A stretch of 64,000 nucleotides of DNA from Candidatus Poseidoniaceae archaeon (GTDB lineage Archaea; Thermoplasmatota; Poseidoniia; Poseidoniales; Poseidoniaceae), in NCBI GenBank assembly GCA_965659685.1, contig CBFHXB010000007.1:29314-93313 (forward strand), given 5' to 3'. Position 1 is the stretch's first letter, and each line of letters begins with the position of its first letter. Positions 1-64,000 of this stretch are shown piece by piece. The notes under the pieces are model-generated. The model did no database searches. It had not been told where the DNA came from and worked only from the letters and a program-made list of their open reading frames with translations. The position numbers and the translations under genes were made by a program.

Positions 1-20
1 TGGACCCTGACCCTCGACGT

Positions 21-494
21 TTGGCACCGTGGAGGTGGCGTCTGATGCGCGTGCACGAGCGGCAACGTGACGATCGCGGGCAAATGTTGCTCGCCACCGG
101 CATGGTTCTCCTCCTGTCCCTGATGTCGATGGCCATCTTTTCGATCAAGGTGGCCGGCATGGCCATGCCGCACGAACCGGCCTCGGACGGTGCGTTGAGG
201 ACCACCGCACAGGTGAACGACGTGCTTCCTGGTCTGGTCACGGCCCGTGCCGAGATGTGGATGGAAGCCGGGGACATCGAAGCGGAGGAAGCGGTGCGTC
301 TGGCCATGGAGAGCACGGTCCGTGACATGCTCCATCACGGCGAAGTGCGCGGCGTGGAAGTCAAACTCATGGAAGCCACCGTGATGCAAAACGCTGACAC
401 GGAAGGATTGGTGGACGTGTCGGTGGACCTCGGCGTTTCGGACACCGACGTGCGGATTGAGATCCCGCTGACCTTTACGGTCGACTTGCGTTGA
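21..494 (+). CDS. Hypothetical membrane-anchored protein, possible archaeal type IV pilin-like (class III signal peptide-like N-terminus)
   Basis: ORF with N-terminal basic stretch followed by RGQ + ~20 hydrophobic residues (DDRGQMLLATGMVLLLSLMSMAIF), resembling archaeal prepilin KG/RG-cleavage signals. No catalytic motifs; alternative start at M9 (nt 45). Confidence 0.3.
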   Translation: MAPWRWRLMRVHERQRDDRGQMLLATGMVLLLSLMSMAIFSIKVAGMAMPHEPASDGALRTTAQVNDVLPGLVTARAEMWMEAGDIEAEEAVRLAMESTVRDMLHHGEVRGVEVKLMEATVMQNADTEGLVDVSVDLGVSDTDVRIEIPLTFTVDLR

Positions 495-1175
495 TCACGC
501 CTGAAGGGCGTTCCACGCCAGGTCCATGTGGTGCAGAATGCGCTTGACCTCGTCGTGCCGGTCAACGTCGATGACCGGCCAGCCGGCCACCTTGGCACGG
601 TCGACCAACCCGTCTTGGATCGCTCGGATGCGGTCCAAGGATGCAATGTATCGGTCCGCTCGTCGCCAAGAGACCTCCTCGCGCTCGCGCAACATCGCCT
701 TGTGCTGCGCTTCGTCGATGACGTTGAGCACAACACCGACGGCGACACCGCCGTCCCTGCGCCACGCCTGAAGCAGGCGGTCCATGGGCACGACGTGCAC
801 GCCTTCGAGCAGGAGATCGATGCCTTCGCGACGTGCGCGCTCGACCGTGGCTCGGATGCCGTCCTCCAACGCGTCGCAGGTTTCCAGCCAGTCGAGCACC
901 GCATCACCGGTGCCGCCTTGGCTGAACGACGAACGGTGCAAGGCCGGTCGGGAGCGTTCTGGGTCCGTGGTCCGAAGCACTTCGCGGATGGCGTCCGTGG
1001 AGACGCAGCGGGTGAAGTCCCGCTCAAGCAGAATGCGACGGGCGGTGCTGGACTTTCCCGTTCCCGATGTTCCGGCCACGATCAGCAAGCGCGGCGTGCG
1101 CGTCGAGGTGGCGAGGAGGGTTGCTTCGGCGAGGCCCACGCGCTCCACCATGCTACCCGTTCGTGCATGCGTCAC
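495..1175 (-). CDS. P-loop kinase, 2-phosphoglycerate kinase-like (COG2074-like)
   Basis: Walker A motif GTSGTGKSS near N-terminus; overall architecture like archaeal 2-phosphoglycerate kinase family ATP-binding proteins. Confidence 0.5.
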   Translation of the reverse strand: MTHARTGSMVERVGLAEATLLATSTRTPRLLIVAGTSGTGKSSTARRILLERDFTRCVSTDAIREVLRTTDPERSRPALHRSSFSQGGTGDAVLDWLETCDALEDGIRATVERARREGIDLLLEGVHVVPMDRLLQAWRRDGGVAVGVVLNVIDEAQHKAMLREREEVSWRRADRYIASLDRIRAIQDGLVDRAKVAGWPVIDVDRHDEVKRILHHMDLAWNALQA

Positions 1176-1248
1176 ATCATGCTTCCCGCGAGGATTGACC
1201 CTGCCCTCCCGCCGTTCGACTTTTCATGCGTCGGCCGGTGGGGGGTGC

Positions 1249-2694
1249 ATGGACGAGGAATCGATGTGGATTGGCGGCGCGTGGACAAGCGCTTCAGACG
1301 GTGCAACCGGTGAGGTGCTCGACCCATCGAGCGGCGAGGTCATTGCCAGCGTACCCAAAGCCACCTTGGCCGACGTGGACACGGCCGTGGCCGCAAGCCG
1401 TGCGGCCTTCGAAGACCGTTCCTGGGCCGCCATGGACCCTGCTCAGCGGGGGCGCATCCTCCAGAAGATGGCCGCCGTCACCTATGCACAAGCGAAGAAC
1501 CTCGCCAGCATCGAGAGCCGCAACAACGGGAAGACCTTCCGTGAGGCCCTCTCTGAAATCCGCTACGGTGCGTGGACCCTCGAGTACTTCGCGGGCGCCT
1601 CGGACAAGATCGAAGGCTCCACGATCCCCGTGCCCGGCAACCGCCTCAACTACAGCCTCCGGCAACCCCTGGGCGTCACCGCGCACCTCGTGCCCTGGAA
1701 CTTCCCGCTCCAACTTGCACTGCGTTCCATCGCTCCGGCCTTGGCCGCAGGATGCACCGTCATCGCCAAGCCGGCCTCGTGGACGCCGCTCTCGCTGATC
1801 GCATGGGCGAAGGCCATCGATGAGGCCGAGACTGGATTGCCCTCGGGTGTGTTGCAGGTCATCACCGGCTCCGGCGGCCTCATCGGCGATGCCTTGGCGG
1901 GCCACGCCGGCGTCGACGGCATCGTCCTGACCGGCGGCGTGCCCACAGGCAAGGCCGTGATGGCCAAGGCCAGCGAGCGCCTCACGCCCGTCACCCTCGA
2001 ACTCGGCGGCAAGGGCGCGCACCTCGTGTTCCCCGACGCAGACCTGCGGACCGCCGCCAAGGCGGTGTGCTTTGGCATCTTCATGAACGCCGGGCAAATG
2101 TGTTGGGCCGGTTCGCGGCTCATCGTCCACGAGGACGTTCATGACGACCTCGTCGAGGCCATCGTGGCCGAGATCGGCAAGTGGCCCGTCGGGCCCGGCC
2201 TCTCCGAAGGGGTGCGCATGGGTTCACTGGTCCACACGTCTCACCGGGACGAGGTGCTCGAGAAGCTCAACGCGGGTCTCGCCATGGGCGGCCAAGTCGT
2301 GCTTGGTGGCGCCGCGATGACCGAGGATCACCCGGACGGGGCTTTCATGCAACCCACCGTGGTCACCGGCGTGGACGAGAACAACCTTCTCTTCACCGAG
2401 GAATTGTTCGGACCCGTGTTGGCCGTGACCAGTTTCTCCGAGGAATCCGAAGCCCTCCGGCTTGCAAACGCGACCGAGTTCGGCCTCCTGAACGGCGTGT
2501 GGACTCAGCATCTTGGCCGTGCCCACCGGCTTGCGCGCGACCTGCAGTGCGGCATGGTGAGCATCAACGAGTACCCCATCACCTTCCCACAAACGGCCTT
2601 CACCGGATGGAAGATGTCGGGCATCGGCGTTGAACAGAGCCTTGACGCTCTGCGGTTTTACACCCGCGTCAAGAACGTCAACGTGAAGATTTGA
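1249..2694 (+). CDS. NAD(P)+-dependent aldehyde dehydrogenase
   Basis: 481-aa product with ALDH hallmarks (…ELGGKG…, FxNxGQxCxAGSR catalytic Cys region, PWNFP). The ORF-track 636-aa version has a spurious N-terminal extension overlapping the opposite-strand kinase; ATG at 1249 chosen (MDEESMWIGG). Confidence 0.85.
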   Translation: MDEESMWIGGAWTSASDGATGEVLDPSSGEVIASVPKATLADVDTAVAASRAAFEDRSWAAMDPAQRGRILQKMAAVTYAQAKNLASIESRNNGKTFREALSEIRYGAWTLEYFAGASDKIEGSTIPVPGNRLNYSLRQPLGVTAHLVPWNFPLQLALRSIAPALAAGCTVIAKPASWTPLSLIAWAKAIDEAETGLPSGVLQVITGSGGLIGDALAGHAGVDGIVLTGGVPTGKAVMAKASERLTPVTLELGGKGAHLVFPDADLRTAAKAVCFGIFMNAGQMCWAGSRLIVHEDVHDDLVEAIVAEIGKWPVGPGLSEGVRMGSLVHTSHRDEVLEKLNAGLAMGGQVVLGGAAMTEDHPDGAFMQPTVVTGVDENNLLFTEELFGPVLAVTSFSEESEALRLANATEFGLLNGVWTQHLGRAHRLARDLQCGMVSINEYPITFPQTAFTGWKMSGIGVEQSLDALRFYTRVKNVNVKI

Positions 2695-2695
2695 G

Positions 2696-3487
2696 GTGAC
2701 ACCGATGACGGTTGAACGCACGTCCCCCAAACCCGGCGTGGCCATGCTCCGTTTGACCGGAGCCACCGCGAGCGCATCGTTTTCTCGCGCTTCCCTGCCC
2801 GTCATCGCCAAGGCGATCGACGAGGTGCTCAACGATGCAGAGGTCCGTGCCCTGGTCATCACCGGCGAGGGGCGGTTTTTCTCGGCCGGTGCCGACATCG
2901 ATGCCTTCGCAGCATCCATCGAAGCCGGTGACGCACCGGCGCTCATCCGGGATTTGACCGGTCATCTGCACCCCTTGCTGCTGCGCATGCGCACGTCGTC
3001 CACCATCTGCGTGGCCGCCATCAACGGGGCGGCCGCAGGCGGTGGGCTCGGTCTTGCGCTGGCCTGCGACGCACGCGTGGCGTCCACGGATGCACGCCTT
3101 GCCGCGTCCTACGCTGGCATGGGCCTCTCACCCGATGGCGGGTCCACGTGGCTCTTGCCACGCCTGGTGGGCAACCAGGTCGCCCGACGCTTCTTCTTTG
3201 ACAACACGATTTGGGATGCACAGGAAGCATACGACCGTGGAGCGGTGGATTACCTCGTCCCTGCTGAGCACCTGATCGATACGGCGCTGGGCGTTGCGGT
3301 CGCGTGGAGCGGCTGGAGCGAGCACGTCCGGGAAGCGACGAAACACCTTCTGCACGTGGAGTCCGACAACGATTTGGCCACGCACCTCGATCATGAACGA
3401 ACGTTGATCGAAGCGGCCGGCACGACGGAGGCCTTCGAGGAGGGCGTGGCCGCTTTCCTCGCCCGTCGACGTCCGAAATCGAATTGA
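2696..3487 (+). CDS. Enoyl-CoA hydratase/isomerase (crotonase family)
   Basis: Crotonase fold motifs (ITGEGRFFSAGADI…, AAINGAAAGGGLGLALACD). Starts 2 nt after the ALDH stop, indicating an operon. Confidence 0.8.
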   Translation: MTPMTVERTSPKPGVAMLRLTGATASASFSRASLPVIAKAIDEVLNDAEVRALVITGEGRFFSAGADIDAFAASIEAGDAPALIRDLTGHLHPLLLRMRTSSTICVAAINGAAAGGGLGLALACDARVASTDARLAASYAGMGLSPDGGSTWLLPRLVGNQVARRFFFDNTIWDAQEAYDRGAVDYLVPAEHLIDTALGVAVAWSGWSEHVREATKHLLHVESDNDLATHLDHERTLIEAAGTTEAFEEGVAAFLARRRPKSN

Positions 3488-3583
3488 AGGCTCCCCTCCC
3501 GTGATACGCCTATGCATTGGATCTACAATGGGTTACACCGGTGTTACAGAGTGGATAAATACGCCCTTGCGGCATCGATTCAC

Positions 3584-4450
3584 ATGAACAGAAGGGTTGC
3601 TTTCCTTGTCGTCACACTGATGATGACGGTTTCTCTCTCCGGGTGTCTGGGGCGCGGCGGAGGAAACGGTGAGAACGACAACAACATGGGACCTCCTGAA
3701 GACGTCAATGCTGAAGCGTACAATGTCCTGTACATTGGTCACAGCTTCGGACGAGTTTTTGCTGAAACACTTCAGGATTATGCCCACACCGCAGGGTTCA
3801 CCGATCACGCACAGTACATCGAAATGAGTGGAGGTGCTTCAGGCGCCCCCGATAGACTATGGGAAGACAACGGCCATCGTGAGAACATCAAGGCTTACTT
3901 GGATACGGGCGAGATTGATGTGTTGATCATGATCTGCTGTTCGGTTGAATTCGTCGAAACAGGCGGACAGTCGGACGAAGCAATTTGGAACTTTACCGAT
4001 TATGCTTTGGACAAAAACCCAGATACCCGCATTGGACTTTCGATGCTTTGGAAAGATTTTCCCGGACAATATGAGAACGCAAGCGAGCATAAGGACGGAA
4101 CTGAATTCTTGTACGATTCTTGGGTTCGATTGGCTTCCAACTTGAGCGCTGATTATCCAGATGCAGATGTGTTCACCTTCCACCACGGCGCTGCAGCATA
4201 TGAATTACGAGACATGTTTGAAACAGACCAACTTGAGGATGACGTCAACCAACTTTCGGGTCCAAAGGCAACCTCGGTCTTCACCGATGAAAAGGGGCAC
4301 GCAGGCCAAATTTTGATCGACACAGGAACGCTCATCTGGCTTCATGCAGTTCACGGTGTGGAACCGTTGGATGTGGCAGAATTTCCCCAATGGAGCACCG
4401 ACATACGCGTCATCGCAGACTCTCTTCTCGATGAGGAAAATCATCAGTAG
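3584..4450 (+). CDS. Secreted lipoprotein of unknown function (GHSFG motif, possibly SGNH/DUF4886-like hydrolase)
   Basis: Start MNRRVAFLVVTLMMTVSLSGC gives a signal peptide plus lipobox (LSGC). The gene lies in a ~1 kb segment with markedly lower GC (~45-57% vs ~65% flanks). Confidence 0.55.
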   Translation: MNRRVAFLVVTLMMTVSLSGCLGRGGGNGENDNNMGPPEDVNAEAYNVLYIGHSFGRVFAETLQDYAHTAGFTDHAQYIEMSGGASGAPDRLWEDNGHRENIKAYLDTGEIDVLIMICCSVEFVETGGQSDEAIWNFTDYALDKNPDTRIGLSMLWKDFPGQYENASEHKDGTEFLYDSWVRLASNLSADYPDADVFTFHHGAAAYELRDMFETDQLEDDVNQLSGPKATSVFTDEKGHAGQILIDTGTLIWLHAVHGVEPLDVAEFPQWSTDIRVIADSLLDEENHQ

Positions 4451-4555
4451 CGGCATATCATGTCCATGAACTCGCAAAGGTTCTTGCGAACCCCTCAAGA
4501 CATGATGGAGAAGTACAATCTGCGTTCAGCCCCTCAAGTACACTGCAGACCGTGA

Positions 4556-5449
4556 TCATGTCAGGTCGGGAAGGTCTGCGGGTTCTGGCGAGCCGCTGGA
4601 CCAATCGTAAATGCCCAAGCCGGTCTTCTTGCCAAGCCTGCCTTCGTCCACGAGCGCCTCAAGCAGCGGATGTGGGGCGTAGGCGTCGTCGTTGAACGAG
4701 GCTTGTAGGTTCAGCAAAATGTCGCGGCGAACGTCGAGACCGACGAGGTCGGTCAGGGCCAAGGGACCCATCGGGTGGCGGTATCCGAGCGTCATGGCGG
4801 TGTCGATGTCTTTGGCGCTGGCCACGCCATCGGCGAGCATACGAATGGCTTCGTTGCCCAAGACCACCCCAAGGCGGCTGGTGGCAAAGCCGGGCACGTC
4901 GTTGACGAGGATGGCCGTCTTGCCCATGGCCGCCCCAGCGTCCAACGCCAAGGAGACGGTGGACTCGCTCGTGCCCTCGTGTTTCACCACTTCGAGCAGC
5001 GACATGATCGGGACGGGATTGAAGAAATGCATCCCAATGAGCCGTTCTGGGTGCTTCAGCACGGAGGCGATGGTACCAATTGAGAGGCTTGATGTGTTCG
5101 TCCCAAGCACCGCATCGGGCCGCACCAGGGCTTCGACCTGCGTGAAGATGGATTGCTTGAGGTCCATGATTTCAGGCACCGCTTCGATGATCAAATCAGC
5201 CGTCGCGACGGCCTGACCAAGGTCGCTCACCGCATGCAGGTGGACCGACCATGCCGCCTTCTGCTCCTCCGTGGTCTTGCCACGGGCGATGCCCTTGTCC
5301 CAAAAGGCGTTGATGCGGTCCATGCCTGCGACAAGGCCGTCGGGGTGGGCGTCGTGGAGGTGCGTGCGCCAACCGGCTTGGGCGCACACTTGTGCAATAC
5401 CGGCGCCCATGGTTCCGGCTCCGATCACGGCGACGGTCGAAATCTGCAT
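4556..5449 (-). CDS. 3-hydroxyacyl-CoA dehydrogenase (NAD-binding)
   Basis: N-terminal Rossmann motif VAVIGAGTMGAGIA and a 3HCDH-family C-terminal domain; start at MQISTVAVIGAG (reverse ATG at 5447-5449 verified). The ORF-track upstream extension is likely spurious. Confidence 0.85.
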   Translation of the reverse strand: MQISTVAVIGAGTMGAGIAQVCAQAGWRTHLHDAHPDGLVAGMDRINAFWDKGIARGKTTEEQKAAWSVHLHAVSDLGQAVATADLIIEAVPEIMDLKQSIFTQVEALVRPDAVLGTNTSSLSIGTIASVLKHPERLIGMHFFNPVPIMSLLEVVKHEGTSESTVSLALDAGAAMGKTAILVNDVPGFATSRLGVVLGNEAIRMLADGVASAKDIDTAMTLGYRHPMGPLALTDLVGLDVRRDILLNLQASFNDDAYAPHPLLEALVDEGRLGKKTGLGIYDWSSGSPEPADLPDLT

Positions 5450-5475
5450 GCCCCTATGGGTCAAGCGACGCCCCA

Positions 5476-6390
5476 TCAGGCCTTCGTTGAGCGTTGCGCC
5501 AGGCTTACCCCGCTCAAAATGAGCACCAAAGCGATCACGAGGCTCCATCCAAGTTGCTCGCCCAAGAGCAAGTAGCCGCTCAGAATTCCGAAGATGGGCA
5601 CGAGGTACACGTAGGTCGAGGTTCGACTTGGTCCGATGCGCTTGACGCCCTCGGCAAACCAAACGTAAGCCAGCACCGTCGAAAGCAGCGCAAGGAAGAC
5701 GATGGACAGCAGGCTTGACCACTCGATGGTCGGCCAGCCCCCGGTGTTCACTTCATAGGCGGACCATGGCGTCAGGAAAGCCAACCCAACGGCCGAGGAC
5801 CAGACGGTGATTTGGAGCGGGCTCATCGGGCCGTCTCTTTCAGCCTCTTCAACGTCCATGGCGCGCCTCATCAACAAGGTGGCCGTCGCCCACGCCAGTG
5901 CAGATGCCGCGATGAAGGCATTTCCGAGCCACCGCTCGGACGTGGGAAGGTCAACGTTGGGAGAGGCCAGGAACAGCACGCCAATGCCCAGCAGGCCAAG
6001 GGCCAGTCCACCACCAAGCTGCTTCGTCATCGGGTGCCCAAGGACGATCACGGCCAAGATGCTGGTGAACAGCGGATTGAGGGTGATCATCAACGAAGCA
6101 TCGCCGGCCGCCGTCCATCCCATGCCGTACATGAACAGGACCTGGTAGAGGAAGGTCGAGCAGGCGCCAATCCAAAACAAGCGGCGCCATTGGGGCATGC
6201 TCGGAACGAACCATCCCTCGGAGAAGCGCAACCAAAGGAGGAAGGCAGGCACGGCGATGAGGTACCGAAGCCACGCTCCGAGCACCGGCCAATCGTCCAT
6301 CTCCGTGGCGATCACGCGTCCGGCGGTCCACGCCACGCCCCAGAAGGCGGCGACGAGCCACAATCGAACGTGTAGACCTGCGTGGTTCAT
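5476..6390 (-). CDS. EamA/DMT-family transporter (10 TM)
   Basis: Two repeated 5-TM hydrophobic halves typical of the drug/metabolite transporter superfamily. Confidence 0.65.
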   Translation of the reverse strand: MNHAGLHVRLWLVAAFWGVAWTAGRVIATEMDDWPVLGAWLRYLIAVPAFLLWLRFSEGWFVPSMPQWRRLFWIGACSTFLYQVLFMYGMGWTAAGDASLMITLNPLFTSILAVIVLGHPMTKQLGGGLALGLLGIGVLFLASPNVDLPTSERWLGNAFIAASALAWATATLLMRRAMDVEEAERDGPMSPLQITVWSSAVGLAFLTPWSAYEVNTGGWPTIEWSSLLSIVFLALLSTVLAYVWFAEGVKRIGPSRTSTYVYLVPIFGILSGYLLLGEQLGWSLVIALVLILSGVSLAQRSTKA

Positions 6391-6947
6391 TCGAAGCGCT
6401 CCAAGCCAAGCTGGAGCACACGGGCTCGGGGGAGCCCAATCTCCGGCAGGCCGGCGGCGGGTGCGTGCTTCTTGAGCCCCTCGATGCGGGACACGTACAC
6501 GCCATAGGACGCGATGTCGTCAGGCTTGAACGGCGTCGGGAGGTCCATCGCTTCCAATGCGGCACAGGCTTCTGCGCTGTAGATCGGATACACCCGTGCA
6601 ACGAAGTGCGCCCACCGGGAGATGCGGACGGCATCCACGCCATCGAGCGTCATCAGGTGCTCGAACAGACCGACGTCCGGATACCGTGCGCTGCGGAGGG
6701 CCATCTTGACTTCCATCGCAACGTCATCCGGCCACACGAAGGGTTGTGCGTCGGCCCATGCGTCTGCGCGCTCAACGGTGCTCAGAATGTTGCTTTCTCG
6801 GGCACTGTAGAGGACTTCGCCGTACGCGTCGTCGTCTTCGATGTCCTCCACCAACAACGGGAGCTCGTCGTACAGGCGTTCGCAACGCTTGGCGTTGATG
6901 CCGTACAGCTCGACCGGAATCATCGTGATTCCTCCTTCGCCGAGCAT
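6387..6947 (-). CDS. Hypothetical protein, translationally coupled downstream of the diiron oxygenase gene
   Basis: ATG at 6945-6947 overlaps the upstream gene's TGA stop (TGATG). No recognisable motifs; possibly an oxygenase accessory subunit. Confidence 0.4.
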   Translation of the reverse strand: MLGEGGITMIPVELYGINAKRCERLYDELPLLVEDIEDDDAYGEVLYSARESNILSTVERADAWADAQPFVWPDDVAMEVKMALRSARYPDVGLFEHLMTLDGVDAVRISRWAHFVARVYPIYSAEACAALEAMDLPTPFKPDDIASYGVYVSRIEGLKKHAPAAGLPEIGLPRARVLQLGLERFE

Positions 6948-8107
6948 CAAGCGGAGGCGCCGATGCCGGTCGCCCGCTGACGTGCGGAGAGCGGCTTTTC
7001 GGAGATCCATTCCTGGTCGAAGATGGCCGGAAGGGCCGCTTCGTCTTCAGGGGTGGGGAGCACGGCACGGAGGTAAGCCTCCCATGCCGCGTCATCGCCT
7101 TCGAACAACGTACCTTCGACGGTGTAACGTCCCTTGGCGAAGGCGCCGATGTCGCGGTTGAAGTTCTCGTGAGGAACGTAGAGGTCGGCAGCGCCTTCGG
7201 GGAGGTAGCCACAAAGCGCCTTCACGGCGTCTGCAATCTCTTGGTGGTAGTGGCCACGTGCCTCTTCGTTGAGATGGTCACGGTCGAGGGCCACGCCTTC
7301 TTCCTGCTTCTTGCGCTCGTCCCAGCGGCCCTTGATGCCCCAAACGTAGGCCCATTCAGCGGACGAGGATTCGTCGACGCCGAACAAGTCGTGCGCCGTT
7401 GCGACCCACTTGTTGATGTAACGCTGAAGCATGTCGAGCGGCACGACTCCTGCAGTGATGATGCGTCGCAGGCCGTTGGATCCGGTGCCGAGGTGGAAGG
7501 ACTCTTCCTTCAGCATTGGACCCATCGAGGCGGCCAAGGGCTTGAAGCCGGACGTGGAGAGCATGCCGAGTTGGAACTTGCCGTCACGGTCCACGAACAT
7601 GGTGTAGCAAAAGAAGTCCAGCCAGTGCGGCATGGGGCGGTTGAAGGCCCCAAGGAGACGGTCGCCGTCCTGTGCGTTGCGCTCAAGGAGCTTCTGCGCC
7701 TCACGGCGTCCTTGCTGACCGAAGTAGGTCATCAGGAGGTAGGCCATCTGCCACCCGTGGCGCTGTTCTTCGGCCATGATTCGAGCCGCAGCGTAGCGGT
7801 CGTATTCCGTGGGGGCGCTTGCCAGGAGGTGGCGCTGCTGTTCCACGGACGCAAATTCGGTGTCGCCTTGAACGGTGATCATGGTGATCATGGCGTCGCG
7901 CATGTTCTGTTGAGGGACCTGCATGGCTCGCTCCCACTTGGGGCGTCCTGCCAAGTCACCGAATTCGATGACGTCGCCCGCACGGTCCCAATCGAAGAGC
8001 ACGTCGAGGTTGAAGTCGCCAAGCCATGCGCGCTCGAAGCCCACACGGTCTTGCCAATCTTCGAAGTTTGCGATCCAGTCGTCCCACGTTTCCGGCAGGT
8101 TGTCCAT
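6947..8107 (-). CDS. Ferritin-like diiron oxygenase, PaaA/BoxB-like (ring-1,2-phenylacetyl-CoA / benzoyl-CoA epoxidase family)
   Basis: Two E…ExxH diiron motifs (AEEQRHGW and KEESFHLGTG). The second closely matches the E. coli PaaA CKEESFHQRQG motif. Confidence 0.55.
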   Translation of the reverse strand: MDNLPETWDDWIANFEDWQDRVGFERAWLGDFNLDVLFDWDRAGDVIEFGDLAGRPKWERAMQVPQQNMRDAMITMITVQGDTEFASVEQQRHLLASAPTEYDRYAAARIMAEEQRHGWQMAYLLMTYFGQQGRREAQKLLERNAQDGDRLLGAFNRPMPHWLDFFCYTMFVDRDGKFQLGMLSTSGFKPLAASMGPMLKEESFHLGTGSNGLRRIITAGVVPLDMLQRYINKWVATAHDLFGVDESSSAEWAYVWGIKGRWDERKKQEEGVALDRDHLNEEARGHYHQEIADAVKALCGYLPEGAADLYVPHENFNRDIGAFAKGRYTVEGTLFEGDDAAWEAYLRAVLPTPEDEAALPAIFDQEWISEKPLSARQRATGIGASA

Positions 8108-8175
8108 GGTGTTTGGAGGGCGGGGTGACCTTTGGGGTCATGGCGAACATGTTCGTGTGGACATGTTCGCTTGAC

Positions 8176-8817
8176 TCACCGCACTTTGCGGATGTCCTCG
8201 GCGTAGGTGCGCATCACTGCAGATTCCATCCGGTGCATCTGGGCCGAGAGGGTCGACTTGGCGACACCGAGCAAGCGGGCCATTTCCGTGATGCTCGTGC
8301 GGCGGGGGACGTCGTAGTAGCCCTCCCTCAAGGCAAGTTCGAACACCTGGCGTTGGCGGGGCGTCAGCAATTCCGTGCTGCTGCTTCGGGTCGAGAGCAA
8401 GCGATGCGGAAGCCCGTCTTCTCGAAAGCGTTGGATGAGGTTCCGTGCCTTGGTTTGGGTGCATTCGATGGTCCATTCCACCCAACCGTCCCGCACCTCG
8501 AAGGGGGTGTTTGGAATCACCCCGACGTCGATCAGTGGGCGGAGAAAACCTCCGCCACCTGCGCTGATGTCCACCGATGGATGACGCTGGTCGAGTTCAC
8601 GAAGGGCCTCGATTTTCGGGTGGACGTCGATGGACGTGTAGAGGTCAGGCCCCCCAGAAATTCGAGCGGTGCCGCGCCCGCGGGCGAGGGGCATGTGCTT
8701 CTCGATGCGCAGCACTTCCGTGGGATTTGCACGCGTGACGTCGCCGGCCCAGTGGCCGTCTGGGAGGCGGACCTCGATGCGAAGGCGGTGCGTGCCCATG
8801 CTTGCCAAACCGAACAT
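8176..8817 (-). CDS. HTH_10 (bacterio-opsin activator-type) transcriptional regulator
   Basis: C-terminal LTPRQRQVFELALREGYYDVPRRTSITEMARLLGVAKSTLSAQMHRMESAV is the archaeal bat-type HTH DNA-binding domain. Confidence 0.7.
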   Translation of the reverse strand: MFGLASMGTHRLRIEVRLPDGHWAGDVTRANPTEVLRIEKHMPLARGRGTARISGGPDLYTSIDVHPKIEALRELDQRHPSVDISAGGGGFLRPLIDVGVIPNTPFEVRDGWVEWTIECTQTKARNLIQRFREDGLPHRLLSTRSSSTELLTPRQRQVFELALREGYYDVPRRTSITEMARLLGVAKSTLSAQMHRMESAVMRTYAEDIRKVR

Positions 8818-8849
8818 GTTCGGTTAAGGCTGCCGTTGCACCCAGAGCC

Positions 8850-10196
8850 TCATCCGAGCAGGTCGGGGTGCTCCTCGATGTATCGAATGGTGATGTCGCG
8901 TGCGATGAAGTCCTCTTCGTCCATGATGCGGCGGTGCAACGGGATGAGGTGCTCGACACCGGTGATGACCGTCTCGTCGAGGGCCGTTCGCATGCGACGG
9001 ACGGCGTCCTCGCGGTCGTGGCCCCAGGTCAACAATTTGGCCAACAAGGAATCGAAGCAGCCCGGCATCTCGTATCCCGGGTGGGCGTGGGTGTCGCATC
9101 GGATGCCAAACCCGGAGGGGAAATGGCAGTCCCAGAGCCTCCCAGGAGAGGGGATGAATTGCTTGGGGTCCTCCGCGTTGAGTCGGCATTGTATGGCGTG
9201 GCCGCGCCAAGTGATGTCCTCTTGGGCCAGCGGCAGGTCCTCTCCCTGAGCGACACGGATGCCGAGTTCAACGAGGTTGTAGCCGGTGATCAATTCCGTG
9301 ACGGTGTGTTCCACCTGGACGCGAGGGTTGACCTCGAGGAAGTAGAAGTCACCGTTGGCGTCACGAAGGAATTCGAAGGTGGCCAGGCCCTTGTAGCCGA
9401 CCGATTCGGCGCCGGCGCACACCAATGCGCCGATCTCAGCGCGTTTCTCGTCCGTCAGCCACGGTCCTTCCTCGACCAACTTTTGATGGCGGCGCTGGAT
9501 GGAGCAGAAGCGCTCACCAAAGTGAATGGCGTTCGTTCCATCGGCCAAGACTTGGAATTCAACGTGCTGTGCACCTTGGATGTACTTCTCAACGAAGACG
9601 CGGTTGTCGCCAAAGGCCGACTTCGCCCGGCTTTGACAGAGACGGAGCGCGCCTTCGAATTCGTCGGCGGCGTTGACGATCTGCATGCCGATGCCTCCGC
9701 CGCCTGCGGCCGCTTTGATGATCACAGGATAGCCGATGTCCTCGGCGAGCTCGGCGGCCACGCTGGCTTCGCTGATGGGCTCGCTGCTTCCTTTGGCGGT
9801 GGGCAAACCCGCGGCTTCCATGGCCGCCCTTGCCTCAATTTTGTCGCCAAGGAGCGTGATGACTTCGGCGGCCGGTCCGATGAAGGTGATGCCCTCTTCC
9901 TCCAAACGGTGGACAAAGGCCGCGTTTTCCGCGAGGAAACCGTAGCCCGGGTGGACCGCGTCGCATTCGAGGTCTTTGGCGGCCTGAACGACGGCCTCGA
10001 TGTCGAGGTAACTGTCGAGGGGGTTGCTTCGCACGATTTCCATCGCAATGTCGGCGAGGCGGACGGGGAGGGACAACCGGTCTTCCCGGCCGTGGATGAT
10101 GGCGGCTTCGATGCCGAGGTCACGAAGGGTTCGGAGGATGCGCAGCGCAATCTCGCCGCGGTTTGCAATCAGCACCCGCTTGAAGGCCATGGCCAT
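8850..10196 (-). CDS. Biotin carboxylase (ATP-grasp; acetyl/propionyl-CoA carboxylase BC subunit), stand-alone
   Basis: KRVLIANRGEIA N-terminus, ATP-grasp motifs and C-terminal BC domain. No fused BCCP. Start among M43/M47/M49 of the ORF; 10190-10196 are likely. Confidence 0.85.
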   Translation of the reverse strand: MAMAFKRVLIANRGEIALRILRTLRDLGIEAAIIHGREDRLSLPVRLADIAMEIVRSNPLDSYLDIEAVVQAAKDLECDAVHPGYGFLAENAAFVHRLEEEGITFIGPAAEVITLLGDKIEARAAMEAAGLPTAKGSSEPISEASVAAELAEDIGYPVIIKAAAGGGGIGMQIVNAADEFEGALRLCQSRAKSAFGDNRVFVEKYIQGAQHVEFQVLADGTNAIHFGERFCSIQRRHQKLVEEGPWLTDEKRAEIGALVCAGAESVGYKGLATFEFLRDANGDFYFLEVNPRVQVEHTVTELITGYNLVELGIRVAQGEDLPLAQEDITWRGHAIQCRLNAEDPKQFIPSPGRLWDCHFPSGFGIRCDTHAHPGYEMPGCFDSLLAKLLTWGHDREDAVRRMRTALDETVITGVEHLIPLHRRIMDEEDFIARDITIRYIEEHPDLLG

Positions 10197-10289
10197 TGGG
10201 AGGAACATACCGTCTATGATGCCCTCGGTCCCCTCAGCGGTGAAACATCGGACCGAAAGAGCGATACGGCGCGACGCAGATGGTGGCTC

Positions 10290-10763
10290 ATGAGCGGGGA
10301 CGGGCTGGAGCAAGGGCGTGCGAGGGCCGACCAACTCGCTGGACGAGATTTGAACAACGACGGTGTGGTGACCAACCTGATCCTTTGCGGAGACAGCAGG
10401 TTCTACGATTACGGGTGGCTGGAGGGCGAACTCGAAACCTGGATTGAGGAGTACAAATGTTGGCCTGATGTCATCCTTTGCGGTGGAGCATCAGGCATCG
10501 ACGCCTTGGCGGAACGCTGGGCCGCCAACAACAACATCCACTTCGCGGCCTTTGAGGAAGCATGGAGCGCTCCACGGCCCGGTGTGGAGGATTCTGGTCG
10601 TGCCGAGGCGGCGCCTGAGTTGGTGGACACCTTGCTCCAATACGCGACGCACGTGTTGGCCTGTCCAGGTCCGAAGTCCGTCTGGACCCACCGCATGGTG
10701 GACGCGGCCAAGGCCAAGGGCATCCATGTGATGGTCCGGCCTGTGCCGGGGGACGCTCAGTAA
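10290..10763 (+). CDS. DUF2493 / SLOG-family (YspA-like) protein
   Basis: Only the 3' 158 codons of the long 8802..10763 ORF (antisense to biotin carboxylase) are plausible. The GGASGIDALAERWA…HFAAF pattern matches DUF2493/SLOG; ATG at 10290 verified. Confidence 0.5.
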   Translation: MSGDGLEQGRARADQLAGRDLNNDGVVTNLILCGDSRFYDYGWLEGELETWIEEYKCWPDVILCGGASGIDALAERWAANNNIHFAAFEEAWSAPRPGVEDSGRAEAAPELVDTLLQYATHVLACPGPKSVWTHRMVDAAKAKGIHVMVRPVPGDAQ

Positions 10764-11983
10764 ACGTCCCGAAGGTAGCGCTTCTCTTCCTTCATCATCG
10801 TCTTCTCGATGAAGTGGGTGGCGTCGGCTTCCGACATGCCGCCGTGTTCCATGGCGATCTCGATGAGGGCTCGGTGGACGTCTTTCGCCATGCGTGACTT
10901 GTCGCCACAGATGTAGAAGTACGCGCCTTGGTCAAACCATTCCCAGACTTCGGCGCCGTGTTCCTTGAGCCGATGTTGGACGTAGATCTTCTCCTCTTGG
11001 TCGCGGGACCATGCCGTCGTGAACTTGTAGAGGTCGCCGCTGTCCATCCAGTCCTCAATTTGCTCCTTGTAGTAGTACTCGGTGTGCTGAGACTGGTCGC
11101 CAAAGAAGAGCCAATTCCGGCCCTTGGATTTGTCGTGAACACGCTGTTCCATGAACGCACGGAAGGGTGCAATGCCCGTTCCGGGTCCGACCATGATGAT
11201 GTCCACGTCTCCGTCGTCGGGGAGCACGAAACTCTTGGTTGGAGACATGAAGACGTTGATCGGCGCTCCGCTGGTGTCGATCTCGTCGGCCATGTACAAG
11301 GTGCAGAGGCCACCGCGCTTGCGGCCGTGGTATTCGAAGCGAACGATGCCCACGGTCAATTCGACCAAACCCGGGTGGGCGTCGGGGGAAGAGGAGATGC
11401 TGTAGAGGCGAGGCTTGACCTTGCCCGCGAGCGCCAAGAACTCCTCAGGGGTATATTTGAGGTCGAATTCACGCATGATGTCCACGTAGTCGCGGGTCCA
11501 CAGGTAGTCTGCCACCGAATCGGAGGAGGCGTTGATGATCTCCACTCGCGTCCGCGGGTCTTCTCGAGGTTTGCTGGCTGCGAGTTCGCCGGGTTCGGCG
11601 CCGCTGCGCTCGCGTTGCACGAAGGACAGGCTGACGCGAAGCCCACTGGGCTTGACGCGTTCCATCAAGTCGGCGACGAAGTTGGAGCTGGCCATGTGGA
11701 TTTCGTAGTCCCTCTTCAGGGCGTCACGAAGGGTGCGTTCTCCGGCGTGGGTGGTGACGGGATGTTCGGGGTCCCATCCTTGGAGGGCGATCATCTCGTC
11801 AACGATGTATGGAGGGTTTTCCGCAATCACGCCAAGGGCGTCACCGACCTTGTAGGTCATGCCAGAATCGCCGAGATCGAAGGCGATGTGACGGGTTTCC
11901 TTGCGGGACCCTTCGCCGTTCAGGATGTAGTTGTCCACAATTTTGGACGGATAGGGGTTCTTCAGCGACCAGTTTTCGCTCAT
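10757..11983 (-). CDS. FAD/NADPH-binding oxidoreductase, CysJ/cytochrome-P450-reductase-like FNR module (no flavodoxin domain)
   Basis: FAD-binding RLYSISSSP, NADPH-binding GPGTGIAPFR and C-terminal YVQH…YLRDVY motifs. Start at MSENWSL (reverse ATG 11981-11983 verified). Confidence 0.7.
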   Translation of the reverse strand: MSENWSLKNPYPSKIVDNYILNGEGSRKETRHIAFDLGDSGMTYKVGDALGVIAENPPYIVDEMIALQGWDPEHPVTTHAGERTLRDALKRDYEIHMASSNFVADLMERVKPSGLRVSLSFVQRERSGAEPGELAASKPREDPRTRVEIINASSDSVADYLWTRDYVDIMREFDLKYTPEEFLALAGKVKPRLYSISSSPDAHPGLVELTVGIVRFEYHGRKRGGLCTLYMADEIDTSGAPINVFMSPTKSFVLPDDGDVDIIMVGPGTGIAPFRAFMEQRVHDKSKGRNWLFFGDQSQHTEYYYKEQIEDWMDSGDLYKFTTAWSRDQEEKIYVQHRLKEHGAEVWEWFDQGAYFYICGDKSRMAKDVHRALIEIAMEHGGMSEADATHFIEKTMMKEEKRYLRDVY

Positions 11984-12099
11984 CTGCCTCACCGACGCAA
12001 GCGTCGGGTGGGCCTCGGAAAGGGTCCTTATCATCCTTGTCAAACGCCGGTCACGCCCTCGCCGATGGGTCCATGTGGGCCTCACGTTGTGGAGCGGCC

Positions 12100-12888
12100 A
12101 TGGCTCCCCGCGTGGACCTTCTCGGGACGGGGAACGCTTTCCTTCCACGCGGGCGGCTTCACTCGATGGCCCTGCTCGACGGTCAGCATCTCATCGATGC
12201 CTCGCCGACGGCCCTGGTGGCCCTTCGGCGTGCTGGCCGTTCACCGGCCGATTTACGCACCGTCCTGATCACCCATCTGCACGGAGATCACGTGTTCGGA
12301 TTGCCCTTTTTGCTGCTCGAGCGGAAGTACATCTCGGACCGGGAGGGCGCCAAGCCTCTCCGGCTCGTCTGTGCACCTGGAGCCATCGAGCGCGTACGCC
12401 ACCTCTGTGACCTGGCCTATCCCGGAAGCCTCGAGGGCGTGCTCGACGAGGTGGAGGTCGTTGAATCCACAAGCGGGACGCTCGAAGGCGGCTGGTCATG
12501 GTCACGATTCGAGGTTCATCACGACGATGCTGTGGATCCACACGGCTACCGCTTTACCCACGAGAACGGAGCCTCATGGCTCCACAGCGGAGACAGTGGA
12601 CCGTGCCCGACCCTCGAGGAAGCCGTTGAGCGGGTCGAATTGGCCGTGGTCGAGATGGGCGTCCCCGATTGGGTGGACACCGACCATCATCACACGCCAA
12701 AGGACATCGTCGCTTTGGGCAACCGGCACCCCTCGGTTCAATTTGTCATCACCCACACCTTTGCGGACGACGAGGGGCCGGGGCCAGACATCGTCAAGGC
12801 GCCGTTGCCGGAGATGCCAGAAAATGTGCATCTGGCCAAAGACGGAGAGGCGTGGACTTGGGGCGGACATGCTTGGCTCGCAATGTGA
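12100..12888 (+). CDS. MBL-fold metallo-hydrolase (RNase Z / beta-lactamase superfamily)
   Basis: ITHLHGDH metal-binding motif plus downstream His/Asp ligands. Confidence 0.65.
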   Translation: MAPRVDLLGTGNAFLPRGRLHSMALLDGQHLIDASPTALVALRRAGRSPADLRTVLITHLHGDHVFGLPFLLLERKYISDREGAKPLRLVCAPGAIERVRHLCDLAYPGSLEGVLDEVEVVESTSGTLEGGWSWSRFEVHHDDAVDPHGYRFTHENGASWLHSGDSGPCPTLEEAVERVELAVVEMGVPDWVDTDHHHTPKDIVALGNRHPSVQFVITHTFADDEGPGPDIVKAPLPEMPENVHLAKDGEAWTWGGHAWLAM

Positions 12889-13079
12889 AAGATTCTGCTC
12901 AGAACCTCGGCGAACGGCCGACCTCAATTGGGGGCATATAAACCCCAAAATGGTCAGGTGAAAACAGTTTCATTTTCACCTCGGTGGGCAGGCTTATCAG
13001 GGGGACTCGGACTCAGGCGAGTCATGCTGTGCGTGTTCCCCGCCAATCCTCGGGAACATGTTCTGGAGGGGTGCTTCCA
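12889..13079. promoter_or_regulatory. orc1/cdc6 upstream region with TATAAA flanked by GGGG/CCCC and an 8-bp perfect inverted repeat (GGTGAAAA-N8-TTTTCACC); candidate promoter/ORB-like element
   Basis: Directly read: gggg-catataaa-cccc at 12931-12946; ggtgaaaa (12957-12964) / ttttcacc (12973-12980). Locally AT-richer than the genome. Confidence 0.3.
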
Positions 13080-14321
13080 ATGACCGGGAACATCTTCGAC
13101 AAGGCCCTCGGCCGGGCCACCTTGTTCCGCAACAAGGAACACCTTCGTCACAGCCACCAGCCGACGCACCTTCCTCACCGAGACCGTGAGATTGAGCAAC
13201 TCACGTTCAACCTGGTCGAAGCCCTGAACGGGCAGATTCCTTCGAACATGATCCTCTACGGCGTGACCGGTGCTGGGAAGACCGCAGTCACCTCCTTTGT
13301 GTGCAACCAATTGGTGGAAAAAGGTCGCCAAATCGACCGCGATGTGTTCGCCATCACCGTCAACTGCCGGCAAATCGACACCCAATACCGTGTCTTGACA
13401 CATCTCGGGAACTCCATGCTTGAGGCCCACGAAGTGGACGAGATTCCGTTCACAGGATGGCCCACCGACCGTGTGCTCGGTGAGCTTGTTCGACGGATGG
13501 AAAAGCGAGCTGGTGTGTACATCATCGTGCTCGATGAAATCGATCACCTCGTCCGCAAGGCCGGCGATGACCTCCTGTACAACCTCACAAACCTGAACAG
13601 TTCGCTCAAAGCAGCCCGCTGCTGCGTCATTGGAATCTCCAACGACCTCAAGTTCACGGATTTCCTTGACCCCCGTGTTCGTTCGCGGCTTGGTCAGCAA
13701 GACGTGGTGTTCAATCCCTACGACGCAGACCAACTGCGCGACATCCTCGTGCAGCGCTCCTCAAGTGCGCTGCATCCCGATGCGTTGGAAGACGGTGTGA
13801 TCGGCCTGTGCGCTGCGCTGGCTGCGCAAGAGCACGGTGACGCCCGTTGTGCCTTGGACCTGCTCCGCGTCTCCGCAGAAAAGGCCGAGCATGAGGGCAT
13901 TCCGACGGTGGCCATTCGCCACGTCCGCACCGCACAATCCCAAATCGAAGCCGACCAAATCACGCCGGTGGTCGGCTCGTTGCCGACCCAACAGAAGCTG
14001 GTCCTGTCCGCTGTCCTGCTGACCGAGCGGACCGGAGCTCGTGGCGTCCAAACCGGCGAGGTGTACGACGTGTACGACCAAGCCTGCCACCACGTGGGGA
14101 AGGCTCCACTGACCGCTCGCCGGGTGTCGATGTTGATCTCCAACCTTGACATGCTGGGGCTCATCACCGCACGGACCGTCAGCCGTGGCCGCTACGGGCG
14201 CACCAAGGAGATTCACTCCAGTTTGCCACCCAACGTGGATGCAGCAGCCATCATTCAGGACTCAGAACCTGACCTCGAACCGATCTTCTCCTCAAAATAC
14301 AGGCACCAGAGCAGGCTATGA
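13080..14321 (+). CDS. orc1: Orc1/Cdc6 replication initiator (AAA+ plus winged helix)
   Basis: Walker A LYGVTGAGKT, Walker B IIVLDEID, sensor motifs and a C-terminal wH domain; typical ~413 aa archaeal Orc1/Cdc6. Confidence 0.9.
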   Translation: MTGNIFDKALGRATLFRNKEHLRHSHQPTHLPHRDREIEQLTFNLVEALNGQIPSNMILYGVTGAGKTAVTSFVCNQLVEKGRQIDRDVFAITVNCRQIDTQYRVLTHLGNSMLEAHEVDEIPFTGWPTDRVLGELVRRMEKRAGVYIIVLDEIDHLVRKAGDDLLYNLTNLNSSLKAARCCVIGISNDLKFTDFLDPRVRSRLGQQDVVFNPYDADQLRDILVQRSSSALHPDALEDGVIGLCAALAAQEHGDARCALDLLRVSAEKAEHEGIPTVAIRHVRTAQSQIEADQITPVVGSLPTQQKLVLSAVLLTERTGARGVQTGEVYDVYDQACHHVGKAPLTARRVSMLISNLDMLGLITARTVSRGRYGRTKEIHSSLPPNVDAAAIIQDSEPDLEPIFSSKYRHQSRL

Positions 14322-14375
14322 GTCCTGGGCTTGTGCTGCGACGTCGTTATAACAAGATGGCAGGTGGCGAGCGAC

Positions 14376-14924
14376 ATGACCGAGACGTCCAACGAAGGCC
14401 GGGGCCTCGTCCAGATGGTCGTTGACCCCTCGTCCGTCACCGCCCGCTGGTTCGTCGGCCTCGGCGTGTGGGGCTTGGTGCTCGCCCTGCTCAACCTGAT
14501 GGGCATGGCTCATCCCGGCTACCGAATCTCGTGGGCCGGTGTCCTGAGCATGGGTCGCCTCAACGAAGCCTTCGAAGCGCATGCGACCGCTCCTGCTTTC
14601 GTGGCCAGCGACCTTGTGTTCATTGCACTCTGCGGTGGCATGGTCGCCCTCGGCTTCCGCACCATTGCCAGCGAGGAAGGCAGCGTTGCCGGCTTCTTCC
14701 GCAGCCTTGTCGACAACTCCACCTGGCGTGCCCTCGGTTCCGCTGAAGGCGGCTTGGCCCACACCGTTGGGGCATGGTGCCTCCTCGTCGGCCTCCTCTT
14801 CTATGTCATCCGCGGCGCCATGCACACCAACTGGTTCGACCCCGGCGTCTACGCCGTCAGCGCCGTTTTGGTCGCCTTCGGGTTTGCGCTTCGTGCCCTC
14901 GCTTTGAGCGAAGACGAAGCCTGA
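14376..14924 (+). CDS. Hypothetical integral membrane protein (4-5 TM)
   Basis: Hydrophobic segments; no recognisable motifs. Confidence 0.4.
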   Translation: MTETSNEGRGLVQMVVDPSSVTARWFVGLGVWGLVLALLNLMGMAHPGYRISWAGVLSMGRLNEAFEAHATAPAFVASDLVFIALCGGMVALGFRTIASEEGSVAGFFRSLVDNSTWRALGSAEGGLAHTVGAWCLLVGLLFYVIRGAMHTNWFDPGVYAVSAVLVAFGFALRALALSEDEA

Positions 14925-14933
14925 TCAGGGCCT

Positions 14934-16070
14934 TCAGTGGCCGTTCCGGCCCGTGATCGCATCCCATGCGCCAAGCCAAAGTCCGGTCCAGAGGGCCCAT
15001 GACCACGCAAGGATGAGCATCCTGAGTGAGAAGGATGCAGAAGACAGCATCCAAGCGATGCGGTTTCGCTGGCGCACGTCGCTCATCACCTGTCGGTTGA
15101 CGGCACCAAGGGCGCTGATCCACATGATGAATTCCGCGAGGGTTAGCAGGCTTGCACCCACCAGCAAGGCGGTGGAGGACGTTGTTCCAAGCTCATTGGG
15201 AAGGGTCATGCCCCCTTGGCCGGAGATGATCTCGGGAAGGAGGGCTGCACCAAGGCCGATCATGAGGGCCAGCCATGCCCCCAACCGAAGGGGCAACATC
15301 GCAAGCACCAGCGTCGAGGTCCCGAGGAAATCGAACGCCATGCCTTTCCTTGCACGTCGTGGCCATCGGCGCACGATGCGCACGTGGGCCCGTGCGTCAC
15401 GTCGCCGCTTGGCGACAAAGCGCTTCCGCCCCTCTTCCGGAACGTGACGGACCATGGCATCTGGGGCGTAGACGATGGAGCCACCCGATGCCAGAAGGCG
15501 CAGGCTGACCTCCATGTCCTCCGCGTGGTACCACGCAGGATCAAATCCACCTGAATCTCGAAGCGCTTTGGCGTGGAACATGGAGCAAGGGCCGTTGGCA
15601 AGGGTGGTTCGGCGAGGTCGACTCCGGTACTTCCGTTCAATCTCGATGGAACGGAGCCTTGAGACAAGGTCGTCTCCTTCTTCGAAGACAGTGCGGCCGG
15701 TGATGGCAATTACCTTTTCGTTTTCAAGACCGGTTCGAGCGGCCATCAAGGCCTCAATCCAGTCTGGCATGGGTCGAACGTCAATGTCCGTGATGGCGAC
15801 CCAGTCGCCGTTTGCTGCTTCAGTCGCGGCATCCCTGGCCGCGGACAAGCCTTCAGCAGGGCGTTGGATGACGCGGACGGGCACCTCGCTTTCTGGGTCA
15901 TGGAAGGCTTGCAAGCGCTCCCCTGAGCCGTCGCTTGAGCCGTCGTCCACGGCGATGATTTCCAAAGGACGCCACGTCTGCTCCAACAGGGATTGCATGC
16001 ACCCGTCGACCCAATGCGCCCCATCGCGGACGCAAACCGTGACCGTGACGAGCGGTCTTTCTTCGCTCAT
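14934..16070 (-). CDS. Family 2 glycosyltransferase with C-terminal TM domain
   Basis: N-terminal GT-A fold (VTVCVRD…AVDDGSSDGS…, DxD-like ITDIDV) followed by 4 TM helices. Confidence 0.7.
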   Translation of the reverse strand: MSEERPLVTVTVCVRDGAHWVDGCMQSLLEQTWRPLEIIAVDDGSSDGSGERLQAFHDPESEVPVRVIQRPAEGLSAARDAATEAANGDWVAITDIDVRPMPDWIEALMAARTGLENEKVIAITGRTVFEEGDDLVSRLRSIEIERKYRSRPRRTTLANGPCSMFHAKALRDSGGFDPAWYHAEDMEVSLRLLASGGSIVYAPDAMVRHVPEEGRKRFVAKRRRDARAHVRIVRRWPRRARKGMAFDFLGTSTLVLAMLPLRLGAWLALMIGLGAALLPEIISGQGGMTLPNELGTTSSTALLVGASLLTLAEFIMWISALGAVNRQVMSDVRQRNRIAWMLSSASFSLRMLILAWSWALWTGLWLGAWDAITGRNGH

Positions 16071-17089
16071 CGTTGCACCTCAAAGGCATCCAAAATGGTC
16101 CTGCAACGCTCTTTCATCGCCAACGTGGTGCGTTGCACCATCAGGCCTTGACGGGGCATGCCGAAGATCACCATGGTGCCCAGAGGGGCAAGCAGGTGAA
16201 TGTACAACGGCGCCATGTCTTCCTCGCCGTCGACCACCATGACACATGGGGCGTCAGATTTCAGGGCCTGCTCAAGCGCAGTGAGAAGGTTCGGCGTCAG
16301 CACTCCTGCGGGAGAAGACGCGTCCACGCGGAAGGGGAACGCATCGACGTTCACCTCCTCCCCAACGTCAAGCGCAACGCGTTTGGTTTGACCGTCGATC
16401 AGCGCAAGATTAGGGAGGACGTCCATCTCAAGCATGACCCGTGCGGTCACGTCTCCCACGGCGATCAACGGACCGTCCTGCGACGTGAGGTCGTCCAACA
16501 TCGCCGCCATCGCCACTTCGGGAGCCTCTTCAGGACCAGGATAAAGCGTGCCGGAGGGCGTCTTCAGGTGGGCTTCAGCGGCAGGGCTCATGGCCATGAC
16601 GTGCTCGCGCCATGCCGAGCGAATCCACGCTTCTCCGTTGGTGTCCATGCTTCCGTTTCGGATGGCGGTCGAGGACAGGATGGTCCCTTCAGCGTTGAGG
16701 CGGTGGGCCACTTCGATGAGGGCCAAGGGTTCGAGTCCGTGTTCGATGCGCTTTCGGTTGATGGCCTCTCCACCGGTTCGCGTTTCTGGGCTGACGACCA
16801 AGGCATCCGCCGTCGGGTGGGAGGGGGCTGGGCCAAATGCGTCGCTGAGGAGGTGCAGGCTCCAACCGGCATCACGAACGTTTCGCAAGGCGGCTTCGAC
16901 CGCCGCCATCCTGTCTTCCATCGGCTGAATCCGGTGGTCTTTGGCGAGGGCCATGGCGTCGGTGGTGACGTGCACCTCAAGATGAGACGCGGCTTGAAGC
17001 CCTGCTTCCAGCAAATCTCGGTGGCCGTCATGAAGTCGGTCGAAGGTTCCCCCAAGGAGGCACCGGACATGCCCTCCTCTGGAGGTCAT
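16067..17089 (-). CDS. Fusion of archaeal phosphopantetheine adenylyltransferase (PPAT, COG1019-type) and DUF359 GTP-dependent dephospho-CoA kinase
   Basis: N-terminal half has the nucleotidyltransferase motif GGTFDRLHDGH and ISSTAIRNG. C-terminal half has the DUF359-like AVGDVT…LIDGQTKR…VVDGEEDMAPL. The 4-nt ATGA overlap with the downstream GT2 gene was read directly. Confidence 0.6.
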   Translation of the reverse strand: MTSRGGHVRCLLGGTFDRLHDGHRDLLEAGLQAASHLEVHVTTDAMALAKDHRIQPMEDRMAAVEAALRNVRDAGWSLHLLSDAFGPAPSHPTADALVVSPETRTGGEAINRKRIEHGLEPLALIEVAHRLNAEGTILSSTAIRNGSMDTNGEAWIRSAWREHVMAMSPAAEAHLKTPSGTLYPGPEEAPEVAMAAMLDDLTSQDGPLIAVGDVTARVMLEMDVLPNLALIDGQTKRVALDVGEEVNVDAFPFRVDASSPAGVLTPNLLTALEQALKSDAPCVMVVDGEEDMAPLYIHLLAPLGTMVIFGMPRQGLMVQRTTLAMKERCRTILDAFEVQR

Positions 17090-17430
17090 GGAGCAAGCGT
17101 CCCTGCTGAGCCCTTCATGGCATCGGCGATGGACGGTGAGAAAGAGGGGGTCTGTCCCCCCGCACGAACGGCCCGCTTCATCGCCTCACAGCTCTGGGGC
17201 CTGACCCATGTGCAGGGGTGGTCTGTGCGACCGGTTGGTTGGCTCGAGGTCATCCATACGTCACCCGAGGACCCATAGTCCGATCACAGATCCGCTGTTG
17301 CTCCACTGATCATCCCCGAGGGTCACAGCGGTCTTCGAAGCGGGCCACTGCCTTGGTATCGAACGTCATCGCCTGTTTGCACAGTGGCTCGGCCCGATGT
17401 TGCAGGTGTGGCAGGTGCCGGTTCGACGGT

Positions 17431-19824
17431 TCACCTATCAAGACGTCGCTGACTCAACAACCGTTGCAGAGGGCCTGTTTCTTGACCTAAACCGACGAAC
17501 GTCGGCCATGTGTGGGGTGGTTTCAGAAGCCAACAGGCCTCTGGATGGGTTCGCCCGACGGGCGTCGGGCGCCCTTCCTGTTCGGCGATGGCGGCCTCAA
17601 CCACGTCGAACAACGCAGCAGTGTGTGGATTTTCCTCGATGAGATGGACGTCGGAAAGGTCCCTGTTCTGAAAGGTCAACTTTGGTTCGGGCGGAGCAAT
17701 TCCCGGCGGCCCTCCTCCGTCCATCTCAGTGGCGACCATGGGCCACATCAGTTCACATTCTGCCAACCATCGACGTCCTCGGGCCGAAGCGAGCAGGTTC
17801 GGGAGCCATTCAGGCAACCATGGCGCCCACCAGCGCCATGGAAGGTTCTCGCAACGGTGGATGATCGTGTCCACGTTTGGGGGCACTTCAGGAGCGCTGA
17901 CCCACGCGTGCCATGTGGCCAAAGCCTCGTTGTGTGCATCCGTTGTGAACGGCAGCGACTGGACCCTCGTCCACAGTTTTGGCAGCAGGAAGGCAAAATG
18001 AAGCGGGTCTCCCATCCATGCGGCGACGTCGAGGTCGTCGGCCTCTTCGTCGCCGCGAAGGATGAGCAAGCGAGCGCTGCTGGCCACCGAGCGCGGTGGT
18101 GAATCCGTGTCACGAACGCGAAGCTGCGGCTGGTGTTCGTAACGCCGAGCCAGTTCAAGCGCGTAGGTCTCCCGCTCGTGATGTGTCGCCCGCCATGCCT
18201 CGTCACGAAGCCAAGCGTCAGCGGCCATCGTTGAGGCATGCAGACCAACCCATTCGTCGGGAATGCGTGGACCAATCCTTCGCCACCGTCGTCCTCGTTC
18301 TTCGGGGGAGGAAGCGATCCAAGCCGCCAGCGGGTGTTCGTGTTCCAGATCATCGGCAAGGTCGTCGTTGCCCTCGGGCCACGCGGCCAAGGCCCTTCGC
18401 AGTTCCCGCTCTGCCCGTGGGGCCTTCCGCTCCCCTTCTCGGGCCACATCATTCGACGTTGTGCCGGTCGTCAATTCCGCTGCCGAGCGAGGGAGGGCGA
18501 GGTTCCAGAGGGTGGCCTTGACGGGTTGTTGCCGGTCTTGTGCGAGGCGAAGCCGTGTTACTTCGTTGAGGTGAACCCATCGTTCGTCGTCGCTTTCCGT
18601 CAACCACGTCCCTTGCTTGTGTTCGCGCAAGCGTGCATCGCCGGCGACCAACAACTGACATCGCCCGTCGCCGATCACCCGCCTGAGGAGTTTGGCATGC
18701 TTTGCTCCGAGGGTCCATTCGCCTTGGACGGCGTCTGAAGCGTGTTCAAGGGCCCATTCCCAGATGGCTCGGGCGCCTTCGGCATTGGTTCGCGCCAGTT
18801 CGTGGAAGGACGTGTCATGCTTGACCCAAGTCGTCGGACCAAACGCAGCCAAGGCCGCATGCGCCACTTCGCTTGGGCGCCCTCGGCGGTTCCCCCGTAG
18901 CCGGTCGAGCACGCGCTGCGTGCGGCGGTTCAATTCGCCCTCGGTCAGGCGTGGGTGGCGGTGGCGCATCCACGTGCGGAGCAGTGATTCGGGTCGTTCG
19001 GCGATCGGGTTTGGACGCGAGGACCTGAGCACCGTCAGTCCTCGTTGCTCCAAGAGGAGGACCTCACGTCTCCACGCCTCACCGACCTGCCCAAGGATCG
19101 GGGTTGACGGCCGGCATGGGACTTCTGTGCCTCGGATGTTGCCGAGGTTGATGGTGCTTCGATCCAAGGCAGCAGGCGGTGTTTCGTTGGGCGCTTCTGC
19201 TTCGAACCAGGTGCCAGGTGGCATCGTCCAGCGGTCCTGCCCGCTCATCACACGAGCTCGCACCAAGGCCAATTTGCGACCGCCTTGGGTCCACGACCGG
19301 ATGTCGCCCAAGGACGCTTCAGCGGGTGGAGGGTCACAGGGTTCGAGGGTGTCCAAATCAAACCATTGAGGAGGGCTCCTCACCGCACACCAGGCTCCCC
19401 CCCGGTTGTTTCCACTGGAGGAAAGAAGGGGTGCACCTTCCACCCCTAACCTCCTCGGTGGGAGCCAGAGGAGGTCGGAAGGTACGGTTTCCCCGTAAGC
19501 AAGCACCACCAATGGCCCATCCCTGGTCAGCAGAACGTTCGTGCCCTCCGTTCTCGGTTCCTTGGTCGCTTCCCTGAGGCGTTGGAGTGCGTCCTCTTGG
19601 AGGCGAAGAAGGCCTTGAGGGCTCAAGTGATGGGGTGCGCCACGCACCCCTTCGCGCTCATCCCGAGTCACCAAACCTTGCAAACGGAGGGTGCGCAGGG
19701 TGGACGACGTGTGCGAGGTGGCCAAACTCAGCCGTTCTGCGAGAGCGGACACCGTGGCGGGCCCGTCGAGCAGTTCGTCGAGGATCCGGCGTTGGTAGCC
19801 GCTGCGGATTCTCGACGTGGCCAT
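17431..19824 (-). CDS. Large (797 aa) Arg/Trp-rich protein with N-terminal winged-helix HTH (ArsR/MarR-like); function unknown
   Basis: N-terminus YQRRILDELLDGPATVSALAERLSLATSHTSSTLRTLRLQGLVTR is a wHTH; the rest has no recognisable catalytic motifs. Confidence 0.55.
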   Translation of the reverse strand: MATSRIRSGYQRRILDELLDGPATVSALAERLSLATSHTSSTLRTLRLQGLVTRDEREGVRGAPHHLSPQGLLRLQEDALQRLREATKEPRTEGTNVLLTRDGPLVVLAYGETVPSDLLWLPPRRLGVEGAPLLSSSGNNRGGAWCAVRSPPQWFDLDTLEPCDPPPAEASLGDIRSWTQGGRKLALVRARVMSGQDRWTMPPGTWFEAEAPNETPPAALDRSTINLGNIRGTEVPCRPSTPILGQVGEAWRREVLLLEQRGLTVLRSSRPNPIAERPESLLRTWMRHRHPRLTEGELNRRTQRVLDRLRGNRRGRPSEVAHAALAAFGPTTWVKHDTSFHELARTNAEGARAIWEWALEHASDAVQGEWTLGAKHAKLLRRVIGDGRCQLLVAGDARLREHKQGTWLTESDDERWVHLNEVTRLRLAQDRQQPVKATLWNLALPRSAAELTTGTTSNDVAREGERKAPRAERELRRALAAWPEGNDDLADDLEHEHPLAAWIASSPEERGRRWRRIGPRIPDEWVGLHASTMAADAWLRDEAWRATHHERETYALELARRYEHQPQLRVRDTDSPPRSVASSARLLILRGDEEADDLDVAAWMGDPLHFAFLLPKLWTRVQSLPFTTDAHNEALATWHAWVSAPEVPPNVDTIIHRCENLPWRWWAPWLPEWLPNLLASARGRRWLAECELMWPMVATEMDGGGPPGIAPPEPKLTFQNRDLSDVHLIEENPHTAALFDVVEAAIAEQEGRPTPVGRTHPEACWLLKPPHTWPTFVGLGQETGPLQRLLSQRRLDR

Positions 19825-20081
19825 GTGTCTCTCTCAACACGTCCGAATGTGATTGATTTTATGAAGGGCGCGTTTAGAATCGTCAATCGTTACAAATTGT
19901 TACACATTTCCATTGGAAAACGTGATTGATGCCCCAAGGGTGCCCCGTTTTCCTTGCATTTGACGCATTGAATGCGTAGTTCCGTGTAACAATGGAACCG
20001 TTTCAGTCGCTAATATGATATAGGCGTCCGCGTCCCTGTGAATCATGGCCTCGGATGACCGGGGCCGAGGAGACTGAGAGC
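19825..20081. promoter_or_regulatory. AT-rich divergent intergenic region with multiple palindromes/half-sites and TATA-like boxes for both flanking genes
   Basis: Palindrome ACGCATT-G-AATGCGT (19963-19977). GTTACA direct repeats (19889-19904) with inverted TGTAAC (19986-19991). TTGTTACAC (19897-19905) / GTGTAACAA (19984-19992). GAAAACG / CGTTTC pair. taatatgatata (20011-20022) precedes the + gene; ttttat (19857-19862) precedes the - gene. Confidence 0.5.
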
Positions 20082-20402
20082 ATGAAGACCGTCCGCATCC
20101 GAGAGAAGATCAAGAAATTCCTGGGCGACCGCCCCCGCAACACCGCAGAGATCCTCGAACACATCAACAGCACCATGCGCCACGGCACCACGAGCCAGCA
20201 GCTCGGGAACGTGCTCTCCAAGGACAAGGACATCGTCAAGGTCGGATACATCAAGCGCTCTGGAATCCTCTCCGGTGGCTACGACATTTGCGAATGGGCC
20301 ACCCGAACCTGGGTTGCTGACCACTGCCCTGAATGGACGGAAGGGCAACCGATCATCCTGAACGAAGAGGGTGATTTCACCCTCGGTCCACGCCCTGAGT
20401 GA
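20082..20402 (+). CDS. Small hypothetical protein (possible wHTH DNA-binding)
   Basis: Start MKTVRIREKIKKF (20082). NTAEILEHINS…GTTSQQLGNVLSKDKDIVKVGY resembles a small winged-helix domain. Confidence 0.4.
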   Translation: MKTVRIREKIKKFLGDRPRNTAEILEHINSTMRHGTTSQQLGNVLSKDKDIVKVGYIKRSGILSGGYDICEWATRTWVADHCPEWTEGQPIILNEEGDFTLGPRPE

Positions 20403-20660
20403 TGCCTCACCTGTGTCCTCATTGAACCACGGCCCCGGCCGTGACACCGAAGCCCTCCAATTCGGCGAACGTCAAATCACGTGACCAATTTGGTCAAGTG
20501 TGCCTCCTCTCTGTTCGCGTTGTGAACGGCAGTTGGGCTGTACGAGCGTTGGTGCTCCTCTCCCTTGCCTGTTTGGCGGTTGGCTCCTACGATCAACTGA
20601 CGCCGCTCCACGCAAAATGTGGTTGCTGACGTGCAGCCTTGCAAAGAAACAACGGCGAAA

Positions 20661-21590
20661 TCAGCCTTGGTAGACGGCCAATGCATCCTCGACCGAGGCG
20701 TCCTCACAGATGATGGCATGGCATGCAGCGGCCATTCGAACCGCTTCTTCGGTGCCCTTCTGGTGGATGTTTCGGCCCGTGGCGGCGCCGCGGCACCCCG
20801 AGACGTGAATCTGATCGTGCAAGCGTTGGAGGAACTCCTTGGGTGGCATGGTTCCACCACCGGAGCAAATGATGCCGGTACGGCCGGCGGCTTCAACGGC
20901 GATGCCGAGGCTCTCAGGTTGCGTCATGCCTTCGAAGGCACGGGGGTAGTTGACCTTGGCAAAGTCTGCACCGATGCAAGCCGCGACACCGGCTGCTCCG
21001 GCAATCAATTGAGGGTCTTTCTCGTCCTTGACGGCTTGACCGCGCGGGTACATCCAGACCACGGCGATCATGCCAAGTTCGTGCGCTTGGCGGATGAACG
21101 TCGCCGCTTCGGTCAGCATTTCGTGTTCATGTTCGCTGCCCAAATAGACCGTGTATCCGATGCCGACCACGTTGATGCCGTTGTGAACCAAGGACATCAC
21201 GTCGTCCATGTCCCACATGGCCATGCTCACAGGATCGCGCTGTGCGGTCTTGACGAGGTTCGTCTTCGAATTCAGCTTGACAAGGTAAGGCAGGTCGGGT
21301 GCATCACGTGCGTATTGCGAGATGAGCCCGAGTTGACCAGCGATCACGCCCAGGGTGCCGTCGGCGTAGGAGAGGTCTCCGATTTCGAACAGATGGGCCG
21401 GGTCGTTTGAGGAAAGGGGGATGTCCGCTCCACCGTCGTAGAAATCGTCGTTCAGGTGCTCGATTTTTTGATCGCAGGCGAAGAGGTTCATGAAACCGGT
21501 TCCTGCGGTGGCGTTGAGGTAGTTCTCGATGTACGTCTCGATGAGTTCGTCGGGCACGTCGGCCGGCACCATCACATCGTTGGGGTCCAT
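20661..21590 (-). CDS. Class I fructose-bisphosphate aldolase / DhnA-family (archaeal type) aldolase
   Basis: TIM-barrel aldolase with Schiff-base lysine region (ADFAKVNYP) and G-rich phosphate-binding ICSGGGT. Confidence 0.7.
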   Translation of the reverse strand: MDPNDVMVPADVPDELIETYIENYLNATAGTGFMNLFACDQKIEHLNDDFYDGGADIPLSSNDPAHLFEIGDLSYADGTLGVIAGQLGLISQYARDAPDLPYLVKLNSKTNLVKTAQRDPVSMAMWDMDDVMSLVHNGINVVGIGYTVYLGSEHEHEMLTEAATFIRQAHELGMIAVVWMYPRGQAVKDEKDPQLIAGAAGVAACIGADFAKVNYPRAFEGMTQPESLGIAVEAAGRTGIICSGGGTMPPKEFLQRLHDQIHVSGCRGAATGRNIHQKGTEEAVRMAAACHAIICEDASVEDALAVYQG

Positions 21591-21734
21591 GATGCTGGCT
21601 GGCCGTGACGGGACTTCAACGCTCCGTTGGCTTTGGTTCTGCACGATGACCCGTCGTCGGAATCAGTCCGCAACACGGCATGGCCGTAGGGTGCCGTTTC
21701 GCCCGACTTTGCGGGCGGGTGCCGGAAGGCAGGT

Positions 21735-22601
21735 TCACTGTCCGGTGAAGGAGGGGATTCGCTTCTCCACATATGCGGCGATGCCTTCCTTGGCGTCGTC
21801 GCTGAAGAAGAGGGCTGCCTGCAGTTCACGCTCGAGCGCAAGGTGGTACTCGAAGGGGATCTCGGGTCCGGTCTGGCAGGAGCGCTTGATGTTGCCCACG
21901 GCCTTGGCGGCCTTGTTGGGGAGGGTGAATTGGGCGCTGACCCAGTCGAGCATCATCTCTCGGAATTCGGTCGCGTTTCCTTCCCAAATTTGGTTGATCA
22001 GGGTGTGGTTCTTGGCGTCCTCGAAGGACATCAGTTCACCGGTCACCATCATCTCAAGGGCCTTGGCCTTGCCGATGAGGCGGGTCAGACGAGCGGTGCC
22101 ACCGGTCCCTGCGAGCACGCCGAGGTTGATCTCAGGCAGGCCGAGCTTTCCGCTGTTCTTTCGAGCGATCCGGATGTCTGCGGCCATGGCGATTTCGAGA
22201 CCGCCACCGACCGCGTGGCCGTTGATGGCCGCGATGACGATCTTTGGGGTCTGCTCGAGGCGAGACAGGGTCTCGTTGGCGTGAAGGCAGAAGTTGTACT
22301 TGAAGCCGGGCGAGACGCTGTTCAGCATCTTGATGGAAGCACCTGCGGAGAAGAATTTCTCACCGGAACCGGTGATGACGATGGCCGTCACCTTGTCGTC
22401 GAAACGGGCGCGGATGATGGCGTCGTCAAAATCACGGAACATGCCGTGGGTGTAGGTGTTCACCGCGGTCGCGTCGCCCTGCAAGGGCTCGCCACCGGAG
22501 TCGGAGGCGAGTTCGATGACGGCAATGCCGTTGTCGGTGGTCCCGTAGTTGACGAGGTTGTTGGGCATCGCTTCGAAGGTCAGGCCGTAGAGGTCGGACA
22601 T
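21735..22601 (-). CDS. Enoyl-CoA hydratase/isomerase
   Basis: Crotonase motifs ITGSGEKFFSAGASI and AAINGHAVGGGLEIAMAADIRIA. Confidence 0.8.
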   Translation of the reverse strand: MSDLYGLTFEAMPNNLVNYGTTDNGIAVIELASDSGGEPLQGDATAVNTYTHGMFRDFDDAIIRARFDDKVTAIVITGSGEKFFSAGASIKMLNSVSPGFKYNFCLHANETLSRLEQTPKIVIAAINGHAVGGGLEIAMAADIRIARKNSGKLGLPEINLGVLAGTGGTARLTRLIGKAKALEMMVTGELMSFEDAKNHTLINQIWEGNATEFREMMLDWVSAQFTLPNKAAKAVGNIKRSCQTGPEIPFEYHLALERELQAALFFSDDAKEGIAAYVEKRIPSFTGQ

Positions 22602-22644
22602 GACCCGCCCAATGGAAGAGCGGTAATGAAGCAATCGCAGCGGC

Positions 22645-23907
22645 TCAAACCAGCGTCGCCTCCGTCTCGTGGGCCTCTCCGTCCCTGCTTTCGAAGGAGG
22701 TCTGGCCCCCTCCTCGTCGTGCGGCTTCCCAACGGGCCTTTACGGCAAGTGCCTCCTCGCTTTGTTCCCACGTGTCGCGGGCTTTAGCAGCCCGGAAAGG
22801 CAGGCGCTTTGGGCGCGTGAGACCCTGCCCACGTTCCAGCATGAAAGGGGAGGTCAGTGCGAAAACAAGACGCTTGATCAAACTCGGACGGAACAAACGG
22901 CCGATCCAACGCAAGCCGTCGCCAGAGCGGTCCTGATCGCGCATCCATTGCTTGCACATGCGCTTGAAGGTCCGATCTCCAACCCGATTCATCAGCCAGC
23001 GGTTGGCGACGCTGGTTTGCACGTAAGGAAGGAGGTGGCGCCGCACTTCCTTCTCGTAGGAAGGGCCGCCCAGCATGTCTTGGGCAGCCAACACCCCGGA
23101 CCAGACCGCCATGCGCATGCCGAAGCCCCACATGAAATCCTGAAGGCCACCGGATTCACCGACGAAGTGTTGTCCGGTTTCCGGCACCGTGTAATGCCCG
23201 TTCAGGGTGAAATCGCCTTTCCCTCCAACCCGCTTGATGGGCTCCATGTCGATGTCTGGGTAGAGGCGTTGGTACGTGGCGATGCACTCGTTTAGGAAGC
23301 GTTCACTCTTCTTTTGCTTGCGCCACAGGCAAGTGCAGATGAGGCCGATGCCATCGATGATGATCAGGTAACTGTACGCCCCAGGTGCGAGCTTGTCGTT
23401 GAGTTGGAAGGCGATGTGGTCCGGGTGAGAGGTGCGGAAGATCTCGCCAAGTGCAAGGGCAGAGGTGTCCTTCGGACCGCAGGCCACGATGTCCGCGTCC
23501 TTCTCGTCGATGCGTGATTTGTAGTGCAAAGTTGCACCTGCTTCAATGGCCATCCGCTTGAAGGCTTGATCGATGGTATGGTCTGAGGTTCCACGCTCAA
23601 CGATGCGGTAGGCCACGCCGTCCGTCTTTGCCTGGGTCACCTCATCGTCTGGATGGATGAGGTCCACCACCGAGAACTCGGTCGCACGGAAGGCGGTTGA
23701 ATCGAAGCCCCACGATTCCAATTGTTCGAAGAAATCCTCGTCCATGCTCCAGTTTTCCAAGGCCTGAAAATCACCGTCAAAGCGGGCACCTGAATCCGCA
23801 CGAATGTCATGGACGTGAACTTCACGCCCGGCACGCGCCAGCAATGTGGCGGCGGCGAGCCCAGAAAGCCCGGCGCCCATCACGGTGACCGGGGGCGGAC
23901 CGTCCAT
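22645..23907 (-). CDS. FAD-dependent oxidoreductase (geranylgeranyl-reductase-like / FAD-binding monooxygenase fold)
   Basis: GxGxxG dinucleotide-binding motif VTVMGAGLSGLAAATLLARAG at N-terminus. Confidence 0.55.
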   Translation of the reverse strand: MDGPPPVTVMGAGLSGLAAATLLARAGREVHVHDIRADSGARFDGDFQALENWSMDEDFFEQLESWGFDSTAFRATEFSVVDLIHPDDEVTQAKTDGVAYRIVERGTSDHTIDQAFKRMAIEAGATLHYKSRIDEKDADIVACGPKDTSALALGEIFRTSHPDHIAFQLNDKLAPGAYSYLIIIDGIGLICTCLWRKQKKSERFLNECIATYQRLYPDIDMEPIKRVGGKGDFTLNGHYTVPETGQHFVGESGGLQDFMWGFGMRMAVWSGVLAAQDMLGGPSYEKEVRRHLLPYVQTSVANRWLMNRVGDRTFKRMCKQWMRDQDRSGDGLRWIGRLFRPSLIKRLVFALTSPFMLERGQGLTRPKRLPFRAAKARDTWEQSEEALAVKARWEAARRGGGQTSFESRDGEAHETEATLV

Positions 23908-23959
23908 GGTTGGACAACGGCGCGGAGGGTTTGAAGGATGCGCTGTGTGAGCATCGCTC

Positions 23960-24400
23960 ATGCCCACGGCCCCCTCCTCCTTCGAGGTGATTGTGGACAC
24001 GCCCGCTACGCGGCTGAACCCTGACGCGCTCCTGCAACGCCTCCCCGTGGACGGGGTGGGGGCCGTGGTCCGTTTCGTGGGGCTTACGCGAGGGAAAGAG
24101 GGCGATTCAAACGTGCTTCGGCTCGAATTTGATGCCTGGCAGGAAGAACTTCCGAAGGTTCTGCACGCGTTGGCTTCCCAAGCCGCAGAGACCTACGGCC
24201 TTCGGGCGGTGGTCATCGCGCACCGGACTGGGAGCGTGGAACCGGAGGAGCCGATCGTGGCCATCCACGTGGGTTCCGCCCACCGTGCAGCGGCGTTCGA
24301 TGCCTGCCGCTGGCTCATCGATGAACTCAAGCAGCAGGCCCCCCTGTGGAAGAAGGAGGTGACGGATCATGGAGCCACATGGAAAGCAGGACTCGGTTGA
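23960..24400 (+). CDS. moaE: Molybdopterin synthase catalytic subunit MoaE
   Basis: Conserved …RFVG…, …HRTG…, SAHRAAAFDAC…APLWKKE pattern. Confidence 0.75.
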   Translation: MPTAPSSFEVIVDTPATRLNPDALLQRLPVDGVGAVVRFVGLTRGKEGDSNVLRLEFDAWQEELPKVLHALASQAAETYGLRAVVIAHRTGSVEPEEPIVAIHVGSAHRAAAFDACRWLIDELKQQAPLWKKEVTDHGATWKAGLG

Positions 24401-24842
24401 GATTGAGGGCATCGTGGACATTGGACGGAAGCCCGCAGTGGCACGTCGTGCGGTGGCCGAAGGTTGGGTCACGCTTCGTCCGGAAACCCTGCTGGCCATC
24501 GTCCAGGGTCACGTGGCCAAGGGCGACGTTCGAGAGGCTTCGACGATCGCAGCCATTCAGGCCGTGAAAGAGACGCCACGGTTGATTCCACATTGCCATC
24601 CCGTCCCGATTGAATCGTGCAAAGTTCGTTGGCACGTGCAAAAAGATCGGCTGGGCTGTGAAGTCGAAGTCGGAGCGCACTATCGAACCGGCATCGAGAT
24701 GGAGGCCTTGGCGGGCGTGAGCGCCGGTTTGCTGTGTGCGTTCGACATGGTGAAATCGCTGGAAAAAGACGAACATGGTCAGTACCCCGTTGCACGAATC
24801 GACGGCCTTCGTGTCCTTGAGAAGCACAAGGGCACGGCGTGA
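24369..24842 (+). CDS. moaC: Cyclic pyranopterin monophosphate synthase MoaC
   Basis: MoaC fold motifs (…IPHCHPVPIE…, GIEMEALAGVSAGLL). Overlaps moaE by 32 nt. Confidence 0.8.
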   Translation: MEPHGKQDSVEIEGIVDIGRKPAVARRAVAEGWVTLRPETLLAIVQGHVAKGDVREASTIAAIQAVKETPRLIPHCHPVPIESCKVRWHVQKDRLGCEVEVGAHYRTGIEMEALAGVSAGLLCAFDMVKSLEKDEHGQYPVARIDGLRVLEKHKGTA

Positions 24843-24888
24843 AATCCCCTCCGGTGTGTTCATCACCCGCCCTTCTTTGTCGGGGTCC

Positions 24889-25839
24889 ATGCGCGTCGGC
24901 GACGTCTGGCCCCACCTCCTCGAAGCCGTGGACATGGCCGCCTTGGCCAGCGCTGAATGGCGAGGCCTTGGCGACAAGGACGCCGCAGACGGGGCTGCCG
25001 TTGAAGCGATGCGCCGCTCTTTTGATCACGCTCCCTTCGACGGCCGTGTGGCCATCGGCGAGGGTGAACGTGACGACGCGCCCATGCTCTACATCGGAGA
25101 ACCCATTGGGGCCGAAGTCGGCAAGGCAGGAGCGCTCCAACTTGACATCGCCGTCGATCCGCTTGAGTGCACCAACAACTGTGCCGATAACCTGCCGAAT
25201 TCCATCGCCGTGCTCGCTGCTGCGCCTCGAGGGGCGCTCTTGCACGCCCCCGATTGTTACATGGACAAAATCGCGGCAGGACCCGCGCTTGCGGGTCATG
25301 TTGACCTTGATGGAGGCGTGGCGTGGAACCTTGAACAAGCCGCCCATGCCCTCGACCGAGAGGTCGCCGAGGTTCGCGTGGTTGCCCTCGACCGAGAGCG
25401 GCATGCCGACCTCGTCCGCGACGTGCGGGCAGCCGGTGCGCAACTCGAATTGATGTCCGACGGTGACGTCAGTGCCGCCATTTGGGCGGCACGCGACGAT
25501 GGCCCCTTCGACCTGCTCATGGGCATTGGGGCAGCCCCTGAAGGCGTCATCACGGCCGCCGCCATCCGCGGCCTTGGCGGTGTGTTCCAAGGCCGACTTG
25601 TGCTCCGGAACGACGAGGAGGCGGCCCGGGCCGCGACGATGGTCGGTGACGACCTGGACCGTCGCTGGGAGGCCGAGGACCTTTGCAGGTCCAAGGATGC
25701 GGTGTTCATCGCGGCAGGAGTCTGCGACGGCTACCTTCCCGGTGTGGTGATGGACGAACACCGAACCGTGACCAGCAGCGAAATCATCGACGTCGCTTCC
25801 GGTACCCGTCGGTCCATCGTGACCGAGCGTCGCCGGTGA
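24889..25839 (+). CDS. glpX: Fructose-1,6-bisphosphatase class II (GlpX)
   Basis: GlpX-like N-terminus (LEAVDMAALASAEWRGLGDKDAADGAAVEAM) and metal-binding regions; ATG at 24889 verified. Confidence 0.75.
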   Translation: MRVGDVWPHLLEAVDMAALASAEWRGLGDKDAADGAAVEAMRRSFDHAPFDGRVAIGEGERDDAPMLYIGEPIGAEVGKAGALQLDIAVDPLECTNNCADNLPNSIAVLAAAPRGALLHAPDCYMDKIAAGPALAGHVDLDGGVAWNLEQAAHALDREVAEVRVVALDRERHADLVRDVRAAGAQLELMSDGDVSAAIWAARDDGPFDLLMGIGAAPEGVITAAAIRGLGGVFQGRLVLRNDEEAARAATMVGDDLDRRWEAEDLCRSKDAVFIAAGVCDGYLPGVVMDEHRTVTSSEIIDVASGTRRSIVTERRR

Positions 25840-25874
25840 CAAGGGTTCTTCATTCCGAAGTCGTGCCGAGGCAC

Positions 25875-26783
25875 ATGGACGTCGTTGTGGTCGGCAGCCT
25901 TGCTTACGATTCGATTCAAACACCTGCAGCCAAGGGTGAACGCCTGCTTGGTGGCTCTGCGACTTATGCAGGCCTCGCTTCCTCGGCATGCGACGCCTCA
26001 TGTGGCGTTGTGGGCGTCGTCGGTAACGACTTCCGTCCGGAAGATCGCGACCTCTTGGCCGAGAGCGGACTCGACCTTGCTGGGCTTGTCACGGCCGAGG
26101 GCAACACCTTCCATTGGGAGGGCGAGTACAGCGGTGCGATGGGTGAGGCGTCAACCCTGAACACCGAACTCAATGTCTTCGAAGCCTTCGACCCTGAGGT
26201 GCCCGAGGCATGGGTTTCGCCGAAGGTCCTCTTCTGCGCCAACCTTCACCCTGCGCTGCAAGCCAAAGTGCTGGACCAGTGTTCACCCACGCGCTTGCGC
26301 ATGCTCGATTCGATGAACCTCTGGATCGACATCGCCCGTCCTTTGCTGGACGACGTGCTTCAGCGCGTTGACGTCGTGGTCTTGAACGACGGAGAAGTGC
26401 GCATGCTCGCCGACGACGCGAACCTCGTTCGGGCGGCGCAGTGGCTTCACGGTCAACTGCAGCCTGGGGCCATCCTGATCGTCAAGCGAGGCGAGCACGG
26501 CGTGCTTGCCTTGCATCCGAGCGGGCTGCTCCATGTGCCCTCTGTGCCCTCACCGGGGCTTGTCGACCCGACGGGTTGCGGGGACAGCTTCGCAGGCACA
26601 TTGGCCGCTCACCTTTCGAAAGGTGAGGGCCCTGTGGGTCGAGAGGAACTGCGCACGGGCTTGGAACACGCGGCCGTGGTTGCGAGTTACACCCTGCAAG
26701 GTCTCGGCGTCACGGGTCTGGTGGCCATGGACCGCCAAGATCGCGAAGCACGCTTGCAGGTCCTTCGTGGCTTGACCCGCTGA
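25875..26783 (+). CDS. PfkB-family sugar/nucleoside kinase (ribokinase fold)
   Basis: N-terminal GG motif, C-terminal DPTGCGDSFAGTLAA anion-hole/catalytic Asp motif. Confidence 0.75.
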   Translation: MDVVVVGSLAYDSIQTPAAKGERLLGGSATYAGLASSACDASCGVVGVVGNDFRPEDRDLLAESGLDLAGLVTAEGNTFHWEGEYSGAMGEASTLNTELNVFEAFDPEVPEAWVSPKVLFCANLHPALQAKVLDQCSPTRLRMLDSMNLWIDIARPLLDDVLQRVDVVVLNDGEVRMLADDANLVRAAQWLHGQLQPGAILIVKRGEHGVLALHPSGLLHVPSVPSPGLVDPTGCGDSFAGTLAAHLSKGEGPVGREELRTGLEHAAVVASYTLQGLGVTGLVAMDRQDREARLQVLRGLTR

Positions 26784-28481
26784 TCACCGGTCAAGGCGGT
26801 CAAGGTCCATGTACGCGCGTGCTTGGGCTGGCTCTGAATTGACTTCGACCATGTCCCTGAAGGACGAGGCAATTTGACCTTGGCGTTCCCCCCTCAGGGT
26901 TTCTTCGGGGTCCGGCAACGGGTCGATTGAGATCTGGCCCAGCAATTGGCGGAGCTCATCGTCTGGCCGCTCTCCACCGGAGGAACCGGCGTGGGTGCGC
27001 GTGTGTTCGTCAACAATGGCTTGTGAGGTTGAGTCGGAGCGGAGGCGCGTCCGTTGCCACGTGCTTAGTGGGACTGCATCTTCCGATGCGACGGCTTCTC
27101 CGTCCTCGTCACCGTACATGGCAGCGTAGTCCTGCTCTTGCGGGGAGGGAGGAGGGGAGCGAAGTGCTGCATCAAAGAGGCCGCCGAGGCTGTTTCGACG
27201 GGTTCGGGATGTGGCTCGCCCGTGGCGTGGGATGAGGTGCCGTGGGCCTGTGGTTCCGTTCTTTGGTCGCAGGTTGACGGGTTGCCCTGAAGGAGCAACC
27301 TGCTGGTGGTCCTCGGCACGTCGTGCCGTACCGACGATGCCTTGGACATGGACGGGAAGCGGCGACGGTTCAGGTTGAGCCGTTGGCGCAGGAGATGCTG
27401 GCTCGTCGAAGCCCATCACGGGGAAGGTTGGTGCAGGTTCGGGTTCTTGCACCGGCCGGGAGTGCCCATTCGGGCCAACAAAACTCGGCAAATACGGCTC
27501 GGCGCCCTGGTCGAAAGCCGGGAGCGGAGCCTCCACACGAGGAGCAGGCAGAGCACGCTGTTCTTGATGGACGGGCTGCCAACCGTTTCCGCTCACGCCG
27601 AACGGTGAAGCAGCCTCTTCTCGCGCCTGTTGTGCAGCCTCTCGATCGACCGGTGTGCGTGGATGCAATGCGTTGTGCGAGGGCTCGGGAAGCCCCTCAC
27701 GCTGCTCCACCATCATGCGCTGCGCTCTGGCATGCAAACCGTCCTGCGCGGGCGGGACCGGCATCTGCACCTGAACAGGCGCGAGGTATGCGTCGGATTG
27801 CATGGGAGCGCGCCGGTCTTCGATGGTGATGTTCACCGAGGCGGGGCTACGAGGACCGTCGAGGCTGGGGAGGGGTTCGTCGTTGAAGAAATCCGACATG
27901 ATGGTCTCGTCCACGGACGTGCGAGGAACCACCTCGCCTTCGAGCAAGCCTGCGATTGGCCGAGGGACGTGAAGCGCTTCCGGGGTTGAACGTGGCCGGA
28001 GGAACTCGTCGATGCCTTCCCTTGCGTCCGGAAGCGACATGCCTGCCATCAGGCGCCCCATCAGGTATGCGAGCATCATCAGCTTCCCGTCAGCGCCGGT
28101 GATGACGTGGCACTCTCCGTTGTGCAGGTCCACGGTCAGGGTGGGTCGGCGCGTGAGGGCCCATGCTCCCACAAGGATGCATCCGAGGGTCATGACGACG
28201 TTTCGCACCGCGGGCAACTCGATGGCCCACCCGGCCATTCCGATGAGGATCAAACCGAACAGGTGGCTGTACGGCGGCATCAGGTGGGTCTGGTGATGGT
28301 TGAATGAACTGATCGAGGAGAGGGGCAAGGTGGTGGTCTTGCCCTCCTTCGCTCGGATGAGCAATGCGGAAGGGTCGACCTCAACGGCCACCCTTCCTCG
28401 CATCCCAGCCAGACGCAGCCCGTCAAGGACCTCGCGGTCCAACTGCATCGGGCCGGCAGATGCCGGCACGATTTCTCCCAT
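26784..28481 (-). CDS. Membrane protein with N-terminal domain, 2 TM helices and long Pro/Gln-rich disordered C-terminal tail
   Basis: TM segments (LFGLILIGMAGWAI / VVMTLGCILVGAWAL) followed by ~400 aa low-complexity P/A/Q-rich sequence. Start taken at MGEIVPASAG. Confidence 0.45.
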   Translation of the reverse strand: MGEIVPASAGPMQLDREVLDGLRLAGMRGRVAVEVDPSALLIRAKEGKTTTLPLSSISSFNHHQTHLMPPYSHLFGLILIGMAGWAIELPAVRNVVMTLGCILVGAWALTRRPTLTVDLHNGECHVITGADGKLMMLAYLMGRLMAGMSLPDAREGIDEFLRPRSTPEALHVPRPIAGLLEGEVVPRTSVDETIMSDFFNDEPLPSLDGPRSPASVNITIEDRRAPMQSDAYLAPVQVQMPVPPAQDGLHARAQRMMVEQREGLPEPSHNALHPRTPVDREAAQQAREEAASPFGVSGNGWQPVHQEQRALPAPRVEAPLPAFDQGAEPYLPSFVGPNGHSRPVQEPEPAPTFPVMGFDEPASPAPTAQPEPSPLPVHVQGIVGTARRAEDHQQVAPSGQPVNLRPKNGTTGPRHLIPRHGRATSRTRRNSLGGLFDAALRSPPPSPQEQDYAAMYGDEDGEAVASEDAVPLSTWQRTRLRSDSTSQAIVDEHTRTHAGSSGGERPDDELRQLLGQISIDPLPDPEETLRGERQGQIASSFRDMVEVNSEPAQARAYMDLDRLDR

Positions 28482-28570
28482 CTGCTCGCACTTGGTGGAA
28501 TGGGATATCAATGCTCCCTCAACGCAGCAGCCCCACGGCGAGGTTGGACGACAGGTCTCCGTTCGCCGAA

Positions 28571-29593
28571 TCAGGCCTCGAACTCGATTCGTCCTGATCC
28601 GATGATGCGTGGTTTCGAGTCCAGTTGGGCGATGATGGCTTGAGGCGGAGATTGGGCTCGGATCAGCGCCGGGTTGGACCATTCCACGGAAAGGGCATTT
28701 CCGTCGGCCGCCGTGACCCGTCCAACAACAAATTGCAGGTCAACGGAAAGGTGGATCACGTCGCCTTCTTGCAAGGTGCGTCGTTGGAACGGCGAGGGCG
28801 TCAAATGCACCGTGGAGCGGACGTGGGGTTGCATGGCCGGTGGCCGGTGGGTGCCCGTCCTGGGGTCGTCCACGGGTGGATGAACGATGAGGGTCCCGCC
28901 CGAAAGGTGGGCCTCCTGAGCGTTTCGAAGGGCCAAGCCGACGCGGTCTCCGGCGGTGGCGGCGGGGACGTCGTCGTCCATGACTTGCAGGGACTTGGCC
29001 GTGCCACCACCTTCAGCGGGCAGCAGAAGCAACTCGTCGTGCTGGTTCACGGTGCCAGCCTGCACATAGCCGATGGCGACCAGGCCGATGCCTCTGACGT
29101 TGAAATGCTGGTCGACAGGGATGATGAGCGGTTGCATTGATGCTTCGGCGAGTTCCTCGGCCAAATCGTCCATCAGCGCGTACAAGCGTTCGCGCAGGTG
29201 CGGTCCGTCCTCCGGTTCGAAAGTCCAAGCGCCCAAGCCTGCCTGTTGGAAGAGGGCCTTGACTTGGTCTTCGTCGATCCAGCCGCCGTCCTTCGGACGG
29301 ATGACGGCAAGGCCTCGCTCAAGTCCTGCGCTGGCGAAGGCGACAAGGGCTTCCCCAAGGGTGGCATCGACGGCCTCCACCTCGATCAAGCCGACCCGTG
29401 CCGCAGACAGGGCGTTCAGGAGCGGACGGAGGCGTTCGGGATACTTCGCCGGTCGGATGATGGAGAGGATGCGGGCTCCTGATTCCCCCGTTTCCTTGTG
29501 GACATAGGTGTGCACGTCACGCTGGTCGCTGGGTTTGGCGATCAACCGTGCGAGGTCATCGGTGGCCACAGCGGCGATGTTCAGGACCGGCAT
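28571..29593 (-). CDS. EF-Tu/EF1A-like protein with degenerate GTPase domain
   Basis: Clear EF-Tu domain-2 beta-barrel (PLIIPVDQHFNVRGIGLVAIGYVQAGTV) and domain-3-like C-terminus, but no G1 P-loop (GxxxxGKS/T) at the N-terminus. Confidence 0.5.
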   Translation of the reverse strand: MPVLNIAAVATDDLARLIAKPSDQRDVHTYVHKETGESGARILSIIRPAKYPERLRPLLNALSAARVGLIEVEAVDATLGEALVAFASAGLERGLAVIRPKDGGWIDEDQVKALFQQAGLGAWTFEPEDGPHLRERLYALMDDLAEELAEASMQPLIIPVDQHFNVRGIGLVAIGYVQAGTVNQHDELLLLPAEGGGTAKSLQVMDDDVPAATAGDRVGLALRNAQEAHLSGGTLIVHPPVDDPRTGTHRPPAMQPHVRSTVHLTPSPFQRRTLQEGDVIHLSVDLQFVVGRVTAADGNALSVEWSNPALIRAQSPPQAIIAQLDSKPRIIGSGRIEFEA

Positions 29594-29617
29594 GAGGGGG
29601 CCTCGTGGTGTTCCACA

Positions 29618-30127
29618 TCAAGCCTTGGACGCTGCACGATTGCGAAGCATGTTCGCTCGGAGTTCCTCAGCGTGAGCCCATTCACGTTCGGCTTCTTCCC
29701 CTTCTGCAACGAGTTGGGGGATGGGAATGGGTCGCATCATGGAGTCGATGGCGACGAAGAAGAAGTACCCTTCACAAATGGGCCTCCGCGCCCAATCCGA
29801 CTTGCTCATCGACTGTGCGGTCACCTTCACGCACGCCGTGTGGGTGGATGTGAACACGACTTGCCCGGTCACCTCCAAGAGGTCCCCTTGGCGAGCAGGA
29901 GCGATGAAGGTCAGGGTGTCGATGGAGATGGTCACGAATTCGCGGTGTGCGAATTTCGCACACGCGATGCCGCCTGCCTTGTCCATGAGGGACAGAAGGC
30001 GGCCACCGAACAGCGTGTCGTAGGCGTTGGTGTCCTGAGGAAAGACCTCCTCGATGAGGGTCACGGGTTCGATGGAGAACGGTTGCACGATGGCCGCTCG
30101 CGAGCGTCGGTCATGAAGCCTCGCCAT
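29618..30127 (-). CDS. Hotdog-fold acyl-CoA thioesterase
   Basis: YciA/4HBT-like hotdog core (…NAYDTLFGGRLLSLMD…); start at MARLHD (reverse ATG 30125-30127). Confidence 0.6.
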   Translation of the reverse strand: MARLHDRRSRAAIVQPFSIEPVTLIEEVFPQDTNAYDTLFGGRLLSLMDKAGGIACAKFAHREFVTISIDTLTFIAPARQGDLLEVTGQVVFTSTHTACVKVTAQSMSKSDWARRPICEGYFFFVAIDSMMRPIPIPQLVAEGEEAEREWAHAEELRANMLRNRAASKA

Positions 30128-30167
30128 CGGGGAAGCCTCATCACAGGGCTTCGCCGCCCTCACCACG

Positions 30168-30830
30168 ATGGGGGCGTGCGTCGGCTTGATGTCGGGTGGC
30201 ATCGATTCTCCCGTCGCTGCAGCGCGGGCCATGCGAGTTGGCTGGACCTTGCATCCCATTCACTTCAGCATGGAACCCATCACGGGCCCTGAAGCGCAAG
30301 AGCGTACCGTCGCGGGATTGCGTCACTTGAGCGCGCTGGACGGACCTTTCGGAGCAACCCTCTCTGACCACCTTGAACGGTCCCTCGTGGTGGTTCCCGT
30401 TGCGGACGTGATGGCAAAGTTCACTGAACCATGGTGCCACTCAGAATATTTCATTCACATGAAGCGGCTGTTCAACACGGTCGCCACCCTTCATGCGCGC
30501 GACGTTGGAGCGACCCACCTCCTCACCGGTGAGAATTTGGGGCAGGTCTCAAGTCAGACGTTGGGTAACCTCGGCGCTGTCGAAGAATCCACGCACCTCG
30601 ATGTCTTGAGGCCCTTGCTTGGCTTCGACAAATCGGCGATCACCGACATGGCACGGGCCCTTGGCACCTACGAGCTCAGCATCGGGCCCGAGGTCTGTGA
30701 CGCCCTCGGTCCAAACCACACCACCACGGTTGGGAACCGTGAGTGGCTTGAGCGGAGCGAGGCCCGAGTGGGCGGCTTGGCAGCACTTGCGGCCCATGCA
30801 TGGGCCTCGCGAACCAGCGTGCCCCTCTAA
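30168..30830 (+). CDS. PP-loop ATPase, ThiI-like (tRNA 4-thiouridine synthase C-terminal domain) without THUMP domain
   Basis: PP-loop SGGIDSPVAA near N-terminus and ThiI-like downstream motifs. Confidence 0.55.
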   Translation: MGACVGLMSGGIDSPVAAARAMRVGWTLHPIHFSMEPITGPEAQERTVAGLRHLSALDGPFGATLSDHLERSLVVVPVADVMAKFTEPWCHSEYFIHMKRLFNTVATLHARDVGATHLLTGENLGQVSSQTLGNLGAVEESTHLDVLRPLLGFDKSAITDMARALGTYELSIGPEVCDALGPNHTTTVGNREWLERSEARVGGLAALAAHAWASRTSVPL

Positions 30831-30899
30831 GGGCCGAAGGAACACCGCCACGGGGATTCTTTTAGGGAGGCTTGGCATCGCGAAAGCATTGGTGTCGAG

Positions 30900-33800
30900 A
30901 TGAACGCGAATGCCCCCCGCCGCTTGCCAGCTTTCCTGATGATGGCGATGCTCCTCCTTGTCCCACTTGCCTCGTCCATCAACGTGACCACCTTCAGCGG
31001 TGGTGATGCGGAAGCCGTGGTCGACGTTCGCGATTCAGCGACTTGGATGAACGGCGATTCTTCCATGTCCCTTCCGGCGGGGGAGACCGTCACCTCCGCT
31101 TCCATGACCGTTGGCACGGCCATGGCGGAGCACGACGCCTTTGTGAGGATTGACACGGACACCCTCCCCAAAACGTGGAGCCCGGATGCAAACGGTCAGT
31201 TGACCGCCTTCTCCGCAAAATCGTCCTTCCAGTTTGAGGAAGGCTCCTCAGCGACTCCGGTCCGTTTGACGTCCAACGGTTTCCTCAGCGATTTTGAGGG
31301 CACAACCAAGAATTTCACCGACGGCACCCAGCCGATGTTGAGCCCAATGGCCTGGGGTCACAGCACCATCCCTCCCTCCATTGGGGTCCTTCCGAACGGC
31401 TGCAAATCTGGTGAGATGTGCTGGGGCACCAACCCCTCCGACGACGATTACCGCGACGACAACAACGGCAACGATTTCGAGAGCATGCTGCTCTCGCCGC
31501 CCATCTTCATCGACCCCGCGTTGGGAGGCACCACGTTCACCTTCTCCTCCTTCCACGCTCTGAACTACCTTGAAGCCGGCACCGGTGGTGTGCAGAAGTA
31601 CTACCGCGATTGTGCCTACATCGAGATTCGCGAGCGCAACGACGAGTTCTTCCCACCCGACGACGGTGGTCCTAACGCCTTCAGTTACATCGGCGTTGAT
31701 CAAGCCAACTCTTCCAACATCGGCTTCGGCAACGGGCTCTACACCAAGGGCACCAGTCAGGGACAAATCCAGAACGGTTGCCAAGGTGTTGCAAGCACGG
31801 ATTCTGCACTCGGTGGAACCTCGGTGAGCGCCAACAACCCGAGCGGTTGGGCCGAGGTCGCTGTCGACCTCTCTAATTACGTGGGTCAGTGGGTGCAACT
31901 CCGCTTTGTGATGGAGCACAACACCATCGGCGGCAACGGAAACCCGCCCGCCAACTACACCATGCCGGGCTGGTACATCGACAACGTGCGTTTGGGCCAA
32001 CTCCTTCCAGCGAACGGCTGGATGAAGGTTCGAGGGTTCCTTCCCTCCGTGAACGGTGGCGATCCACAACCGAACGGGTATGGATTGCTCAACATCGAGG
32101 CGGAAACCACGGACACCGGTACCCTCACCGTCGACGTCTACAACACCCAGACCGGCGCCCTTGTGAACGACCTTGATGGGAATCCGATGTCGGGGTTGAC
32201 CGGGGACATCATCGAATTGTGGAACATTGACGCCAACGTCCACAAATCCCTGGATTTCATGTTCAATTACGACTCAGGGCCAGACCGGTTGTCCACGGCC
32301 GTGCTCCACGGTTTCAACATCGGAACCAGAATTGGAACAGGTTTCAACCAAACCGACCTTTCCAACCCAGAGATCTACGACGGGGCATGGAACGCGATGG
32401 GAGGCCCGTACATCTACACTCCAACTCTGGTCGACACGGGATACAGTCCTGCCATCGAGCGGCTCAATTTCGATTATCCCATCACGGCGGTCAAGCCGAC
32501 CGCAAACCGCAACTGCGCAGAGGAGCCAAACATCGATTTGTCCACCCCCGAAGTCGAAACGACAGAGGCCTTGGTGGTGGACCAATGGAACGAACTCAGC
32601 CAACCGATGTTCGGATTTGAGGCCATGGTCTCCTTTGATTTCGATCCGGCGAACAATTTCTTTGATTGCCGGGTCTCTGAATTCTGGTTCGACCTCCGCT
32701 TTGGTCATCACGCCGAGAACGTGCGTGTGGACATCGCCAACGACGGTGACATCGATTGGGGTTTCGACCAACCCGCCTTTGGAGCGCTCGGACGCCAGAC
32801 GGTGTTCTACAACGCCAAGGTCGGTGACGTGCACACCTCGGTGGACAGCCAAACGATGACCCTCAACCTCGCCGCTCAGGCGGTGGGCGGTGGCTTTGTG
32901 CTGCCCTACGGTGCGACCGTTACTGCCGCTGACATCGTGTTTGACCAGAACACCATCTATTCGACCACCAACGTCGGTGAGGGCTTCGACCTCTCTCTTG
33001 CGGTCGGTGGCTTGACCGAGGATTTGGGAGCGATGCCAAACGCAAGTCGCCTCATGCTGGAAATCGGCAACACGCCGCTCGGCCTTGCCGATGCCATCAA
33101 CAACCTGCTTTCCAACCCGCAAGTGCCCTATGCGTTCGAAGACGACTACGGCAACCAATGGGTGTCCTTCCGGTTCGAACTTGAGAGCCTGAACGCCTCG
33201 ACGGGCAGTTCGCTCGTGGTTCGTGACCTCGACATCGTGTACGATTGGGAGCGCACGTTCGATGAAACCGATGGTTTAGACCGCGAGTTGAACCAAGGCG
33301 TTGCGCTGGCCGGTGGTGCCGGAAGCGTTGACGTTCCCTTTGTGGTCTACACTTCGAACGGTGGCGCCGTGCGCTTCGCTGACCTGAACGTGAACACTGC
33401 AGGCGGCTACGACAGCACCATGACCTTCACGAATGCACCCGTCGGCCTCTACCCCTCTGGGGAGATCTACGAGGTGACCAGCACCCACGCCGTGGGTGGC
33501 TCGACTGGCACCACGCTTGCCGAGGCCGTGCTCCTGTTCGAATCCGCCAGCGGATCTGTGGAAGTGGCGTGGTCGGAGGTCACAGGCTTCGAGAAGCGTG
33601 CTGACCCCGGCAACTACCTCACGCTGGAAACCTCCACCGTGGTGGACACCACCAGCCCGGTGGGGAAGGACATCACGTGGCGCTTCCGCGTCAACCCTGC
33701 ATGGGAAGACGCAGAGACCCTCCGCGTCTACGCCTTCAGCGTCGGTGCAAATGGCGTCGACGGTCTCCCCGCAGCGGTGCTGTTTGACCCGAGTTTGGGC

Positions 33801-36737
33801 AATGCGATTGAGAACGATGCGGGCATCCAGAGCCTCCATATCCTCAATGCCAACGACGAGATCCAAGACCTTGATGACGCGATTTCCACCCGTTACATGA
33901 CCATCGACATGAGCGTTCGTCTCCAAGACCTTGACGTCGCTCCTGACCCCTCGACCTACAACCTGGTCCTCGAGCAGCAGACCGTGGACAACGTGGGCGG
34001 CAACATCACCCTCGGATGGACGGAAATCGACAACATCAGCGGCCCGATCGGCGGCGACGTCGAATGGCCGGTTGACCTTGGCATCGGCGCTGCCGGTGAC
34101 GAGATCCTCCGCGTCCGTATGGTCGGCTACGAAGGTGGAGACACCCTCTGCCCGCCGACCGACCTTCGTCCGGACGAGGATTGTGCGGTGCCGTTCAACC
34201 TCTCCATCGACACGTACGAACCCAACCTCCTGTCCATGTCGGTCTTCCTCGGCGGCGCCGACCTGCCAGAAAATTGGCGTCGCGTCTACGACGACACGTG
34301 GGTGATTCCTTCGGCGACCCAACAAATGCGCATCATCGCACAGGACCTGCCTTCGCCCCCTGAAACCATGACCATGCACCTTTGGGTGGAGTATGAGCAC
34401 GACACCGACGGAGACGGCGAAGCCGATCCTCAGGAGTACACCATGGTGACGCTGAACAGCGATGGGGGCGCACCAAACGCCTCCTACATGGCTCAATACA
34501 ACGACGAAGCCAACCTTGGCCGTGACCCAGTGGGCAAGGTCAGCGTTTGGATCGAAGGCTTCGACTTGGCCGGGAACTCCATCGACGGTGGTTCGGCCGG
34601 ATTCGAAAACGACTACGTGACCTACGTCTCGATGAGTTCTTCCACCCCGGTGATCAACAACGTCTACATCGAAGACGCGGCAGGTCTGCGCTTCCTCCGT
34701 TCGACGGATCCAGGCTTCGAGGGCCTGCAGAACAAGACCGTGTACGCAGGCAACACCTACCACGTCATCGTCGAGATGCAAGACGGCAACGGATGGCGCG
34801 ACCTCGACAGCATCCGCGTGAACCTTGACGGCGCTTCGTCCGAAGACATGGTGGTGTCCTACTACCCACGCAACGGTACGGCATGGACCACCTCGCCCTA
34901 CCTGACGATCGTCGACGACGATGAACTCGCACCCGTGCTTCGACGCATGGACGGTGGCGCCCTCATCGACCCGTTCGAGAACACCTTCTACCTCGACTTG
35001 CCCGTCCGATTGGCGTGGGGCATTCCCGGCCACGTCGGTGCGAGCACCCCAAAGGTCAGCGTTCAGGACTTCGACAACGTGATTCAGAACTACCTCGGTC
35101 TCTCTGGACATCTTCAGGATTGGATGTACGCCGACGGTGTGCGTCTTGATTTCCGCGCTGACCTCAACGCAGGCATCATGGAAATCCCCTACCTCTCCGA
35201 CCAGACCGCACCGGTGACCGGCGATGTGCAGGTGGGCTTCATCGGGCCTGGCGATACCGTTCGATTCGAAGGCCGCTACGCCTACGTGGCGGGACTGGCG
35301 AACGGCGTCTCCATTCAGCCTGAGATTCCGTTGACCATGGAGATCACCCGCCAAGACGCGGCCAAGGTGAGCGAACCCGGCAAGGATTACATCCCCTTCG
35401 CAGGTGAAGTTTGGACGGAGACCTTCACAGGTGGAATGTTCGACTTCAACATCACCGCACCACCGGTCACGAACGAGTTCGTCTACACCTTCCGCCTCAT
35501 CGACATGCCCACCGGAGCAACCGACGCCACGGACGCCTACTGTGGGGATTTCGATGGATACGGTTGCGCAGAGTTCACCCTGAAGGTGGACTTCAATGCA
35601 CCCAAGGTCGCCACCAACAGCTGGGAATTGACCAAGGGCGGCACGGAAGACGCCCTTGGCGAGGAGTTGCCTTCCTCCGTGCTCCACTGCGTTGATGCTG
35701 TGGTGACCATTGAGGAGCCTGAGAAACTCTTGCAGAATGAAGTTGAGATCCGCTGGCAGTTCTTTTCCGACCCGAGCACCGGGCTGACGTGGCCGGTCTA
35801 CGGTCAGGCCTTTGGAGCCGGACCCTTGTCCACCGACGTGAACTTGGTGAAGGGTGTCGGCGAATACTACGCCTCCGTGGATTGCATCGATCTGTGGCCC
35901 GACCCCGTCGAGCCTTCCGCCTCACAGATGGCCGGCGTCCGCGTCATCTTCTGGGTCTACGGCACCGATTCCGCAGGGTCCTCCATCCTTGGTGGCGGAC
36001 CGACGTCCGAAGGGAACGTGGTCCCGATCAACGGTGGCGACGACGAATCGACGTCGCAGTACAACCTGATCAACGAAGAAGCAGTGTTCACTGTCGGAAC
36101 CGTGCGGTTCAGTCCTGCCCAGCCTGAGGTCGGTCAGCAGATGAACCTCGAAGTGTACCTCCAAAACACCGGCAGCTTGGCCGGTACGGTCGACCTTCGC
36201 GTGATGGGCGTCTACGACGGCATTGCGTCCCGTGAGACCGTGCAGACGTCGCAAGAACTTGCCATCGGCGCCACGGCATGGGAATCGATCACCCTCGAGG
36301 CCTACTTGACGCCCACCACCGGCCTCTACTACCTCATTTACGACGACGTCTCCGGCGACCTGCTCTACAACGGCAGCGAAACGGCGGGTGGACTCCTCAA
36401 CGTCAAGGTCCAGAGCGACGACGGTCAAGGCGGTGCCATGGCCCTCTTGCTTGTTGGCTTGGTCGGCGTGGTCGCGGTGCTCGCGACCCTCGTGATGGTG
36501 CTGCTCCGCCGTGGAGGCGGTTCTGACCTGGCTGACGACGAGGACGACTACGACGACTACGAGGATGAAAAGGAAGTCGTGAACATTCCGTCCAGCGCAC
36601 CCGCTGCGGACGTCAGCCCGCAGATGGCGGAGGCGATGAAGACCTTCCCACAATGGAACCAAGAGCAGATTCAGGGCTACTTTGACCAAGGGTGGGACAT
36701 TGAATCCCTCCTGGAATGGGTCAACAGTCAGGAGTGA
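30900..36737 (+). CDS. Giant (1945 aa) secreted cell-surface protein with N-terminal signal peptide, many NxS/T sequons, C-terminal TM anchor and acidic cytoplasmic tail
   Basis: Signal MNANAPRRLPAFLMMAMLLLVPLASS. C-terminal LLLVGLVGVVAVLATLVMVLLRRGGG then DDEDDYDDYEDE tail. Beta-rich repetitive middle typical of S-layer/adhesin-like proteins. Confidence 0.75.
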   Translation: MNANAPRRLPAFLMMAMLLLVPLASSINVTTFSGGDAEAVVDVRDSATWMNGDSSMSLPAGETVTSASMTVGTAMAEHDAFVRIDTDTLPKTWSPDANGQLTAFSAKSSFQFEEGSSATPVRLTSNGFLSDFEGTTKNFTDGTQPMLSPMAWGHSTIPPSIGVLPNGCKSGEMCWGTNPSDDDYRDDNNGNDFESMLLSPPIFIDPALGGTTFTFSSFHALNYLEAGTGGVQKYYRDCAYIEIRERNDEFFPPDDGGPNAFSYIGVDQANSSNIGFGNGLYTKGTSQGQIQNGCQGVASTDSALGGTSVSANNPSGWAEVAVDLSNYVGQWVQLRFVMEHNTIGGNGNPPANYTMPGWYIDNVRLGQLLPANGWMKVRGFLPSVNGGDPQPNGYGLLNIEAETTDTGTLTVDVYNTQTGALVNDLDGNPMSGLTGDIIELWNIDANVHKSLDFMFNYDSGPDRLSTAVLHGFNIGTRIGTGFNQTDLSNPEIYDGAWNAMGGPYIYTPTLVDTGYSPAIERLNFDYPITAVKPTANRNCAEEPNIDLSTPEVETTEALVVDQWNELSQPMFGFEAMVSFDFDPANNFFDCRVSEFWFDLRFGHHAENVRVDIANDGDIDWGFDQPAFGALGRQTVFYNAKVGDVHTSVDSQTMTLNLAAQAVGGGFVLPYGATVTAADIVFDQNTIYSTTNVGEGFDLSLAVGGLTEDLGAMPNASRLMLEIGNTPLGLADAINNLLSNPQVPYAFEDDYGNQWVSFRFELESLNASTGSSLVVRDLDIVYDWERTFDETDGLDRELNQGVALAGGAGSVDVPFVVYTSNGGAVRFADLNVNTAGGYDSTMTFTNAPVGLYPSGEIYEVTSTHAVGGSTGTTLAEAVLLFESASGSVEVAWSEVTGFEKRADPGNYLTLETSTVVDTTSPVGKDITWRFRVNPAWEDAETLRVYAFSVGANGVDGLPAAVLFDPSLGNAIENDAGIQSLHILNANDEIQDLDDAISTRYMTIDMSVRLQDLDVAPDPSTYNLVLEQQTVDNVGGNITLGWTEIDNISGPIGGDVEWPVDLGIGAAGDEILRVRMVGYEGGDTLCPPTDLRPDEDCAVPFNLSIDTYEPNLLSMSVFLGGADLPENWRRVYDDTWVIPSATQQMRIIAQDLPSPPETMTMHLWVEYEHDTDGDGEADPQEYTMVTLNSDGGAPNASYMAQYNDEANLGRDPVGKVSVWIEGFDLAGNSIDGGSAGFENDYVTYVSMSSSTPVINNVYIEDAAGLRFLRSTDPGFEGLQNKTVYAGNTYHVIVEMQDGNGWRDLDSIRVNLDGASSEDMVVSYYPRNGTAWTTSPYLTIVDDDELAPVLRRMDGGALIDPFENTFYLDLPVRLAWGIPGHVGASTPKVSVQDFDNVIQNYLGLSGHLQDWMYADGVRLDFRADLNAGIMEIPYLSDQTAPVTGDVQVGFIGPGDTVRFEGRYAYVAGLANGVSIQPEIPLTMEITRQDAAKVSEPGKDYIPFAGEVWTETFTGGMFDFNITAPPVTNEFVYTFRLIDMPTGATDATDAYCGDFDGYGCAEFTLKVDFNAPKVATNSWELTKGGTEDALGEELPSSVLHCVDAVVTIEEPEKLLQNEVEIRWQFFSDPSTGLTWPVYGQAFGAGPLSTDVNLVKGVGEYYASVDCIDLWPDPVEPSASQMAGVRVIFWVYGTDSAGSSILGGGPTSEGNVVPINGGDDESTSQYNLINEEAVFTVGTVRFSPAQPEVGQQMNLEVYLQNTGSLAGTVDLRVMGVYDGIASRETVQTSQELAIGATAWESITLEAYLTPTTGLYYLIYDDVSGDLLYNGSETAGGLLNVKVQSDDGQGGAMALLLVGLVGVVAVLATLVMVLLRRGGGSDLADDEDDYDDYEDEKEVVNIPSSAPAADVSPQMAEAMKTFPQWNQEQIQGYFDQGWDIESLLEWVNSQE

Positions 36738-36745
36738 TCCTGACC

Positions 36746-37534
36746 ATGTCCCGTGGTTGGTCCACGGCAACGTGGGACGATCCGGACGGCGGGACGATCC
36801 TGCTGCACGGGACCTTCCCGACCGTGGTGTTGCCGCGAAGCCTCTGGCCAAATCCGAAGGGTTGGGACGGTCTGGCCCTCCTCGACGACGAAGGTGCGCC
36901 TGAGGCGTGGGCTCAAGAGGAGGAAGACGAGCGTGAATCGCCCGGCGTGAACCTCGAAGCGGCACGATTCGGCATCGGTCATGAATCGCATCTGCTCGAT
37001 GCCCTGACCAGCATCGAAGGGCCGTTGACAGGACGCTTTCCCGACCCTGAGCCGCTTCGCTTGTTCCGTGAAGCACAACGTGCCGTTCGCCCGGTGTTCT
37101 TCCTGGAACCGAGCCTTGACGACGACGCGTGGTCCGACCATCTTTCGCTTGAAGCGAAGGAACGCACGGATTGGCGCAGGTTGATCCGAAGGATACGCAG
37201 CCGGCGCGCATGGCAAAAGGCGCTTGCATCATCGGCAGAAGGCGTCACGTCAGGACCCGAAGACGGCATGGCCGAGGTGAAGATCGCGACCAGGGCTTGG
37301 TGGAAGATGTGGGATGCGGATTTAACGGAACCCACCCGCACCTCACGCGATGAACGCTTTGCCGCCCGTGCACGTGGTGCGTTGGCCTCGGTGCGAGAAG
37401 GCGGGGGCACGACGCTGTTGCTCGTCCTCGTTGAGCCGCGTCTCGATGCGGTCCTCGATGCACTGCACCGTTCCATCGCCCCCGAGGTCATCGTTTCATA
37501 TGACGACCTCCTCGCGTCATACGAGGAGGCCTGA
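36746..37534 (+). CDS. Hypothetical acidic protein
   Basis: ORF beginning MSRGWSTATW, overlapping the 3' end of the giant gene. First of three tightly packed genes (stop/start spacings of 1-2 nt). Confidence 0.4.
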   Translation: MSRGWSTATWDDPDGGTILLHGTFPTVVLPRSLWPNPKGWDGLALLDDEGAPEAWAQEEEDERESPGVNLEAARFGIGHESHLLDALTSIEGPLTGRFPDPEPLRLFREAQRAVRPVFFLEPSLDDDAWSDHLSLEAKERTDWRRLIRRIRSRRAWQKALASSAEGVTSGPEDGMAEVKIATRAWWKMWDADLTEPTRTSRDERFAARARGALASVREGGGTTLLLVLVEPRLDAVLDALHRSIAPEVIVSYDDLLASYEEA

Positions 37535-37535
37535 G

Positions 37536-38075
37536 ATGAGCGAAGGAATCGACGTTCGGGTGGAAAACCGCCTCATTCGCTTCATCCCCGCGAAGCCCGT
37601 CGACCAAGGCCGTGTGGAGGCCGACCTTGGTGGTGTACGCGCGGGCGAACTTGTCGTGGTGGCCTTGACCCGGCCATCCGCGACGGTCATCGTTGACCGC
37701 GAAGGGCGTCTCATCGTTCACGGCACCCACCGTGTGGAAGCCGCGCAAGCCGCAGCGAAGGAAATCCTCCTGCGTCTCGGCGTCGACGACGCTTCCCTTT
37801 CGATGGAGTTTGGCCCGATCATCGCGTCGTTCCAGTACCGAAGAGCCGTCCACATCGACCGTCTTGCGGGCGATCTTGGAGCCGGTCAAGGTGAAGTCGA
37901 CCAGCGGCTCGGATGCGTTTGCATCCGCGACGAGCGTCATGGGCTGACCATCCATCTCTGGGGCAACGGCAAAGCCGTCGCCACCGAGGCCCGCCATCCC
38001 AACATGGTCGCGATGGCAGCGGTGCATTGGCGAACGCAAATCGAAAGCCGCCAAGCCTTCGTGAGCGAGGCCTGA
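37536..38075 (+). CDS. Divergent TBP-like fold protein (two TBP-type repeats)
   Basis: Two tandem segments match the TBP repeat pattern of a hydrophobic run followed by G(K/R)(L/I)(V/I)x(T/H)G(A/T)(K/H)(S/R)xxEAxxAAxxILLRLG (…TVIVDREGRLIVHGTHRVEAAQAAAKEILLRLG and …LTIHLWGNGKAVATEARHPNMVAMAAV). Confidence 0.35.
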   Translation: MSEGIDVRVENRLIRFIPAKPVDQGRVEADLGGVRAGELVVVALTRPSATVIVDREGRLIVHGTHRVEAAQAAAKEILLRLGVDDASLSMEFGPIIASFQYRRAVHIDRLAGDLGAGQGEVDQRLGCVCIRDERHGLTIHLWGNGKAVATEARHPNMVAMAAVHWRTQIESRQAFVSEA

Positions 38076-38077
38076 CG

Positions 38078-38956
38078 ATGTCCACCTACCAAGGTCCCAT
38101 CACGGACGACCACTTCCATCTGCGTCGTGACGGTCGGTGCCTGGCCGCAGCGGAAGATTTTGCTCGCGCGGGGGGCACTGACTTGGTGCTCGTTCATTGC
38201 CCCGATTTCGCCGCCCCTCCCACGGACGAGGCCGGTCACAAAGCGGCGTATGCAGACACGGTGGCGATGGCCGAAGAAGTTCGGGCCTCCGTTGGTCTTG
38301 GCGTCCGCGTGGTCCTCGGTCCTCATCCAGCGGCCTTCGCGCATCAATTCGAAGCGTGGACCGTCGAAGGCGAGACCGGTCGAAGTCGAGCCATCGAGTC
38401 CTACACGTCGAGCATCGACGCTGCCGTTTCGTTCATCGAAGAGGGCCAAGCCCATGCGGTGGGCGAGGTTGGACGGCCGCATTGGCCGGTGAGCGAGGAC
38501 ATTTGGGACCTCTCCAACGAACTCTTGGCGTGGACGATGCGTCGCGCTGGCCGGGAAGGCTTCGCGTTGCAATTGCACGTTGAAGGAGAGCAAGCTTCGA
38601 CCTACCCTGAACTCGCGGCCATGGCAGACCGAGAAGGGTGCCCGCGGGACCGTATCGTTCGTCATTACGCTCCGCCCGACGTGAGTGCTGCCTCCACGCA
38701 CGGTCTGATTCCGAGCGTGCTGTGCGGCAAGGGGTCCTTGCCGGTGCTGCTGGACACCATGGCCGATGCACGTCAAGGCTTCATGCTCGAGACCGATCAC
38801 ATGGACGACCCTGGGCGCCCTGGCGCGGTGTTGGGTCCCAAAACGGTTCCAAAGCGAACCCGACAACTCAGCGAGGCCGGGGTGGACGACGAGGTCCTTT
38901 ATCGGGCTCACGTGGATTTGCCCGAGCGCTTGTACGGACCCTCCATCAGGGCATGA
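38078..38956 (+). CDS. TatD-related metal-dependent hydrolase (TIM-barrel)
   Basis: N-terminal DDHFHL metal-binding motif and later His/Glu/Asp ligands typical of the TatD/amidohydrolase fold. Confidence 0.55.
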   Translation: MSTYQGPITDDHFHLRRDGRCLAAAEDFARAGGTDLVLVHCPDFAAPPTDEAGHKAAYADTVAMAEEVRASVGLGVRVVLGPHPAAFAHQFEAWTVEGETGRSRAIESYTSSIDAAVSFIEEGQAHAVGEVGRPHWPVSEDIWDLSNELLAWTMRRAGREGFALQLHVEGEQASTYPELAAMADREGCPRDRIVRHYAPPDVSAASTHGLIPSVLCGKGSLPVLLDTMADARQGFMLETDHMDDPGRPGAVLGPKTVPKRTRQLSEAGVDDEVLYRAHVDLPERLYGPSIRA

Positions 38957-39011
38957 TGCTGGGCCCTTCGGGGCGTCATCTTCATGTTTGACCCGCTTCA
39001 CCACCGACACG

Positions 39012-40106
39012 ATGACCCGCTCGTCACGCGCCGTTTTGGCCGTTGGACTGCTTCTGCTGTCCCTTCTGCTTGCGGCGGCACCGGGCGCCCAAGCCCAACT
39101 CGGCATCGGGGTGCAAATCGATTGCGACGAGGACCCCGAGCTCAACGTTCGTCCTTCTGAGAACGACGACGTCAAGATCACCTGCACGGTGAAGAACACT
39201 GGACAATTGGAGTCCACCGTCTCCGTGGACTACGAATGGCAGGAGGAGGATCCTCGCGTTGACATGTCGCTTTCCGAGGATGAATTCACCCTCGCGGCCG
39301 GTGCGGAAGAGGACTTTGAGGCCACCTTCTCTGGCTCCCCGAGGATCGAAGCAGACCTTTCGCTTGATTTCGACATCACCGCATCCATCTCCTCCGTGAT
39401 GGTGCTGCCCGTGGACCAACTCAACCAATCCGCGGTGTATTCTGGCGAATTGACCGTGGCCACCTTTGGCATGGTGGACCTGACCCTGACCGATCGATCG
39501 ACGCGCAACCTCGAGGTCAGCGAAGAGGTCAGCATCGGCTTCACCATGGGCAACGACGGCAATGCCGAGGACAAGATCGAAGTGAACATCGCAAACCTTG
39601 CTGAATTGGAATCCGCAGGATTCAGTTTCCCTGAAGGCAGTTTCGTGGCCGAGACGGTCATGGTCGAGGGCACATCTGCGGAACGGACGCTCGTGTTGCG
39701 CACCCCTTCCGATGTCACCGATGAAGTGCGCGTTCAGGTCGTGTTCGAGGCCACCAGCACCAACGACGCAACGGCTGAGCCGATGCAGTCCTCGGTCACC
39801 GTCGTGGTCAAGGCAGCCGCTTCGAATGCCGCGTTGGGTGGTGGGCTGGAAGAACTCAGCCAAGACCAAATCCAACTCTATGCCGCCATCGGAGGCGGTG
39901 TGGTGGTCTTCTTCCTGATGATCCTCGTCATCGGGCGTCTCGTGCGCCGATCCGGTGGACCTGAACTCGAGGACGTGACCGACATCGACGAGCCGACGAT
40001 GCCCGGCGCCATGCCCGCAGCGGCCCCCGTTGCCATGGCTGCTCCGGCCGACGAATTTGATGGCATGTTCGACGAACTCGACGAGTTCGATTTTGACGAC
40101 CTCTGA
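39012..40106 (+). CDS. Secreted acidic surface protein with signal peptide and C-terminal TM anchor plus acidic tail
   Basis: Signal MTRSSRAVLAVGLLLLSLLLAAAPGAQA. C-terminal VVVFFLMILVIGRLVRRSGG then DEFDGMFDELDEFDFDDL. Same topology as the giant protein. Confidence 0.6.
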   Translation: MTRSSRAVLAVGLLLLSLLLAAAPGAQAQLGIGVQIDCDEDPELNVRPSENDDVKITCTVKNTGQLESTVSVDYEWQEEDPRVDMSLSEDEFTLAAGAEEDFEATFSGSPRIEADLSLDFDITASISSVMVLPVDQLNQSAVYSGELTVATFGMVDLTLTDRSTRNLEVSEEVSIGFTMGNDGNAEDKIEVNIANLAELESAGFSFPEGSFVAETVMVEGTSAERTLVLRTPSDVTDEVRVQVVFEATSTNDATAEPMQSSVTVVVKAAASNAALGGGLEELSQDQIQLYAAIGGGVVVFFLMILVIGRLVRRSGGPELEDVTDIDEPTMPGAMPAAAPVAMAAPADEFDGMFDELDEFDFDDL

Positions 40107-40207
40107 CGGAAACTTCTGTTCGGGTCACAGCCCCACATTTTCGACCTCTGTTGAGGGGGAATGGTCAAAGGCCGGTGTGCCTGGCTACACCGATGGAGGG
40201 TGTGCGT

Positions 40208-40999
40208 ATGCTGGACCTCAAAGGAAAGACGGCCTTCGTGTTTGGAGTGGCGAGCGAAGATTCCATCGCTTGGGCCATCTGCCAACAACTCGCTGCGGCA
40301 GGCTGCACGCTCTACCTTGGCTACCAGAAGCGGTTCATGAGCCGGATTTTCAAGCTCAAGGACCAGTTGCCCTCCATTGGAGGATTCTACCCCCTGGACG
40401 TGGCAGAAGACGCGACCACCAAGGAATTCTTTGATGCGTTTTCCGCGGAACATCCCGGCAAGAAAGCGGACATCCTTGTCCACGCCATTGGCTTTGCACC
40501 TCGCACCTGTTTCGATCGCCCCATCCTCTTCGTCGAAGACGCCGACATCAACACCGCGATGACCATTTCTGCCAACAGCCTCCAGCGCTGCTTGAAGCAC
40601 GCCCTGCCCTACCTCTCCGAGGGCTCCTCGACCATCACGCTGACCTATGCGGCCTCCACCCGGCACGTCCCCTCTTACGGCATCATGAGCATGGCCAAGG
40701 CCGCGCTGGAGTGCTGGACGCGGGAACTCGCCTGCCACCTTGGCCCCGAGGGTCATCGCGTAAACGCCATCTCCTCGGGCCCCATCCGGACCATCGCGGC
40801 GTCGGGCATCCCCGGTTTTGACAACATCCTGGATCACGTGGCGTCAAATGCGCCACTGCGGCGCAACGTCACGCAATCCGACGTGGCGGGAACGACCCTT
40901 TGGTTGGCCAGCCCGCTGTCCGCTGGAGTGACGGGGCAGGTCATCCACGTGGATGCCGGCTATTCGATCACCATGGTTCCAGGAACCATCATGGAGTGA
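40208..40999 (+). CDS. fabI: Enoyl-[acyl-carrier-protein] reductase (NADH), FabI-type SDR
   Basis: FabI hallmarks: GVASEDSIAWAI N-terminus, Y…K active-site region (SYGIMSMAKAALE), SGPIRT motif. The stop lies 9 nt before the megasynthase ATG. Confidence 0.8.
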   Translation: MLDLKGKTAFVFGVASEDSIAWAICQQLAAAGCTLYLGYQKRFMSRIFKLKDQLPSIGGFYPLDVAEDATTKEFFDAFSAEHPGKKADILVHAIGFAPRTCFDRPILFVEDADINTAMTISANSLQRCLKHALPYLSEGSSTITLTYAASTRHVPSYGIMSMAKAALECWTRELACHLGPEGHRVNAISSGPIRTIAASGIPGFDNILDHVASNAPLRRNVTQSDVAGTTLWLASPLSAGVTGQVIHVDAGYSITMVPGTIME

Positions 41000-41008
41000 G
41001 GTGGGAAC

Positions 41009-44000
41009 ATGACGATCACCACAGCAGACGGCAAAGAAGTCGGAGGAACCGACCAAGGTCCCTTCGAACCGATCGCAATCATCGGATGCTCGGCGTTGAT
41101 GCCCGATGCTGAAGACACGGCATCGTTCTGGCAGAACATCATCGATGCCCACGTGAGCATCCGCGACCTCCCTGAGGGCCGATGGCCCGGTCCAGTGGAG
41201 CAGTTTTGGGCCGAGGGCGCACCGGGACAAGTCGTAGAGAACAGGACCTACGCCAAGATTGGCGCCTTTGTCGAAGGCTTCGAATTCAACTGGCGCCGCT
41301 GGCGGCAACCTCCCGGGACGCTCCCACAAATCGATCCGTGTCAACTCTGGGCGGTCGAAGTTGCGGCTTCGGCGTTGGAGCACGCAGGCTACGGGGACGA
41401 CGGTCGGCCATTGGACCGCAGCCGCGTGGGTGTGGTCTTTGCGAACGCGCTCGGCGGTGAAAATCGAAACGAATCCAATCAACGGGTGTGGGCCGAGCGC
41501 AACCGCGCCTTGGCCATTGAGGCCGGTTTGCCTGAAGCGTCCAGCGATGCGTTTGTTGCGGCCATGGTGGAGGGTGCTCCCAAAATCACAGAAGACACGA
41601 TGCCGGGAGAACTGGCCAACGTCGTGTCTGGCCGGGTGGCCAATCTGCTTGATTTGCAGGGTCCAAACCACGCGATGGACGCGGCATGTGCCTCTTCCCT
41701 TGCGGCCTTGCTCGATGCATGTCGGCTGCTTCACGCACGCCAAGTGGACGCCATGATTTGCGGTGCATCCGACCGCACCATGGACCCGGCGACCTACGCC
41801 AAGTTCAGCGCCATTGGTGCGCTGTCGCCCAGCCATTCCACGCCGTTCGACGCCCGTGCAAACGGCTTCGTGATGGGCGAAGGTGCTGGCGCGATGGTCC
41901 TGAAACGCCTCAGCGACGCGGTGCGGGACGAGGACGAAATATTCGCCGTCATCCGCGGGATTGGCGGCTCATCGGACGGCCGTGGAAAAGGCATCACCGC
42001 TCCTTCGCAGCGTGGTCAGATTCAGGCCATCGCACGCGCCTACAATCAGGCGGGATATGCGGCTTCGTCCGTCGAGTTGGTCGAAGCTCACGGGACCTCG
42101 ACGAAGGTCGGTGACGCCACAGAATTATCCACGTTGGGCACCTTGTGGACGGGACTTGGCGCCGGGGACCACGTTGCCGTGGGTTCCATCAAGAGCCAAA
42201 TCGGCCACCTGAAGGCGGCCGCAGGCATGGCGGGCTTGCTCAAGGTCACCATGGCCTTGCACCATGCCACCATCCCTCCGAGTGCAGGATTTGAAACGCC
42301 CAATCCTACGGTGGATTGGTCGACGAATCCCTTCTTCGTTCCAACCGAACCAATGGCGTGGCCCAAGCCAGACGGCCACCCACGCCGTGCCGGTGTGAGT
42401 GCCTTCGGCTTCGGGGGAACCAACTTCCACGTTGCCCTCGAAGCCTTCGATCCTGAACTCCACACCAGCATGGGCGCCACCTGGGCGTCGCGTTGGGACG
42501 CATTCACCGGCACGCCCTCCGCTCCCTCGGCAGCCTCCATCCTCGATGCATCGGCGACCCCTTCCCTCGATCATGCCGCCCTGAAGGCGATCGAAGGCGG
42601 TCTCCTGCTGCTGTCGGGCGACAGCGTCGAAGCCGTGTCGGGCCGACTTGCAGGTTTGTCCGTCTCTGGGCCAACCTTCGACGACGATGCTCGCGGCCAC
42701 CGTCTTTCCGCCGTGTTTGCGGATTGGTCGGCCTCCTTTGACCCCAAGGCTTCGGTTCGACTCGCTGTCGTGGCCACGTCGTGGGCCGAATTTGACAAGC
42801 GGAAGGGGTTGGCTGCCTCGTCGCTCGCTGACCCATCGCGTTGGGGCTTCTTGGCCGCTCAAGGCATCATGATCACAGACCAGCCGCCCATGCCGGCTCA
42901 AGCCAAAGTGGCCCACATGTACCCCGGCCAAGGCAGCCAATACGTCGGCATGACGCAAGACCTGTGGCAACGCTTCTCTGCGGTGCAGGACGTGTGGCGA
43001 CTCGCAGACGAGACCATGGTGGAAGTCCTCGACGGCGAAACGCTGTCCTCCTTCGTGTTGCGCAGCAACCTCAGCAAAGAGGAGATGAAAGACGCTGAGG
43101 AGAAACTGAAGCGCACCGAGTACACTCAGCCGGCGATGTTGACGGCCGATTTGGCCATCGAACGTGCGCTCAACGACCACGGCCTCAAGCCGGACATGGT
43201 TGCTGGACATTCCCTCGGTGAATATGCGGCCCTGATGTCGGCGGGCATCATGGACATGGACAGCGCCCTCCGTGCTGCTGCTGCACGTGGCACTGAGATG
43301 GGCTCCGTCGAGATCGACGATCAAGGCCTGATGGCCTCGGTCAGTGCCCCACTTGCGGACGTGGAGCGCATTCTGGAGGGGACCGACGGGTACGTCATTG
43401 CGGCCAACAAGAACTCGCCCAAGATGACGGTCATCGCCGGAGAAACGGCACCCGTCAAGGCCGCAATGGCCGCTTTTGAAGCCGAAAGCATGCCTTGCAC
43501 CGTCCTGCAAACCTCCCACGCCTTCCACTCCAAGATCGTCGCTCCGGCCAACGCGCCGCTGCGCGCCTTCCTCGAGGGATTGGACCTGCAATGGCCCTCG
43601 ATTCCGATCACGGCCAACGTTGACGGGACCTTCTACGCGATGGAGGGCGAGGACGCAAAGACGGCCGTCTTGGAGAAGCTCGCCGGGCAAATGGCCTCCG
43701 CTGTGGAGTGGACCGCCCAGATCGAAACGATGGCCGCCGCAGGTGCGGGAGCCTTCGTCGAAGTCGGGCCGAAGCGGGCGTTGACCGTGTTCGCGTCGCA
43801 GATCCTCGAAGACCGACCGCATCTTGCCGTGATGACCAACCACCCGAAGCAAGGTGGCATCGCCAGTTTCCTCTCCGCACTTGGGATGCTCGCGCTCGCA
43901 GGGCGCGTCCCCTCGCTCCCAAACGGTTCCAGCGACGTGTTGACCGAGGCCTTCCGCGCGGGTCCGACCGAAGCCTGGGCGTCGGCTTCGGCTCAACCGG

Positions 44001-47000
44001 TCCGCTCTTCCGAGGCGCACGAAGACCTTCGTACCCGAGCCCGCCCGTTGCCTTCCAACGGTGGGACCCCAGCCGTTGCGCAGGCCGTGACGACAACGGC
44101 GACGAAACCCGTCGATCCTGCCGAAGCCCTCGCCGCGTACGTCGGCGACCGTCTCGCGGCGTTGTGCGGCTACCCAGCCCGGTTCTGTCGTGGTGCCGTG
44201 GACCTTCGTCTCGGCCTTGGCATGACCGATGCAAGCGTGGCCAGCGTGGTCCAGCGCCTGCGCAGTGAGGCTTCCCTCGATCCAGACGTCGACATCGCTG
44301 GCGCCCAAACTCCAGCAGAGCTCGTTCGCGCCGTCCGAGCCCCACCCGCCGGTTGGATTCCGGCTGCTCCGGCCACGCGCCGCCCAATCACCACCACGGC
44401 CGTCACGAACGCCGTTCACGACCCGATGGCCGACCGGCGTGCCAATCCCTACGTGATCACCGGCGTTTCCTTGGGCTTGCCCGGAGGCGAACGCGTCTTC
44501 GACGAAGACGTGTTTGAGCGTCTCGTCCGCGGTGAAACTTGCATCGAAGAGGTGTCGGATGCGTACAAGCAGGCGCTGCTCGATCGAAACATCGTCCGGT
44601 TGGTCAAGGGTCGAGACGGCTCTGTGGACATGTCTCCGGCGGAAACCTTCGGCGACATCCCACAATTGGCTGGCGTTGCCCACGCGTTTGACCTCGCCGA
44701 AGAATTCGGCGTGGACCCCAAGGCCGTCCTCGCATGGGACATCACGACTCAACTCGCCGTGGCTTCTGGCCTTCTCGCCCTACGGGACGCCGCCATTCCA
44801 CTGACTCCCGAAGAGCAAGTGGGCAAAGGCGGACTCCGTCTCATTCGTGGATGGCAAGTCCCTCAACATCAGCGTGAGCGAACCGGCGTGGTCTTCGCGT
44901 CCTGCTTCCCCGGCACCACCGCTTCCTTTGCGCATGCACGGAACAACGGTGCAGACGCTGACGACGTGTTCGATCGACGCTTCCTGTTCCAAGTTCTGAA
45001 CATGGGCCATGCGCAATTCGCACAGCACACCGGCATCCGCGGACCAAATTCAACCATCAACGTCGCTTGCGCGTCCGCCACGGCTGCGTTTAGCATCGCT
45101 GAAGATTGGCTGGCCAACGACCGTGCAGACCGCGTGGTCATCATTTCCTCGGACAACGTGACCAGCCCAGAATTGTGGTCGTGGATCGGCGCAGGCTTCG
45201 CGGCCTCAGGAGCCGCGTCGTCCAGCAACGTGGTCGAAGAAGCCGCGCTGCCCTTCGACCGCCGCCGCAACGGCTTGATCCTCGGCATGGGGGCCGCCGC
45301 CTTCGTGGTGGAGCGGAACGCCGAAGCCGCAGAACGGGGCGTTCAGCCCTACGCAGAATTGCTCGGGACACGCATGGCCAATTCTGCTTTCCACGGCACC
45401 AGGCTTGACGTGGACCACGTGGCCCAAACCGTGGATGGATTCGTTGGTCAGATGGAGCGGACTTGGGGTCTTGACCGACACAGCATGGCGCCGAACACGG
45501 TGTTCTTCTCCCACGAGACCTACACGCCCGCCCGGGGCGGCTCCGCTCAATCCGAGGTCAAGGCCCTCCGGACCACCTTCGGTGAAAGCACGGACAAGAT
45601 CCTCATTGCGAACACGAAGGGCTTCACCGGCCACCCGATGGGCGTCGGCATCGAGGATGCCAGCATGATCCACGGCCTCCACCATCGCCGCTTCCCGCCC
45701 ATCGCCAACCACAAGGAAGTGGACCCCGAGTTGGGCAACCTCAACCTCAGCAAGGGCGGCAACATCGACGGCATCGAATACGGCATCCGTTTCGGGGCCG
45801 GTTTCGGTTCACAAATCGCCCTCTCCTTGGTCCGTCGGTGGCCTGTCGAAGGGGAACGCGTGAACGGCAAAGCCGTCCTGGCATGGAACCGCCGCTTGGC
45901 GGGGACCAACGACGTGCTGCTTCGTGTCCTTGACAACAAGTTGGTCGCTTACGTCGATGGAGAGAGCAACCTCCACGGTGGCGTTCAAGGTGACGAGTGG
46001 GGTCCAAGTGCGCCCTTCGAGGGGCTTGTTGACGAGCCTGAGGTCGCGCCTGCGCCCGCTCCTGCACCCACACCAACACCTGCGGCTCCTGCACCGGCGC
46101 CCAAGGCGGCTCCAATGGCCGTGGCCAGCGATGACGAGGTCACGGCGGCGATGATCGAGGTCGTCGTTGAGCACACCGGTTATCCGGCAGAATTCATCGA
46201 GATGGATCAAGACCTCGAGGGTGAACTCGGCATTGACACCGTCAAGCAAGCCGAGATTATGGCAGCCCTTCGCGATCGGTTTTCGCTCCCTGTTGACGAA
46301 GACTTCGTGCTTTCCGACCATCCAACGCTCAACCATATGCTCGCGTACCTGACGCGCATGCAAGGTGGCGAGGCGCCTGCCGTGGCAGCACCACGTGACG
46401 TGCCAGCACCCGCTCCGGCACCTGCTCCTGCCCCCGCGAAGACCGAGCCAGCACCCGCTCCGGCACCTGCTCCTGCCCCAGCGGCGGACGCCGGTGACCT
46501 TGTGGACACGGTGGTGGCCGTTGTGGTCGAACACACCGGCTACCCCGCGGACTTCATCGAATTGGACCAAGACCTCGAAGGCGAACTTGGCATTGACACC
46601 GTCAAGCAAGCCGAGATCATGGCGGACATTCGTGCTCGCTTCTCCCTGCCGATCGACGAGGATTTCCTCCTCTCCGACCACCCGACGTTGAACCACATGG
46701 TGGCCTACATTCAGCGCATGACCGGGGGAGATGCACCCGCACCTCCAGCGGCCGCCACAACGCCTGAACCTGCTGCCGCTCCGGCGTCTGCGCCGGCTCA
46801 AGAGCCGGAGGCTGCACCCCCCGCTCCTGCTCCGTCAGGCGACGACGGCTCCATCGCCGCTCGTCTCGTGGAGGTCGTGGTCAAGCACACGGGTTACCCA
46901 GAGGATTTCATTGAACTCGACCAAGACCTCGAAGGTGAACTTGGTATTGACACCGTCAAACAGGCGGAAATCATGGCGGACGTTCGCGCCATTTTCGATC

Positions 47001-49798
47001 TCCCCGTGGACGAAGACTTCCTTCTGTCCGACCACCCAACCCTCAACCACTTCGTCGGCTACGTGGCGAAATTTTCCTCTGGAGGAACGGCAGCGAGCTC
47101 GTCTTCCAAGGAGGATTCAGCGTCGGTCCAAACCCCGGCCCCGGCCTCCACGGTGCAAAAGGTGGCCGAAGGGTGCCGACGTTGGCAGGTGGAGATTGAG
47201 CCGTGCCCTGGCGAGGATGCTCCGCTCAGCCTCTCCGGGCGTGTCCTCGTCACCGAGGACGACTGGGGAATTTCCGTTGCGGTGGCCGAGGAATTGACCT
47301 CCAAAGGCTTCGACGTGGTTCACATCGGATTGGAGCCTGGTGCCAAATCGCACCGGATCCAAGAGGAGGGCGATCGCCTCGTTCACCGGGTTGATCCGGC
47401 ATCTTCCGAACAGATGGATGCCTTCGTCGAAGAACTCGGTGAAGGGCCCATTGCAGGCATGATTCATCTGGCGCCCTTGCGCTTGGCCAGCATGGCATGG
47501 GCGGAAGAATCCGGCCCAAGCCAACAGGTCGTGCTCTCAGGACAAGCATGGTTTGGCTTGCTGAAGGCCCTTGACCAGCGTCTGGGTGCTTTGGATGCCG
47601 GAATCGTTGCTTCGGTCAGCGCCATGGACGGCCGTCACGGAAACCGGGGTGACCGGTTCAACGCCTTGCAAGCCGCGGCCGCTGGCGTGACCAAATCCTA
47701 CGCGCATGAGCGCCCTTCCCTGCGCTGCCGTGCATACGACCTTCACCCTGATCTGCTGATGGACGCCTCGTCCACGGCGGCCCGTCTGGTGGACGACCTG
47801 ATGAACCTCGGTGGCGAGGTGGAAATCGGCCTCGATCGAGCGGGCGAGCGGTGGACCCTTGTCTGCTTTGCAGAGGACCTCGTCGAGGACCACAAGCCCT
47901 TGCTTGAGACCGACGTTTGGCTCGTGTCCGGTGGCGGTTCTGGCGTCACTGCAGCGGCCATCATCGGCGTCGCTGAAGCCTCAAAGGGCGCAGGAGCCTC
48001 CTTCCACCTGCTTGGTCGGACCCCGCTGATGGACCTCACCGAAGGCTGGCTTGAGCACGACGATGCGACCTTGGAAGCCGAGAAGATGGCCCTCCGAGAG
48101 CGCATGATCGAAGCTTCTGCTTCGGGGAAGGTCACGATGGTGGAATGGAACCGCGCGTGGGACCGAATGATGCGCTCCCGGGATGTGCAGCAGACCCTTG
48201 CCACCATCCAAGCGACGGGTAACCTCGCGCAATACCACGCTGTGGACGTCATGAACGCGAAATCCCTGACCAAACTTGGGGCAAACCTTGGTCACGCCAT
48301 CACCGGCGTGGTCCACGGAGCAGGACTTGAGGAAAGCAAACTGGTCGGCGACAAAACCCACGAGGCCTTCGATCGCGTGGTTCGCGTGAAGGTCGACGGA
48401 TGGGCGGCCTTGATGGGCGCTGTGGAAGCATCGGGTGTGCGTCACCCCGCCTTTGCGGCCTGCTTCACTTCGGTGGCTGGACGGTTCGGAAACGGCGGCC
48501 AAACGGATTACGCCGCGGCCAACTCTGTGCTCGACGCTGAGATGGCCCGGTTGACCGCAAGCGGTGCTTGCCGTGCCGTCGCCATCGGATGGACCGGATG
48601 GCGCGACGTCGGCATGGCGACGCGTGGTTCGATCGAAGCGGTGTTCGAAGCCGCGGGCATCGAAACCCTTCCCGTGGACGTCGGTGTGGAGTTGTTCGTG
48701 GGTGAAGCCCTAGCGGGCGGCAAGCGCCGTGTGCTCGGTTGCGGCAGCCTTGGCGCCATGGACACCTTCGACGCCTTCCGAGAAGCGCCTCTGAAATTGC
48801 CTCCAAGCATGGCAGGACTCATCGCCGACCCCCAGCGTTTCCCCTTCATCGACAAGGTGGTGGCCTTTGACCACGACGAGCGCATTGAAACGCAAACGAC
48901 GCTGTCAACGGAGTTGCACCCCTTCTTGGTCGACCACGCCATCGACGGTGTGCCGTATCATCCCGGTGTGATGGCGCTAGAGATGTTTGCACAGAACGCT
49001 CTGCTGCTCAAGCCTGAGACGGCTTTGGCGGGCTTCAAAGACGTCACCTTCGGCTTGCCGGTCAAGATCATGCGTGGGTCGATGACGGTTCGCGTTGAAG
49101 CGTCGGTGGAGTCCTCAAGCGACGGCTTGCACGAGGTGCAGTGCCGCTTGGTCTCAGACCTGATGTCGTCGACCGGCGAGGTGTTCGGGGAACGTGAGCA
49201 CCACCGTGCAGTGGTCCGTTTGGTGGACCAAGCCGAGGACTTGAGCGCCTTCTTTGAGGGTGAACTCGCATCGATGCCGGACACCGGTTTGGCTCCGGCT
49301 CCAGGCGATTTGCTTCACCACCCTTCGTTCATTTACCTCCGCTACTTCCACGGACCGCGCTTCCAAAGCCACGGTGGTGTGCTTCGTGGCGTTCAGCAGG
49401 GTGAATTCTTGGGTGTGGACGGGCTTGCCTTGATGCGGCATCAATTGCCCGCGAGCGACCAATTCGCCATCGAGTCTGAAGGCGAAACCGTGCTCCTGGA
49501 AGCCCTACCAATGCTGATCGAGGCCGGATTCCAGAACGCCGGTTTGGTCGCGATGGAATCCGAAGGGCTGAGCAGCCTGCCGGTCGGCATCGAATGGTCG
49601 ACCGTCCTGCGGGTGCCCGACGAAGGCGAATCCCTACGCATGCGCTCCCTGTGCACCGCCAAGGAAGACGGTGGAATCACCGTTCACGACGTGGTCATTT
49701 TCGGTGAAGAGGATGACCCAGTGCTGGCGCTGCGAGGATTGCGCCTCAAGGGCATGGCTCCCGTCCCCGAAGATCTGGCGGTCACCATCCAACGGTGA
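41009..49798 (+). CDS. Type I polyketide/PUFA-synthase-like megasynthase (2929 aa): KS - AT(malonyl) - ACP-like - KS - 3x tandem ACP - KR - DH
   Basis: Directly read motifs. KS1: GPNHAMDAACASSL (Cys227), EAHGTSTKVGD, GHLKAAAG. AT: GHSLGE (Ser735), HAFH. KS2: GPNSTINVACASA, KGFTGHPMGVG. Three ~75-aa repeats: EHTGYPxxFIExDQDLEGELGIDTVKQAEIM separated by Pro/Ala-rich linkers. KR: VSGGGSGVT Rossmann and YAAAN. PKS-type DH: LVDHAIDGVPYHPG. RBS GGAGTGAGGTGGG lies upstream of ATG 41009. Confidence 0.9.
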   Translation: MTITTADGKEVGGTDQGPFEPIAIIGCSALMPDAEDTASFWQNIIDAHVSIRDLPEGRWPGPVEQFWAEGAPGQVVENRTYAKIGAFVEGFEFNWRRWRQPPGTLPQIDPCQLWAVEVAASALEHAGYGDDGRPLDRSRVGVVFANALGGENRNESNQRVWAERNRALAIEAGLPEASSDAFVAAMVEGAPKITEDTMPGELANVVSGRVANLLDLQGPNHAMDAACASSLAALLDACRLLHARQVDAMICGASDRTMDPATYAKFSAIGALSPSHSTPFDARANGFVMGEGAGAMVLKRLSDAVRDEDEIFAVIRGIGGSSDGRGKGITAPSQRGQIQAIARAYNQAGYAASSVELVEAHGTSTKVGDATELSTLGTLWTGLGAGDHVAVGSIKSQIGHLKAAAGMAGLLKVTMALHHATIPPSAGFETPNPTVDWSTNPFFVPTEPMAWPKPDGHPRRAGVSAFGFGGTNFHVALEAFDPELHTSMGATWASRWDAFTGTPSAPSAASILDASATPSLDHAALKAIEGGLLLLSGDSVEAVSGRLAGLSVSGPTFDDDARGHRLSAVFADWSASFDPKASVRLAVVATSWAEFDKRKGLAASSLADPSRWGFLAAQGIMITDQPPMPAQAKVAHMYPGQGSQYVGMTQDLWQRFSAVQDVWRLADETMVEVLDGETLSSFVLRSNLSKEEMKDAEEKLKRTEYTQPAMLTADLAIERALNDHGLKPDMVAGHSLGEYAALMSAGIMDMDSALRAAAARGTEMGSVEIDDQGLMASVSAPLADVERILEGTDGYVIAANKNSPKMTVIAGETAPVKAAMAAFEAESMPCTVLQTSHAFHSKIVAPANAPLRAFLEGLDLQWPSIPITANVDGTFYAMEGEDAKTAVLEKLAGQMASAVEWTAQIETMAAAGAGAFVEVGPKRALTVFASQILEDRPHLAVMTNHPKQGGIASFLSALGMLALAGRVPSLPNGSSDVLTEAFRAGPTEAWASASAQPVRSSEAHEDLRTRARPLPSNGGTPAVAQAVTTTATKPVDPAEALAAYVGDRLAALCGYPARFCRGAVDLRLGLGMTDASVASVVQRLRSEASLDPDVDIAGAQTPAELVRAVRAPPAGWIPAAPATRRPITTTAVTNAVHDPMADRRANPYVITGVSLGLPGGERVFDEDVFERLVRGETCIEEVSDAYKQALLDRNIVRLVKGRDGSVDMSPAETFGDIPQLAGVAHAFDLAEEFGVDPKAVLAWDITTQLAVASGLLALRDAAIPLTPEEQVGKGGLRLIRGWQVPQHQRERTGVVFASCFPGTTASFAHARNNGADADDVFDRRFLFQVLNMGHAQFAQHTGIRGPNSTINVACASATAAFSIAEDWLANDRADRVVIISSDNVTSPELWSWIGAGFAASGAASSSNVVEEAALPFDRRRNGLILGMGAAAFVVERNAEAAERGVQPYAELLGTRMANSAFHGTRLDVDHVAQTVDGFVGQMERTWGLDRHSMAPNTVFFSHETYTPARGGSAQSEVKALRTTFGESTDKILIANTKGFTGHPMGVGIEDASMIHGLHHRRFPPIANHKEVDPELGNLNLSKGGNIDGIEYGIRFGAGFGSQIALSLVRRWPVEGERVNGKAVLAWNRRLAGTNDVLLRVLDNKLVAYVDGESNLHGGVQGDEWGPSAPFEGLVDEPEVAPAPAPAPTPTPAAPAPAPKAAPMAVASDDEVTAAMIEVVVEHTGYPAEFIEMDQDLEGELGIDTVKQAEIMAALRDRFSLPVDEDFVLSDHPTLNHMLAYLTRMQGGEAPAVAAPRDVPAPAPAPAPAPAKTEPAPAPAPAPAPAADAGDLVDTVVAVVVEHTGYPADFIELDQDLEGELGIDTVKQAEIMADIRARFSLPIDEDFLLSDHPTLNHMVAYIQRMTGGDAPAPPAAATTPEPAAAPASAPAQEPEAAPPAPAPSGDDGSIAARLVEVVVKHTGYPEDFIELDQDLEGELGIDTVKQAEIMADVRAIFDLPVDEDFLLSDHPTLNHFVGYVAKFSSGGTAASSSSKEDSASVQTPAPASTVQKVAEGCRRWQVEIEPCPGEDAPLSLSGRVLVTEDDWGISVAVAEELTSKGFDVVHIGLEPGAKSHRIQEEGDRLVHRVDPASSEQMDAFVEELGEGPIAGMIHLAPLRLASMAWAEESGPSQQVVLSGQAWFGLLKALDQRLGALDAGIVASVSAMDGRHGNRGDRFNALQAAAAGVTKSYAHERPSLRCRAYDLHPDLLMDASSTAARLVDDLMNLGGEVEIGLDRAGERWTLVCFAEDLVEDHKPLLETDVWLVSGGGSGVTAAAIIGVAEASKGAGASFHLLGRTPLMDLTEGWLEHDDATLEAEKMALRERMIEASASGKVTMVEWNRAWDRMMRSRDVQQTLATIQATGNLAQYHAVDVMNAKSLTKLGANLGHAITGVVHGAGLEESKLVGDKTHEAFDRVVRVKVDGWAALMGAVEASGVRHPAFAACFTSVAGRFGNGGQTDYAAANSVLDAEMARLTASGACRAVAIGWTGWRDVGMATRGSIEAVFEAAGIETLPVDVGVELFVGEALAGGKRRVLGCGSLGAMDTFDAFREAPLKLPPSMAGLIADPQRFPFIDKVVAFDHDERIETQTTLSTELHPFLVDHAIDGVPYHPGVMALEMFAQNALLLKPETALAGFKDVTFGLPVKIMRGSMTVRVEASVESSSDGLHEVQCRLVSDLMSSTGEVFGEREHHRAVVRLVDQAEDLSAFFEGELASMPDTGLAPAPGDLLHHPSFIYLRYFHGPRFQSHGGVLRGVQQGEFLGVDGLALMRHQLPASDQFAIESEGETVLLEALPMLIEAGFQNAGLVAMESEGLSSLPVGIEWSTVLRVPDEGESLRMRSLCTAKEDGGITVHDVVIFGEEDDPVLALRGLRLKGMAPVPEDLAVTIQR
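41066..42442 (+). other. Ketosynthase domain 1 (KS1) of megasynthase; active-site Cys codon TGT at 41687-41689
   Basis: Motifs listed above; ends with AFGFGGTNFHVALE. Confidence 0.85.
42914..43813 (+). other. Acyltransferase domain (malonyl-CoA specific); Ser codon TCC at 43211-43213
   Basis: GQGSQ…GHSLGE…HAFH; approximate borders. Confidence 0.8.
44111..44338 (+). other. ACP-like helical domain between AT and KS2 (LGLGMTDASVASVVQRL)
   Basis: Resembles the PKS ACP LGxDSLxAVEL core with a DAS motif; assignment tentative. Confidence 0.35.
44450..45838 (+). other. Ketosynthase domain 2 (KS2), retains Cys and both His motifs
   Basis: YVITGVSLGLPGG start, INVACASATAAF, FFSHETYTP, KGFTGHPMGVG, GAGFGSQIALSL end. 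Confidence 0.75.
46130..47068 (+). repeat. Three tandem ~340-bp direct repeats encoding ACP domains (46130-46354, 46502-46717, 46847-47068), each with Thr (ACC) at the canonical Ser position of the LGID(S) motif
   Basis: Nucleotide repeats ~85-90% identical. Thr codons read at 46238-46240, 46598-46600 and 46952-46954. Confidence 0.85.
47906..48613 (+). other. Ketoreductase domain (SDR); catalytic Tyr codon TAC at 48509-48511
   Basis: VSGGGSGVTAAAIIG…YAAAN. Confidence 0.75.
48821..49795 (+). other. PKS-type dehydratase (double hotdog) domain
   Basis: HxxxGxxxxP motif LVDHAIDGVPYHPG in the first hotdog half. Confidence 0.65.
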
Positions 49799-50580
49799 TG
49801 CCGATGGAACGTGTCGTGCCGGAGTGGTCCGGCCTCGGGGTGCCGGTTCACCTCGTCCACCTTGCTCCGCTTCCGGCAACCCTTCCCGGACAGGACGATG
49901 GGTTGCCAGCCTTGGTGGATCCCGAGGAGTGGTCCACGTTCAAGACCGATAAACGACGTGTGGAGCATCTGGGGGGGCGTCTTCTTTTGGCGGCCTCGAT
50001 GGACGCTTGGTGGCGCATGCACCGCTTCCTTGGACGCGTGGATGAACTGGACGTGGTCCGGGATGCACATCGCGCTCCATACTTGCGTTGGCGCTCAGGC
50101 GTGTGGAGGCAGGCGCCGCTTCCTGGTCTCTCCATCGGTCACAGTGAAGGGCGTGCTGTGGTCGGTTTGGTGGCACCCGGTTGGAGCATCGGCGTCGACG
50201 CTGAACCCGCCGACCGCCGCATCGCCGAGGGCGCATGGGACATGTTTGCCTCTGCGGAGGAACGGGCCTCCTTTGACGGGAACCCGAAGGCTGCATTGCG
50301 GGCTTGGGTGACCAAGGAGGCCGTTCAGAAGGCCTTGGGCTTGGGCATGCACCTGAATCCTCGGCACATCGTTCCGGACGGCAACCGTTTCGTTCACGAC
50401 GGGGCCACGGTGGACCTCAGTTGGTTGGAGTCAGACGGGATGCTTGTTTGCGTGGCCTTGGCTCCGGGTCGTGCACCGCCGTCAACGCCAGAGGACGCCG
50501 TCCTGGAAGCGACGAAGGCGGCGATGGACGAGGACCCAGCGTGGGGCGTGGGGTGCAAAACCACACGGAACTTGTGTTGA
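49798..50580 (+). CDS. 4'-phosphopantetheinyl transferase (Sfp/EntD type)
   Basis: GVDAE…WVTKEAVQKALG motifs. ATG 49798-49800 overlaps the megasynthase TGA (TGATG), indicating translational coupling. Confidence 0.75.
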   Translation: MPMERVVPEWSGLGVPVHLVHLAPLPATLPGQDDGLPALVDPEEWSTFKTDKRRVEHLGGRLLLAASMDAWWRMHRFLGRVDELDVVRDAHRAPYLRWRSGVWRQAPLPGLSIGHSEGRAVVGLVAPGWSIGVDAEPADRRIAEGAWDMFASAEERASFDGNPKAALRAWVTKEAVQKALGLGMHLNPRHIVPDGNRFVHDGATVDLSWLESDGMLVCVALAPGRAPPSTPEDAVLEATKAAMDEDPAWGVGCKTTRNLC

Positions 50581-52002
50581 TCAACCGACGTTCCGGATTT
50601 CCGGCGTTTGGTCGGCAAAGAGGAACTCCAGCATGGCCGCCCACATGACGAACTCGATGCTTTCCTCCAGCTTGTCTTGGCCACCAACCACGTCCATCAT
50701 GTTCTCGAGCGTGTCGGAGGGGGAGTGGTAAGCGTCGTAGTCGTCGTCGTATGCACCGAGGTGGAAGATGGTCTGAGCGCCCAAGTCACGGAAGGTGACG
50801 TGGTCGCTTCGTCCGAAGGTGTCCTCATGAACGTCCATGACCAAATCCGAGTGGTTGTCCCAATGTTGGTCGCAACCTGCGCCGTAACTGCCGTCAATCC
50901 TCAGGTCCATGGGCGCTTTCAGGACGTTGCGGTGCACGTGGTCCAGGATGCTGGTGATGGCCACGTCCTGCTCGTCGGGATCGATGTCAGGGCCGGACCA
51001 TGCATGGTAGGGGTAGGGCTCGCCGGTGGGCTTGATGGCGGGCCATGAAATGCCCATCATGTCCATGTTGATGTAGAAGCGGAGTTCCTTGTCTTGAGGT
51101 AGGCAGTAGCCACAATCGTTGGTGGCAAATGCATTCGAACCGCGCAACCCTTCCTCCTCGGACGACCAGAGCGCGAGGAAGGTGTCGCATTCCACCTCAA
51201 GCTCTGCGAGGACCTTGGCATAGAGCATCATCGTCACCGTGCCAGCAGTGTTGTCGTAGGCACCTTCGTGGGTGCCACCGCCAGGAGGTCCACCGGGGGG
51301 CGCGATGTCCATGTGGCCGCCCATGCCTTGGACGCAGGAGTCGTCACGGCCATCCTTCCACGCAATGACGTTCAACGATTCTGGCTGGCTTGGATTGAGA
51401 TGGTCGGTCACCCGAAGCATGTAGGTGCGGTAGCCGAGGCTCTCGAAGTGGCCTTGGAAGTAGGCGGCTCCACGCTCGTAGGCTGGATTTCCGGCGCCCA
51501 TCCAGCGGTCGTTGTAACCGCCGCATTCCGCAGACGGACGTCCGTCAACGACGGGGTCGCAGGTGATGTAGTCCATCTTCTCGAACCACTCTTGGCCGTT
51601 GACGATCGGCGTGCCGTTCGCCACGGGCAACTCAAAGGTCGTCTTCCTGCCGTTTTGGTCGTAAATCGTCAGGACCACTTCCTCCGTGTAGGGTGTGGTC
51701 AGGAGGCGGAAGGCCAGGCGATCGCCGTCCACGGGCACTGAACTGTCCAAATCCATCGAACCGTTCACGAACAAAAACACGTCATGGGCCGGTGCGGAGA
51801 GCCGCAATCCTTCGCCGATGAGCAGCAGGTCGTGCCATTCGCCAAGGAGGACGGTGACGTCGGTGGCCGGCAAGCCGTCGATGGTCAAGGTGGCATCGGC
51901 GTCGATGACTTCCTCCTCCGGCGTACCGCCAATGCAGCCAGACAGGGGCCCAAGGAGCATGAGCGCGATGAGCAAGAGTGCGGAAGACATCTTCGCTGCC
52001 AT
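50581..52002 (-). CDS. Secreted M28-family Zn aminopeptidase lipoprotein
   Basis: Signal plus lipobox (LLGPLSGC). M28 metal ligands (H…D…EE…D…H pattern; …WSSEEEGLRGS…). Confidence 0.7.
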   Translation of the reverse strand: MAAKMSSALLLIALMLLGPLSGCIGGTPEEEVIDADATLTIDGLPATDVTVLLGEWHDLLLIGEGLRLSAPAHDVFLFVNGSMDLDSSVPVDGDRLAFRLLTTPYTEEVVLTIYDQNGRKTTFELPVANGTPIVNGQEWFEKMDYITCDPVVDGRPSAECGGYNDRWMGAGNPAYERGAAYFQGHFESLGYRTYMLRVTDHLNPSQPESLNVIAWKDGRDDSCVQGMGGHMDIAPPGGPPGGGTHEGAYDNTAGTVTMMLYAKVLAELEVECDTFLALWSSEEEGLRGSNAFATNDCGYCLPQDKELRFYINMDMMGISWPAIKPTGEPYPYHAWSGPDIDPDEQDVAITSILDHVHRNVLKAPMDLRIDGSYGAGCDQHWDNHSDLVMDVHEDTFGRSDHVTFRDLGAQTIFHLGAYDDDYDAYHSPSDTLENMMDVVGGQDKLEESIEFVMWAAMLEFLFADQTPEIRNVG

Positions 52003-52107
52003 GGGAACGCTTGGTGGTCCGTGGCCCGGTTCCTAAGGACTTCGCCATGTCGCTTGCTCAGCCGATGACCTCAAGACGGGCGGTCAACACGGAGGGCCAC
52101 AACGCCA

Positions 52108-52179
52108 GCGGATATGGTGAAGTGGTTATCATCTGAGGTTTCCAACCTTATGTCGTGGGTTCGACTCCCGCTATCCGCA
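52108..52179 (+). tRNA. tRNA-Gly (anticodon TCC)
   Basis: Manually folded cloverleaf. Acceptor stem GCGGATA/TATCCGC, anticodon stem TGAGG/CCTTA with loop TTTCCAA (TCC), T-arm GGGTTCGACTCCC, discriminator A. No encoded CCA. Confidence 0.85.
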
Positions 52180-52193
52180 CTCAGCCTTGCAGT

Positions 52194-52211
52194 CTCGTGA
52201 TTACACACGAG
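52194..52211. terminator. Hairpin CTCGTG-ATTACA-CACGAG between tRNA-Gly 3' end and the convergent protease gene stop
   Basis: Perfect 6-bp inverted repeat read directly. No strong oligo-T tract, so terminator function is uncertain. Confidence 0.2.
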
Positions 52212-52216
52212 GTATT

Positions 52217-55200
52217 CTACTGCGGTGGCCGTTGGTTTAGGCCAGGAATGCCTTGTGGTGGCGGTGGAGTTGACGACACTGGAGGGGCCGTTCTCCGGCG
52301 CTCCAACAAGGCCATGGCGAGGGCTTCACGCTCTTCCTGCCAGCGGGTCCGGATGCGCCGTCCTCGCACGAGCATCCCGAGGAGCAAGACGATGAGCAAG
52401 ACTTGTCCGAGGGCCACTTGACCACGTTCGTCGTCGACCCACCATGACACATCGGTCCACGCGGTTTGGGTGGGTGCATCGACCTCCAACAACCGGCTGT
52501 CGATGACCTCGACCTTCAGCGTCACGTCGTCCATGGCAGCGTTGCTGCCGGGTTCGAGCACCGTGATCACCAGATCGATCGGCACGGTGCGGGCCACTTC
52601 CGTTTGGAACCAGAGGGTTGCGTTCTCCGCTTCTGGCGTGATGACCACGGTTTGGGAGCGCGCTCCTCCGAAGAGATCGGCTCCGCCGTCCCACGTGACG
52701 CGTGCGGTCACTGGAACTTGCATCTCATGGGTGACCGTGCATGTGAAGGCAAACTTCGGCCCAACGGCGAGGTCGACCACGGGGTCCACCAGTTCACAGG
52801 CCAGGCTGGCTTCGGCGATGTTCCGAGTGGCATCTTGCGGCCAGTGGTCGGGCGATTCGGCGCCGAGGGCGTTGTTATCACCGTATCCGTCGCCGTCGCT
52901 GTCCACGTGCTGTGTCGGAAGGTCTGGGAAGGCGTCTTCGGTGTCGGCCCATCCGTCCTCGTCGCGGTCCACGCACCCAAGGACGCCCGCTTGACTGGAC
53001 GCACCGGCCTCGTTCGGGCAGTCGTCAGACACGGCGGTTCCTGTTTGGTCCGCAAAGCCGTCCCCGTCTTGGTCCGACCAAACCGAACCGTCAGAAGGCC
53101 ACGGGTCGTTTTCGTCGCTCTGACCGTCGCCGTCGCTGTCAGGGCATCCGTAGCGGTCGAGGGTCGAGGTCCCGGACGTGCCAGGGCAGGCATCGGGTTG
53201 TTCCCCGGACGCCAGGTCGCCGTAGCCGTCGTCGTCCGAATCGCCAATCTGCGTGGGATCGTTCGGGAATTCATCACCCTCATCCGACGCTCCGTCTCCG
53301 TCGCTGTCCGGGCAACCGAAGCGGTCGTAGGTGGACGCGCCGGCCACCGTTGGGCAGGCATCGGGCTGCTCGCCGCTGGCGTTGTCGCCGTATCCGTCGC
53401 CGTCTTGGTCCGCGAATTGAGTGGGATCGTTCGGGAAGGGGTCGGCGCCGGCGTCAAGCCGGACTTCGCCGATGCCGTTCTCGCCGGCTTGGGCGTCGGC
53501 GACACCGTCGCCGTCAGCATCAGGGCAACCGGTCACCGGGCTGGTTGAGGTTCCGGCCAAGGCGGGGCAACCGTCGCTTGGGTCGTCGATTCCGTCGCCG
53601 TCGGTGTCCGCGGTTCGGCTTGGATCATTCGGGAAGGCGTCCCCTAGATCTGAGACGCCATCGCCGTCAGCGTCGGGGCATCCGTAGCGGTCAACGGTCG
53701 AGGTTCCGGATGCTCCGGGGCAGGCATCAGGTTGGGGACCTGTGGCGTTGTCGCCGTACCCGTCACCGTCTTGATCCGACCACTGCGAAGGCAGGTTTGG
53801 GAGCACGTCAATGGCGTCGTCCCACCCGTCACCGTCCGTATCTGGGCAACCATAACGGTTGGCTGCGGTGGAGTTTCCTGGCACGCTCGGGCAAGCGTCG
53901 GGCATGGTGCCGCCGGAGTTGTCGAAGTAACCGTCGCCGTCCGAATCGGCCCATTGGGTCCCGTCGTTGGGTGCTTGGTCTTCAGCGTTCGACCATCCGT
54001 CACCGTCCGTGTCTGGGCAACCAAGCGTCCCGTTCTGCCATGACGCGCCCGCTTCCGTGGGGCAGGCGTCCGGAAGGGTTCCGGTGGCGTTGTCGCCGTA
54101 CCCGTCTCCGTCCTGATCGACCCACTGGGTCCCGTCCATGACGAATGCATCGGCCCCGTCCGCGACGGTCCACACGCCGTCGGGATCCGACCAACCGTCG
54201 CTGTCCCTGTCTGGACATCCCTGCCGGTCCATGGAGGAGGTTCCTGCCGCGTTCGGGCAGGCGTCGTCGATGGTGTCGTCGTATCCGTCGCCATCGGTGT
54301 CCGCCCATCGCGATGCATCGCTTGGGAAGGCGTCAGCTCCGTCGAGCAAGGTCCAGCCTGCATCCTCATCGGAGTATCCGTCGCCGTCGGTGTCTGGGCA
54401 ACCCGAGCGGTCAACGGTTGACGTTCCCGTGACGCCTGGGCATGCGTCTCCTGAGGTGCCTGACGGGTTATCGCCGAATCCATCGTTGTCTGCGTCCACC
54501 CATTGGGTGGCATCGGACGGCCATTGGTCGGCTCCTTGGGCCACCGTCCAGCCGCTGTCCGCATCCGAGTAGCCGTCTCCGTCGGTGTCGGGGCATCCAA
54601 GCCTGTCGTTGGACGATGTTCCTGCCGTGCTGGGACAGCCGTCAGGATTGACGCCGGCGGAGTTGTCGCCGTACCCGTCCAGATCGCTGTCGGCCCATTG
54701 GGTCGATTCGTAGGGGAAGGAATCGTCAACATCAGCCCAGCCGTCTCCGTCGCTGTCGGGACATCCCAAACGGTTGGCTTCGGTTGAGGTCCCGGGCACG
54801 GTTGGACAAGCGTCGGGTTGTGTTCCGGTGGCGTTGTCGCCGTATCCGTCTCCGTCCTGATCGGCCCATTGTGTTCCGTCGTTTGGGAAAGCATCAGCGC
54901 CTTCAGCGGTTCCAAATCCGGCGTCTGGATCAGAATAGGTGTCGCCGTCTGTGTCCGGGCAACCGAGCCGGTCCGCCGACGAGTCACCGAACTGGCTTGG
55001 GCAACCGTCTGGGTCGGTTGCTGGGGCAGGATTGTCTCCGAAACCGTCACCGTCGCTGTCGGACCACTGGGTGGCGTCCCCGAGGAAAGCGTCCGCTCCG
55101 TCACCGACGACCCACGCGCTGCCGTTCGAGGCATCTGAGCCCGTTGGGTCCGGATCCGATGCGCCGTCGCCGTCCTCGTCGGCACACCCGTTCCGGTCCC

Positions 55201-57799
55201 GCCAGGAAGCGCCTTGAATTGCGTCACATGCATCGCCGCCTTGTTCGACGGTGTAGCCTCCACCAGGGTCTGACCAACCGTCGCCGTCGCTGTCGATGCA
55301 ACCGAACCGGTCTTGGGAAGAATTTCCTGCCACCAAGGTGCAACTGTCGGGTTGGAATCCGACGGCGTTATCGCCGTAGCCGTCGTAGTCGGTGTCGGCC
55401 CACTGCGTGGGGTCGGCCGGGAAGGCGTCCGCACCTTCGGCGATCGACCAGTTCACGTCTTGGTTGGAATACCCGTCGTTGTCCGTGTCCGGGCAACCCA
55501 AGCGGTCGACGGTGGACCCGCCGTAGGTGTTCGGGCAATCGTCGTCGTCGTCTTCGACGCCGTCCAAGTCCGCGTCAACGGTCAGGTTGGTCAGCGCCCA
55601 ATCTTCGCTCAAGGTCATGGCGAACATCTGGGGCCCACCTTGGGGCACGCTCGTGCCGATCACGTGGACTTCCCACGTGCCTTGGGCGGGGGAGGTGAAC
55701 GACAATCCCCGGAGGTTGTCGACGTTGTTTGACAAATTCGTCCAGGTCCCGCTTGGGTCTTTTACGGCCAAGTCCAGGTCGTTCACCAGGTGCGTGGAAG
55801 CGGCAGGCGTCGAGGCAGGATCGGTCCACGCCAGCATGACTCGGAAATCGTCGGCGCCGCTCGGGACGTTGAAACTCCATCCGCGTTCATCGTTCGTGCT
55901 CACGCTTTCGTTGTCGACGAAGGACGCGTTCACGGCCGTCCACATGTCCACACGACCCCAACCTTCGTGGTCGTTTGGCGCCGTTTCCCCGGCTCCGTTG
56001 GTTGAGGAACTGTACTGTCCTTCCATGTCGGTGGAGGATGCGGCAAGGATGGCTTTCACCAAGGCGGAGGAGGGTTCGCTGTGGCCGAGGTTGTCGTCGA
56101 GGTGCTGAATGAGCAAAGCCGTGGCACCGGCCGTGAGGGGTGTGGCCATGCTTGTACCACCCATGTAGGTGTACGAGGTGTTGTACGCACCCCAACCCAC
56201 GGCGGTGGTGTCACGGGATTTTGTGCTGAGGATCCACGCGCCAGGTGCAGACACGTCCGGTTTCAGGCGTGAGTCGTCGGTGGGGCCTCGGCTGGAAAAG
56301 GCCGCCATGCCTTCGATGTTGTCCGCCTGGCGGTCGCTGTTGATCGGGTTGGTTGGGTAGTCCGTAGGCCACCAACCACCCCACGTGGCGGTGACCGAGG
56401 AACGGTCGTTCTCCGTTGCACCGACCGTGATGACGTTCTTTGATGTGCCCGGCGAGGACATGCTGTCCAAATCAACTTCGCCGTCGCTGTTGCCGTCCGT
56501 GCCCTCGTTTCCGGCAGCGAACAAAATGGCCATGTCCCAAAGGATGTGAGCACTGGCGTCGGCTTGCGCGGACGACGTGGTGTACTGACCGTTGTTCGCT
56601 GAGCCCCAAGAGTTGGTGTGGACGCGAGAACCGTTGTCGTAAGCGGGCTCAAACAAATCGTAGAGGTTGTTCGGAATGCCGAGAAGGTAGCCGTCCGTGG
56701 TGCCGGAGATGGTCGCTTCCGTCTCAATGGCTTGGAAGTAGAGTCGAGCTTCAGGTGCTGCGCCACGGATGGCGCCGTTGCTGTGGGTGCCGTCGCCAAG
56801 CACCGAGCCCGCAACGTGCGTTCCGTGACCTGACCACTCGTCTGCCGCACCGTCGTTGCAGGTCGAGAGGCTGTAGTACGAGCACGTGCCGGAGGGGACG
56901 CCAAAGGACACCACATCGACGATGTGGTCGGCAAAATCAGGGTGCATGTTGGAATTGTTGACGCCGTTGTCCAAACCAGTGTCTGCGACGGTCACGATCA
57001 CACCTGTGCCGTCAAGTCCGGTCCAACCCGTCGAGGTTGCTCCCATGTTGGTGGTGGAGGAGACGCCGGTGACGTTCATAATGTGGCGTGCTTCATCGTT
57101 GAAATTGACAAACCAGGGCCGTGGCTCAACCCACTCAAGCGTGGGTTCATGGAGCAACGTCGCCAAGCCTTCTGCGGTGAGCAAGAAGTCAACGAAGCGT
57201 CCACTGTGGCTCATCACCTCAACGCCGCGGGGCATGGTTTCGGGCAGGTCTTCGCCGGCAAGCATGGCGCTGGCCAGCACAGGGCCGTCGTTCTTGGCAA
57301 GGTCCTGAAGCAAGCCCTCTCGCACGCGATCGGACGGTGCGAAGCGTTGCATGCCAACGACGCCCAAGGCTTCGAGGTCTTCCGGTAGCATGCCGTTCAC
57401 TTCACAATGGAACGCAGCAGGGGGCAAGAACGAGCCGCAATGGACTCCTGCCTCGTGAAGTTCTCCTTCCCACGACGTCGGCACAGGCCACGTCGTTCCG
57501 AGCACATACCACCCCTGGAGCGGGCCGGTTTCGTCGGTCCATGCGGACCAGTCCGCAGGAGCCACGAGGGCGGAGGTACGGTGCGCAAGTTCAACGCGAC
57601 CCGCTTCGGTCGGAAGGAACCAGCCCTCGGCAAGGTCACCGCTCGGCCCGGCGTTGAACACGTCGAGCAAGGTGCGGTCAAGGTCGGTCTCGAGCACGCG
57701 CTCGGGGCCAATCTGAGGAACGGCCACGGCGAGCGGGGCCATGACTTGGATGACCATCAGCGCGCTGAAGAGAAGAGCGTGTCGAGCGCGACCGGACAT
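52217..57799 (-). CDS. Giant secreted subtilisin-like serine protease (S8) with ~15 thrombospondin-type-3-like Ca-binding repeats and C-terminal TM anchor
   Basis: Signal peptide after MSGRARHALLFSALMVIQVMA. S8 triad motifs VTVADTGLD / HGTHVAGSV / GGTSMATPLTAG. Long array of GCPDTDGDGYSD…DxDxDGYGDN repeats. C-terminal LLIVLLLGMLVRGRRIR TM. Confidence 0.85.
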   Translation of the reverse strand: MSGRARHALLFSALMVIQVMAPLAVAVPQIGPERVLETDLDRTLLDVFNAGPSGDLAEGWFLPTEAGRVELAHRTSALVAPADWSAWTDETGPLQGWYVLGTTWPVPTSWEGELHEAGVHCGSFLPPAAFHCEVNGMLPEDLEALGVVGMQRFAPSDRVREGLLQDLAKNDGPVLASAMLAGEDLPETMPRGVEVMSHSGRFVDFLLTAEGLATLLHEPTLEWVEPRPWFVNFNDEARHIMNVTGVSSTTNMGATSTGWTGLDGTGVIVTVADTGLDNGVNNSNMHPDFADHIVDVVSFGVPSGTCSYYSLSTCNDGAADEWSGHGTHVAGSVLGDGTHSNGAIRGAAPEARLYFQAIETEATISGTTDGYLLGIPNNLYDLFEPAYDNGSRVHTNSWGSANNGQYTTSSAQADASAHILWDMAILFAAGNEGTDGNSDGEVDLDSMSSPGTSKNVITVGATENDRSSVTATWGGWWPTDYPTNPINSDRQADNIEGMAAFSSRGPTDDSRLKPDVSAPGAWILSTKSRDTTAVGWGAYNTSYTYMGGTSMATPLTAGATALLIQHLDDNLGHSEPSSALVKAILAASSTDMEGQYSSSTNGAGETAPNDHEGWGRVDMWTAVNASFVDNESVSTNDERGWSFNVPSGADDFRVMLAWTDPASTPAASTHLVNDLDLAVKDPSGTWTNLSNNVDNLRGLSFTSPAQGTWEVHVIGTSVPQGGPQMFAMTLSEDWALTNLTVDADLDGVEDDDDDCPNTYGGSTVDRLGCPDTDNDGYSNQDVNWSIAEGADAFPADPTQWADTDYDGYGDNAVGFQPDSCTLVAGNSSQDRFGCIDSDGDGWSDPGGGYTVEQGGDACDAIQGASWRDRNGCADEDGDGASDPDPTGSDASNGSAWVVGDGADAFLGDATQWSDSDGDGFGDNPAPATDPDGCPSQFGDSSADRLGCPDTDGDTYSDPDAGFGTAEGADAFPNDGTQWADQDGDGYGDNATGTQPDACPTVPGTSTEANRLGCPDSDGDGWADVDDSFPYESTQWADSDLDGYGDNSAGVNPDGCPSTAGTSSNDRLGCPDTDGDGYSDADSGWTVAQGADQWPSDATQWVDADNDGFGDNPSGTSGDACPGVTGTSTVDRSGCPDTDGDGYSDEDAGWTLLDGADAFPSDASRWADTDGDGYDDTIDDACPNAAGTSSMDRQGCPDRDSDGWSDPDGVWTVADGADAFVMDGTQWVDQDGDGYGDNATGTLPDACPTEAGASWQNGTLGCPDTDGDGWSNAEDQAPNDGTQWADSDGDGYFDNSGGTMPDACPSVPGNSTAANRYGCPDTDGDGWDDAIDVLPNLPSQWSDQDGDGYGDNATGPQPDACPGASGTSTVDRYGCPDADGDGVSDLGDAFPNDPSRTADTDGDGIDDPSDGCPALAGTSTSPVTGCPDADGDGVADAQAGENGIGEVRLDAGADPFPNDPTQFADQDGDGYGDNASGEQPDACPTVAGASTYDRFGCPDSDGDGASDEGDEFPNDPTQIGDSDDDGYGDLASGEQPDACPGTSGTSTLDRYGCPDSDGDGQSDENDPWPSDGSVWSDQDGDGFADQTGTAVSDDCPNEAGASSQAGVLGCVDRDEDGWADTEDAFPDLPTQHVDSDGDGYGDNNALGAESPDHWPQDATRNIAEASLACELVDPVVDLAVGPKFAFTCTVTHEMQVPVTARVTWDGGADLFGGARSQTVVITPEAENATLWFQTEVARTVPIDLVITVLEPGSNAAMDDVTLKVEVIDSRLLEVDAPTQTAWTDVSWWVDDERGQVALGQVLLIVLLLGMLVRGRRIRTRWQEEREALAMALLERRRTAPPVSSTPPPPQGIPGLNQRPPQ
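52700..55520 (-). repeat. Intragenic tandem repeat array (~62-aa units, ~15 copies) encoding DxDxDG calcium-binding TSP3-like repeats
   Basis: Recurrent GCPDTDGDGYSDxDxGWTVAxGADAFPxDxTQWxDxDGDGYGDNxxGxxPDACP in translation; highly repetitive DNA. Confidence 0.8.
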
Positions 57800-57915
57800 G
57801 GCGTTTGGTTGTGCTGAACCCTCATCAAGCATTGGTTGAATCTGAAGGGTTGAACACGAGCGTTGAAAGGCCATTCCCAGAACGGAAGCCCATGCGTGGC
57901 CGGGGCGGTGGGGAC

Positions 57916-59754
57916 ATGATGTCGCCTGAGGACATCAACGACAAGGTCGCCGTGATGGGTCGCCAATTGTGGCGGGTGGTCCCCTATGCGACCGCGTACC
58001 CTCGTCGCTTGACGACAGGTCTTCTGGCCAATGCATGTGCCCGTGCGGCCGACCTTCTCCCGTTCATCGCCATCGGTTGGGCGGTCGATCACTTCACCTC
58101 GGGAGGTGGCATCGCGGGATTTGGACCGATTGCAGACTTCATCGGTACTCTCCCACAGCCCGCCGTGGGTTATGGAGTCATCATTTTCGTGTCCTTCGTG
58201 ATGCTTGCGGTCTTCCAAGGCATCTCCGAATATTCGTGGCAAACCTTGGGCTACAAAATTCAGCACGACCTTCGCATGGACGCCACCAAGTCGCTCATCG
58301 CGATGGAGGCGTCCTACTACGACCTGCGCCAAACCGGCCAAATCATGTCGGTTCTGTCTTCTGACGTGAATCAACTCGAGGACGTCGTGGCGGATTCGTC
58401 CACCTCGATCATCCGCATTTTGGTGACCTTCGGTTTCGCCTTCATCATTCTCCTCTCTATGTCGTGGAAACTGGCTGCCGTCATTTTCGGACCGCTCATG
58501 TTCATCATCCCATTGGTGTATTGGTTTTCGACACGCGTCCAGCGCAGGTACCGCAAACAACGTGAATCCACGGGAGGCATCACCTCGGTGCTTGAGAACC
58601 TGATTTCTGGCATCGCGGTCGTGCAAGCCTACAACGCCCAATCGTGGGAGGCAGACCGCGTTCAGCGTGAGTCCGGCGAATACCGCGATCAGGCCATTGG
58701 TGCGAGCCAAGAACGCAACCGCTTCCTGCCCGGCATCTACGCCATCGCCGGGGTTGCCTTCGGTTTGTTGACCGTGGCCGGAGGCCGCTTGGCCCAATCA
58801 GGAGAAATCACGACCGGTGAGTTGGTCACCTTCTTGCTCATTTCGACGCGCATGACCATGCCCCTGTTCATTTTCGGCATCCTGGTGAACCAACTCCAGC
58901 GCGGCGAAGCCGCAGCTCGGCGCGTCTTCGCAGCGGTGGACCTCGAGCCGACCATCGTCGATGAACCGGGCGCCGAACCCTTGGCCGGGGGCATCCAATC
59001 CGTCGAATTCCGCAACGTGACTTTTGCCTATCCCGGCACATCGCAACCTGTGCTTTCTCGCATCTCGTTCAAGGTCGAGGCAGGTGCTTTCCTCGGCGTG
59101 ATGGGCCACACCGGTGCCGGGAAGACCACGATTCTGAAACTCTTGATGCGCTACTACACGCCGGACGAAGGAGAGGTGCTGATCAACGGTCAACCCGTGT
59201 CTTCCTTCACGTTGGATTCGGTTCGTGACGCCATTGGATTCGTGTCGCAGGAGCCCTTCCTGTTCCACGGAACGGTGGAGGACAACGTCCGCTACAACAT
59301 CGACACCGACGTCGGGGGTGTCGAAGCGGCGCTGAAGACCGCAGGGGCCTGGGACTTCGTGCAGGACCTTGAGCACGGTCTGGACACCATGGTCGGTGAC
59401 CGTGGCAGCAAACTCTCGGGTGGGCAGCGTGCCCGCGTCAGCCTCGCTCGTGCGGTGCTGAAGGAGCCGAGTTTGCTGATTTTGGACGAAGCCAGCAGCG
59501 CCTTGGACGCAGAAACCGAACGACGCATTCAGGAGAACCTTCTGGCCACAAATGCGCAACGCGCGACCATCGCCGTGGCTCACCGCTTGTCCACCATCCG
59601 CAACGCCGACGAAATCCTCGCGATGGTCGACGGAGCCATCGTTGAGCGCGGTCAGCACGACGAATTGCTCGACGTCAACGGCGTCTACGCGAGCCAATGG
59701 ACCATTCAGACCGGTGACATGGGTGAAGCCCTCACCGCTGATTCCGGAGCATGA
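57916..59754 (+). CDS. ABC exporter, fused permease-ATPase (MsbA/type I exporter-like)
   Basis: 6-TM N-terminal domain. Walker A GHTGAGKTT, signature LSGGQRARVSLARA, Walker B ILDEASSALD. Confidence 0.8.
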   Translation: MMSPEDINDKVAVMGRQLWRVVPYATAYPRRLTTGLLANACARAADLLPFIAIGWAVDHFTSGGGIAGFGPIADFIGTLPQPAVGYGVIIFVSFVMLAVFQGISEYSWQTLGYKIQHDLRMDATKSLIAMEASYYDLRQTGQIMSVLSSDVNQLEDVVADSSTSIIRILVTFGFAFIILLSMSWKLAAVIFGPLMFIIPLVYWFSTRVQRRYRKQRESTGGITSVLENLISGIAVVQAYNAQSWEADRVQRESGEYRDQAIGASQERNRFLPGIYAIAGVAFGLLTVAGGRLAQSGEITTGELVTFLLISTRMTMPLFIFGILVNQLQRGEAAARRVFAAVDLEPTIVDEPGAEPLAGGIQSVEFRNVTFAYPGTSQPVLSRISFKVEAGAFLGVMGHTGAGKTTILKLLMRYYTPDEGEVLINGQPVSSFTLDSVRDAIGFVSQEPFLFHGTVEDNVRYNIDTDVGGVEAALKTAGAWDFVQDLEHGLDTMVGDRGSKLSGGQRARVSLARAVLKEPSLLILDEASSALDAETERRIQENLLATNAQRATIAVAHRLSTIRNADEILAMVDGAIVERGQHDELLDVNGVYASQWTIQTGDMGEALTADSGA

Positions 59755-59980
59755 TCCGGTCGCCGAACAAGGTCAGCGCGCTCAACAGCGCAAAGATGGG
59801 CACCCCGATGACGATGGCCCACACGGACACGCTCATGCCTTGCCAGTTCGTGTCCTCCATGGCCTCTGAGACGACGATCATCGCGACCAAGTCCAGCACC
59901 GCCAAAGCGCCAATGGCCGTTCTTAGCGCGCTCCAAATCTCCTCTTCGTCGCTCAAGCGAGGCTTCTCGTCCTCTGCCAT
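59732..59980 (-). CDS. Small hypothetical membrane protein (2 TM)
   Basis: 82-aa ORF with two hydrophobic helices; overlaps the ABC gene 3' end by 23 nt; weak support. Confidence 0.25.
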   Translation of the reverse strand: MAEDEKPRLSDEEEIWSALRTAIGALAVLDLVAMIVVSEAMEDTNWQGMSVSVWAIVIGVPIFALLSALTLFGDRIMLRNQR

Positions 59981-60019
59981 CGAACGTTGAACCGTGCGAA
60001 GCAGACCAACAGGGTTGCG

Positions 60020-61168
60020 TCAGATGGTCCGCGTACGGTCGTCGATTTGGCGACCGACGCCTGCGGCTCCACCGGTGCGACGAATCTCTCGCCACGCTTT
60101 GTTGACGCCTTGGCCGTAGGCCCAGTGGGCCAGGAACACAAAGAGCGGGGCCAAGGCCACGGTACCGACCGAGCGGTGCGGGCTTGTTCCTGTCGCTGCC
60201 CCAAGCCACGCGATGGCGACGTACACCGCGGCAAGTCCCAAAGTGCCGTGGAAGGCGATGCGGGAAAGGTCCCACGGGCCGGACAACGTGAACCAAAGGT
60301 CCGAGGCAGCACCTCCCGTGGACGCTCCTACGACCAAGGCCAAGGTGGCCGCGATCACCAGCCAAGGGAACAGCCCGACCGCGGTGTGGGACCATGCTGC
60401 GATCTCTGGCCAGCGCTTGTTCGCCACCATTCGTGTGTATCCGTAGTTTCGCATCTGCTTCATGTACGGTTTGAAGGGGCGTCGACGTCGGTGGGGCATG
60501 ACGTTGGACGGGTCGATGAACAACTTGTGGCCAGCACGCTGAATTTTTGCGTCAAGCACGACGTCTTCAGCACCGATGCATCCAGATTCGAAGAAACCCA
60601 CTTCGCGGAGGTTGGCCATCCGGTGGGCGCAGTTCACGCCGGGGTTGTGGGTGATCGGCACCAACTCGCCTTTCGGGCGTGCCCCATACCGGGTCCCCGC
60701 GGTCATGAAACGGGTGCAAAAGGCCACGTCGGCACACTTGGCCCCGAAGGGATCGTGATCAGGTGCGAAATTTGGGCCTCCGACGCCACCGACTTCCGGG
60801 TCGGCAAACCAGCGCACGAGGTTCTCGACCCAATCCATTGGAGGAACGGTGTCGTCGTCGGTGAACAGCACGAGGTCATGGTCCATGGTTTCGAGTGCCT
60901 TGGTGCAGGCATCGGCACGGTTGGTCGAGTCGTCGTCAAACCAGGTGACGCCGTGCTTTTCGCAGACTTCTCGGGTGTGGTCCTTCGATTTTGAATCGGA
61001 GACGATGACCTCGTAGGCAGGATAGGTTTGGCGCATCAGCCGGGCAAGCACGCCGTCAAGTTCGTCGGCGTTGTTGATGGTTGGCACCAACACTGCGACG
61101 CTGTAGGGCTGACCGTCCGGCCCAAGCACGGGTTCGGCGGTGCCGATGCGCGCCTCGTTCTCGTCCAC
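60020..61168 (-). CDS. Family 2 glycosyltransferase with C-terminal multi-TM domain
   Basis: GT-A fold (VLVPTINNADE…, DDD motif FTDDDTV) followed by TM helices. Confidence 0.7.
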   Translation of the reverse strand: MDENEARIGTAEPVLGPDGQPYSVAVLVPTINNADELDGVLARLMRQTYPAYEVIVSDSKSKDHTREVCEKHGVTWFDDDSTNRADACTKALETMDHDLVLFTDDDTVPPMDWVENLVRWFADPEVGGVGGPNFAPDHDPFGAKCADVAFCTRFMTAGTRYGARPKGELVPITHNPGVNCAHRMANLREVGFFESGCIGAEDVVLDAKIQRAGHKLFIDPSNVMPHRRRRPFKPYMKQMRNYGYTRMVANKRWPEIAAWSHTAVGLFPWLVIAATLALVVGASTGGAASDLWFTLSGPWDLSRIAFHGTLGLAAVYVAIAWLGAATGTSPHRSVGTVALAPLFVFLAHWAYGQGVNKAWREIRRTGGAAGVGRQIDDRTRTI

Positions 61169-61281
61169 GTTCTGCCGTGGTGGTTCCCCTCTTAGAATTG
61201 CGGCTCACTTCGCAGGACTCCGCCCCTGCGTCCGGTGATGTTCATAAGCCGTCGAAGGAGCAAGGCAAATCAGGTCATAGC

Positions 61282-62022
61282 ATGCTCAACGTTACCGCTC
61301 GACAAGAGCTCCTCTCCCGCATCGCCGACACCATCAGCATCGTGGTCGAAGAGGCTCGTTTCGACTTCAGCGAAAACGGACTGAACGTCCGCGTCGTTGA
61401 CCCCTCGCACGTCGCGATGGTCAAACTTGACGTCGACGCCGTCGCGTTCGAAACGTGGGAAGTCGAGGAAGCGATGGTCGGACTTGAGATGAAGAAGCTG
61501 AAGGAACTCATCAGCCTCGGTGGTGCCGATGACATCATTTCGATGACCTACGACGGCAAGGGAGACGTGCTGATGAACCTCGGCAAAATCGATCGCAGTT
61601 CCCGCCCCCTCGACAACAACACGCTCAATCCCCCCAACCTTCCCAACCTTGACCTACCGTGCAGCGTCACGATCCGCGGCTCGGAACTTGCTCAGGCCTT
61701 CCGTGCGGCCCGCCAGGTCGGCGACCTTGTGACCCTGTCCATCGATCAGGAGAAGTTCACCATCCACGTTTCAGGTCCCAACGATTCCGTGACCGTCGTG
61801 TATGGCCACGATGAACTCCAAGGCATCACCTGTGAAAGCCCCGCCAAGTCCCAGTACAGTTTGACCTACCTCGTGCCCCTCGGCAAGGTGTTCAGCAGCA
61901 TCGAGAGCGTGACCATCGCGTTCGGTGAAAACTTCCCGTTGGCGATGGACTTCACCTTCAGCGACGGCAGCGGCTCAGTGAAGTATTTCCTCGCTCCTCG
62001 CGTCGAACAAGAAGGGTACTGA
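61282..62022 (+). CDS. pcna: DNA polymerase sliding clamp PCNA
   Basis: 246-aa protein with the typical PCNA two-domain pattern (…LSIDQEKFTIHVSGPNDSVTVVY…VKYFLAPRVE). Confidence 0.85.
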   Translation: MLNVTARQELLSRIADTISIVVEEARFDFSENGLNVRVVDPSHVAMVKLDVDAVAFETWEVEEAMVGLEMKKLKELISLGGADDIISMTYDGKGDVLMNLGKIDRSSRPLDNNTLNPPNLPNLDLPCSVTIRGSELAQAFRAARQVGDLVTLSIDQEKFTIHVSGPNDSVTVVYGHDELQGITCESPAKSQYSLTYLVPLGKVFSSIESVTIAFGENFPLAMDFTFSDGSGSVKYFLAPRVEQEGY

Positions 62023-62083
62023 ACCACGATACCTTCATGTTCGACCCGGGTGAAAGTTCCTTTGTGGAACGGAGCGTCACCTC

Positions 62084-62971
62084 ATGAGCGACGCAACCTC
62101 CCTCCTCGAAGTGGGCTATTGGGTGACCCGCCCGCTCGCGCTCCTGATCGGGGTGTTGCTCATCACGATGCCATACTTCACACGCGTGCGCGTGCATGCT
62201 CGCATGTCTGACGAGGCGTTCGCCAACGTTCACCGTGGTGCCCTGTGGGCACAAACCCTTGGCCTCGGGGTGCTCGTCCTCCTCTTCGGGTTTTTTCTCG
62301 CGGTGCTCTGGGACCTCATCCTGTACTACGGCGACGAACCTTCGTTGCTGACGCTGGCCATCGTTTTGGGGTTTATTGAGTTCCATCTTTTGGCACGTTG
62401 GCTCCAGTCCTTCGCGCTCGGTTCACGTTGGCGGCGTCTCCGCCGTGGTCAACAATGGCGACCTGCTCCGGTGACGCAATACATCCTCGCGTACCCTGCG
62501 GTGTTCACCCAAGGTGCCACTCAACCCCAACCCACGGTGCCGCTGGCTCAGGGCCGTGGTCTCAACCCAGGGTTGGATCCCTCCCTTCCCGTTGCGGCAG
62601 GCTCAACCCCCGCCTCCTTCCAACAGGTGCTCGACGCCGTGCATCGCCAAGTGGCCGAAGCCAACGCTCGAGCAACGGCCCTCGAGGAGGAATTGTCTGA
62701 AACCCGGCGGCACGTCACGCGCCTCGAGCATGATTTGGTCGAGCGGCGCGCCGAAATCGTCCTGCTTGAAGCCGCTCAGACACGCTTTGAGAGCGACATG
62801 GAACAGGAGGCTTCCCGGTCCGACGGAAAGGCCCTCTCCATGCAAGATTCTGTCATTGCCGGGGATGCCTTTGTGGGTTCCACGGTCATCGATCGGCACA
62901 TTGTCAACGATCCGGAAGCCATCGCCAGAGCCGTGCTTGAGGCCTACCGGTCTGGGCGGGGCGATGCGTGA
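62084..62971 (+). CDS. Hypothetical membrane protein with C-terminal coiled coil
   Basis: 3-4 N-terminal TM helices and a heptad-like ARATALEEELSETRRHVTRLEHDLVERRAEIVLLEAAQ segment. Confidence 0.45.
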   Translation: MSDATSLLEVGYWVTRPLALLIGVLLITMPYFTRVRVHARMSDEAFANVHRGALWAQTLGLGVLVLLFGFFLAVLWDLILYYGDEPSLLTLAIVLGFIEFHLLARWLQSFALGSRWRRLRRGQQWRPAPVTQYILAYPAVFTQGATQPQPTVPLAQGRGLNPGLDPSLPVAAGSTPASFQQVLDAVHRQVAEANARATALEEELSETRRHVTRLEHDLVERRAEIVLLEAAQTRFESDMEQEASRSDGKALSMQDSVIAGDAFVGSTVIDRHIVNDPEAIARAVLEAYRSGRGDA

Positions 62972-63325
62972 TCAGTACTCGCGCCAGCCGTGATCGCATT
63001 CCTTGCAGGTGAGCATGCGCGTTTCCGGCTCATCGGAGGAACGGGTTTGTTCAAGGTAGGAATACACGTCATCGCAATCGCACTTCGGGCAGAGGTAACT
63101 GCCGCGGGTCAACACGCCACGCGCCTTGTCCGAGTCTTTGATGACCTCATATTCACGGTCAATCGCCGCCGTTTTCGACTTGGCTTTTGAGAGGTCAACA
63201 GACTTCCCGTCTGCGCCTTTCACGACGAGCTTTGCGGGTCCGGTGTATCCGCACTTGTAGTTGGTGCAAGCGATGTCGCCGGACGGGGATGGGAAAGACA
63301 AGGTCCCACACTTCGGACAGAACAT
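62972..63325 (-). CDS. tfs: Transcription factor S (TFS) / RNA polymerase subunit M-like
   Basis: N-terminal Zn ribbon MFCPKCG…CTNYKCG and C-terminal TFIIS-type ribbon CPKCDCDDVYSYLEQTRSSDEPETRMLTCKECDHGWRE with the acidic loop. Confidence 0.8.
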   Translation of the reverse strand: MFCPKCGTLSFPSPSGDIACTNYKCGYTGPAKLVVKGADGKSVDLSKAKSKTAAIDREYEVIKDSDKARGVLTRGSYLCPKCDCDDVYSYLEQTRSSDEPETRMLTCKECDHGWREY

Positions 63326-63984
63326 GACGGAGGCCTGTCGTCCCGCCACTTAGAACATTCGCAGGGACGCTCGCTCAAGCGAAGGGTCTTGGCCCATGCC
63401 CCACTCGTCACGACGTGCACCTCTTCCACGATTGGTATGTCGCCGTCCTCGTCAACGGTGACGAGCAGGAGGTGGACCGTCTGCGCTGGACCGGCGAGGG
63501 CGGCGTGAAAGGGGCCGTGGAGCGGCTCGACCGTGTCGCCCAAGGGCGCCTGACGGCCGAGGCCGCGCAACTTTTGGAACGTTTTCCTGAAGCCGTCGTC
63601 GAACCGGTGGGCGAAGGAAATCTTCCAGAATTGTCCGAAGAGGACCTCGCCTTCCTCGACCAGGCGGCCATTCGAATGGCGGAACGTGGTGTCGCTGACG
63701 CCGCGGGCGACCTTGATCGTCGACTCGAGCATCTGCATCGGGCCATGGAAGAGGTGCGTCAAGCCAGCAACGTTCGTTTGTCCCGACTCGTCGAGTGGCT
63801 CGGGCTTTTCCTTCCTGACCTCGACCTTGACCGTGACCGTCAGGGCATCGCTCGAGCGCTTGGGGAAGCGGATGACTTGGGCGGCCTCGCCCGTCACCTT
63901 GGGTTGCAGCCACCGGCGCACATGCCCGCCCGTTCGGAATGGCGAAGCCTCCGCGATCACGGGGCAGCCGCCGTGGACGTTCAA
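63220..63984 (-). CDS. Hypothetical protein
   Basis: Only one of three overlapping minus-strand ORFs has protein-like composition and high GC3. Its 3' 106 nt overlap the TFS gene in another frame. Confidence 0.25.
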   Translation of the reverse strand: MNVHGGCPVIAEASPFRTGGHVRRWLQPKVTGEAAQVIRFPKRSSDALTVTVKVEVRKEKPEPLDESGQTNVAGLTHLFHGPMQMLESTIKVARGVSDTTFRHSNGRLVEEGEVLFGQFWKISFAHRFDDGFRKTFQKLRGLGRQAPLGDTVEPLHGPFHAALAGPAQTVHLLLVTVDEDGDIPIVEEVHVVTSGAWAKTLRLSERPCECSKWRDDRPPSCSVRSVGPCLSHPRPATSLAPTTSADTPDPQSSS

Positions 63985-64000
63985 GGTCGGTTGGACCGGC

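What the first reader, a model, noticed from the sequence alone, without database searches (positions are those of the whole stretch)
46130..47068. All three tandem ACP domains carry Thr instead of the canonical phosphopantetheine-acceptor Ser (ELGIDTVKQAEIM)
In PUFA-synthase and PKS ACPs the conserved motif is LGID-S-(I/V)K…EI, with Ser as the 4'-phosphopantetheine attachment site. Here the aligned position is Thr (codon ACC) in every repeat, at 46238-46240, 46598-46600 and 46952-46954. Conservation across three diverged copies (~85-90% nt identity) argues for selection rather than decay. One possibility is that the cognate PPTase (49798-50580) modifies Thr, which would be a non-canonical carrier-protein chemistry. 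Alternatively these are non-canonical carrier or scaffold domains, and the single ACP-like domain with a DAS motif (44111-44338) is the true carrier.
Basis: seen in the sequence. Interest (0 to 1): 0.8.

Follow-up and report, generated by a model that had tools for sequence, protein, structure and literature searches.

The report
Carrier domains with threonine attachment site
A fatty-acid/polyketide-type megasynthase in a marine archaeon has threonine where all textbook acyl carrier proteins have the cofactor-bearing serine, and this is the conserved hallmark of a large, uncharacterised enzyme family that almost always travels with its own cofactor-attaching enzyme.

Summary
All three tandem ACP domains of the 2929-aa synthase (41009-49798) read ELGIDTVKQAEIM, with ACC codons at 46238, 46598 and 46952. 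HMM alignments and an AlphaFold model place the Thr on the canonical Ser position at the N-terminus of helix II.

It is a family trait, not a local oddity. The window is from a Marine Group II archaeon. The operon FabI / KS-AT-KS-ACP3-KR-DH / PPTase matches the uncharacterised 'Type R secondary lipid synthase' of Shulse & Allen (2011). About 40 MGII species genomes and many bacterial phyla carry it, always with ...LG[IV]DTVKQAE....

- At the acceptor column of the nearest ACP relatives I found 396 Thr, 208 Ser, 1 Ala and 1 Asp.
- Thr and Ser swap between close orthologues.
- dN/dS between the three copies is about 0.1.
- All catalytic residues of the synthase are invariant.
- An intact Sfp-type PPTase is adjacent or fused in 63 of 66 loci.
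- No other carrier domain exists in the window.

Best reading (about 0.75): Thr is the real phosphopantetheine acceptor, installed by the dedicated PPTase. No modification was measured here. I found no paper describing this, and E. coli AcpP S36T is the standard non-modifiable mutant. The 'DAS' domain is not a carrier.

The parts
40151..40999 (+). FabI-like enoyl-ACP reductase, acting in trans. First gene of the operon; it ends 9 nt before the synthase start.
   Evidence: Pfam adh_short_C2 at 235.6 bits. NCBIfam FabI models reach E 2.6e-67 but stay below their cut-offs. Found upstream of the synthase in the MGII loci whose fetched DNA reaches that far. Junction sequence.
41009..49798 (+). 2929-aa iterative type I FAS/PKS-like megasynthase: KS1-AT-(pseudo-ACP)-KS2-ACP x3-KR-DH.
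   Evidence: TIGR02813 PfaA scores 868 bits, below its 1010 cut-off.
41066..42454 (+). KS1 domain, active-site Cys227.
   Evidence: Pfam ketoacyl-synt, Ketoacyl-synt_C and KAsynt_C_assoc. The Cys is present in 62 of 63 loci; the other reads X, a masked base.
42917..43813 (+). Acyltransferase with GHSLG active site and the malonyl-type HAFH motif.
   Evidence: Pfam Acyl_transf_1. Ser735 and the HAFH His are invariant in 66 loci.
44141..44320 (+). Not a carrier.
   Evidence: No Pfam or NCBIfam hit. i-Evalue 1.2 against the ACP profile. No conserved Ser or Thr in orthologues.
44426..46048 (+). KS2, called 'CLF' in the Type R description. It keeps Cys1354, His1502 and His1542.
   Evidence: Second ketoacyl-synt stretch. 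Cys is invariant in 70 of 70 loci and both His in 72 of 72.
46139..46363 (+). ACP1. Acceptor-position Thr at 46238-46240 (ACC).
   Evidence: PF00550 at 37.4 bits.
46499..46723 (+). ACP2. Acceptor-position Thr at 46598-46600 (ACC).
   Evidence: PF00550 at 42.5 bits. AF2 pLDDT 93.7 with helix II starting at the Thr. Foldseek matches to holo-ACPs.
46853..47077 (+). ACP3. Acceptor-position Thr at 46952-46954 (ACC).
   Evidence: PF00550 at 35.5 bits.
48173..48607 (+). Ketoreductase catalytic subdomain, Tyr2501.
   Evidence: Pfam KR. The Tyr is invariant in 71 loci.
48848..49795 (+). PKS-type dehydratase with HxxxGxxxxP, His2643.
   Evidence: Pfam PKS_DH_N. The His is invariant in 70 loci.
49795..50580 (+). 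Sfp-type 4'-phosphopantetheinyl transferase. Its start overlaps the synthase stop codon, suggesting translational coupling.
   Evidence: Pfam ACPS at 37.9 bits against a cut-off of 25. A profile of 21 homologues hits human AASDHPPT (3e-11) and Sfp, including 4mrt (4e-10). The equivalents of Sfp H90, D107, E109, W147, K150/E151 and K155 are conserved. Overlap shown.

Best explanation
The three domains are working acyl carrier domains of an iterative FAS/PKS-like 'Type R secondary lipid synthase'. In this family the 4'-phosphopantetheine arm is attached to the hydroxyl of Thr instead of Ser.

Proposed steps:
1. The operon-encoded Sfp-type PPTase transfers phosphopantetheine from CoA to Thr1744, Thr1864 and Thr1982 (inferred).
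2. The AT loads malonyl units onto the holo-ACPs (inferred).
3. KS1/KS2, KR, DH and the trans FabI elongate and reduce an acyl chain on the three equivalent carriers (inferred from intact active sites).

Thr may make the carriers substrates only for their dedicated PPTase, which would explain why that enzyme is almost always adjacent or fused. This last point is speculative. The product is unknown.
For: Position:
- The Thr sits on the Ser of solved ACPs and at the N-terminus of helix II in a confident model.

The hydroxyl is what is conserved:
- In an exhaustive search of 1.84 billion representatives, the acceptor column of the 146 best proteins holds 396 T, 208 S, 1 A and 1 D.
- No other column in 724 T-type domains has more than 25% Ser.

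Thr and Ser interchange between orthologues:
- MGII relatives P0096, P0129-131 and P0146 have GxDS in otherwise the same motif and are nearest neighbours of T-type MGII ACPs.
- The S-type locus L080 has the same arrangement of PPTase directly downstream of the synthase. Its Ser codon TCG is one step from ACG.
- Local compensation is visible: T-V 383, S-I 202, T-I 13, S-V 5.

Selection:
- dN/dS is 0.08-0.12 between the three copies.
- All four Thr codons are used across orthologues.

The machinery that needs a thiol carrier is intact:
- The KS1 Cys, KS2 Cys-His-His, AT Ser and HAFH, KR Tyr and DH His are invariant in every readable case across 62-72 loci.

Dedicated PPTase:
- One is present within 10 kb in 28 of 28 MGII loci and 35 of 38 non-MGII loci with enough flanking sequence (29 on the same strand, 6 on the opposite strand).
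- It is fused in frame to the synthase C-terminus in L043, L051 and L071, whose only detected ACPs are T-type.
- Its catalytic residues are intact and it belongs to the Sfp/AASDHPPT group.

No alternative carrier:
- The three T-ACPs are the only significant ACP-like sequences in the 64 kb window.
Against: - No biochemical evidence was obtained or found. No tool here can detect the modification.
- In E. coli, AcpP S36T is not phosphopantetheinylated and cannot support growth (PMC3340395). It is still used as the apo control (PMC13343975). At least AcpS-type enzymes therefore reject Thr.
- I found no feature in the linked PPTases that would explain Thr acceptance.
- Archaea have been proposed to make fatty acids without ACP. 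This statement rests on my own recollection of the literature and was not checked here.
- The Pfam and PROSITE definitions assume Ser.
Confidence: 0.75

Rival explanations
1. The T-type domains are unmodified pseudo-carriers acting as scaffolds, spacers or docking modules. The synthase would work on CoA-bound substrates or on a separately encoded Ser-type ACP.
For: - E. coli AcpP S36T is not modified.
- Archaeal fatty-acid synthesis has been proposed to be ACP-independent (my recollection, not checked here).
- The genome outside the 64 kb window could not be searched for a stand-alone ACP.
Against: - A scaffold has no need to keep a hydroxyl, yet the column is 604 of 606 Thr or Ser, with Thr/Ser swaps between orthologues.
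- The acceptor motif is more conserved in T-type than in S-type domains: V98, K99 and Q99 percent.
- A dedicated or fused PPTase accompanies 63 of 66 loci and would have no substrate.
- No other ACP is present in the window.
- Tandem multiplicity is the known throughput device of PUFA-type carriers (PMC3098273).
Confidence: 0.12
2. Thr carries a different group, or is acylated directly as an oxoester, rather than bearing a phosphopantetheine arm.
For: Only that the chemistry is untested. A secondary alcohol is a poorer nucleophile for phosphoryl transfer.
Against: - The linked enzyme is a canonical Sfp-type PPTase with the Mg2+/CoA-binding and catalytic residues.
- The KS, KR and DH active sites are the standard thioester-processing ones.
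- No other candidate modifying enzyme is conserved in the operon.
Confidence: 0.06
3. The Thr is a sequencing or assembly artefact, or the ACPs are decaying in a pseudogene.
For: None.
Against: - Three independent ACC codons sit in an uninterrupted 8.8 kb ORF.
- The same residue is found in hundreds of independent assemblies using all four Thr codons.
- dN/dS is about 0.1.
Confidence: 0.01

Closest known systems
'Type R' secondary lipid synthase clusters (Shulse & Allen 2011, PMC3098273)
   Same: - One pfaA-like gene, KS-MAT-'CLF'-ACP(3-6)-KR, followed by a PPTase gene.
- The PPTase has the P1b' motif hShxH; here it reads LSIGH.
- Found in Acidobacteria, Elusimicrobia and Chloroflexi, phyla that also hold T-type loci in my scan.
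- The product is uncharacterised.
   Different: - The paper does not mention serine, threonine or archaea.
- Here the host is a Marine Group II archaeon.
- A FabI gene precedes the synthase and a DH domain follows the KR.
- The 'CLF' keeps Cys-His-His.
- I did not place the KS in a tree with the paper's reference sequences.
Tandem ACP domains of PUFA synthase PfaA (TIGR02813; motif LGIDSIKRVEIL)
   Same: - Same fold and the same tandem 'beads' with Ala/Pro linkers.
- The surrounding motif is shared: TGYP...DLEADLGID-x-[IV]K..E.
- The best NCBIfam match of each ACP is the ACP region of PfaA.
   Different: - The acceptor is Thr rather than Ser, followed by V-K-Q rather than I-K-R/K.
- The whole protein scores below the PfaA cut-off (868 against 1010 bits).
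- An extra KS lies between the AT and the ACPs.
- There are no PfaB, PfaC or PfaD partners.
E. coli AcpP S36T (laboratory mutant)
   Same: The same substitution at the same structural position.
   Different: In E. coli it abolishes modification by AcpS and is lethal as the only copy (PMC3340395). Here Thr is the naturally selected state, paired with an Sfp-type rather than an AcpS-type PPTase.
Enediyne PKSE-type iterative PKS (KS-AT-ACP-KR-DH-PPTase). This comparison is from my own knowledge and was not tested here.
   Same: An iterative PUFA-like type I synthase with a self-contained PPTase. The Bradymonadia/Myxococcales T-type synthases L043, L051 and L071 also carry a C-terminal PPTase domain.
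   Different: PKSE has a single Ser-type ACP and no second KS. No sequence comparison was made here.

Membership tests
Acyl carrier / PP-binding domain (Pfam PF00550) | Profile match above the gathering score. | tested here: met
   ACP1, ACP2 and ACP3 score 37.4, 42.5 and 35.5 bits against a cut-off of 20.8.
Acyl carrier / PP-binding domain (Pfam PF00550) | ACP helical-bundle fold with the acceptor at the N-terminus of helix II. | tested here: met
   AF2 pLDDT 93.7; helix II spans residues 36-50 and starts at Thr36. Foldseek TM 0.79-0.87 to holo-ACPs.
Acyl carrier / PP-binding domain (Pfam PF00550) | Conserved Ser as the phosphopantetheine acceptor (D-S motif; PROSITE PS00012 as I recall it). 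| tested here: not met
   Thr is aligned to the Ser of 2koo, 7bvc and 5y08. There is no conserved Ser elsewhere in 724 T-type domains.
Acyl carrier / PP-binding domain (Pfam PF00550) | The domain is actually phosphopantetheinylated (holo form). | not testable with these tools
   Needs mass spectrometry of protein co-expressed with the PPTase.
PUFA synthase PfaA (NCBIfam TIGR02813) | Whole-protein score above the curated cut-off. | tested here: not met
   868.4 bits against a cut-off of 1010.1.
PUFA synthase PfaA (NCBIfam TIGR02813) | KS-MAT-ACPn-KR(-DH) order, with PfaB, PfaC and PfaD partners. | tested here: not met
   An extra KS lies between the AT and the ACPs. The neighbours are FabI and a PPTase only.
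Type R secondary lipid synthase (Shulse & Allen 2011) | A single pfaA homologue, KS-MAT-CLF-ACP(3-6)-KR, followed by a PPTase gene. | tested here: met
   Domain order; PPTase directly downstream; description. Caveat: the 'CLF' retains the catalytic Cys.
Type R secondary lipid synthase (Shulse & Allen 2011) | The PPTase has the P1b' motif hShxH rather than (F/S)NxSH. | tested here: met
   The window PPTase reads LSIGH; motif definition.
Type R secondary lipid synthase (Shulse & Allen 2011) | The proximal KS groups phylogenetically with the reference Type R sequences (Koribacter, Solibacter, Elusimicrobium, Roseiflexus). | not tested
   The reference sequences could not be fetched. The only support is indirect: homologues with the same architecture occur in the same phyla.
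Sfp-type (group II) phosphopantetheinyl transferase | ACPS superfamily match plus the Sfp/AASDHPPT two-lobe alignment. | tested here: met
   PF01648 at 37.9 bits against a cut-off of 25. The profile hits 2cg5 (3e-11) and 1qr0/4mrt (4e-10) over profile positions 5-162.
Sfp-type (group II) phosphopantetheinyl transferase | Catalytic and Mg2+ residues equivalent to Sfp H90, D107, E109, E151 and K155. | tested here: met
   Conserved in the alignable T-linked PPTases; H, D, E, W, K-E and K are invariant columns in A2.

The most novel reading that the evidence does not exclude
A widespread natural class of carrier proteins uses O-(4'-phosphopantetheinyl)-threonine instead of the supposedly universal serine linkage. 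A co-evolved Sfp-type PPTase serves it and is orthogonal to housekeeping AcpS. In Marine Group II archaea this machinery forms an ACP-dependent, bacterial-type fatty-acyl megasynthase. That would bear on the proposed mixed or bacterial-like membrane lipids of these abundant uncultured archaea.
Probability: 0.6. Interest if true: 0.8.

Novelty: new variant of a known kind. Interest (0 to 1): 0.68.

Why it matters
**Carrier-protein chemistry.** The Ser acceptor of carrier proteins is treated as invariant. It is built into the motif definitions, and Ser-to-Thr is used as a null mutation in E. coli. A large, strongly selected family with Thr would add a second natural acceptor residue. It would imply PPTases with Thr competence, which could be useful as an orthogonal labelling or activation pair. 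It would also warn annotation pipelines and engineers that GxDT carriers are not dead.

**Archaeal lipids.** The host context adds a second point. A complete FAS-like operon with carrier domains and its own PPTase is conserved across Poseidoniales. MGII MAGs are reported to lack the enzyme that makes the archaeal glycerol-phosphate backbone and to carry a bacterial-type G3P dehydrogenase (PMC6461757). That makes the question of acyl lipids in these archaea directly testable.

Tried and rejected
- The search for homologous proteins with the full 2929-aa protein failed internally but still counted against the cap. I used the 1100-aa KS2-ACP-KR segment instead.
- An exact look-up of the window PPTase found nothing on record.
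- phmmer of the PPTase alone against the PDB gave only spurious pseudouridine-synthase hits. A profile of 21 homologues resolved this.
- The single-sequence AF2 model of the PPTase was unusable, at pLDDT 36.8. No fold search was run on it.
- Tandem Repeats Finder sees only the Ala/Pro linker micro-repeats, because the ACP copies are too diverged.
- The listing of cluster members gave no organism names.
- Literature searches found nothing for the motif (DTVKQ, LGIDTV and similar), for 'phosphopantetheinylation of threonine' phrases, or for MGII plus PKS/ACP.
- Villanueva 2017 and a PMC id that I guessed for a PPTase review are not held.
- I considered and rejected the 'DAS' domain as the true carrier.
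- I considered and rejected recent horizontal transfer judged by composition: GC is uniform at 0.60-0.64 across the window.
- I looked for a PPTase sequence feature specific to Thr-type partners and found none.
Full report
**Observation**

The ORF 41009-49798 (+) encodes a 2929-aa protein. Pfam finds KS, AT, a second KS, three PP-binding stretches, KR and a PKS-type DH.

The three PP-binding domains lie at 46139-46363, 46499-46723 and 46853-47077. Each contains ELGIDTVKQAEIM, with the Thr codon ACC at 46238, 46598 and 46952. Each domain passes PF00550 on its own, at 35.5-42.5 bits against a cut-off of 20.8.

The register is not in doubt:
- phmmer alignments to solved ACPs place the Thr on the modified Ser of the S. 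coelicolor FAS ACP, AcpM and both PigH ACPs.
- An AlphaFold2 model of ACP2 (pLDDT 93.7) starts helix II at the Thr.
- That model superposes on holo-ACP structures at TM 0.79-0.87.

The cores are 70-73% identical, synonymous sites are nearly saturated, and dN/dS is 0.08-0.12. Each copy is therefore under strong purifying selection.

**Origin of the window**

The window encodes Cdc6/Orc1, PCNA and an archaeal-type PPAT-DUF359 fusion. Its closest relatives are contigs of Candidatus Poseidoniales, the Marine Group II (MGII) archaea. L001 and L002 are 96% identical over ACP2 and about 90% over the rest of the synthase. GC is uniform at 0.60-0.64, so the operon is not a recent insertion.

**The system**

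- FabI (40151-40999) ends 9 nt before the synthase.
- The start of an Sfp-type PPTase (49795-50580) overlaps the synthase stop codon.
- This three-gene arrangement recurs in about 30 of the roughly 40 MGII species genomes recovered. The others are cut by contig ends.
- The domain order and the downstream PPTase match the 'Type R secondary lipid synthase' of Shulse & Allen (2011): KS-MAT-CLF-ACP(3-6)-KR plus PPTase, found in Acidobacteria, Elusimicrobia and Chloroflexi, with product unknown.
- The PPTase carries the P1b' motif hShxH assigned to that type.
- That paper contains neither 'serine' nor 'threonine' nor 'archaea'.

**The Thr is a family trait**

- Of 58 acceptor motifs found in 62 MGII ACP fragments, 57 have GIDT.
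- All MGII orthologues carry two to four T-type ACPs. Bacterial homologues at about 40-45% identity carry four to six, reading LEADLG[IV]DTVKQAE[MVL]FA.
- An exhaustive HMMER search of 1.84 billion cluster representatives gave 4569 hits. Among the best 146 proteins, 101 are all-Thr, 40 are all-Ser (classical PUFA-type GIDSIKRVEIL and a GIDSIKKAQLFG group) and 5 are mixed. At the acceptor column there are 396 T, 208 S, 1 A and 1 D.
The loci kept come from MGII, another Thermoplasmatota lineage, Myxococcota/Bradymonadia, Actinomycetota (including cultured Amycolatopsis and Nonomuraea rosea), Chloroflexota, Acidobacteriota, Elusimicrobiota and Leptospiraceae.

**Evidence that Thr is the functional acceptor**

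1. Only hydroxyl residues are tolerated at the site. No other column of 724 T-type domains has more than 25% Ser.
2. Thr and Ser exchange between close orthologues. MGII proteins P0096, P0129-131 and P0146 have GxDS in the same motif. With the site masked, their nearest neighbours are T-type MGII ACPs. A masked NJ tree of 250 proteins needs only about six changes. The S-type locus L080 has the same arrangement of PPTase directly downstream of the synthase. Its TCG codons are one step from ACG.
3. The next residue co-varies: T-V 383, S-I 202, T-I 13 and S-V 5. P0096 is an S-V intermediate. This looks like steric compensation for the Thr gamma-methyl.
4. Across MGII, Thr is encoded by all four codons.
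5. The catalytic residues that act on carrier-bound thioesters are invariant in every readable case across 62-72 loci. These are the KS1 Cys, KS2 Cys-His-His, AT GHSLG and HAFH, KR Tyr and DH His.
6. A PPTase lies within 10 kb in 28 of 28 MGII loci and 35 of 38 non-MGII T-type loci with enough flank. It is fused in frame to the synthase in L043, L051 and L071, whose only detected ACPs are T-type.
7. These PPTases keep the equivalents of Sfp H90, D107, E109, W147, K150/E151 and K155. As a profile they match human AASDHPPT and Sfp.
8. The three T-ACPs are the only significant ACP-like sequences in the 64 kb window.

**The 'DAS' domain**

The segment at about 44141-44320 has no Pfam or NCBIfam hit. 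It scores insignificantly against a PUFA-ACP profile. No Ser or Thr is conserved in it across 34 orthologues: the 'S' of DAS is K, T, Q and other residues elsewhere, and the closest orthologue reads LGLDDAKV. It is not the carrier.

**What remains unproven**

Nothing here measures the modification. The main counter-argument is experimental. E. coli AcpP S36T is not phosphopantetheinylated and cannot replace acpP (PMC3340395), and it is still used as the apo control (PMC13343975). That concerns AcpS, a different PPTase class from the Sfp-type enzymes linked to this family.

I could not identify a sequence feature of the linked PPTases that explains Thr acceptance. Full-text searches for the motif and for phrases describing threonine phosphopantetheinylation returned nothing. 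Key MGII genomics papers do not mention the synthase. The searchable library is incomplete, so an existing report cannot be excluded.

**Verdict**

The feature is not specific to this window. It is the previously unremarked hallmark of the Type R family, here in an archaeal host. I classify it as a new variant of a known kind, with interest 0.68. It contradicts a textbook invariant, is widespread and strongly selected, and can be tested with one co-expression and mass-spectrometry experiment. It is still only inferred from sequence.

Noticed in passing
window 40151-50580; loci L001-L038, L041, L057: A complete bacterial-style iterative FAS/PKS operon (FabI, KS-AT-KS-ACP3-KR-DH, PPTase) is conserved in about 40 Marine Group II archaeal species genomes. 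The MGII genomics papers I could read do not mention it. It may bear on the proposed non-canonical membrane lipids of this group.
   Followed up: partly
window 44426-46048 (KS2): The domain called 'CLF' in the Type R description keeps the full Cys-His-His triad in 70-72 loci. It is probably a second active ketosynthase rather than a chain-length factor.
   Followed up: partly
window 44141-44320: An ACP-like remnant lies between the AT and KS2. It has no profile hit and no conserved hydroxyl residue. Its role is unknown; it may be a linker or docking element.
   Followed up: partly
L043:2264-13879, L051:1-5664, L071:3-5807: In Bradymonadia and Myxococcales the PPTase is fused in frame to the C-terminus of the T-type synthase. 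L043 is a 3872-aa two-module protein with three T-type ACPs.
   Followed up: partly
L080 (JGI 3300047360), proteins P0096, P0129-131, P0146: A minority MGII lineage (P0146 is named Thalassarchaeaceae) has Ser at the acceptor in the same motif. P0096 is an S-V intermediate. In L080 the synthase and PPTase lie next to ETF and acyl-CoA dehydrogenase genes.
   Followed up: partly
L074 (Thermoplasmatota archaeon EX4484-6): A second archaeal lineage outside Poseidoniales carries a T-type synthase. Its ACP identity to the window is 47%, similar to the bacterial homologues.
   Followed up: no
window 16067-17089 (-): A fusion of a cytidylyltransferase-like (PPAT) domain with DUF359. I recall DUF359 as the archaeal dephospho-CoA kinase, which would make this the last two steps of CoA synthesis in one gene.
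   Followed up: no
window 4556-5722 (-) and 21735-22634 (-): 3-hydroxyacyl-CoA dehydrogenase and enoyl-CoA hydratase (beta-oxidation) lie in the same window as the synthase. An aldehyde dehydrogenase is at 784-2694.
   Followed up: no
window 30900-36737 (+), 38766-40106 (+), 52217-57874 (-): Three large ORFs: a 1945-aa ORF with no Pfam or NCBIfam hit, a 'choice-of-anchor T' protein just upstream of FabI, and a 1885-aa subtilase. These are probably large secreted or surface proteins.
   Followed up: no
window 12984-14321 (+), 61081-62022 (+), 52108-52180 (+): Cdc6/Orc1 and PCNA genes are present, so a replication origin may be near the Cdc6 gene. The only tRNA is tRNA-Gly(TCC).
   Followed up: no
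L081 and other bacterial T-type loci: In a bacterial MAG the T-type synthase is split into KS-AT, KS-ACP4-KR and DH genes plus a PPTase. Acetyl-CoA carboxylase, ETF and acyl-CoA dehydrogenase genes lie upstream, echoing the ACC linkage noted for Koribacter in Shulse & Allen.
   Followed up: no
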